A stretch of DNA of 43,433 bases, taken from contig JAKSUE010000001.1 in the NCBI GenBank assembly GCA_024409165.1, positions 1-43,433 on the forward strand, given 5' to 3'. Each line of letters starts with the position of its first letter. Position 1 is the stretch's first letter. The notes under the pieces were generated by a model, which searched no databases, had not been told where the DNA came from, and saw only the letters and a list, made by a program, of their open reading frames with translations. Of the stretch, positions 1 to 43,433 are shown one piece after another. A program made the translations under genes and the position numbers. This stretch comes from an archaeon (GTDB lineage Archaea; Methanobacteriota; Methanobacteria; Methanobacteriales; Methanobacteriaceae).

Positions 1-261
1 AATCTAAATAGAAAAAAAAACAAAAAAAATAAATTGTAAATTTTTAAATAAGAAGAAAAAAAATGAGAAAAAATAAAAATAAATATAAATCTGAATTTTT
101 AATTACATCAAATAAAGGCTTTCAGTATATAATTAATGATGAATTACGAAATATGATTAATGACGGAAATTTTGATAAAATAGAATTGGAAAGATGAGAA
201 CAAAAAGCAGGATTAGATATTGTTATTGAAATGAGAACTGAACTAAAGGAAATAAAATAAA

Positions 262-621
262 ATGAAATTACACACTATTAAATTTACAGAAAAAGAAATA
301 AATGAATTATTTAAATTAGTATTAAAATACAGTTTATCAAATTCTTTATATGTCAAATTGAAAAAACATGTAAAAGAACCTGAATTAATATATGATGAAA
401 GTGGAACTATAATTGGTGAAATTAATGATATCACTGAAGATGATGAAAAAGTTGAAAATAGACATAAATTTATAGATGAATCTATTGAAAGCAATGCAGA
501 TGGAGTTTTTTGAAATTTAGAAAAAATGGAAGAATTAATAGGAACAGATGCTACAAATGATTTTGTAGATTCAATCTTAAGAGATAGACGAATGAGGAAA
601 TATAATAAATGGCCCCATTAG
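262..621 (+). CDS. Hypothetical protein (119 aa)
   Basis: AAGGA RBS upstream; reads through TGA at 511-513 to TAG at 619-621. Confidence 0.7.
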
Positions 622-1205
622 ATTGAAGAAAACAATATGCAATAAAGGCAAAACACGATAAAGAATATTCGTGAATTCCTGATATTCCAGGAATTTATCT
701 TTGAACAAGATATGATGAAAAACATAATAAAACATATTTTTATATAGGACAGGCTAAAAATCTAAAAAATAGACACTTTGATTATTATCAATTACAATGT
801 GGTTTAACTTATCCTGGAAGACATTTTGAAGCTAGCCTTAAAGCACACAAAGATTGAAAATATGAAATATTAGAAAAATGTCCAAGAGATGTCCAAGATA
901 TAAAACATTGATTAAATACTAGAGAAGCATTTTTAATTGATGAATATATGTCAAAGGATAATTATATTACTAGAAATGATTCACTTACTGGAAGAGATGT
1001 AGTTACTTCAAATAAAAAACGTATTGATAAAATTGAAGCTGCACAAAAAACAGAATTAAAAAAATTATTAAATAGACTTGATTTTAAAGTTGATAATAAT
1101 TTAATAATAATTAAAATTAAAAAAAACAAAGATGGAACAAATAATAAAGTAAGTGAAGGAGCAATGACTGAATTTACTAAATGATTAGAGGAGATAAGTA
1201 AATAA
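609..1205 (+). CDS. GIY-YIG endonuclease (198 aa)
   Basis: Code-4 translation PGIYLW...FYIGQAKNLKNRH shows GIY, YIG and the conserved Arg; a later Glu lies in KYREAFLI. Confidence 0.85.
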
Positions 1206-1353
1206 TGAAATTGAAAGAAATATGCCGTCAATTAGATAATTATGGAATTAAATATATTAATCCAAAAGAAGTTTTAGCAGTTTATTGAAATCACAATGAT
1301 TTAGAAATTATGTTTAAAGATGGAAAAAAATTAATACATAAGGAGAATTAATA

Positions 1354-2283
1354 ATGTCAAGACCAATTAAACAAACAGTAGAAGAAACATTAGAAAATCG
1401 TAAATTGGCAGTTTTACGCGGTCAATTACAAGGAATCGTTACAAAATTATCAAAATATGATTTGGCGCGCGATATGGTTATTAATGAACCTTGAAAAAGA
1501 TATGTACTTAAAAATTCAAAAATAAAGTCAACAGAAGAAAATAGTGCAATATATTTAATAGCTGATGTTCATTTTAGAAATCATCGTTTAGATACTCAAC
1601 ATACAATCAATACATTTCAAACAATTAAAGATGACATTGATAAACATTCATTTAAAAATGTAACAATATGTTTTTTAGGTGATGATATTGAAGGTTTAAT
1701 ACACCGCAGCACTAGTAATACTAGAGCCGTTATTCCAATGAGAGATTTTATAAATATTGCTATTGAATGTTTAAATCAAATATCAAATTTAAAAGCTGTT
1801 TATTATGTTGATAAGGCAAATCATAGTCAAACTAGACCTGGTGAAACTGAAGCTAATCAGTTACCAGACGAAGATCTTGGAATATTATCAGCTAGATGTT
1901 TAGAACTTGGATTAAATCCAAAAATAAAATTTGATCACGGTGAAATTGTATATTTTAAACATTTAAATAAAGTTATAGCATTATATCATGGAAATCAAAA
2001 ATGAGCAAGTAAAGGTAAAACAAATATTATTAATAAGCTCATGGCGAAGAATCCAATCACTCCTAATGAGTTTCCTGATATAAGTATTAGTGGACATTTT
2101 CATAAGTGAATGGATGATGAAGTATTTGGTTATAAAAGAATGGTTTCATGTCCTGCCGCAAAACATTGAGCAGGTGATTATGAAAATAATATGAATTTTT
2201 ACTCATCAAATCAAATTACACGTTTAACATTTGAATATGATACACCGCAATTTTTAACTATTAAAATTAAAGGAGATAAATAA
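1354..2283 (+). CDS. Calcineurin-like metallophosphoesterase (309 aa)
   Basis: Motifs IADVH, LGDDIEG, ANH, YHG and SGHFH; AAGGAG RBS. Confidence 0.85.
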
Positions 2284-2391
2284 TGGAAAAAAATAAAGAA
2301 CCTTCATGAATGTATAAACCGTACAGTCAATTAACTAAAGAAGAAATTAGACAATTTAATAAATACATTAGGTTTAAGGAAAAAAATAAAA

Positions 2392-2682
2392 ATGAGACTA
2401 ATTGAAATTAAAACTGATAAAAAAATTACAACTACTAAATTTAAAACAGAAATTATAAATCACGAAATCAATGGAGTAAAATGAAGTAAAGAAGTAAAAA
2501 CTGGAATTCCAGATTCTATGCATACATCATATGAAATTTATTGAATTCCAGTAGATAAAATAACACAATTAAAAAGATTAGATGATAATTGCTGAATCAA
2601 TGACATTAAAGTTAATCCTAAAGAATTTGATAGAATTAAAGCTGAACTAGAAAGTTATTGATTAAGTAAAGAACATGAATAG
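2392..2682 (+). CDS. Hypothetical protein (96 aa)
   Basis: Open in code 4 with several TGA-Trp codons; AAGGA upstream. Confidence 0.6.
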
Positions 2683-2710
2683 TATAATATAAATAAAAGG
2701 AGAAATAATT

Positions 2711-2917
2711 ATGGATAAACAAAATCAATTAGAAAATAAACAAATGTTATTAAAAAATATGGAAGCTGCAATGTCAGCATATCAAAATATGTATTGAGCT
2801 TTTAAAAATGCAGAATTTGAAAAAGACGTACAAATTAAAGATTTAGCTACAAAAATTGAAGCTTTAAAGAAAGAAATTGAAGAAGAAAATAAAAAAACAG
2901 AAAGTAAAAAGAAATAA
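2711..2917 (+). CDS. Small coiled-coil protein (68 aa)
   Basis: AAGGAG RBS; K/E-rich heptads; stop overlaps the polymerase start (TAATG). Confidence 0.65.
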
Positions 2918-4776
2918 TGCAAAATTATAATCTAATCTTTTATGACTTTGAAATAAAAAAAGACTGATGATGTTGTACATTCTTAGAAAATGAAGAATAT
3001 ATTACAATATCAAATAGAGTTGATTTGATGAATTATATCTTAAGAAAACAAGAAAATTCAGTATTTATTGGTTATAATAATCATCATTTTGACAATTATT
3101 GTTTAAAAGCAATTTGATATGACATTAATCCTTATAAAATAGTTGACTGAGTAATTAAAGAAGGAAATAAACCTTGATTATTGCCAGAATTAAAATATAA
3201 GAAAAATGTAAATATTTATTCTTTTGATTTAATGAGAGCATTAGGTGTAATGGCACCACCGTTAAAAGAAATTGAAGGTAATTTAGGATTAGACATTATT
3301 TTCGATAAAACTATCACTGAAGAAAAAGAAGAAGGATTAACAAAAGAAGAAATTGAAAAAATAATTTCTTATAATAAACACGACGTTTTTACAACAAAAA
3401 AATTATTTGAAATAATTAGATATGAATATGATGCAATGATGTTATTAATTGACCATTATATGTTACCGATGTCTACATTATCAAAAAGTAAAGCGTCAAT
3501 GTTAGAAACAATATATAGAAATAATTTAAAAGAACCATCAAAAAAATCTTCATTTAAATACAAAGCACCTTCATTTATTAAATTATATGATGAACAAGTT
3601 AAAAATGCAATGGAAACTTTTGAATTTACAGAAGATAATGATTTTGATGCAACATTTGAATTTAATGGAGAAAAGTTTGTAATAAAAAGAGGAGGAGCTC
3701 ATTATGCTCTTAAAAATCTTTTTAAAAAATTAAATGAACATTGTATATTAGTTACTGCAGACTTTGGATCATTTTATCCTAATATGGCAGCTAATAAAAC
3801 AAATCCTGAACTTCGTTATATTGATGAATCTTTAGATTGAAATTTATTTAGTGATATGATTCAACTTAGAATGAAAGAAAAACTAAATAAAACAAAATTA
3901 TCTGAAGCATTAAAAATTCCATTAAATGGTGCTTATGGTAAGCTTATTGATAAATTTAGTAAATTATATAATTGACCAGCTGGATTATCAATTTGTTTAA
4001 CTGGACAATTAATTACAATTATGATTTGTCAAGAATTAGAGCACCGAAAAGTTGGTAAATTAGTAAACGTTAACACTGATGGTTTTTATTATTTAATTGA
4101 TTCAAAAGAAAAATTAAATGAATTTGAAAAAATCATGAAAGATTTTGAGTTAAAAACTGGAATAACATTTAGTTATAATATCATAGACAGTGGAATTTTT
4201 GCTCAAAAGGACGTAAATAACTATATAATATATGATAAGAAGAATAATAAAATCAAAACAAAAGGTGGAATGGTTAATCGTTATAACACTGATCGTATTT
4301 GATATCAATATTCTCAAGCAATTGTTGATGAAGCCGTAGTTAATAAACTTGCATTTAATAAACCAATTAGAGATACCATAATGGAAGCTTACGAAAAAAA
4401 CGAAGCTATCAAATTTCAAATTATCTCAAATATGAGAGGTAAAAATTGAGAAGGTTGTTATTTGTGTTGATCTAAAGATGAAGAAGAGTTTATTAATCAA
4501 ACAATGACTAAATCACAATTGACTAAAAAAATTAAAGAAGTTACAAAAACAGAACCTACTGAAAAAATAACAAGATGTTTTGCAGTGGCGGATAAATCAA
4601 AACCTAGATTAGGTAAATTAAAAGAAGCGACATATCATAAGTTTGCAAATACACCAAACCATATTTATATGTATAACAAAGATTTAAAAGACTTTGATGT
4701 ACGTAAAATTGGATTAGATATTGAATGATACTGTAAACTTGCACAAAAAAGAGTTGAAGCTTTCTTAGGAAAGTAG
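2917..4776 (+). CDS. Family B-type DNA polymerase with 3'-5' exonuclease (619 aa)
   Basis: ExoI YDFE, ExoII GYNNHHFD, ExoIII YNKHD; polymerase motifs DFGSFYPN, KIPLNGAYG and NTDG. Confidence 0.93.
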
Positions 4777-4786
4777 AAAGGTAAAT

Positions 4787-6784
4787 ATGTTCAAAGGATT
4801 TAAAAATCAAAGATATGCTAAATTTAAGATAAGTTTGGATGAAAACGGTAAAAAAACAAAGAAAAGAATTTCATCTAATACATTTTCATTAGAAGATATA
4901 TCTCAATGACAAGAAGACGGCGCTGCTTATGGAATGATAGTTCCTGAAGGTTGTGTAGTTCTTGATTCTGATACAAAAGAAGAAGGAGATATAATTATTA
5001 ATTGTATTAGAGAAAAACGTATTAAATGTTTTATTTCTAAATCATCAAAAGGTTATCATTTTTATTTTAGAATTCCACAAGGAATGAAAATTAAATCTAA
5101 CTCTGACAGACATTTACCATTAGGTTTAGTAGATATTGATTTTAAAACAGGTCAAAGTACTAACTGTATTATTGAATATAGAGATAATCAATGAAGTGAT
5201 TGAATTATTGAACCTGTAAAAGATACTTTAGATCCTTATCAAGATTTAGATCCATTACCTTTTTGATTATATCCTTTAAAAGAAAGAGATAGAATTGTAA
5301 CTTACCGTGGTTTAGGAGAAGGAGACGGTCGTAATGATTTATTAAATTCTCTTAGAACTAAAATGGTTGACCAATATCAATATTCTCAATCAGATATTAT
5401 TGAATTATTTAAATTAATTAATCAATATGTATTTAAAGATCCATTACCTGAAAGTGAACTTAACACTGTTTCTACATTTAGAGAAATAGATCGTAAAAAT
5501 AAAGATGATCGCTGATTTGATAGTAAGAAGTTTTTACATAATGAATTAGGTGAATATTTAATAAAGATGATGTATTGTTTTAAAGATGATCAAAGACGCG
5601 TATGATTCTTTAATGATAAATTCTATTCGCCAGATGATTATGTACTTCAAGAAAAATTAGTAGAGACTGCACCGCAACTTACAACTCATCAAAGACAAGA
5701 AGTGTTGAACTATGTAAGTTTGGCAAAGATTAAATCAAATGTTATGCCATCACAATATCATAATTGAGTGTGTTGTAATAATGTACTTGTTGACGGTGAA
5801 ACAGGAAATATTTTAGGACATACACCACAAATATTTTGTAAGAATATGTTAGAAGTAGATTATGATCCTGATGCATATGATGAACATGTTAATAAATTCT
5901 TAAATGAAGTATTGGTTGAAAAAGGTGATATTGGACAGAGACTGCGTTTTGAAGAGTTTTTAGGTTATACAATATTCTGTAAAGAAAATATTTTCAAGAA
6001 AATGTTATTATGTATTGGAACTAATTCTTATAATGGTAAATCAACATTATTTGCCATGGTTAAATCACTATTTAATAGTAATAATTATTCATCTGTACAT
6101 ATCAATGAAATTAATGAAAAGAACATACATGTAATTCCGTCATTAGTAGATAAAATTGCTAACTTTGATGATGAAGCACCTACAAATTTAGATGATAGTG
6201 CAGTTAGTTATTTAAAAACAATTATATCAAATAAGAATGAAATTACTGTAAACCCTAAATATAAGAATCCTTTTCAAACATTCATTACTGCTAAATTGTG
6301 AGTAAATAGTAATCATATTATTAAAACACCTCAAAAAGGTGAAGAATGAATGAGACGTTTATTAATTTTATCATTTAATAATGTATTTATTGGACCAAAA
6401 CAAGATAAACATATTCTTGATAAATTAATAACACCAAAAGCAAAATCATATTTATTTAATTTAGCGTTAATAGGTTGACAAAGATTATTAAAACAAAATG
6501 ATTTCACAGAATCTGCAGAATCAAATAAATGAGTTAAACAATATCGTATTGAAAATGATAGCGCATTTAATTTCTTATTTACTAAACGTTATACATTACA
6601 ACAATTCTGCGGTAAAAATTTATTATTAAAACAGACATATATTGATTATAAGACATATTGTGAAGATAGTGATATGAAATCTATGAGTTTAACAAACTTT
6701 GGAAAACGACTTGTCGAATATTTTGATAATCGCTTAACAATTGTAATTGAAGATAATAATTGAATAATTAAAGAAGTAAAATAA
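4787..6784 (+). CDS. Primase-helicase (Prim-Pol/AEP-like N-terminus, PriCT-like, D5/P4-type SF3 helicase; 665 aa)
   Basis: VLDSD and KGYHFYF primase motifs, GEGDGRND, Walker A GTNSYNGKST, Walker B FDDE, motif C NSN, arginine finger MRRL. Confidence 0.92.
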
Positions 6785-6877
6785 CACTCTATTCATCATT
6801 AGAACATTAATATATAGATACGTATATAAATATATTAGTAATTAAAAAAATAATGATTAGAAGTAATGAGGTGTATT

Positions 6878-6908
6878 AAAAAAGAGGTTTTTAAGGCCTC
6901 TTCTTTTA
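6878..6908. terminator. Bidirectional intrinsic terminator between the convergent arms
   Basis: A-tract, AAGAGG...CCTCTT stem, then T-tract, between the primase stop and the tail gene stop. Confidence 0.7.
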
Positions 6909-6918
6909 TTTTTTATAT

Positions 6919-9900
6919 TTATTCTAATAATGACAGTGGCAGAGTATAATCAATTTCTGTGTTATTAGTTACTAATTGATTAAAATTTGTCGTATCAAAG
7001 TTAACTTTAAATACTCTTATCATTTGTTTACATTTCATCTTAAATCAATTAATAAACATTTGTTGAGAGAATATCATTGTTGAACCAAGCATCTTGTCTC
7101 TTAAATATGTATCAACATAGAAGTCTTTATTATTAAAATTACAGTGAATAATATTAAATTTCTTTCTATTTAAATAATCTTTAAATAAGCATTCAGATTT
7201 ATAGAAATATCCGTTAGTAGATATATCGTCTCATATTTCACGTTTTGCTATGTTTGTGATTGTAAATGTTTTAAATAATTCATATCCTTTTTCTTCAGGT
7301 TGAGAAGGATAAGATGGAGAATAAATCAATGAACCAGTAGTAAAACCTGATGGGTTAAGAGAAGTTGGAGCACTGTACATATTTGATAATGTACCTCTTC
7401 AACTATTTTCTCATTTAGCATCCATTTGTTTAATTGCATTTTCTAAACCAATACCGCTAAATATTCCTGTTACAAGTCCTTCTATTCCACCACTAATAGC
7501 ACCCGCTGAAACAAAATCGCCAAGTAATTCTTCTGCTGGTGCCAAGCTTGCTCCACCTATTATTCCACTTCCTACACTTCCAAGCGCATTACCAAATACA
7601 TTATAAGGTAAATTAACACGTGCTCAATCTTGATCAATATTTTTAGCGTTTTTAGATGTATCTTGAGTAGCTATATTACTTTGTAATCAATTTTGATAAG
7701 ATTCAGTGGTTGATGGAAATTGAATCATGTCTGTAGAAATTAATTCTATAGTTGATCTTGTTCATGGGTATAAATTATTTTTAATTTGATCTATATCTAA
7801 TTTATAACCTGTATGAGAAGTCATATTAACATTTAATCTCACTTTTCAATTATCATTCATAAATTTATTAAAGTCTATCATATTAGGAGTTAAAATAATT
7901 TTATGTAATCCATCAATATAATATATTCATTGTCAGAATGCTGGAGCATATAATAATGGTTCATTTTCAATTACATTTAATTTTTCTAATTCCTGTTCTT
8001 CTTCATCTTTTTCAATTGTTAATAATTTATAAATGTCATTAAAGAATTTAGTACCACCAATTACAGGCTTATCTTCATTAATATTAGTGCTTTGAGGAGA
8101 TATTGCAATGTTTACAGGAATATAACTAAAATCATGTAAAATTACTGGCATTGCATCTATTTCTTCAGTAGATAAATAAACAGTATAATAAGGAGAAGTA
8201 GGTCAACTTGATTCTCTATATATTTTTCCTTTTTCTGGAATTATTTTTGTTATATCTGGAACTACTTCAATATTATCTGTTGTTCCTAATACTGTTCAAT
8301 TTTCTTTTACGTGACTCATTAAAGTATAATTTAATTTTCCAGGTTCACTAGTACTTTCAATTTTTACTTTTTGATTAAATCATAAAAATACTCCACTAGG
8401 ATTACTTCCTGCTCATAATTCGCTTAATTGTCAAGTTTCTCCTGTTTTTGGATCTTCTTTTGCAACTCATTCTAAATCTGTTTTTGCATAACAATAAGTA
8501 GTATTTTCAACGTGAGTACCATTGACAATAAATAAATCATATTGATCAGGATCTGTTCATGTACGATGTTCTGCTCAAGCGTCAGGATTAACGTGTCCAT
8601 CTGTTGTATAAATATTATTAAATTCTTGAGTTCTTCAAATTCCAGTAGATCTTCCACCTGCTAATCCAGTTGCTGAAAGTTTAAAAGAAGATAATGAAAC
8701 TGGACAACTTAAATTTATTGAAGTATATTTTATATCTCTAATTGTTAGTTTGTCTCCTAGTGTTTGTTCTTGTACTTCTTGATTATTAAATCTTCTTAAT
8801 GCCAAAGATAAAACATGAGGAGGTAAATCATTTATTAGCATTCCTAATACAGAACCATTACCTATTAAAAATCCTTTATCTGTAGAATTTAATCAAAATA
8901 AATAATCTCTTTCTTGAGTTCCTTTTGGAAAAGGAATTATACAAACAGTTTCTCCAGAAATATAATCAGTATAACTTTTTAGTTCACCATTATCATTTAT
9001 TACACCGTGAACCTTTTCTAATTTAATAGCACCATTTCTTTTTTGAGTATGTTCACCATCAAATTCACCAGAAGGCAAAGTAAAATTACCTATTTTTAGT
9101 ACATAATATCTATATTTACCATTTGAATTAAATAATTTTTCATCAAATAATGGAAACGCGACTGATTTTAATGAAGAATAACCATTTGGTAATGAAGATA
9201 ATTGTACTTGACCACCGTCTTCTTGTTCATCGTCTGGTACATTAATATTTAAACTTGATGTTACATAACCACTATCACGTGTTCATTTTAATCAAACATT
9301 ATTGTATCATTCGTCAGAAGTCATTTCTTCAGTTTTTCCAGAATTGATTCATAATCAATCTTGTAACGTTAAATTTTCTTCATCAGGATCTCTAATTAAT
9401 TGATATATATAATTACCAGTTTGCATTAAATATGGCATTTGTAAATAATCTAATCAAAAATGTTCTGAAGTAGAAGTTAATTTAAAGAATCGATTACACA
9501 TCTTACGAAGGAAAAGAAACTTCTCTGTACAATCATTTTGAGTCAATCAATACTTCATTTTGCAACCAAAAGTAGCTCAACAATCTAATTCACATATAAT
9601 AGAATAAGAAATTGAATCATAATTTGGATCACTTGTTTGATTAATTTTTGTAGCATAAAAATATTGAGGAATTTCTTTTCCAGAAGAATCTACTAATTTT
9701 AAAAAGATAGTTTTATTTTGATTAAGTTCTTCAAGACCAAGTTCAATTTTTAAAACATCAATTGTGTTCTTTTCAATACGAATATTTTCTTCATAATGTC
9801 AAGAATATTTATCACCATAATTTTCTCTCAAATAATCTTCAATGTCATTAACGTCAGGATAATTTTCACCTTCATTAGTTCAATAATGAATAAATTTATT

Positions 9901-9963
9901 TGATATTGTATTTAAGTCTACTGTTGGTTTATATAAATATACTTTTCATTCTTTAAGTTGCAT
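6919..9963 (-). CDS. Large tail protein, phi29 gp9/tail-knob-like (1014 aa)
   Basis: Three track fragments share one frame in code 4. N-terminal YFYATKI...CELDCWATF resembles the FYAFV...FEIDVLQTW segment of phi29-type tail proteins; Gly/Ala-rich stretch near the C-terminus. Confidence 0.6.
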
Positions 9964-9972
9964 AGGTTCCTC

Positions 9973-10341
9973 CTATCTTAACAACACTTCAATGTGATGA
10001 ATATGTTCTTTATCTGTATCAGGAAATTGTCATATATTAATAATTTTTAATAATGTAGGATAGTTATTAATAGGACCACTAATAATTTTAATAGTGTCTC
10101 CTACTGCGAATTTAGGTACTTGTTCTTCTTTTCCATCTACTTCAGATATACGACAATCAAAGTACAATTTAAAGTTTGCATAGCTTGATTGTTGGTCACC
10201 TGTTGGAAAGAAAACAAAACCCACGGACAGTCTTACCTTGTCAAGTGTATGATAAACTGGTTTGTCTAACAATAACTTTTTAGGGCATCACTCAACAGTG
10301 TGAGTAAGTATTCTTCTATCCATTGGTTTTTGTCTAGGCAT
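9973..10341 (-). CDS. Putative head-closure protein (122 aa)
   Basis: Follows the adaptor; LTHTV N-terminus and HHIEVLL C-terminus resemble A118-type head-completion proteins. Confidence 0.6.
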
Positions 10342-10343
10342 TA

Positions 10344-10844
10344 TTATTCTCCTTCATCTAAATCTTCATGCATTGCTCTACGTCACTCCCTTTTAAATCC
10401 AGGGATGTAGTAATCTCATAGTTTAAGTTTATCTGTTAAACTTGCATATAATCATCCAAGTGAATCAAAGATGTCGTAGGCAGCTGGACATAGAGCTCTA
10501 AATGTTCTTTCTATGTTGAACTTATTCATTGGACCTTGAGTATATTGACCGACACCGAAACTCGTATCGGTATTTAATCAACCATTATCTCAAGTAATAT
10601 CATTATCATGAATAAATCTAATTTGTTCAGCAATTGCTTCTATTACGTCAGGTAAGAAACGCGGTTTAAGGTAGCTTAATTGAAAATGAGATGTAGGAAC
10701 TAAATGACTTTGTGGAACGCACTTTAAAATCAATTTCATAGCTTGACGTTGTGTACGTCTAAACCATTGAGGTTCTACAGTCTCTGAAGTTCAAGGCTTA
10801 TTTAATGCTAAACAATATTCTTGATACGTAATAACATTAGCCAT
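10344..10844 (-). CDS. Putative head-tail adaptor (166 aa)
   Basis: ITYQEY...AIAEQIRF...SFGVG...LCPAAYDIFDSLGWLY pattern typical of adaptors. Confidence 0.65.
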
Positions 10845-10847
10845 TAA

Positions 10848-11006
10848 TTATTCACCTTCTTTTTCTTCTAAACAATTATCAATTCATTCTGCTCATTCAA
10901 TTAAATCACATTTATCATTTTTATTTAAATCTAATTTTTCTTGAACTTTTGGTTTTTTAGCAGCTCATTTCATTAAAGCGCTTAATATTTTTAATAATAA
11001 ATTCAT
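10848..11006 (-). CDS. Small protein with amphipathic N-terminus (52 aa)
   Basis: AGGAGG RBS; MNLLLKILSALMKWAAKK. Confidence 0.6.
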
Positions 11007-11007
11007 A

Positions 11008-11283
11008 TTATTCTTCCTCCTTAACATCTTTAACAATGTCTAATTTGTGATATTTTTTACTAAATCTTTCACCTGTTTTTTTAAGATCAGGTCTCATTTT
11101 AACTTTTTCATCAAGTACGGTGTCTGCTCATCCAGCACCATAATTTAATAACTCAGCTTGAGCTTTATTTCTCTTTTTTAGTTTTTTATTTTGTTTAATT
11201 AAATGTCCAATCCAAGCGATTAAAGCAGTTACAATAGGAGCAACTACTGAGCTAATTATAGCAATGATAACTTCTTGGCTCAT
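11008..11283 (-). CDS. Single-TM membrane protein, holin/lysis candidate (91 aa)
   Basis: Hydrophobic VIIAIISSVVAPIVTALIAWIGHLI followed by a basic stretch. Confidence 0.55.
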
Positions 11284-11299
11284 AAATTATCTATTATCC

Positions 11300-14200
11300 T
11301 TACTCGTATATATAACTACATCAGTTAAATTCATTAGTTGGAGTATCAGGTACGGCACCACCTTTTCGTGTTCCGGCAAACGCATCTTTTAAACAATCTG
11401 TTGGACTAAGATCTTTATTTTTTGCATATAAGAATTTTTTATATCAAGGGTGATCTAATTCTTCCTCTGTTGAAAGTTCTGCACAATTATAGAACATACG
11501 TTCACAAGAGTGTGCTGCAAATGTATCTGGATTTACAATTGGTGCTCTAGTCAATAATGGACATCTTTCGAACATTCCTCAGTAACAATAAGGTTTTAAT
11601 TTTTTAGCAGGCAATTCTAATTCTTTTGCAATTGTCAATGCTTCACAACTTCCGAATAATTTATAAAAGCAATAATCGTTTAATACAGGCTCCTCATAAA
11701 GTGTTTTGTAATTAAGCATACTCATTATATTTCCAGAAATTTCAAGTTTACCAGATGAACGGAAAGTAATATAATCAGAATCAGAAGTATTCAATGTATC
11801 ATTTGTATTTCTTATACAAACTTTTTGACCATTTAATAATGTTATTTTTTGATCTGCCTCTAAAGTTTTTCAAACAGTTCCATCATAAGAATATTGAATT
11901 CCAGAATCATCTACGTCACCATATGAGTAGAATCAAAGTTGTGAACCGTTTTCTTTAGAAGTAAAAATAAGACCATCATAATCTATACTTGGATCATGAG
12001 AACCTCAAACATATTCGTTGTTAGCTCATACTAAATGATATACTTTAGATTTGTCTGCTGGAATTTCAGGAACTGGACATTTTTCAATAACATCTACCAC
12101 TAAATCAGTATCTTCTGATGCTGTATATGTAGCATAAAATTCGCCCATATCAACTATTAGTGTTCAAATTTCAGGTGTTTCTTTTACTACTTTTGCTTGT
12201 AAAGAAGGATATTTGTGTAAAGTTTCAATTCCTGTTACATCGTCTCTTTCTATATAAACTAATGAAACTGTTTTGTAATTTAAAATTTCTTGACATCAAT
12301 CAATTACTGCTGTTTTGTCAAAGACAGGAACTTTTCTTCCTTTTATTTCTTGACTCATATCACTTGATAGTTGTATTTTTGCAATTCTATTGATTGCTTC
12401 TGATAATACTTTATTTTGAACTGGAGCTTTAGATGTACCATTTAATTGATCATCTGGTCTAACATTAAACTTATGATATTGACCATTGCTATAAATTGCT
12501 TGTTCTAAATATGTAACTCCTTTATCATCTCTTACAATCAAAGAACCAGGCATTCATTCATATTCTTCTGGAGAGTGTACTTTTTTAGTATAAATAATAA
12601 AGTTGGCATCTTCTTCATCATCTGCTTCAACAATACGATTTGCCGTACATCAATCTATAAAATTGTGATATGGTTCTGCTGTATTGAAATTATAATTATC
12701 TCTATTATTTAGTATTACTCTATTTTCAGTTGTATCAAAAGTAATGTTTGCTGATTCTGAATCTTCAACTTTCATATAAGAATAATCAGCAACTTCATCC
12801 AATGTTACTCCAATAGGTAATAAAATATTTTGTCCTAATGGATCTTCACCATCTTCTACACAATATAAAGTTGCTTCTGCTTCTGTTTCAACTTGATACA
12901 TAAAGTCATGCAAACTTGAAACTCCAAAATATCAAGGGTTCATTACACCGAAAGGAATCTTGATTTCAATTCCTGCTGCAGGTACTGAAACTATGTGCAT
13001 AGCGCTATCTAAATCATATGAATAGTTTACCGGAGCTCCTCTATATGAATCTACTATTTTATAATATCTAGTAGTTCCTACTTCTCCTCTATCTATTAAT
13101 TCTGCAGATGCTTTAACAGGTGCTTTCTTAATATATAATTTGCCTTCTTCACCAGTTGCTGGATATTCAGATACAATTTTTATAGATTCTGTTGGTTCTG
13201 ATCCTCCAATGTCTGATAAACCCATAGTTCCACTTACACCACTTGAAGTAATACGAACACTAATATCAGTTGCTTGTATATCTTCTTCATTAATTGACGT
13301 AGAAGAACCGTTAAAATTAAAACCTCCGCCTTCTCCTCTAACATCTGTCATGTTTGGTAAAAGTATAGAATAATTTGCAACTGCAACTCCGCCAAACGTC
13401 AATTGAATATTAGCTATAACATTTGGTAATCTTCCTTTTTCATCAAAGAAATCTTCAATATCGGAATATGGATTATCTCCTGTAAATGTAATTTCTTTTT
13501 CAATAAATGGATCACTATATTCTACACTACCATTTAATACAAATATTGGATCACTTGCAGAATCTGTTTTTACAGTTAATACTCAAGATAATGTACTTTC
13601 TGTAATAGTAATATTCTTAATCATAAATGCACCAGATTCAACACCTACGTGACTATAACCAAGACTTCCAGTTACATGTCCATCATCATTTAAGTAATAT
13701 TTTTCATTATCAAATAGAATATAAGATAATGTACTTTCTTTTAATGCAGCTAATTGTTCTTCTGTAATTGTACCACTTGTTGCAGTAGATGGAGCACTAA
13801 TAACTACTTCTTTAGCATGTAAAGAAATTTGTACTTTATCATTTGTTTCATTTAAGTCAACAGATACTTCATCACTACCTTCAAGTAAGTCCGCTAGATC
13901 TTCTGGAGTAATTTCTCCACCTGATCCAGAACCTACATTAGCAATTTTTTGTCATAAATTTAAATTATATCTATAAATACCTTTTTCAGTATCACCAGAA
14001 TCTTGAAGTAAAACAAAAATTTGACCATTGTATTCTCCACTAGGAAGACTATTTCCTGATGGTAATGTATCAAGTTTTAAATCAGATTGTGTTTTATTTC
14101 CTTTTAAATCAACACCATTAATAGATGGAATGTTATCTAAATCTTCATAATCATCAATAATGTCATCTTCAGCTGCGATACCTAAATCAGACAATGATTT

Positions 14201-14632
14201 ATTTCCTGATAAAGTTACATCATTAATTTTTGGTTTATTTGTTAAATCATTATAATCATCTGTACCACCTGATCCTCCATGAGAATCATATTCAATTGCT
14301 TCATCCATTAAAGGACTTAATACAATATATGTTGGTTTATTTTTACTTGTTTCTTTTGTTGATACTACTGCAGTTACTGTATATTTTGTAGCACCGTCGT
14401 CATATCTAACTTTTATTTGATCATTAAGTTTAGCACTATCTAATAAAGTGTTATAACCTTTTTCAAATTGAATTTCGAATTCATCAATCATTTTCTTTGT
14501 ATAGAAACCGTCTTGATAAACTCTTGGTCTACTTGGTCCAACTGCAAAAGAAATATCACATGATTTAAGATGTGTTACTTCTACTCAGTCAGATTCATCG
14601 TAAACATAAATTTTTGCGTTTTGAATTATCAT
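11300..14632 (-). CDS. Large fibre/adhesin (1110 aa) with C-terminal BspA-like Cys/LRR repeats
   Basis: Five track fragments share one frame; DYxDLxNxPxINxVxLxGNK repeats; C-terminal YCFYKLFGSC / YCYWGMFERC repeats; AGGAGG RBS. Confidence 0.75.
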
Positions 14633-14667
14633 TAGTCAAAACCTCCTATTATATATATTATTTATAT

Positions 14668-14680
14668 ATTATATCACAAA
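14668..14680 (-). promoter_or_regulatory. Extended -10 promoter (TGATATAAT) for the fibre/neck/tail operon
   Basis: TTTGTGATATAATA on the minus strand; the same motif occurs at ~26228-26240 and a near-identical one at ~26875-26890. Confidence 0.65.
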
Positions 14681-14683
14681 AAA

Positions 14684-14718
14684 TAAAAATATAGACAGCT
14701 TTTTATGGCCGCCTATAT
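14684..14718 (-). terminator. Intrinsic terminator after the capsid operon
   Basis: ATAGGCGGC-loop-GCTGTCTAT stem followed by T-rich sequence on the minus strand. Confidence 0.75.
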
Positions 14719-14741
14719 TCTAATTATGAATTACAGCACTA

Positions 14742-15143
14742 TTATGGAGCTGGAGTTTCATGTAAACTCAAAGCCACAGTACCGCCTAATTTTGGTGTCA
14801 ATGAAATCATTGCATGTTCAGTAGATCCATTGAATTTAGTAAATGTAATTGCTGAAATATCAAAGAATTGTTCACAAACGATAGCACCGTTATCCAATTT
14901 TACTTTGATAGTATCTCCAACAACTATACCACTAAGATCATCAAAATCTTCTTTTTCAAAAACCATTTCAATTCTTTGAACAGAATCATTACAGAAATTT
15001 CCTGTAGCACCTTGTAGAGGTCTAACTGGAATTTGACCGTTAACAATATTAATTGCAACTAAGTCATCTGTAAGTTCTACGTAAGAACCATAAGTTCCTG
15101 AAGTAGCGTATGCATAGAAAGTATCTAATGTATCAAAAATCAT
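14742..15143 (-). CDS. Putative capsid decoration / minor structural protein (133 aa)
   Basis: Directly after the major capsid gene with a strong AGGAGG RBS; similar to the N-terminus of the 11300-14632 fibre. Confidence 0.55.
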   Translation of the reverse strand: MIFDTLDTFYAYATSGTYGSYVELTDDLVAINIVNGQIPVRPLQGATGNFCNDSVQRIEMVFEKEDFDDLSGIVVGDTIKVKLDNGAIVCEQFFDISAITFTKFNGSTEHAMISLTPKLGGTVALSLHETPAP

Positions 15144-15159
15144 AAGTTACCTCCTAAGA

Positions 15160-16074
15160 TTAAGGAAGATCTACTACGTTTAAGTAGTAAACACCGTTAG
15201 AGTTAACTAAATAGTGTTCTACATATTCCAAACAAGTTAAGAAAGTACAGTCTGCTGGATAATCAGATGGTGCTCTCTTCATAACAACAGGTTCAACCAG
15301 ATATCTTAACATAATAACTTGAGATCTGTCAACTAAAATCATATTAGCTTCATGACCTGCTGCGAAAGTATGTCATTTACTAGATAGACGAGGAGCTTTT
15401 AAGATAGGGTATCCTAAAATATAACCTGCAAATCCTTGTCTAATATCAGTAGCTGGAATATTACCAACACCATTAGCCATGATTAAACCGTCTGTATATA
15501 GTTTTTGTCATAGTTCAGGAGTCATGTAAATAACAATGTTTCCTTCTTCAGAACCATTTAAGTTCATTTGAGTTACAGCTTCGTTGATTGTAGCAAATAC
15601 ATCTGCTGTTTTAGCATCAGATTTACGTTTAACTGTACCTGGAGTACCTCTCGTTACTAAGTCATCAATTGCGATTCTTTCGTATTCACGAGCCATTTCT
15701 GCAATAGCTTCTGCCATACGGAAACCAACATAATCAGTTCCTGTAGACATAATTTCGAAGTTTTGGAAAACTTGAGCAATTGCTAATTGGTGTGTAATTT
15801 TAACAGTTTCATATTCACCACTAGTGTAGTCAAATGAAAGAGGTGTTCCTAATTTTACATTTCTTTTAATTGTTGAAGCGTCATTACGTTTACCTCTTGG
15901 GAATGCGTAAGTAGGCGTGTCAGTTTCTATAATTCTTCATGTACCTGGTTGACCAATAACAACTTGAGGCATTAAAGTAGTTAGTACTTCAAAACCAAAT
16001 TTGTGCGGTTGTTGATAACCACTAGTTGATGTTGGTTGTTGGTATCATTTTTGTAAATTAATATCAATAGCCAT
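15160..16074 (-). CDS. Major capsid protein (304 aa)
   Basis: Portal-scaffold-capsid synteny and size; AEAIAEMAREYERIAI backbone helix; IYMTPE and AGYILGYPI motifs typical of the HK97 fold. Confidence 0.8.
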
Positions 16075-16108
16075 TAATTTGTCTCCTTATATTATAATAT
16101 TTATTAAT

Positions 16109-16669
16109 CTATTTTTTACCAATAAATTTGTTATAACGAGCTAATTGTGCAGCGTCAGATCTGTCTGAATAATCCACATCTAAAGAAGCATTTGATTGAG
16201 CTCTTACACCATAATTAACTTTAGATTCAACTTCTTCCTCTTCAACTTTTTCAACAGGCTTTTTAGCTTGTTTAGGCATTTCAACCACTTCTTCCTTTTT
16301 AGCAGGAACTGCTTCTTGAGGAGTTGATTCTTTAGGACCTCACTTCTTATATAATGAAGAAGCTGCATCCTCAAATTTTAGTTTGGCATCACCAGACATT
16401 TTATAGTCAATCATAGCCATGAACTCATTCATAGATTCGTCATCCATTTTATTGTTAATGTTTTTATATACATAAGCTCTATTTTTTAAGCTTTGAATTT
16501 CTTGATTCTTAGCATTTTCTAGAGTTGTATATTTTTCATTGAAAGCATTAGTTTTTTTAATATCTAAAGCATCTTCGTTTTTATTAATAGCTGCTAAGAC
16601 TGCATTAAAGTCTTCTGGCTTTGTTAAGTCTTTGTTTTCAATGATCTTTTTTAATTCAGTATCTTTCAT
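16109..16669 (-). CDS. Capsid scaffolding protein (186 aa)
   Basis: Helical K/E-rich protein with a P/E/K-rich tail, between portal and capsid. Confidence 0.7.
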
Positions 16670-16773
16670 ATTTTCTCCTTATTTTTATCGTATAAGCACG
16701 AATATTCCCGAGTTTACATGATCGGCCATGTTATAATATTATTATACCGCAATTAATGCACTTATGCGCAGTT

Positions 16774-18246
16774 TTATTTTAATTGATTTGCGGCTAAATA
16801 TGCGGTAAGTAATGTAGCCTTTTCAAACTCTTCTGTACATTTTTGGATAATGTAATCCGCTCTTTGTTTTGAGTAACCACAATAATCAACCAAAAGTGTT
16901 TTTTGGTCTATGTTTCTCATTCCTGGAATTGTGTTAGAAGAGTTCATTAACCTAATTCCAAGATCAGTTCTTGCATCTTTATTAACAAATACACTATCAT
17001 CAAAATCTACTTCAATCATAGATGGATCAGATAATATTTTAATTTCTTCATCAGGAATTAATCCTTCTCTATAAAAATCCATTAATAAAGCAAATACTAT
17101 AGTTCTAATTGCTGTTTCAAGATTAGCTTTAATAGCATTAATTGTATTATAAGCTTCTTTATGACTTAATAAACTTTGTGTAGCAGTCATTTCTATTTTA
17201 GGATAATCTAACTTATAAAAATCTGGACCAAGACCTGCAGTTTCAGTTAACATTTGTAAGTCAAATTGAATTTTTTGAGTAAATTCTGCAATTCTAACAG
17301 CTGGTACTCATTCAGTTACTTTATCATCTGCAATATCAACAGCTTGAAATAAACCAGATCTAATGTTTGCCTTTTTCATTTCAATTGGCATACCATTTTC
17401 ATCAGTAGCAGTAACTGTTTTTCTTATCATTTCTGGATTAACAAATACTGCTTTACCTGATAATTCCATTTCATCATCTAATCTATCTCAATCTTTTTTA
17501 AGAGCATCTAAATAAATAGTCTTAGAAATCATTGAATTATGAAAAGGAGTATCAATTCATCTTGGACAATTTAATCCTGTTGAAATTCATGCAAATCTTT
17601 TAATTGGTAATTTATTTTCATCGTCGTGATATAAAACTTCTGGCTGTACATTTCCTAATATTCTAAATCAAATAGGTTGGCCAAAATTAATCATTCTTAA
17701 AACACCAGCATCATATTGATATAAAAGTGTTTTTCTTCCTTGTAATGATTCTATTACACAAGTAACATAAATTTTATTTTGAACTTTACTTTTTTGAAAT
17801 CAACATAATTCACTAACATCATGATTATTATAACTTATAGGAATAACATTATTGCCAGGAATATAATTAATAGCAGGACGACCATCAATAGGATCAGTAT
17901 ATGTTGCCATTACCATATCTCCTATTCCAGCCATGTGTTGTAAATTCTTAGCTAACACAGCATCAAAATTAAGTCTTTGTTTGATTTCACGATCAATAAT
18001 ATAGTTAAGATATTCTGAATTTGTTCTAATTACTGGACGATCAGACAATATTAAATTTGATACGTCTTTACATAATCTTTGAGCAAAACCTAAAACATCA
18101 ACATTATTTCAAAGTCTTCTTTGTCACTGAAATTTTTCTGCTCAAATAATTGGAAATTGTGTATAACTTAAATGCAACTCTTTACAAAGAGCTTTAATTA
18201 ACATTTCATCATTATCTGGTTGTGCATTCATATCTAATTCTGGCAT
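16774..18246 (-). CDS. Portal protein, A118/SPP1-like (490 aa)
   Basis: Size and position; DEMELSGKAVFV, WVPAVRIAEF, MTATQ and EVDFDDSVF segments resemble A118-family portals. Confidence 0.85.
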
Positions 18247-18248
18247 AA

Positions 18249-18761
18249 TTATCTACTCCTTATCATGCTTTGTCCTATATTAAAACCTTTAGCAATTCCT
18301 TCACCTACATTTTGAAGAAGACCACCTGCAAGTTTTAAAGCTGATGATTTTTCCTTTTCTCTAAGTTCTTCTGTTTTTTCTTTTTCTTTTTCGTTTTTTC
18401 TTTGAGCTTCTATTTGTTTGAACTTTTTGACTAATTTTTTATCTACTTCTTTACTTATTTGTCCAAAACTTAATTCTGAAGATTCTTTTTGAGGATTAAT
18501 TATTTTTGAAATTTCTGCAAATCTTGGATCATTTAATCCAATAGTACTTACTTTATTTTCATCTTTATTAAATACAGAATAACCTGTTACTTTTAATTTT
18601 TTAACATCTGGATCATGAGGATTTCTATCTTTTTCATCTTTATCAGTTTCAGATTTAGGATTATTCCTCTTTTTCTTTTCAGAATCTCTTTGTTCTTCTG
18701 GTTTATCCGCTTCTGTTTTTTTCTTTTTATCAACTGGATTTGTTCCACTTCCTGATGGCAT
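18249..18761 (-). CDS. Highly charged K/E/D-rich protein (170 aa)
   Basis: ORF track; AGGAGG RBS; amphipathic Gly-rich C-terminus. Confidence 0.7.
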   Translation of the reverse strand: MPSGSGTNPVDKKKKTEADKPEEQRDSEKKKRNNPKSETDKDEKDRNPHDPDVKKLKVTGYSVFNKDENKVSTIGLNDPRFAEISKIINPQKESSELSFGQISKEVDKKLVKKFKQIEAQRKNEKEKEKTEELREKEKSSALKLAGGLLQNVGEGIAKGFNIGQSMIRSR

Positions 18762-18772
18762 ATGTTACCTCC

Positions 18773-19081
18773 TTATCCAAATCTTTTTAAAAGATCTTTA
18801 TGTTCTTTTTTATCTTTTACTTTTTTTGCGGTTACTCCTGGTCTTGTTCTAATATTAAAAAATTCATGACCAACAGAACCTGTCATTAAATAAGGCATTC
18901 CTCTTTTAACTTCTTTACCTTGATATTTTCAAAAAGTAGAGTTTTTACCTTCTCCAAATTGAACGGTTAATTCATCTGGACCTGTTTGAATCAATTGATT
19001 TAAGTCTGGATTACTTGTTGATTTTGTTCTAGACTTACCACCTACAAATACAGTGGCTGTTCTTTCTTTTTTCTTTTCCAT
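18773..19081 (-). CDS. KTSC-like domain protein (102 aa)
   Basis: ELTVQFGEG...WKYQG...GSVGHEFFNIR resembles the KTSC pattern. Confidence 0.45.
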
Positions 19082-19111
19082 AATTACTCCTATATTATAT
19101 ATTATACTATA

Positions 19112-20749
19112 TTAATTCCAATTATGAACACTTATCGGACGGATTTTAGAAGAATATTTACCTTTACTTTTTCTAATTCTGTTTGTAAACATATCTCAAA
19201 ATTCTGGTAATCAACTATATTCGTTGGCATCGATATGGTCCATTCTCATTGAAAGTTTAGAAGGATCATCTAATCTAATACGTTCTCCAGTTTCTTTAGA
19301 TCTCTTTTTATCCCATACCTGATTTTTATAAGCTTGATAGATTAGAGGGTCTTTTATTTTTAATATTCCAGGTATGGTTAACGCAGTTCAAATACCATCA
19401 ATTCTTTTTGGTACATCTGGAGTTTTTCATAAACGATTTATAATTAAATAATCTGGATCTTTATATCTAAAACATGCATCATAAAAGTCTTTTCCACCTG
19501 ATGTTTTACGGTCCATTTGAAAATATATTCTATAAGAAGGATATTCTTCATGAACCATATCACAAAATTGTAATATCATTGTTGCATAATCATTAATATC
19601 AAATGATCTATACGGTAATTTAACACCGTCTTTAATATATTCAGATCTTCTATTACAATGACTTCAACAATGAATTCCTTGTTGTATTCTAAGATCTTTA
19701 CCTTTTCATTCAAATCCTGATAAAGTAATAACCGTTGCATCTGAACGACCAACGTCAACACCAATAACTAGTGTATCAGGATTAAAGTTTTCATGTTCAC
19801 CAAAGTGAATATTATAATTAAGATTAGGATAACATATATCTCCATCTCAAGGCATCTTACCTAAATAAACGTGATTATATGTTATTGGATCTGATAATTT
19901 TAAACCTTCAATTTCATCTAAAGCATCTTGACCAAGAAATTTATATTTTTCTTTAGTGCTCATATCAAGATAATTATTAAATTGATATCAAACATTTGAT
20001 TGTTTTCGTTTAACATCTAATCAATCTAATACTCAACCACCACTTGATTCTGTACCTGCTGGAGTGTTAAATTCATATTCTACGCAAAATTCATGAGATT
20101 TAAAATTGTCTCAATTATTATCTTGATAAAATCACGGTTGATCTAATAATCACTTCTCATTCTTCACGAAAGCATAACCATGAGAATTGCAATATAATTC
20201 TATCTTATCTCAAAGGGTTCTAGAATATGATGCCCGGATGAACGTGGCGATAGTATTTTCTAATTCTCTAGGATTTCAACCAATAAAGTTAGTTAATTCG
20301 TAAAATCTAACAAATAATCACTTATTGTGTTCTGTTGGACGGCGTCCTTTAAAAGATTCACTACCCATTTTACCATGTTCAAATCAAATTTTATTAACGC
20401 CTCATTTATTACGAATTTTTATTCATGCTTCACCATTCTTAGTTGCATGAAATTCTATATGTTGTCTTGGTATTTTTAATAAAAATGCAGCAAAAACATA
20501 GTCTTGAAATACTTTATCTAATATTGATTGATATTCATAAGCAATTACAAATCCATCTGCATGAGGTGTTTGAAGTAATCTTCATAAATCATACATTGAA
20601 AAGAACGTGGATTTTGTAGTTCCACGTCCACTGTGTAAAATTAAATGTCTAGCTTTTGGAATATATGTAAATAAATGTTGATAATAAGAAGCTATTTCTT
20701 CACTTAAGATTACTCTATTTCCTTCTATATAATCATTAGTAAATGGCAT
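19112..20749 (-). CDS. terL: Terminase large subunit, PBSX/SPP1-like (545 aa)
   Basis: Walker A HSGRGTTKST, Walker B-like RFYE, coupling motif FNT, nuclease motifs GVDVG and DHIDANEY. Absent from the code-11 track because of many TGA-Trp codons. Confidence 0.92.
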
Positions 20750-20836
20750 TTAATTCTCCTTTGTAATACATAAAAGTATTATTAAAATAATAACAATTAT
20801 AAATAATCCAAATATTACTCATAATGTCGGTGTCAT
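20750..20836 (-). CDS. 28-aa transmembrane peptide
   Basis: GAGGA RBS; MTPTLWVIFGLFIIVIILIILLCITKEN; abuts the terL start. Confidence 0.5.
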
Positions 20837-20891
20837 CTTTATTCCTCTAAGGTTAAGAATTTTCAAATAATATATAAGATTCTACACATAA

Positions 20892-22667
20892 TTAAATACA
20901 GAAGCACGGAGCAATAGGAAAGACAAGATTGTACTCATTGTAAGCAACTAAAACACCATTAGCTTCCACACATCAAGAAGAGTTGACAAAGGCTGAAGTT
21001 TCTGGTGAACGAAGTCGATATCGGCCATTACCAGCATCATAATCATAGCAAAAACCTGCATAGTTGCGAGCATCGTAATCATCACTAATAATAGGTGCTT
21101 CAGTATAATAATCACCATTATTAATTTGTGCTTTTTGTCTTGAAGTATTGTCGTCATGTGCTACATAATATTCATATGTTGTTCCTTCATTTGTTTGATA
21201 TATACTTGTTCCAGCAACAGTCATTTCTCTATAACTTGGAATAAATATTTTTGTAGCATAAGTTGTGTTAGTGTAAGAGTTTGTAGTTGCAACAACTTTA
21301 TTAACTTGTTTAATAACATTTTGTAGTCCAATAGGCAACATTTCTAATACTGAACTTGTATAAGTTGTAGATTTTGTTGTTGAACCTTTTTGGTATCAAC
21401 CAGCAAATGGAGCGGTTCCAGTTCCGTTAAGTGCTTTTTGTATATTTGAGTTTATAAAATCATAGTTTGTTGAACTACTACCATTTTGTCAGTCCCAAAC
21501 TGTCGCAATAGAGTGTCCTGTGTTATCACTTAATAAATTAACAAATTCCCAGGTAGTATGAGCTTTTCCACTTCCGTCTGCTAAATCGTCGTGATCTATA
21601 CCAATTAATCTAATAGTATGAGTAACACCATTAACTTCAACTTCTCTTGTTGTTCCAATGTCGTCTTCTGTTAATTCGTCAGTATGATCTCACCAATCTT
21701 CAGATGGTTCTGGTTCATCTGTTTTATAATAATATTTGTGTCCTACTGTTGGATTGCCAGTGAAATCACCTTTTGTTCCAGAAAACATACCTGAAACATC
21801 GCCACTTTCAGATATACTTCCTCCAATTAGGTTCATAAATAAAGTTCCAGTTGGATCATCCTCATATACTTTAATATTAGTATTATTAAACATGTTTGAC
21901 ATTGGATATTCTAGTGATGAAGGAGATGTTATTATTAATGGTTCATTATTGCCTATAATAGAAGGTTTTTCTAATTTTGTACAACCCTTAAACATAGATG
22001 TGAACATTGAATTTGTTATATTTATCGCTGGAATATTTTTTGGTGGAATAATTAAATTTGTTTGATCACTAAATAAATTAGAACAAATAGTTCCATCTGG
22101 AATTACTAAGTTTTCAGCAGACACTACATTTAAATTTTTAAAAATACTATTTGAGTAAGAAAATGAACTTGCAGTTTTATAATTTGTTAATGAAGTTATA
22201 TCTCCACCTATTTTTACATAATCTTGCACTGTGCTATTAAATTGAAATTGAGATGAAGTAAAATAAGTTGCACTCTCATTTCCTTTTATATATAACAATG
22301 ATCCAGCAGGAACTTCTATTTCTTTTCCTTCTGTTTCTAAGGCTGAAGCATATTCTCATTCATGTCAAGTTATATTATCAAAAGAATATTGTAATTGTGG
22401 GGATGAAGCACCATATCCAAAAATTTTTCATTTTATAGTTGTTTTTCTTTTTAAATACGGAACACTCATAAATGAAATATTAAGTGGTGCATTTTCAATA
22501 GGTTCTGGTCAAATAATTTCACCACCTCCACCTTCAATAGTAGCTATTGCAGCAGCTAAATTATTAGAGTTTTTATCAGCTGGAACAGTTCCACCTTTTT
22601 CATCTATTTTATCATAAGCTGCTAATAAATCATTATTTAATTGTGTAATTTTATCTGAAATAGCCAT
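20892..22667 (-). CDS. Receptor-binding fibre (591 aa): BspA-like middle, C-terminal DUF6273/C-type-lectin-like domain
   Basis: RLIGIDHDDLADGSGKAH, KIFIPSYREM and RLRSP...IAPCFCI-stop motifs. Confidence 0.75.
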
Positions 22668-22668
22668 A

Positions 22669-24516
22669 TTAATGAGCTCCTCCTCCAGTTGTTAATTCTT
22701 CAAGCAATGATTCAATATCACCAACTAAATCATATACACATTTAGCACTTGGATATTGCTCATCTGTTGAACTTGCAGTTAGTTCAGTAACTTTGTTTGT
22801 CAAATTTTCTTTATCTGTTAATGCATCATAAACTGCTTTAGCTCCAGGATATTGTGTATTTGTACTTGCGGAACTTAAAGTTGTAGTTTTATTTGACTTG
22901 TCTTCTTTATCATCGCCTAAATCACTAATACTTTCATTTATATTTACAATTTGTCCTTCAACTGTTGTTATTTTTGTTTCATGATTAGTTACTGTTAATT
23001 CTAAATCATCTAAATCACTTTGACTTGCTTTTGCATTAAATAATGCAGCAAGATTTGCATTAGTCATTGGATTACCAACAATTCTAGGTCAAGTAACTTC
23101 AGCTTCACTTGTTGATAATAATCCTCAATTTGTACCATCATAAATATAGAAATCACCAATATTAACAGTTTCTGTTTCTACTGTTGTACTTGCATTTCCA
23201 TCATATTCATCACCATTTGGTTTATATTTAGTACCAGTACCAACATTACTAATTACAAAATAATCACCTGTTTTATATTCATATGGTAAAGTTGGTGGAT
23301 TAGTTTCTGGTAAACCTGTTGAACAATCTCAAGTAGATAAGAATTTACCCATTGATTCAAGATTTGTAATTCTATCATTTAATTCTTTACCCATATTTGC
23401 TGATAAAGGTTTATTAGTATCAGTATGAGTTAAATCATTTATAATATCAACGATATCTAATTTTTCATTTAATAAATCATTTATTTCTAATTTTGTGTAA
23501 TATTGTGTCGGATCAAACGAACCACCAGCGTCTGCTCAAGTTAAAACTAATGTACCGTCTAAATCAATTACTTTCAAATATTTATTTTCAACATAGTTTG
23601 GTAATTTATCTTGCTTTTGAGCAAGTTCTCCAATTGTTGCTATTTCATAATCTGGATTTGTTGATATTACTGTTCCTTTTGTATAAAAGAAACCGTTCTT
23701 TGTTAAGTTTAATCTAGTACCGTTTTTTGTAGTTCCATCAACAACATATAATTGTCCAGCAATTCCAGTTGAACCGCCATCATTAACTCCAACATAACTT
23801 CATGTTCCATCATTGTGTTCAAATTTGGCACCACCACCATCAGCTTCGTTAAAGATAAGTGCTTTATTTCCAGCATCAATTATTTCTTTATCTACTTTTT
23901 TAGCTAATTTTTGGTCGATGATTTCTTTTGTGTAATAATTTAATAAATATTCTTCAATTTTAGCATCTGTTTGTGATTTATTATAAAATCTTACTAATGT
24001 TAAAATCTCGTGTTCAAAATCATAATAAAGTTTTCCGTCTTCATATGTAACAGCGTCTGTTAAACCTGAAATATCTTTTCAAGATAATTCTCATTTTTCA
24101 TCCTCTTCATTTCATTCACATTTTAAATATCCAGATGTCATTATTGTTGGATCAGGATATTCTGGTGTAATGTTGTAATAAGCTGAATCATGATAAATTT
24201 TATTACCATCTTCATCGAAGTGATATTCTCCTCCTCTTATTACTACACCATTTAATCATGGTCTATGTATAAAAACATCGTAATTAAATGAAGTAGGTCT
24301 TTTACAATTAGGTTCACCTAATCCATTAATTAGTGCATTTCAACTTACCATATCTCATTGTGTTAATCATCAACTTTCAAAAGTATGATAACCTTCTTCT
24401 GTTAGTGATTCAATATATTGTCTTAGATTTTCTCTGTTATCAATACATCATTGTTTGAAGTCATCTCGAGAAAGACTCATCATTATTTTCTTTGGATTTC
24501 AACTTGAATGTGACAT
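22669..24516 (-). CDS. Tail fibre-like protein (615 aa)
   Basis: Repeated KExxxNKxTxLxxxSTxxQYPxAKxVYD, YYTKxxxD and PLSANMGK fibre motifs plus coiled coil. Confidence 0.75.
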
Positions 24517-24746
24517 TATTTTTTTCCTCCTTTTTTATTTTTTTCTTCTTTTTTTCTTTGAAGTCTAGCTTTTATTTTTTCTTTTGGTTCAATATATCCT
24601 AATGTATTAAAATAAGTTTCATTTTCTCAATCTAAATTTGGATTTTCACGTTTTTTAATTACTTTATGATAATTATCTAAATCTACTTTTATTTTTTGTT
24701 CTTTTTTAAGTTGTTGTGAAAATATTTTAAAAAAATTATCGTTCAT
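24516..24746 (-). CDS. Basic hypothetical protein (76 aa)
   Basis: Open in code 4; TAATG coupling at both ends. Confidence 0.55.
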
Positions 24747-24839
24747 TATTTTTTACCTTTTTTATTTTCTTGTTTTTGTTTTGTTCTTGATTTATGATAT
24801 TGTCTTTTACCAAAAGTTTGTTTTTGTGTTTTATTATAT

Positions 24840-25208
24840 TTACTTCTCATTATTTTTTCCTCTTTTCAAATCAATGAAAGCTTTGCGACTTTTTTTCATT
24901 ATTGCATCATAATTTGATTGTGCATTATTTAATTCATTTATAGCATCAAACATGTCTGCATCATATTGATTATCATTATAACCATAATCTTCACTATTTA
25001 TTCTATTATATTTCTTTTTAGCATCTAATAAACCACTATCAACCATTGCTTTTGAAGAATAATCACTCATAAAAGTTTGATATTCATTCTCTTCTCTTCA
25101 GTTTTTCATTGCTTCACCAATAGATAAAGCACTTTCATCTTGTCTAGCAATTGATTCTCGTTTTGGAGTTGATGTATTATTTGCTTTATTTTTTTTATCG
25201 CTCGCCAT
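24840..25208 (-). CDS. Hypothetical protein (122 aa)
   Basis: Track ORF extended through TGA to an ATG with AAGGAG RBS. Confidence 0.65.
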
Positions 25209-25599
25209 TTTGAATCTCCTTTATAGCATCATTTTCAAGACTTTCATTTTCATGATTAGTTGTACATTCTTTGAGTAAGTTTGAATTATCAAATATTACA
25301 TAGTCTGGAAGGTCATTGTCTTTTTGTTTTGGATGATCTATATAACCGTAGTCGTTTCCTAATATTAATTTTGCAACATCTGCTTTTATTAAACCATTTG
25401 CTGCTTGATTTAACAATGTTACTTTATATAAAATATCTAAATATTTTCCTCTAGCTTCAGTTAATTCTGGAACTTCTGGATTTTCAAGTCTATATAACTC
25501 ATATCCATCTCTAGAAGGAAGAGAGAATCTAATGTCTCCATCCTCTCCTTGTTGATTTCATTTAAGATATCCTTCTATTACTTCGTCGAAGTATTTCAT
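25195..25599 (-). CDS. Putative terminase small subunit (134 aa)
   Basis: C-terminal AANGLIKADVAKLILGNDYGYID resembles P22 gp3-like/TerS oligomerisation motifs; lies near the start of the late arm. Confidence 0.55.
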
Positions 25600-25801
25600 C
25601 GTTAAGTATCTCCACTAATTGATTCAAAGACTTTGTACATTTATTACCATTATATTGAATGATAAAGTACGGCACGGGTGTTCTAGCATGTTTAAGACCT
25701 TTTAAAAGTTTATGTTTAGCACTATAAACTTCATGGGTATTTTCATCCATAAAACAAATGACTGTCTGTCCTTTTGTATTTTTAAACTCTAATCTAATCA
25801 T
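25562..25801 (-). CDS. Hypothetical protein, possibly a degenerate NUMOD4/HNH N-terminus (79 aa)
   Basis: EVYS..K.LK...YF.IQYNG.K.TKSLNQLV pattern without a catalytic HNH. Confidence 0.4.
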   Translation of the reverse strand: MIRLEFKNTKGQTVICFMDENTHEVYSAKHKLLKGLKHARTPVPYFIIQYNGNKCTKSLNQLVEILNDEILRRSNRRIS

Positions 25802-25844
25802 ATTATTATTATACTATATTATATTAAATTTTAAACAGAAAAAC

Positions 25845-25871
25845 AAAAAACAGAACTTCTAGAGAGTCCTG
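25845..25871 (-). terminator. Intrinsic terminator of the ncRNA
   Basis: CAGGACT-loop-AGTTCTG-TTTTTT on the minus strand. Confidence 0.75.
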
Positions 25872-26221
25872 TTAAATGTGCCGTTCATGTTTATAGACCT
25901 TACGGATTAGCGTCTATATATAACCATCACCAGTTGGTATTGCTGATCGGCAACATATGGAATCGAACCATACTTATATTTATAGTTTAAAGTCATTACG
26001 GACTAGGAAGGGGCCCGAAGGTCCACGACAGGTTTTTAGCACTAACCAATAGAGAGCGGTAAGTACCACTTTTTCTTTGTGCATTGGTGGATAACCATAA
26101 ACCATTTATCCTTAGCATGATTTATTTCACGGGATTTTCGCCCGTTAAGAATATTGAAGGCAGGGGAGTCGAACCCACAAGATCTATTAAGTTACGCCTG
26201 ACACCTTCTATTTTTTTCAAC
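25845..26221 (-). ncRNA. Unclassified ~375 nt structured ncRNA with two T-arm (TTCGA) motifs
   Basis: Own promoter (TGATATAAT, 26228-26236) and terminator, raised GC, no convincing ORF, many hairpins. Confidence 0.75.
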
Positions 26222-26378
26222 AATTATATTATATCACAAATATTAATTTTTTAAATGTGAAGTTTATATTTCAGTAATTAATTTTTTAAGATCTCTATTT
26301 CTTTTTTCACCATAACGTTTATGTTCATTAGGTCTTTCTTTTCTTCATTTTGTATTATCTTTATATGTTTTACTCATA

Positions 26379-26867
26379 TTATTTATCTTTATAAGCTATA
26401 TAACCTACTACTACTTTTTTAGGTGTATATTTCATACCTTGAAAATTTCCTTTTTTATCTTTGACAACTCCAGCAAATTTTCCAAATGGATGTGAATGTT
26501 CATCAAAAACTGTATTATCTTTGACAAAGACGGTATGACCTTCTTTATTAAGATTTGACTTTTTAAAAGCTACTATTATTCCAGATTTATGTTGTGCAGC
26601 CATTTCTGAAATTTCTTTTTCTGACATTGTTTTACGAACTTGTTCAATTGTTCCTCCAAGTTTTTTAACAGTATCAAAATAACCTTGTTCTGTCATTCCA
26701 ATTCCAGGTTTAAAATTTGGCGTATTTGATGTTGTTAATTTTTTTTCTGGAAATAATCTACTTAAAGCTTTAACGGTGCAGTCATTACAAACTTGTTGTT
26801 TTGTTGCATCAAAAGTATTTTCAAATTTAGTAGTAAATCCTACATATTTATTTTTTATTTGTTTCAT
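26379..26867 (-). CDS. Putative papain/C39-like cysteine peptidase-fold protein (162 aa)
   Basis: NDCTVKALS ... GHTVFVKD..VFD gives Cys-His-Asp order; TGTTATAAT promoter directly upstream, so possibly leaderless. Confidence 0.5.
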   Translation of the reverse strand: MKQIKNKYVGFTTKFENTFDATKQQVCNDCTVKALSRLFPEKKLTTSNTPNFKPGIGMTEQGYFDTVKKLGGTIEQVRKTMSEKEISEMAAQHKSGIIVAFKKSNLNKEGHTVFVKDNTVFDEHSHPFGKFAGVVKDKKGNFQGMKYTPKKVVVGYIAYKDK

Positions 26868-27562
26868 ACTATATTATTATAACACAAATTTATCATAAAA
26901 TAATAGTTAGTTAACGGTCGTTGAAATGTATCAATTATAACGCGAAGCGGGTTGGTAGATCTTGGGAAAATTGGATATAACTTTTTCGAACCATCTAAGA
27001 ATTTCCATAAGTAACTTTTTAAAATGTATAGTTCATTTTCCCAAATTCTTCATAAAATTGATATGAAGCCTAACAAATTGATGGCGTGATGTTAAATCTC
27101 CCTTGGTATTATATATTTTTGATGCCCAAATTTACGGGCCAGTCTAATTGGCACAATTATTTAAAATTTTTGATCTTGTCCATGCACACTTTTTAGTACA
27201 TTTTCCCAAGAATATTACGCCGATCCGACTCAATGATGATTTTTTTTAAGCTATCAATATATTGATACGCGCATGCGTAGACCCGAGCGTAGGCCAGGAC
27301 GTAGTTTTTTTCTTTTACTTAACATCTTTGATAGGCGCGGAGATATATAGTATTATACATTTTATATCACCCTGTGTGGAAGGCAACGGGCGTTCAAGAA
27401 ACACCGCCGCCAGGACCCTATTAGCTAGTCAAAAAAACTAAAAGGACGCGGAGCCTTAAACTTACATTTGCATCCTATACCCCAATAAGGGCCGGGAGGG
27501 GACCGACCGAGAGGAGAGGAAAAAAATGATAAAGATGGGGGGAGGGGCTATTTTTCCCCACC

Positions 27563-27585
27563 AAAAAGGAGTCGTGTGGGCTCCT
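27563..27585 (-). terminator. Terminator of the isolated 98-aa gene
   Basis: AGGAG-loop-CTCCT-TTTT on the minus strand. Confidence 0.7.
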
Positions 27586-27610
27586 ACTTTGGGTGATGAA
27601 GGCGACGGCC

Positions 27611-27907
27611 TTATTCTTGGTCGTCTACTGGTTCATCTTCTTCGTCGATCTTAGCGTCTCACTCTTCAGCTATTTTTTCATACGCTGCGATCATTGCTTC
27701 TAACTTAGCGTGGATTTGATTTTGAAGTTCACTGCATTCAGTGATAAGTTTGCTGTCAAGTTCTAGCGCTTCAGCTTTTTCTTTGATGCCAGCGAATCAT
27801 TGGTCTAGCACCTTAGATTCTCATACGCAGTGTTTCTTACTACGATCGATGATTGTGTTTAGTTTTGCATATTTTGCCATTTTTTGGCTTTTTGTGATTT
27901 TTGCCAT
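27611..27907 (-). CDS. Helical protein with acidic C-terminus (98 aa), stand-alone transcription unit
   Basis: GAAAGGA RBS; MAKITKSQKMAKYAK...EEWDAKIDEEDEPVDDQE; three TGA-Trp codons hide it from the track. Confidence 0.85.
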
Positions 27908-27940
27908 AATACTTTAATATCCTTTCTTTTATGACTTTTA

Positions 27941-28100
27941 TATATAACTATTATACCACATTGTTTTTAATTTTGAGCATTTTTTTATAAAAATTTTTGT
28001 TTGCCGTTTTTATATTTTATTATGCTTATGTGCTACTTTAATTATATATATCTATTATACCATATTATTTATAAAAAAGCGCATTTATTTTTATAAAAAT
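27941..28100 (-). promoter_or_regulatory. Tandem duplicated extended -10 promoters (TGGTATAAT at 27950-27958 and 28054-28062)
   Basis: Two imperfect ~55-bp direct repeats, each TTTTTATAAAAA...AATGC...TGGTATAATAG.TATATA. Confidence 0.75.
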
Positions 28101-28712
28101 TACAGTCCTGTAGGGGCCGGGTGCGCGTCGATTATCAATAAAGTAGGCGGGTGCAGGCAAGCGGGTAGGTACAGCGGCTGCTTACGGTACGTGGTCTATA
28201 ATAATTTTCTTAGAGAACTGCTGCTGAGGAGGGGTGATTTTCCAGATATTACCAGAAAGTCGTCGGGACACGGCAGCAGAGCATTTCCGGGCAGGGGCGG
28301 GTGCTAACGTTTGGGAAAATGTACTATTTTTTAGGCAAGACGTGGGGACACCGTGTTGGGTTTTGGGAAGAAATTTCATCGGAAACGTACTTACGCCGCT
28401 GCGCCCGTTGTATCTATGACGAAAAAGGACACTGTAACGATCAAAATTGGCTGTTTTTATCAAATATGTCATTGGGACGATGTCCCGTTCACAACTTTTT
28501 GGGAAAATGACCTAACGAAAAAAAACTTACTTATGGATGACTTATAGAAGATTTCTACTATAGTTCATTTTCCCTGGGCTATTAGCTCTCTTTGATCGTC
28601 TCCGACAGCGTCTAAAATGTTTCATTGTACAACATAACGATTGCTCACAGCATCATCACTGAGTATATAATATAAATAGATAAAATGAAAGAAGAAAGGA
28701 AATCGCACTACC

Positions 28713-29087
28713 GTGACAATTGATAAACAAACACTTCAAGCTTTCAGAATAGATTTCAAGGAAGCAATGAAGGAATTAGAGACAAAATATAATATTACCG
28801 TGAATTTAGGCAATATTTCATATACTAATAGAGAATTTAGTGGAAAAATCAACTGCTATTCTAATGATGAAAACGCCAAAAATACAGTAAATAATATGCT
28901 AAAAGCAGATGGAGCAAAGTTTAAACTTGGCGACAAGTTCGTTTACAAAAACGCGGAATTTGAAATTGTATCCGTAGATTATAAAAAGAGAAGAATGCCA
29001 GTTGTATTAAAAAATACACAAACGGGAAATAATGCAAACGCATCAATAGATTTTGTAAATAGCTTTTTTAACAATTCGGCAAATTAA
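28713..29087 (+). CDS. Early hypothetical protein (124 aa), possible SH3-like C-terminus
   Basis: GAAAGGA RBS, GTG start, upstream TATAAT. Confidence 0.75.
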   Translation: MTIDKQTLQAFRIDFKEAMKELETKYNITVNLGNISYTNREFSGKINCYSNDENAKNTVNNMLKADGAKFKLGDKFVYKNAEFEIVSVDYKKRRMPVVLKNTQTGNNANASIDFVNSFFNNSAN

Positions 29088-29146
29088 TTTTATAAAAAAT
29101 GAATACTGTTTATATAATAAATATATATAAAGAAAGGAAACCATAA

Positions 29147-30481
29147 ATGACAAAACAAAAATTCGCCATTCAAAAAATTGAAGGTTATGTATCTAACGAC
29201 TGATATGAACAAAATTATCTTAGATATAGAGCAGGAAGTAGACTTGATAATGATTTACAAGCTACTAAATTAAAAGTTGACAAAATCAAAATGTTAAACG
29301 ACGTTTTAGAAGATTATTCTTCTACAAATAATGATGAAACAAACTGATTTTGACCAATTTTATATAATAATTGTCCTGAATCTTATTTAACAGAAAATTT
29401 TTGAAAATCACTATGATTAAAAATATTGAATGTATTAAATGATTATTCTGATAGAAAAATTCCTAGAGTAGTTATTACTATTCTAAGAAAATTTAACTGA
29501 AGATTTCGTCAATATTCAAATTACTGTACTCAAAATGATTTGCTTGAACCAATAATCGGACAATTTGATCCATCAGTTTTAAGCAATAGTGTAAAAACAG
29601 CAATTACACAATCATTTAATGAAATAATTGCAATAATTAAAAATAAATTTGAAACATTACCGAAATTTTATAGACCAAATGAATACGGAGTATGAAATAA
29701 TACATTAAGTCCTGAATGACCAAAATTTGGTTATAATTCACATAGACGCATAACAGTAACTCCATTAGTAGAAAATTCAAATGTTATGAAATATGGAGCA
29801 GAATTAGAAGGCGTAATGAGTAATTCAGATTATCAAAATGCTTGTACAGAAATGTCAAAAACACCATTTGAAGGTGGATTTATCTTAGACAAAAGAAATT
29901 TAATTATGGGTACAGAAGATGGTTCATTACCTAGAGATACTGGAGTAGAATGAGTATTTGCACCATTTTCAATTGCTAAAGGTAAAGAATTTTGAAAAAA
30001 AGTAGAAGAAATTTTAGAAAAACATCATTTTAAAAGAACTTGCAATGACTTTTGTTGAGGACTTCATATTCATTTAGATGCAGATAAATTTAAAAATAAA
30101 TCAGTAATTGAATCATTTATTAATAAAGTTTATTCATATCCTGCTTTTGAATTATACACTTTCTTTAAAAGAAATGCAAATACATATTGTAGTTGAGACA
30201 TTGATTCAGTTCGTTATTATGAAGAAAACTGAAAAGAATTACCAGGACAATTTACAAAAGATAATAAACAACTTGGTTATTTAGAAAAAAGTTTCAAATT
30301 AAGATGTAGTCGTTATAATTTAATTAATACTACAAATATTAAATGAATTGATTCTAATTCAGATAATGAAATTGAAAAAGGAACTGTAGAAGTTAGAGGT
30401 TTCTATGCAGTGGTTAAAATTATAGACGCTGTAAATATTATTAAAAACAAATTTTTAGAAGGAGTAATACAATGTGCGTAA
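29147..30481 (+). CDS. Putative amidoligase (COOH-NH2 ligase, glutamine-synthetase-like fold; 444 aa)
   Basis: YGAELEG, EDGSL, GVEWV, GLHIHL, RY..IN and TVEVRGF motifs. Confidence 0.85.
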
Positions 30482-31050
30482 TTGTTCACAATTGATTTAA
30501 CAAACCATTTAACAAACAAAGAATGGAAAATTTTTATAATCTTAATCACGATGGAACAGGATTATATTATTACAATGAAAATACAAATAAAACAGTAGTA
30601 AAAAAATGAGAAGGCAATGTTCCATTTAATCAAATATGACAAACTTTAAATTCATTGCATCATCATAAACAAATTCGAAATGTTGCAGTTCATTTTAGAT
30701 ATAGCACTTCTGGAGGAAAAGGTGAAAAACAAATTCATCCAATGAAAATGAGTAATGGAATATATTTAATGCACAACGGTGTATTACCGGCTTTTGAATT
30801 TGACACAAGAATAATGTCTGATACTCAATTATTAGCTTTTTGATTAGATAATGTATTTGACAAAAAATATATTAAAACTTTAGCAGAATTAAATTATTTA
30901 ACAGTAAATACTTTAGAACAAAGTGTATTAAATGGAAATAAGGTATTACTGTTACAAAAAGATAAATATATGATTTTTAATCAAGAGCTTGGTGAATGAA
31001 AAGATGATATATGATATTCTTGTAAATTATATTATGATACCTATGATTAA
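30472..31050 (+). CDS. Class II (Ntn) glutamine amidotransferase (192 aa)
   Basis: N-terminal MC, NHDGTG, HFRYSTSG, HP, HNGV and SDT motifs. Confidence 0.9.
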
Positions 31051-31361
31051 TCCGGTGATATCTGGTCATCACAGTTAATATATGTATATATTTATATATA
31101 AAATTAATAATGATGATTATATGATAAATAAAAAATACATTGAACCGTACATTTTTTATAAAAAATTATTAAAAACGATATATAATATAATTAATAATAT
31201 AAGAAAGGAAAATTAAAAATGACAATTAAAGAAATTAGAATTACAGATTTTGATTACGCTGATAATGAAATAAAAGTAGAATTTACAGGAAAAATGAATG
31301 ATTCTGCTAATTTTGTTATTGAATTAATTAATATATTAGAAAAATATACTGAGGTAAAATA

Positions 31362-31709
31362 ATGACATATCAAGAAGCATTTGATTATTATGATTATAAA
31401 AAAATAAATATATTAGGTCAAGTTTACACAATTATATTTACTAACAAAATAAATAAAGATTGTGATGCTGATTCTAATTGACGACACTACACCATTAATA
31501 TTAATAAAACTAATTGTGAAAAAGATTTTAGTGAAGGTTATTTTAAAGAATTATTAAGACACGAAATTATTCATTGCTTTATGAGAGAATCAGGATTAGA
31601 TATGCAAATAGAAGAAAACAAATCTTGGGTTCATAATGAAGGATTAATTGACTGATTATCTTTACAATGACCTAAAATAAATTTAACATTTGAAGAATTG
31701 TGTATAATA
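31362..31709 (+). CDS. HExxH zincin-like phage protein (115 aa)
   Basis: LLRHEIIHCFMRESGL...NEGLIDW. Confidence 0.7.
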
Positions 31710-31721
31710 TAAGGAGAAATA

Positions 31722-32225
31722 ATGACAAAAGGAATTAAAACATCATTACACGAAGTTAGACATGCAATTATAGCTGAATTGTTGGGCTATGAGGTGCAAT
31801 CAATAAATGTATTAGAAAGATTTAAAGGTTATACACGTTATAAAAAGAATCCAGAAAGTCAATTTATGCCAATGAAAGATATTTTCTTAATTGGAATAGC
31901 ACCTTACGTAAAAAGATTAATTGATATGCCAGAAAATGATTTTTTAGATGAATATTGAGATTTAATTTGTGGAGAACATATAATTTGAGCTTATAAACAC
32001 GCTAAAAAAGAAGGAATTTTATTTTGAATAGCAAGAGAATTAATGTTTGTTATATTATTAAATCATCAAATCATTGATTATTTAGTCAAATATCTTGATA
32101 GAGATGGAAAAGGAACACCAGCATCTATTGATAGAGATTTTTTTGAAAAAGCAATTGAAAAATATCCATTGCAAGGAATTAATACTATGAAAAGATTAAA
32201 AGAATGATTGGAGAATCATTGATAA
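31722..32225 (+). CDS. HExxH metallopeptidase-like protein (167 aa)
   Basis: LHEVRHAIIAELLG resembles M41/M50-type motifs. Confidence 0.55.
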
Positions 32226-32559
32226 TGAAAAAAATTAATGAAGAACAAATAAAAAAATTATTAAAATTAATATTAATAGATTTTGAATGTATGGAATATG
32301 ATTTACCTTGCGGTAAAGTTGAAGAAAATGCTCCATATTATGGAATTGATAAACAAAAAGAAAGAGCAGAAGAAATCTTAAAATTGATAAAATAAAAATG
32401 TGAGTTGGTAAATCTCACAAAAATAAAAATTACTTGAATTGTGTAATAATATAGAATACGCCCTTTCTTGTCTATAAAGTGAAGCAATCAAAATAACAGA
32501 CAAATATTTTTAATTTGTTATGTTATTCTTTTTATGCCTAAAAAAGGCGCCAAAAAATT

Positions 32560-33303
32560 ATGATAAAAATTACAGAATTAAATTTAAACATACCTAAAAA
32601 TTATAATTTGTATTTACCAAAATTAAATGATATTACAAATGGAGTAAATGAAGGAGAATTAGTTATTATTGCAGCTAGACCAGGTTGTGGTAAAACAAGT
32701 TTAATGGTTCATTTATCAGCTTATTTACAATTAATTGATAAAACAGAATTCTATTCATTAGAGATGACTAATTCTGAATTATTACTTCGTTTTAAAAAAT
32801 TATTTAAAATTAATAAATTAACAAATTTATGAGTATCAGATAAAAGTAATATTAAATTAAAAGACATTGAAAAATCTGACGCTAAATTTATATTTATTGA
32901 TTATTTTGATTTTATTGATGAAAATGTAAAAATAATTACACGGCAATTAAAAAGAATCGCAAAGAAAAATAAATGTGTAATATTTTTAGCCTGTCAATTA
33001 AACAGAATAGCTGAAAATAAAGAGCCAACTTTAGCAATGTTAAGAAATACCGGAAACATAGAACAAGATGCAGATCAAGTTTGATTTATAACCAAAGGTA
33101 GAATAATTGTTGCTAAAAATAGAAAATATAAAACGGGAACAGTTTATGTAATATTTAATAATTTATCATTTAGTGAAAACACTGAAATATATAAAAAAAT
33201 ACAGTGAATTCAAGATAATTACGAAAAAATATTAAATTCAGACGATATAGAAATGCTGAAAGACTTTAAAGAATACATTGATGAATTAAAAGAAAATCTA
33301 TAA
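32560..33303 (+). CDS. DnaB-like SF4 helicase ATPase domain only (247 aa)
   Basis: AARPGCGKT, SLEM, IDY, QLNR, GNIEQDAD and AKNR motifs; no N-terminal DnaB domain. Confidence 0.9.
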
Positions 33304-34216
33304 TTAAAGTTAATCCGGTGATATCTGATGATAACTGTAAACAAACGTATATAATTATATAAAGGAGATAATTAAAATGAATAAAAAATACATATATGAT
33401 AATGTTATGATAGCTGTTTCTACAGCAACTAAAAATACATTAAAGAAAGTAAAACAAAATAATTGTTTAAAAAATATGGATGACACAATTAAATTTATTT
33501 TGTCTGAAGCAAAGGTAATCTAATGAATTTGAATAAATTAATATGAGATGAAAATACTTCTTATTCAGATAAAATTACTGCAGTTAGACATAAATTATTT
33601 GAAGTAGAAAAATCAAAAAGTAATAATAAATTACTCACTTTTGATATATATTATAATTTTCCTGAAACTTTAGAATTTGAAACTCCGAATAATCAATGAA
33701 AATATCTTAAATTAGCAGAACAAATTTTGCAAATAACCAAAAGATGAGATAAAAAATATATGATAGATGTTTCGTTGCAAGAATCTGGAACATTATTTAG
33801 AAGATTTTTTGCAAGAACACTTTCTAATTCGGTTTTTATGTCTAGAAATATGGGAATAAATACATATAATAGAGAATTATATACATATAAATTATTTATA
33901 ATTTGAGCAGATAAATTGGCCGCTAATAAATTAATAACTCATCAAAAATACAATATGTTTATGAATTTTTTAGCTGAACGGACAAAAACAATTCACGAAA
34001 GAGATAAAATATTGTATAATACTAATAATTATGGAAAATAACGAAATTTATGGAGTTCAAAAGAAACCAATTTTAATACAAGTTGGTAGAGATGTTTCTC
34101 TCCATTTAACAAAAAAAGAAAATTTCTCAAATAATCGCGATTACTTGGGACATGACAATAATGATGTACCAGTATTCAGAAATGAAAAATTAAATAATAA
34201 GGAAATTAAAAATATA

Positions 34217-34903
34217 ATGGAAAATAATGACATTAAAAAATTAAACGACGGTAATTATGAAGCTATCGTTAGACAAGTATATAATAAAGATAAAGAAAAC
34301 GGTAAAAAAATTGTATTGATGGAATTAGACGTTAAAGGTCAAAATGATTATCAATATATTACATTCTTTATTGAAGGATACAGTCAAAAATCTCAAGAAA
34401 TTTCAATGGCAAGAATGGATGAAATTAAAAAGAAATTTGAAATTGAAATTATTGAACAAATGGAAGGAAAAGAAGTAACATTAACAGTAAAAACAAATGA
34501 AAATGGATTTACTAATATGTATCTTTCTCCTAAACGTGAATTTTATGATTGAACAAAAGAACTTAAACACGACGGTGAAGCAAAGTTTGATTGTTTAGTT
34601 AAGAAATTTTATAAGACAATGAAAGGAAATAAATACAACTTTATTGTTGAAATCAATATTGACGGTAAAATTGTTACTGAATTTGTTTTATACGATTTAG
34701 ATTTTATATATAATAACGAAAAAGTTGGACAAATGAGTTTTGAAAGAGCACTTAATAAATTAGGAGTTACAGCAGATCAAGAAGATGTAGACATTAATAA
34801 GCCTGCAAAATTGATTGTTAAACGTATAACTAAAGGTGATAAAGTATTCTTTAATAAGAAACTTGCTTGAGATAAACCAACTAAGGAACATTATTGAAAG
34901 TAA
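34217..34903 (+). CDS. Putative ssDNA-binding protein, DUF669-like (228 aa; alternative in-frame start at 34031)
   Basis: LNDGNYEAIV...EGKEVTLTVKTNENGFTN pattern; the second half looks like a second similar domain. Confidence 0.5.
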
Positions 34904-35056
34904 GGAGAAAGTATGAAAAATAATTCACATCATAAATACGTATATAAAAAACTCTTTAAAAAATATTTTGCTTCTACAAAATATGAATTAATGGATATTT
35001 TAGATTACGAAGGAATATCTTATAATCCACAAAAAATTAAGAAGTTATATTAAAAA

Positions 35057-35512
35057 ATGGAAAAACATGAATTAATAGATCCTACTTGATTAACTGATTG
35101 TAAAGCAGTGATTAAACAAATGTCTCCTGAGGAAAAAGCCATTGCATTATTTGCGTGTAAACAAGTCAGTGATAAACTTGAACCTGAAATAAAAAAGGCT
35201 TTATTAGAAGGAACAATTGAAAAATTTGAATTTATTTATAATGGAACTCCTACTATAATCACAATTTCAAGAGGAAAAGAAACTTTAAAAGAAGTGGAAA
35301 ATAAAGTTATTGATTATGACAAAGCAATTGCTTTTGCTAAAGAACATAATTTTGAAATACCAATGACTCCACCAATTCCACCGCAAATTGACAAGATTAA
35401 ATTGGAAAATATGACTTGATTTCAAGATAATTGCCAACAATTTGTGACTAAAATAAAAGAAACGAAAAAAACAAAATCTTATGATAGATTTATAATTAAG
35501 GAAAAGAAATAA
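35057..35512 (+). CDS. Hypothetical protein (151 aa)
   Basis: Track ORF extended through TGA at both ends. Confidence 0.6.
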
Positions 35513-35736
35513 TGAAAAATGTTAAAAAAATGTCAAATTCTGGTTTATATAAAAGAATGAAATCTGCAAGTAGAGATTATGATATTGCAGAAGAACGACA
35601 GACGTATTTAACCGGATATATCTTTAAAAAACAATTACAAAATCAAGCGAATGACGCTGAAATAAGATATCATGAAGCTAGACAAGAATTGTTTAATAGA
35701 CAAGATAAAAAAAGACAAAGAAAAAACAAAAGATAG
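35512..35736 (+). CDS. Basic hypothetical protein (74 aa)
   Basis: ORF track; TAATG coupling. Confidence 0.6.
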   Translation: MKNVKKMSNSGLYKRMKSASRDYDIAEERQTYLTGYIFKKQLQNQANDAEIRYHEARQELFNRQDKKRQRKNKR

Positions 35737-35757
35737 GCCAAACGGCTTATTTTTTAT
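35733..35757 (+). terminator. Intrinsic terminator, followed by a TATAAT promoter for the modification operon
   Basis: ATAGGCC-AAAC-GGCTTAT-TTTTT; TATAAT at ~35778-35783. Confidence 0.65.
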
Positions 35758-35803
35758 TTTCTTTTAGATTATTTGAGATATAATAAAATATGAAAGGAAA
35801 TTT

Positions 35804-36523
35804 ATGACATTAATAGAAAAAGAAACCATAATGGATGTTTATGATAGTTTAGTAGATAAATTATTAAAAGCACCAATTGTCGGAAATACAAAAGAACTTA
35901 ATAATTGTTGTTTAATAGTTAACAATCCATCTTTAGAAAATATTCAATTTGCACCAAAAAACACAAGCTTAAAATATGCAGATGCCGAATTAAAATGATA
36001 TTGATCAGGTTCAAATTCTTGCAAGGAAATTGGTCAATATGCTAAAATGTGATTAGAATTAAGTGATGATGGAGAAACTAATAATTCAGCTTATGGATAT
36101 ATATTATTTAAGAAATATAAGTTTAATCAATTAGAACAAATCATTAAGTTGTTGAAAAAAGATAAAAATACAAGAAGAGCCGTATTAAACATATCAGATC
36201 CAACAATTGATCGTATTAATACTAAAGATATGCAATGTACAATTGCTTTACAATTTTTAATTCGTAATGGTAATTTAGAAGAAACTGTATATATGAGAAG
36301 TAATGATATAAATTTTGGATTACCTTATGATTACATTTTCTTTGTTAGCATTGGAAAATATATAGCTAAACGTTTAGGAATTAAATTAAGTAAATACACA
36401 CATCATGCTACTTCATTACACATGTATTTAAGAGATGAACCTAAATTTAGAAGTATTAATGTTTCACAACCATTTACAATTGACTGAGAAAAATATATAA
36501 AAGAATATTATGAAAAAATTTAG
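35804..36523 (+). CDS. Thymidylate-synthase-fold enzyme, dCMP hydroxymethylase-like (T4 gp42-like; 239 aa)
   Basis: ELKWYWSG, NSAYG, TRRA, DMQCT (catalytic Cys), MRSND and SLHMY motifs. GLPYD has Asp at the pyrimidine-specificity site, where dUMP-specific ThyA has Asn. Confidence 0.85.
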
Positions 36524-36929
36524 TCATATCATATTAGAAGGAGTAGACGGCATAGGAAAAAATACTCTAATGAATTTGTTATGACCTCATTTTCACGGTG
36601 AAAAACATGTTTATTGTCGTGGAGATATATCAAATTGAGTATATGCGCAGAAATATGGAAGAAAGTTTATTCCTATTCAAAAAGATTTAGACTTTTTATA
36701 TATTATATTAATTGGACCGACAGAAAGAATAAAAAAACAAATAAAATCAAGACCATATGATAATGATGAAAATGAACTAAATAAAATATCCGATCAAAAA
36801 ATATTTATTGATGCGTATAATGAATTAAAAGATATATATAATATAATTTTAATAGATATCCGGTGATTAGAGAGCACTCAGATTATTAATTTAATATTAA
36901 ATTATATAAATAAAAAGGAGAATGAATAG
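36510..36929 (+). CDS. P-loop nucleotide monophosphate kinase-like protein 1 (139 aa)
   Basis: IILEGVDGIGKNT; CRGDISNWVY in place of DRxxxSxxxY. Confidence 0.75.
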
Positions 36930-36930
36930 A

Positions 36931-37425
36931 ATGAGAATAATTATTGAAGGGTGTGAATGTACTGGAAAAACAACACTGTCGAATTGATTAGCTTGAAAAT
37001 ACAATTTAAAAGAAAGACACATAACTTCGACAGATAAAAATACATATACATTTTATAAGAAAACACTTAAAAAAGATAATATCATATATGACAGACATTT
37101 TATAGGTGAGATGATTTATCCTGAAATATATAAAAGAAAAGGACATTTAAATCAAAGAAAATTTGAGAAATTATTAAGACAAGCAGCATTTAATGATACT
37201 ATAATTTTTATTTTATATTGTGATAAAAAAACATTAATGAAAAGATATAAAATACGAGGCAGAAAAAAAAATAAAAATATTGTTAACAATATGAATATAA
37301 TAAATAATAAGTTTATTGAAATTGGAAAGAAGTATTGAAAAAACATAAATATGATTGATACTACAAAAGGAATAAATTATGATTTAATTAATATTTTAAT
37401 TTCAAAAATGGAAGGAAAAATATAA
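36931..37425 (+). CDS. Thymidylate/dNMP kinase-like protein 2 (164 aa)
   Basis: IIIEGCECTGKTT and DRHFIGEMIY motifs. Confidence 0.85.
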
Positions 37426-39621
37426 TGGACAAAACAAAATTAATATCAACAATTAAGCTTTTAAAAGAATTGAATTATGTAAATAGATGTATAACAATTG
37501 AAGAATTATGCGATATAGCAAAAACGTGTTTATTAACAACTGAGGAATTAAGAAAAGAAATTTCAATATTATTAGGTTCAATTGATTATAAAGAATTTGG
37601 TGAAGAAGAAGAATTTTGAAACGCAAAAGAAAGATTAAATATTCTAGAATCAGAATTACGAAAAAGAGAAGGATATTAATATGACAGAACACGAAATTAA
37701 AAAAGATAAGTTATATAGAGTAGATGGAAAACTTTATTCAGGAATTCAAATAATCCAAATTATTGGAATAAATCAAAAAATAGTAGATGAAATATACAAA
37801 GAGTTTTCAAAGGAACATTTAACAAATGATAGAACTAAAAATTAAATGAAAATCACAAGAAACAAATTCACCATTATTATATTGATATTCTCACCAACCA
37901 TCAACATTAAATAAAAAGATAATCAAGGATGCGTTTAATGACAGAATTAAAAATTAAGAGAGAAAGTATAAATTCTACATTTGATTATCTTCTGCCAGCA
38001 ATAAAAAATGATTTAATAAAAATTATAAAGGATATGAAATTATGTTAGAATTAAAAATTAAAAAGAAATACTTTGATGCTATATTAGAGTTTATGAGTAA
38101 ACCAATGACTATTGAAGAAATATTTGAAAGAATAAATTGAAAGGACTATTGTGAATATTATGGTTGAATTAAAGATTAATAAAAAATATTTTGATGCAAT
38201 TTTGTCGTTAAAGAAACCATTTGAATTAAGACATAAAGCAATACCAAAAGGTAGTATTGTTAAGTTAAATGAAATTGTAGATTTAAAATATACAGATACC
38301 GACCAATGAATCATAAAATATGGAACAAAACAAACAGGTCGTTATATTATCTTTGAAAGTGGTAGTTGCACACCTTTAATTAAAAATGGTAATAAATATA
38401 CAATAAATATTGATGATAATTGAAACTTTATAGATATTATAGGTTTTAATAACAATAAAGCAGAAGGTGAGTTTTCATTATATTATCATAATTTTTACAA
38501 AAAACCAGTTGTTGAACTGATAGATGATTATTATGGTAATAGTTGTATATTAGATTATCAATGATTAGACAACTTTTGTTGAGATTACATTAACGAAAAA
38601 CAAACTTATTTAATTGAGATAGAAAATATTATAGAGGTAAAATAATATGAATATAACAAAAGAGTTATTTATAGATGCGTTAGACGCTGCAGTGTGTTAC
38701 GCAGAAACTCACAATATTAAGAGTATAAATATGTGAGATGAATATGAAGATATTTATAAGAGATATAATAAGAGGTAAAATAATGAGTTTATTACAAGCA
38801 TTAGAAATTAGAAAATTAAAAAAAGAAATAGAAAATCTAAATAACTTAAATGAAGAATATATGATTCAAGAATCCTGTTTATTTGAATTAAAATTAAAAT
38901 TAGCAAACTGCGAAGAATATATAAAATCATTAGAACAAGAAAATAAAGACTTAAAAAATGAACTAAAATTAGCAGCTGCAAAATTAATTATTAAAGGAGT
39001 AAAATAACATGATAGTTCTGTTAACTGAAATTGCTGAAGTAGATGATAAAACAAAGAAAATAATTAGAAAAGAAGGAAAAATAGTTATTCAGGAATGAGA
39101 AATAACACAAGAAAATGTTCCATTTTTATCTTTTAGACTATCAGAATGTCTTAATCAAGTTAAAAGAAAATGAGATAAAGAGGTAAAATAATGGAAAAAT
39201 GATTTTTTCTTTTTAATAAATGAATATCATATAATGGATTTCTTTGATCTGAAAAATCAAGAAAAGAATTATGACAAAAATTTGTAAAAGCAATAAAAGA
39301 TAAATATAATATAAAAACAGAAAAAATTAACTGAAGAGAACTTGATTTTAATAAAGTTGGAAAAGACTTGTGTGAATATTATTTAGATGAAAACGGTGTC
39401 CAACACGATGGAATTTTTATATTAGATAATATGTCTGGATTATGAAAGGAAAATAAATAATGAAAAAAGTTATAGTTGAATTTGATATTAATGAAAATGT
39501 TATCGCAGTATGAACACCAAAAGAGTTTAATGAATATATTAAATCTAAACCATTATTTGCTCATACATATTTTCTTGAATTTGAATTAAATCAGCCTAAA
39601 GATAATGGAGAAAAATTATAA
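37425..39621 (+). other. Array of small, tightly packed hypothetical ORFs
   Basis: Repeated RBS-ATG starts (GAGGTAAAATAATG, AAGGA) and short code-4 ORFs; individual boundaries not all resolved. Confidence 0.6.
38160..38645 (+). CDS. ASCH/DUF3850-like domain protein (161 aa)
   Basis: ELKINKKYFDAILSLKKPFELR...KGSIVKLNE...TGR pattern. Confidence 0.7.
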
Positions 39622-40838
39622 TGAAATATGTTATTTTAATGGGTAGAGGAATTGAAGGAACTGGAAATACTAAATACGCTATTGAACTTCAAGAGTATTT
39701 AGAATCTTGTGGCGATCAAGTCATATGTTATGCAAACGCGGATCGTAAATGAGGAAGAGAAAAGTCTCATCAAAACAACATTCAATTAATTAAATATTCT
39801 AAAGAACAAGATAAAATCATTCAAAGTTGTGCAGAAGCTGACAAAATACTTATATTAAGTGTTCCAGCAAAAAATTATATTAAAGAAACAAAAGATGCAT
39901 TTATTAATATTTTAGCAGAATCATTTAAAATTGGTAAAGATATTATTTATTTTCAAGTAGATCATTCTATTTACAGCATTGCTAGAAACTTTTATAAAGA
40001 ACCAGAATATGAAAGATTTTTTGTTTATTTATCAAAAGTTATAACTCACAGTAAAAATGGCGATTTTGTTAAAAAATATAAGAATGTTTTAAAAGAAGTC
40101 ATCACTACAAGTGATAGATTAAATGGAATTAATGGAATTAATTTTTCTAAATATAAATCTTATTGAAAACTATTTAATGAAAAATTAAACAAATCTATTA
40201 AGTTTATAGGTCGCGCGGCATCTTGAAAAGGTCCTTATTTATTTAGAGAACTTCATGAAAAATATTTTAAAAGTGAAGGATATATTTGTAGTTGTGAAGG
40301 AATGGAAATGTCAATTGGTAGTTTAGACACTATGTTAAAGTCATTAAAACCGCGTTTACCAAGAGATGATAATGATCTTTGATTTGATAAAGAACATATC
40401 AAACAATTAAAAGAAGGAACTGCGGTATATGAAAGAAATCATCCTATTTATATGATGCCTCCTTATAATAATAAAGAAGCTTTAGAAAGATTAAGTCAAT
40501 GTCAATTTGGAATTGAGTTATTATTATTAAAAGATGAAATCTTAGGAGATGTTTTTGAATATGCAATGCTCGAAATGATAGCTGTCGGTGTAATACCTAT
40601 ATTTAGAAAGAAATGAGGACAAAATTTTAAAATAAATGGAAAATCATTGTTTGATTATGGAGCTCAAACTGGAACTATTTGATTAGATGAAGAACATCCT
40701 GAAGAAGCAGTTCAGTTAATTAATCAATTATCTCAAAATGAAATGATGTATAATATAGTTAGAAATAATGCATTTGATTTTTATTCTAAGTACTTAGATA
40801 ATGCAGTAATATATAAACAAATAAAGGAGTTATTATAA
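39621..40838 (+). CDS. DNA alpha-glucosyltransferase-like enzyme (T4 Agt family, GT-B; 405 aa)
   Basis: N-terminus ILMGRGIEGTGNTKY resembles T4 Agt FMARGLEGCGVTKF; also LSVPA, QVDH, THS, IGRAASWKG, EGME and EYAMLE...G.IPIF; length close to Agt. Confidence 0.88.
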
Positions 40839-40839
40839 A

Positions 40840-41256
40840 ATGAAATTTAAATTATTAAATGATCAGGTTAAATTGCCAGAATTAAAACATGAAGGTGATG
40901 CAGGTTATGATTTATATTTATATGAACCTGTTATAATTCAACCAAATACTATTACAATAATTAATACAGGAATAGCTGTTGAAATTCCAAATGGTGAAGT
41001 TGGTATTATTGTACCGCGAAGTTCAATTACTACAAGTTGTCAATTTCAACTTCAAATGCCACTAATTGATAGTAATTATAGAGGTGAAATTCATATTATA
41101 GTTAATAATCCTACAAATTATTATTATGAATTTAAAAAGAATGACAGAATTTGTTCTTTATGTGTATTTAAAGTAGATACATCTAAACCTGAAGAAATAA
41201 AAGAACTTTCACAAACAAACCGAGGAGAAAATTGAAATGGAAGTACGGGTAAGTAA
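40840..41256 (+). CDS. dut: Trimeric dUTPase family protein (138 aa)
   Basis: DAGYDL, PRSS, IDSNYRGEI, DRI and C-terminal RGENWNGSTG (through TGA). Confidence 0.9.
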
Positions 41257-41804
41257 AATATTAAAAAAATTAGATGAAATTAGAGAAAAAATTTATTTAA
41301 CATCTTTTGTCGATGAATTAAAACTTTTAATATTAGATTGATATGAATGAGAAATCATTACTTATTGTAAAGGAAATGAAAATAAAAAAATATCAGAAAA
41401 AGATCTAAATAAAATAAGAAATAAAATTGCCAAAGAAATTAGAAATAATTTTATTTATGTGTAATGTATTATTATTAAAACATAATAAGTATGCAAATAT
41501 AAATACTGAATATCAAAAAATTGCTTCATTTGATACAATTGAAGAAGCAAAAGAATATATATCAAAACAAAATAAAGAAGACAAACAATGAGAATATCAT
41601 TATTGTTGCCAATGAAAGGAATAAAATGAAATATAAATCATTAGCATGTAAAGATTGACCAGAGCATTATTTATATCTTGATAAAGAACATCGTTGTCAT
41701 TTTATAATTAATAAAAAATTAATTGAGCAATTAGAACAACAAGATTGAAAGTGTGGTACTTGATATGAATGTTCAATTACAGAAAATAATAAAGGAGAAA
41801 TAAC

Positions 41805-42467
41805 ATGTCTTTATCAAAAATAGAAGTTTTAGGAAGTTCAAGCAGTGGCTGTGCATATGTACTTTATTTTGATAATGGAAAAGTTTATCAATTAGATGCT
41901 GGCGTAAAGAATCCTAAAAAAGAACTTGTTAATAAATTATTTATAAGTCACGATCATCCTGATCATATTAAATATTTGAAAGATTATTCTAAAATAGAAA
42001 TTATTAGAGAACAAGAAGAAGAACGTATAACAGAACAATTAATAAGTTTTGTAGTACCACACCGTGTTTTAAATAACGGTTATCTTATTATAGAAGATAA
42101 TTCAAAGATTGGGTACATCACAGATTGTGGTGATTGAGATTCTATTAGAAGTCTTGATTTAAGTGGTTTAGATTATTTATTTATTGAATCAAATTGAGAC
42201 GCAATAGCAATAGCACAACAACGTATATTTGCTGCTGAACATTCAAAATATTCATTTAGTAAATTAGGTCATATGTCAAATTTAGATTGTCTAAGAGCAA
42301 TTACTGATTGAAAAGTAGGAAAAAACTGTAAAATAATATTTATTCATAAATCTAGTCAACACACAATCTATCCAGACTCATTTAAACTATTTGATATATT
42401 ACCTAATCAGTGACATGTTGCAAGAGCAGGAGACATAATTTACTGTAAAAGTTGAAAGGTGATATAA
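41805..42467 (+). CDS. Metallo-beta-lactamase-fold hydrolase (220 aa)
   Basis: GSSSSG, DAG, SHDHPDH, VPH, ITDCG, IESN and GHMSN motifs. Confidence 0.88.
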
Positions 42468-42655
42468 TATGAAACCATTTAATTTAGATTATTCATTTCC
42501 AATAAAAACATTGGATGAACAAATTAATAAATATATTGATGAAGCAAGAGAAAAAATATGTAAAACAGAAGAGGCATGATTGCTTATTGAAAAATACGAA
42601 CAAAAAGATTGAAAGTTTTTTAAAAAACTATATAAATTATTAAAAAGGAAAAAAT

Positions 42656-42838
42656 ATGGACAATAAATTAGATTTAATTAAATTTGCAATATGTGAACAA
42701 AAAGAAAAACAAATTAAAGAAGCATTAAAAACAGGCAATGCAATAAGATTTATAATAGACATTAATTATGTAGATTTTGAAATATATAAAAACATAAAAA
42801 TAATGTTGAACACTAAAAAGGAAAAATATGGACAATAA
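42656..42838 (+). CDS. Hypothetical protein (60 aa)
   Basis: ORF track; AAGGA RBS. Confidence 0.55.
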   Translation: MDNKLDLIKFAICEQKEKQIKEALKTGNAIRFIIDINYVDFEIYKNIKIMLNTKKEKYGQ

Positions 42839-43133
42839 ATTAAAAGATAGAATAACTGATAATATTATCAAATACGATATTAGAGACATTGAATATGACT
42901 GACAGAAAGAATTAGGTGTCGAAAATAATCAATATATGATTTGTAAAAGAACCATTCTTTTTGATTTAATGACTTATGAAGATATCGCTATTGAAGATAA
43001 GAAAAAAGAAGCAAATAAATTATTTTATAAAGCAGCATTAGAAAATTTAAAGAAACAAAAAATGCTAAACAGCGAAGATAAAAAACAAATAGAAAAGAAA
43101 TAATATATAATAATAATAATTGAAAGGAATAAT

Positions 43134-43364
43134 ATGAAATTAACTTATAAAGAAAAATATCAACTACTAAAAAAAGATTATGAAGCTTTAAATAAGAATT
43201 ATCAAGCATTATTAGAAAGCATTGGATCATTAAAAGAAATAGCAAATAAAATGATTCAAATTGTTAAACCAAAAGCAGATCCTAATGAAGTTGCACAAAA
43301 AATAATTGATATTAAAGAAGAAGTAAAAAAAGAAGTTAAAAAAGCACTGTCAGTAAAAAGTTAA
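43134..43364 (+). CDS. Coiled-coil hypothetical protein (76 aa)
   Basis: ORF track; GAAAGGA RBS. Confidence 0.65.
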   Translation: MKLTYKEKYQLLKKDYEALNKNYQALLESIGSLKEIANKMIQIVKPKADPNEVAQKIIDIKEEVKKEVKKALSVKS

Positions 43365-43433
43365 AAAAAGGATATTAAAATGACTAAAAAGAAAAATAAT
43401 GAAAAAATAGTAATTTATGTTGGAAATGAAGCA

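What the first reader, a model, noticed from the sequence alone, without database searches (positions are those of the whole stretch)
35804..41256. T4-like glycosyl-hydroxymethylcytosine DNA modification pathway in a small code-4 phage
Seen: one operon holds a TS-fold enzyme with Asp (GLPYD) at the specificity site, two NMP kinases, a full-length T4 Agt-like GT-B enzyme and a dUTPase-family enzyme. Established: Asp rather than Asn at this site marks dCMP-acting enzymes such as T4 gp42, and Agt glucosylates hmC in DNA, protecting T-even phages from restriction. Inference: this 43-kb phage replaces C with a 5-modified C and glycosylates it, using its own PolB. I know of no described example in a Mollicutes phage. 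The exact base (hmC or 5-hydroxy-C) and the sugar cannot be read from sequence.
Basis: partly seen in the sequence, partly recalled or inferred. Interest (0 to 1): 0.9.

Follow-up and report, generated by a model that had tools for sequence, protein, structure and literature searches.

The report
Sugar-masked cytosine in a recoded phage
A 43-kb gut phage that reads TGA as tryptophan carries T4-type genes predicted to replace cytosine in its DNA with a sugar-coated form that would shield it from host nucleases; the pathway is known from other phages, but this one likely infects a mycoplasma-type host.

Summary
All five genes are present and intact under code 4. The thymidylate-synthase-fold enzyme matches T4 dCMP hydroxymethylase at 16 of 16 active-site positions compared. 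These include Asp142 (hydroxymethylase), Asp176 (cytosine), Asp168 (not the Asn of 5-hydroxy-C synthases) and Ser166/Arg124 (deoxyribose). So the base can be predicted: 5-hydroxymethylcytosine. The glycosyltransferase is a true T4 alpha-glucosyltransferase relative (Z 49, 1.8 A). The likely product is alpha-glucosyl-5hmC; the sugar and the extent of replacement are untested. The system is not new. The same kinase + hydroxymethylase + dUTPase + glucosyltransferase set sits in Enterococcus phage VPE25, whose DNA tests as glycosylated at C, and in many standard-code viral contigs. The scan noted a related cassette before on other DNA. Two things are new: it occurs in a fully code-4 phage, and the cassette is a mosaic in which a beta-type transferase domain appears lost and an alpha-type gained. 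The host is not shown. The contig is binned with a code-11 methanogen, probably by error; Mycoplasmatales is inferred from TGA use in 37 of 38 Trp-containing genes. No dCTPase is identified. Verdict: new member of a known kind, interest 0.4.

The parts
35728..35755 (+). Terminator-like hairpin just upstream of the hydroxymethylase gene; suggests the cassette opens a new transcription unit (inferred)
   Evidence: 1 site found in 34800-43433, shuffle mean 0.8, so not above chance by count; only its position is suggestive
35804..36523 (+). Predicted dCMP 5-hydroxymethylase (thymidylate synthase fold, 239 aa): E62, S95, Y97, R124, R125, D142, C145, S166, D168, D176
36510..36929 (+). Kinase 1 (139 aa): the N-terminal NMP-kinase-like domain of a kinase/beta-glucosyltransferase-like fusion, without the transferase half; P-loop reads GKN, activity doubtful
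36922..37425 (+). Kinase 2 (167 aa): dNMP kinase family with intact P-loop (GKT); predicted 5hm-dCMP kinase
   Evidence: (YorR 6.6e-5)
37425..39621 (+). About seven small co-oriented ORFs with no link to the pathway, one with a weak DUF3850 hit (38151-38645)
39621..40838 (+). T4-type DNA alpha-glucosyltransferase homologue (GT-B, 405 aa)
40840..41256 (+). Trimeric dUTPase-family enzyme (138 aa) with non-canonical motifs 3-5; dUTPase likely, dCTPase activity unproven
2917..4776 (+). Phage DNA polymerase (phrog_1252), predicted to incorporate the modified nucleotide; followed by a D5-like primase-helicase at 4787-6784

Best explanation
This code-4 phage encodes a T4-type dCMP hydroxymethylase and a T4-type DNA alpha-glucosyltransferase, so it is predicted to build 5-hydroxymethylcytosine into its DNA and then cap it with a sugar, likely glucose, which would block host restriction enzymes. 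Step 1 (inferred, strong): Cys145 attacks dCMP, selected by Asp176; host methylene-tetrahydrofolate gives the carbon, and Asp142-activated water gives 5hm-dCMP. Step 2 (inferred): kinase 2 makes the diphosphate and host kinases the triphosphate. Step 3 (inferred): the phage polymerase puts 5hm-dCTP opposite G. Step 4 (inferred, strong for DNA glycosylation, moderate for glucose): the AGT relative flips out 5hmC and transfers a hexose from a host UDP-sugar in alpha linkage; no sugar-synthesis gene was detected in the window. Step 5 (weak): dCTP may be lowered by the dUTPase-family enzyme; if not, replacement is partial. History (inferred): the hydroxymethylase, kinase 1 and dUTPase come from a clade of standard-code phages with a kinase/beta-transferase fusion; the beta-type half was lost and an alpha-type transferase with a second kinase was gained. 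Host (inferred, about 0.75): a code-4 Mycoplasmatales of an animal gut, not the methanogen it was binned with.
For: 16 of 16 compared active-site positions are identical to T4 gp42, whereas RB69 gp48 (5-hydroxy-C), Xp12 TS (5mC recalled), Goe9 gp29 (dUMP) and three ordinary TS differ at the diagnostic sites. Diagnostics from PMC13326640, PMC6400193 and PMC5175136. D142, C145, D168 and D176 are invariant in 79 of 79 aligned clade members. TS model pLDDT 93.7; top matches MilA Z 24.7, AfhB 23.3, T4 dCH 22.1, ordinary TS about 21. AGT model pLDDT 93.3; T4 AGT Z 49.4, 1.8 A over 379 residues, next family Z 25.4. The closest cultured TS relatives (46-51%) are Enterococcus phages; VPE25 has kinase-TS-dUTPase-beta-GT in a row, and its DNA resists bisulfite and MspI but is cut by PvuRts1I. 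Recurrence: of 48 TS-clade loci, 36 have a dUTPase-family gene, 34 a kinase, 10 a beta-GT, 2 an AGT, and 4 the kinase-GT fusion (loci are partial contigs, and a few share a contig with other loci). 42 of the 80 best AGT loci (of 310 found) have a TS homologue in the stretch held. Code-4 host: TGA 177 vs TGG 5 in 20 long ORFs, replication genes included; 37 of 38 Trp-containing ORFs use TGA; no tRNA found.
Against: No activity was measured. The fold alone does not separate hydroxymethylase from hydroxylase (Z 24.7 vs 23.3); the call rests on residues. AGT differs from T4 at H114 (V113 here) and at T308/H309 (A315/M316), near the donor site by my recall, so the sugar may differ. No dCTPase was identified: the dUTPase subtype carried here sat beside an Asp-type TS in only 4 of 28 loci. 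GalU was found in only 43 of 179 genomes of the code-4 order sampled, SHMT in 137 of 179, so many such hosts may lack UDP-glucose. No AGT was found in 398 genomes and no portal relative in 360 genomes of that order (neither search had a positive control ring). The window's TS is not close to the three TS genes found in code-4 genomes (38-47% identity; separate branch in a quick tree). Only 35% of TGA-recoded gut phages had a detectable suppressor tRNA, so the lack of one here is weak evidence.
Confidence: 0.7

Rival explanations
1. The base is 5hmC but the sugar is not glucose (for example galactose or an amino sugar from the host pool), giving an undescribed glycosyl-5hmC.
For: Only about 30% identity to T4 AGT; substitutions V113, A315 and M316 against T4 H114, T308 and H309, with V113 shared by the gut clade. 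GalU is patchy in the likely host order (43 of 179).
Against: Fold nearly identical to T4 AGT (Z 49.4, 1.8 A). R46, H115, H143, R198, K203, E313, Y314 and E318 match T4. No sugar-nucleotide gene was detected in the window, unlike phage ATCCB, which has a UDP-galactopyranose mutase.
Confidence: 0.15
2. Same chemistry, but the host uses the standard code and the phage recodes TGA itself, or the host is another code-4 lineage such as recoded Eggerthellaceae; the Mollicutes claim would then fall.
For: [quoted passage not shown] Code-4 Eggerthellaceae occur in mammal stool. All 48 TS-clade loci are code 11. No spacer or prophage link to any host was found.
Against: In described self-recoding phages TGA is enriched in structural and lysis genes, while replication genes are standard or variable. 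Here polymerase, primase, DnaB-like and TS genes use only TGA for Trp; no tRNA, release factor or TrpRS was detected. GC of 27% matches the Mycoplasmatales mean of 27.1%, not the recoded Eggerthellaceae 31-40%. The polymerase-primase-hydrolase module resembles Mycoplasmopsis phage PMF329 (26-29%), though it is also common in Bacillota phages. No endolysin was detected.
Confidence: 0.22
3. Cytosine is only partly replaced because the dUTPase-family enzyme is an ordinary dUTPase and dCTP stays in the pool.
For: It passes TIGR00576 dut (109 bits vs cut-off 102.6) and fails dCTP deaminase. Its subtype occurs without an Asp-type TS in 24 of 28 loci. No T4 gp56-type enzyme was detected.
Against: A dUTPase-family gene accompanies 36 of 48 TS-clade loci, mostly lacking the motif-3 Gly and carrying His at +8. 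Canonical-type dUTPase loci had an Asp-type TS in 0 of 80 and 0 of 46. VPE25, with the same subtype, resisted bisulfite in the stretch sequenced; its whole genome was not searched for another dCTPase.
Confidence: 0.35
4. The TS-fold enzyme makes 5-hydroxy-dCMP (RB69/HY126 type) or 5-methyl-dCMP, or is an ordinary thymidylate synthase.
For: AfhB (HY126 dCMP hydroxylase) is within 1.5 Z of the top structural match. Databases annotate relatives as thymidylate synthase.
Against: Asp168 rather than the Asn reported in all tested 5-hydroxy-dCMP synthases; E62 kept where RB69 has Phe; Asp142 rather than Leu (TS) or Asn (Xp12); Asp176 rather than Asn; fails all eight NCBIfam TS cut-offs.
Confidence: 0.06

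Closest known systems
Bacteriophage T4 glucosyl-5hmC system (gp42 dCMP hydroxymethylase, dNMP kinase, gp56 dCTPase, alpha- and beta-glucosyltransferases)
   Same: Hydroxymethylase active site identical at 16 of 16 positions compared; AGT same family and fold (Z 49.4); own DNA polymerase.
   Different: 43 kb rather than 169 kb; code 4; only 26% (TS) and about 30% (AGT) identity; no gp56-type dCTPase, no beta-GT and no sliding clamp detected; YorR-like kinases; trimeric dUTPase-family gene.
Enterococcus phages VPE25 / VFW / 9183 (Andrewesvirinae) and Lactobacillus phage ATCCB
   Same: Closest cultured TS relatives (46-51%); adjacent kinase and TS with the same D/C/D/D signature, a glucosyltransferase, and in VPE25 the same dUTPase subtype; VPE25 and VFW DNA tests as glycosylated at C (PMC4999554).
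   Different: They use a beta-glucosyltransferase, are 80-87 kb and code 11; VPE25 has a Pol III alpha-type polymerase and a second sugar transferase.
Uncultured low-GC phages with TS + kinase/beta-GT-like fusion + dUTPase + polymerase (loci L001, L096, L097, L098)
   Same: Nearest TS relatives in the viral collection (59-64%; one clade, SH-aLRT 100 in a quick tree); nearest dUTPases (43-45%); kinase 1 matches the fusion's N-terminal domain (33%, 2e-25).
   Different: Code 11; they keep the beta-GT-like half (hhalign 95.9%) and a dCMP deaminase, and have no AGT in the stretches held.
RB69 / HY126 / DLP3 arabinosyl-5-hydroxycytosine systems
   Same: TS-fold enzyme acting on dCMP, adjacent kinase and glycosyltransferase.
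   Different: They carry the D169N signature, a flavin and arabinose-synthesis genes; the window has Asp168 and no such genes detected.
MilA CMP hydroxymethylase (mildiomycin pathway)
   Same: Best sequence and structure match among solved proteins (4e-22; Z 24.7).
   Different: MilA prefers ribose through Ala176/Lys133; the window has Ser166/Arg124, the deoxy-selecting pair.

Membership tests
dCMP hydroxymethylase (T4 gp42 type) | Thymidylate synthase fold with catalytic Cys and Glu60 equivalent | tested here: met
   C145, E62; model vs T4 dCH Z 22.1, 2.5 A, 209 residues
dCMP hydroxymethylase (T4 gp42 type) | Asp at the ThyA N177 position (cytosine selection) | tested here: met
   D176 = T4 D179; invariant in 79 of 79
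dCMP hydroxymethylase (T4 gp42 type) | Asp three residues before the Cys plus Ser-x-Tyr (hydroxymethylation signature, PMC6400193) | tested here: met
   D142, S95, Y97 = T4 D145, S94, Y96
dCMP hydroxymethylase (T4 gp42 type) | Converts dCMP to 5hm-dCMP | not testable with these tools
   needs an assay
5-hydroxy-dCMP synthase (RB69 gp48, AfhB) | Asn at the ThyA D169 position | tested here: not met
   D168 here, N186 in RB69 gp48
Canonical thymidylate synthase ThyA | Asn177 and Leu143 equivalents; NCBIfam cut-offs | tested here: not met
   Asp at both; below all eight cut-offs
CMP hydroxymethylase (MilA) | Ala176/Lys133 ribose pocket | tested here: not met
   Ser166/Arg124
T4-type DNA alpha-glucosyltransferase (PF11440) | Full-length profile match over cut-off and AGT-specific GT-B structure | tested here: met
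   117 bits vs cut-off 25; Z 49.4, 1.8 A, 379 residues; next family Z 25.4
T4-type DNA alpha-glucosyltransferase (PF11440) | Conserved donor and acceptor pocket residues | tested here: inconclusive
   R46, H115, H143, R198, K203, E313, Y314, E318 match T4; V113, A315, M316 differ; residue roles are recalled, no paper found
T4-type DNA alpha-glucosyltransferase (PF11440) | Transfers glucose from UDP-glucose to 5hmC in DNA | not testable with these tools
   needs an assay
Complete cytosine-replacement system (T4 type) | An enzyme that removes dCTP | tested here: inconclusive
   only a trimeric dUTPase-family gene; its subtype is not diagnostic, 4 of 28 loci with an Asp-type TS
Complete cytosine-replacement system (T4 type) | Phage dNMP kinase and phage DNA polymerase | tested here: met
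   PF02223 8.5e-10 at 36922-37425; phrog_1252 1.5e-94 at 2917-4776; specificity untested
Phage of Mycoplasmatales | Genome-wide TGA = Trp, early genes included | tested here: met
   37 of 38 Trp-containing ORFs use TGA; 177 TGA vs 5 TGG
Phage of Mycoplasmatales | Direct host link (spacer, prophage, co-assembly) | tested here: inconclusive
   bin is a code-11 methanogen; no portal relative in 360 genomes of a code-4 order; spacers in those genomes were not searched

The most novel reading that the evidence does not exclude
This is the first T4-type sugar-modified-cytosine pathway in a virus of wall-less, code-4 Mycoplasmatales. It was assembled by swapping a beta-type for an alpha-type transferase, and it completes cytosine replacement with a trimeric dUTPase-fold enzyme retuned to destroy dCTP, a type of dCTPase my searches did not find described. 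Together with hydroxymethylase islands in three code-4 genomes, it implies a base-modification arms race in minimal cells.
Probability: 0.2. Interest if true: 0.7.

Novelty: new member of a known kind. Interest (0 to 1): 0.4.

Why it matters
It would extend T4-style cytosine hypermodification to a small phage of a genome-reduced, code-4 host, which would then have to supply methylene-tetrahydrofolate and a UDP-sugar; that narrows the host candidates. It marks a large uncultured family (414 TS relatives at E <= 1e-30) that databases label 'thymidylate synthase', and whose window copy public code-11 gene calls break into 64- and 114-residue pieces. The apparent beta-to-alpha transferase swap matters because some defences are linkage-specific: Brig1 attacks only alpha-glucosylated C (PMC13216743). 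It also supplies a divergent AGT and a candidate trimeric dCTPase that are easy to assay.

Tried and rejected
1) dUTPase motif as a marker of a dCTPase: the subtype without the motif-3 Gly and with His at +8 is common in the cassettes (His in 30 of 44), but an independent scan found an Asp-type TS beside only 4 of 28 such loci (best 80 of at least 568 kept). Controls: 0 of 46 canonical loci in that scan and 0 of 80 in a separate scan. Enriched, not diagnostic. The cellular comparison set has a motif-3 insertion, so only 7 of 30 fit the counting pattern. 2) The bin as host: G000's other 327 contigs read as code 11 and hold McrA; no spacer-like match to the window, only short AT-rich hits. RF2 was not found, which says nothing for an archaeon. 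Codon-usage distance did not separate the window from the bin. 3) Code 25 (TGA = Gly): rejected by Trp conservation. 4) Close relatives of the phage: single-protein scans of viral contigs with AGT and the polymerase found none; terminase had no match among annotated phages; the portal had none in 360 genomes; AGT none in 398 genomes (no control rang). 5) Locus L088 looked code 4 by coverage, but its cassette genes use only TGG. 6) Restriction-site avoidance was mixed: CATG, GATC and CTAG are depleted, others are not; not used as evidence. 7) Completeness: no terminal repeat; laying the one run that holds the DNA gave fragments and no circular joint in the part laid; that run may be the source and is not independent. 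8) The careful TS tree did not finish; only the quick tree is reported, and long branches are unreliable. 9) Literature: no paper holds hydroxymethylase + glucosyltransferase + phage + Mollicutes; two related searches listed 5 papers each, none on this by title or abstract start; the GT census tables of PMC13216743 name no Mycoplasma, Spiroplasma or Acholeplasma phage; a search on trimeric dCTPases showed none by listing; no open paper gave AGT residue roles. Subscription papers are not searched. 10) The family of the 444-aa protein at 29147-30481 remains unassigned.

Full report
What the window is. It is one whole contig (C1, 43,433 bases, 27% GC) of assembly G000. Long-ORF coverage is 0.84 under code 4 and 0.31 under code 11, while the other 327 contigs read equally under both (0.83 vs 0.84) and use TGA as a stop in 50 of 943 long ORFs. 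The rest of the bin holds McrA, so it is a methanogen, and the contig is most likely mis-binned on similar composition. The contig encodes a terminase, portal, major capsid protein, a phrog_1252 polymerase, a D5-like primase-helicase and a DnaB-like protein, so it is a tailed phage. No terminal repeat was found, so completeness is not shown. TGA is read as Trp: TGA-coded positions are Trp in 78 of 78 (TS W65, W83) and 48 of 48 (AGT W44, W202) homologues.

Observation. The five genes are present as described. They are co-oriented but not compact: about seven small ORFs fill 2.2 kb between kinase 2 and AGT. The only terminator-like site in 34800-43433 lies just upstream of the TS gene, though one site is what chance gives.

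The TS-fold enzyme. Its best solved relatives by sequence are MilA and T4 gp42. A confident model (pLDDT 93.7) matches MilA (Z 24.7), HY126 AfhB (23.3), T4 dCH (22.1) and ordinary TS (about 21), so the fold does not decide the product. Residues do. PMC13326640 (parts 1 and 5-7 of 10 read) states that Asp at ThyA N177 selects dCMP, an acidic residue at L143 goes with non-methyl products, and Asn at D169 marks all tested 5-hydroxy-dCMP synthases. PMC6400193 (passages) gives Asp145 with Ser94 and Tyr96 as the hydroxymethylation signature. PMC5175136 (passages) shows Ser/Arg versus Ala/Lys selects deoxyribose versus ribose. Aligned with reference enzymes, the window matches T4 gp42 at 16 of 16 positions compared, including D142, C145, S166, D168 and D176. 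RB69 gp48 has N186, Xp12 TS has Asn at the -3 site, Goe9 gp29 has Asn at the specificity site, and three ordinary TS have Leu and Asn. These residues are invariant in 79 of 79 aligned clade members, chosen from the best 120 of 414 hits.

The glycosyltransferase. It matches T4 AGT over residues 1-400 (2.8e-42). Its model (pLDDT 93.3) superposes on T4 AGT at Z 49.4 and 1.8 A over 379 residues, twice the Z of the next family. Many pocket residues match T4, but V113, A315 and M316 do not; their roles are from my recall, as no open paper was found. No sugar-nucleotide gene was detected, so the donor should come from the host; UDP-glucose is the likeliest, not proven.

How common it is. An alignment-based scan found 48 viral loci of the TS clade; all 48 keep the D/C/D/D signature and all read as code 11. 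Of these, 36 have a dUTPase-family gene, 34 a kinase, 17 the same polymerase family, 10 a beta-GT and 2 an AGT; 4 carry a kinase-GT fusion. Of the best 80 of 310 AGT loci, 42 have a TS homologue in the stretch held. Full kinase + AGT + TS + dUTPase sets occur in L003, L004, L005, L032-L036, L083, L089 and L092. Among cultured phages the closest TS genes are in Enterococcus phages 9183, VPE25 and kin (46-51%). VPE25 has kinase, TS, dUTPase and beta-GT in a row, and PMC4999554 (section 7 read whole) reports that its DNA resists bisulfite, EcoRI and MspI and is cut by PvuRts1I. So the pathway has an experimental precedent in a smaller Gram-positive phage. The scan itself noted a related cassette on another genome.

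A mosaic cassette. The nearest TS relatives (L001, L096-L098; 59-64%; one clade with SH-aLRT 100 in a quick tree) sit beside a 385-411 aa protein whose first 140 residues match kinase 1 (33%, 2e-25) and whose C-terminal part matches a set of ten beta-GTs (hhalign 95.9%, E 6e-9; controls under 1%). The window keeps only the kinase part, with Asn for Thr in the P-loop, and has no trace of the transferase half. No other stand-alone copy was found among proteins of 76-244 aa beyond the window's own. AGT and kinase 2 resemble those of other cassettes (AGT up to 59%). I infer that a beta-type domain was lost and an alpha-type enzyme with a second kinase was gained; the order of events was not tested with a rooted tree. 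Linkage matters to some defences: Brig1 is alpha-specific (PMC13216743, passages).

The missing dCTPase. Full replacement needs removal of dCTP. The only candidate identified is the trimeric dUTPase-family gene, which passes the dut cut-off and fails dCTP deaminase. Cassette copies mostly lack the motif-3 Gly and carry His at +8. An independent scan showed this subtype beside an Asp-type TS in only 4 of 28 loci, against 0 of 46 and 0 of 80 for canonical types. That is enrichment without diagnosis, so the extent of replacement is open.

The host. TGA outnumbers TGG 177 to 5 in 20 long ORFs and is the only Trp codon in the polymerase, primase, DnaB-like and modification genes; 37 of 38 Trp-containing ORFs use it; no tRNA was found. 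Self-recoding phages of standard-code hosts concentrate TGA in structural and lysis genes, though only 35% show a suppressor tRNA (10.1101/2021.08.26.457843, passages). Known code-4 bacteria in guts are Mycoplasmatales (mean GC 27.1%) and some Eggerthellaceae (31-40%) (10.64898/2025.12.01.691617, passages). The polymerase-primase-hydrolase module resembles Mycoplasmopsis phage PMF329 at 26-29% and a code-4 genome G354, but is not specific to them. In G593 and G551 the intact gene has the same D/C/D/D signature beside a kinase and, a few kb away, a dUTPase, in phage-like islands, with no glycosyltransferase recognised in the stretches read; G653 holds a fragment. So a 5hmC module does reach code-4 cells, but those enzymes are only 38-47% identical and branch elsewhere. 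No AGT (0 of 398) and no portal relative (0 of 360) was found there. SHMT was found in 137 of 179 and GalU in 43 of 179, so only some hosts could supply both substrates. I put Mycoplasmatales at about 0.75.

Novelty. The chemistry and gene set are known (T4; VPE25). My searches found no report in a Mollicutes phage, and the GT census tables of PMC13216743 list none; subscription papers were not searched, and supplements of the other papers were not read. What is new is the likely host range, the code-4 context and the inferred transferase swap. Verdict: new member of a known kind, interest 0.4; the bolder reading with a trimeric dCTPase in a Mycoplasmatales phage has probability about 0.2.

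Noticed in passing
L345:7154-11224, L346:9078-14808, L347:9512-9895 (G593, G551, G653): Code-4 genomes carry an Asp-type hydroxymethylase with kinase and dUTPase in phage-like islands among transposases; intact in two, a fragment in the third; no glycosyltransferase recognised nearby. The gene content looks Spiroplasma-like (recalled).
   Followed up: partly
window, whole contig; G000: A code-4 phage contig is the largest contig of a code-11 methanogen assembly, probably mis-binned; public code-11 gene calls break its TS gene into 64- and 114-residue pieces.
   Followed up: yes
window 29147-30481 and 30472-31050: A 444-aa protein with motifs resembling phage amidoligases (recalled, no profile hit) next to a class II glutamine amidotransferase-like protein (GATase_6 0.0013, purF 4.8e-5); target unknown.
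   Followed up: partly
window 6919-24746 (minus strand): The structural module is very divergent: terminase has no match among 50,697 annotated phage records and the portal is only 20-23% identical to any; no endolysin or tape-measure protein was detected; 11008-11283 has an N-terminal hydrophobic stretch like a holin.
   Followed up: partly
window 38038-38100 and 38160-38220: A short degenerate copy of the start of the DUF3850-like ORF lies just upstream of it, suggesting a local duplication remnant (seen by eye).
   Followed up: no
L353:2122-2928 and 5001-5681 (Bacteroides phage BF503P1): Two TS-fold paralogues, both with Asp at the -3 and specificity positions, flank a dUTPase in a 52-kb phage.
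   Followed up: no
L087:401-5582 (Agathobaculum phage AB434P2): A 44-kb cultured gut phage has an Asp-type TS annotated as a dUMP enzyme, flanked by a kinase and unannotated genes that look like glycosyltransferases and sugar-activation enzymes by eye; possibly a different sugar on 5hmC.
   Followed up: no
L269-L321 (viral contigs): The same non-canonical dUTPase subtype occurs in 24 loci with no TS-like gene in the stretch held; why it lost the motif-3 Gly is unexplained.
   Followed up: partly
window 609-1205, 1354-2283, 41805-42467: A GIY-YIG endonuclease-like gene, a metallophosphoesterase-like gene (phrog_284) and a metallo-beta-lactamase-fold hydrolase (phrog_392) could act on host DNA or nucleotides; untested.
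   Followed up: no
L088:4046-4873: A TS homologue beside a close AGT (54%) has its specificity Asp shifted by one residue relative to the usual spacing.
   Followed up: no
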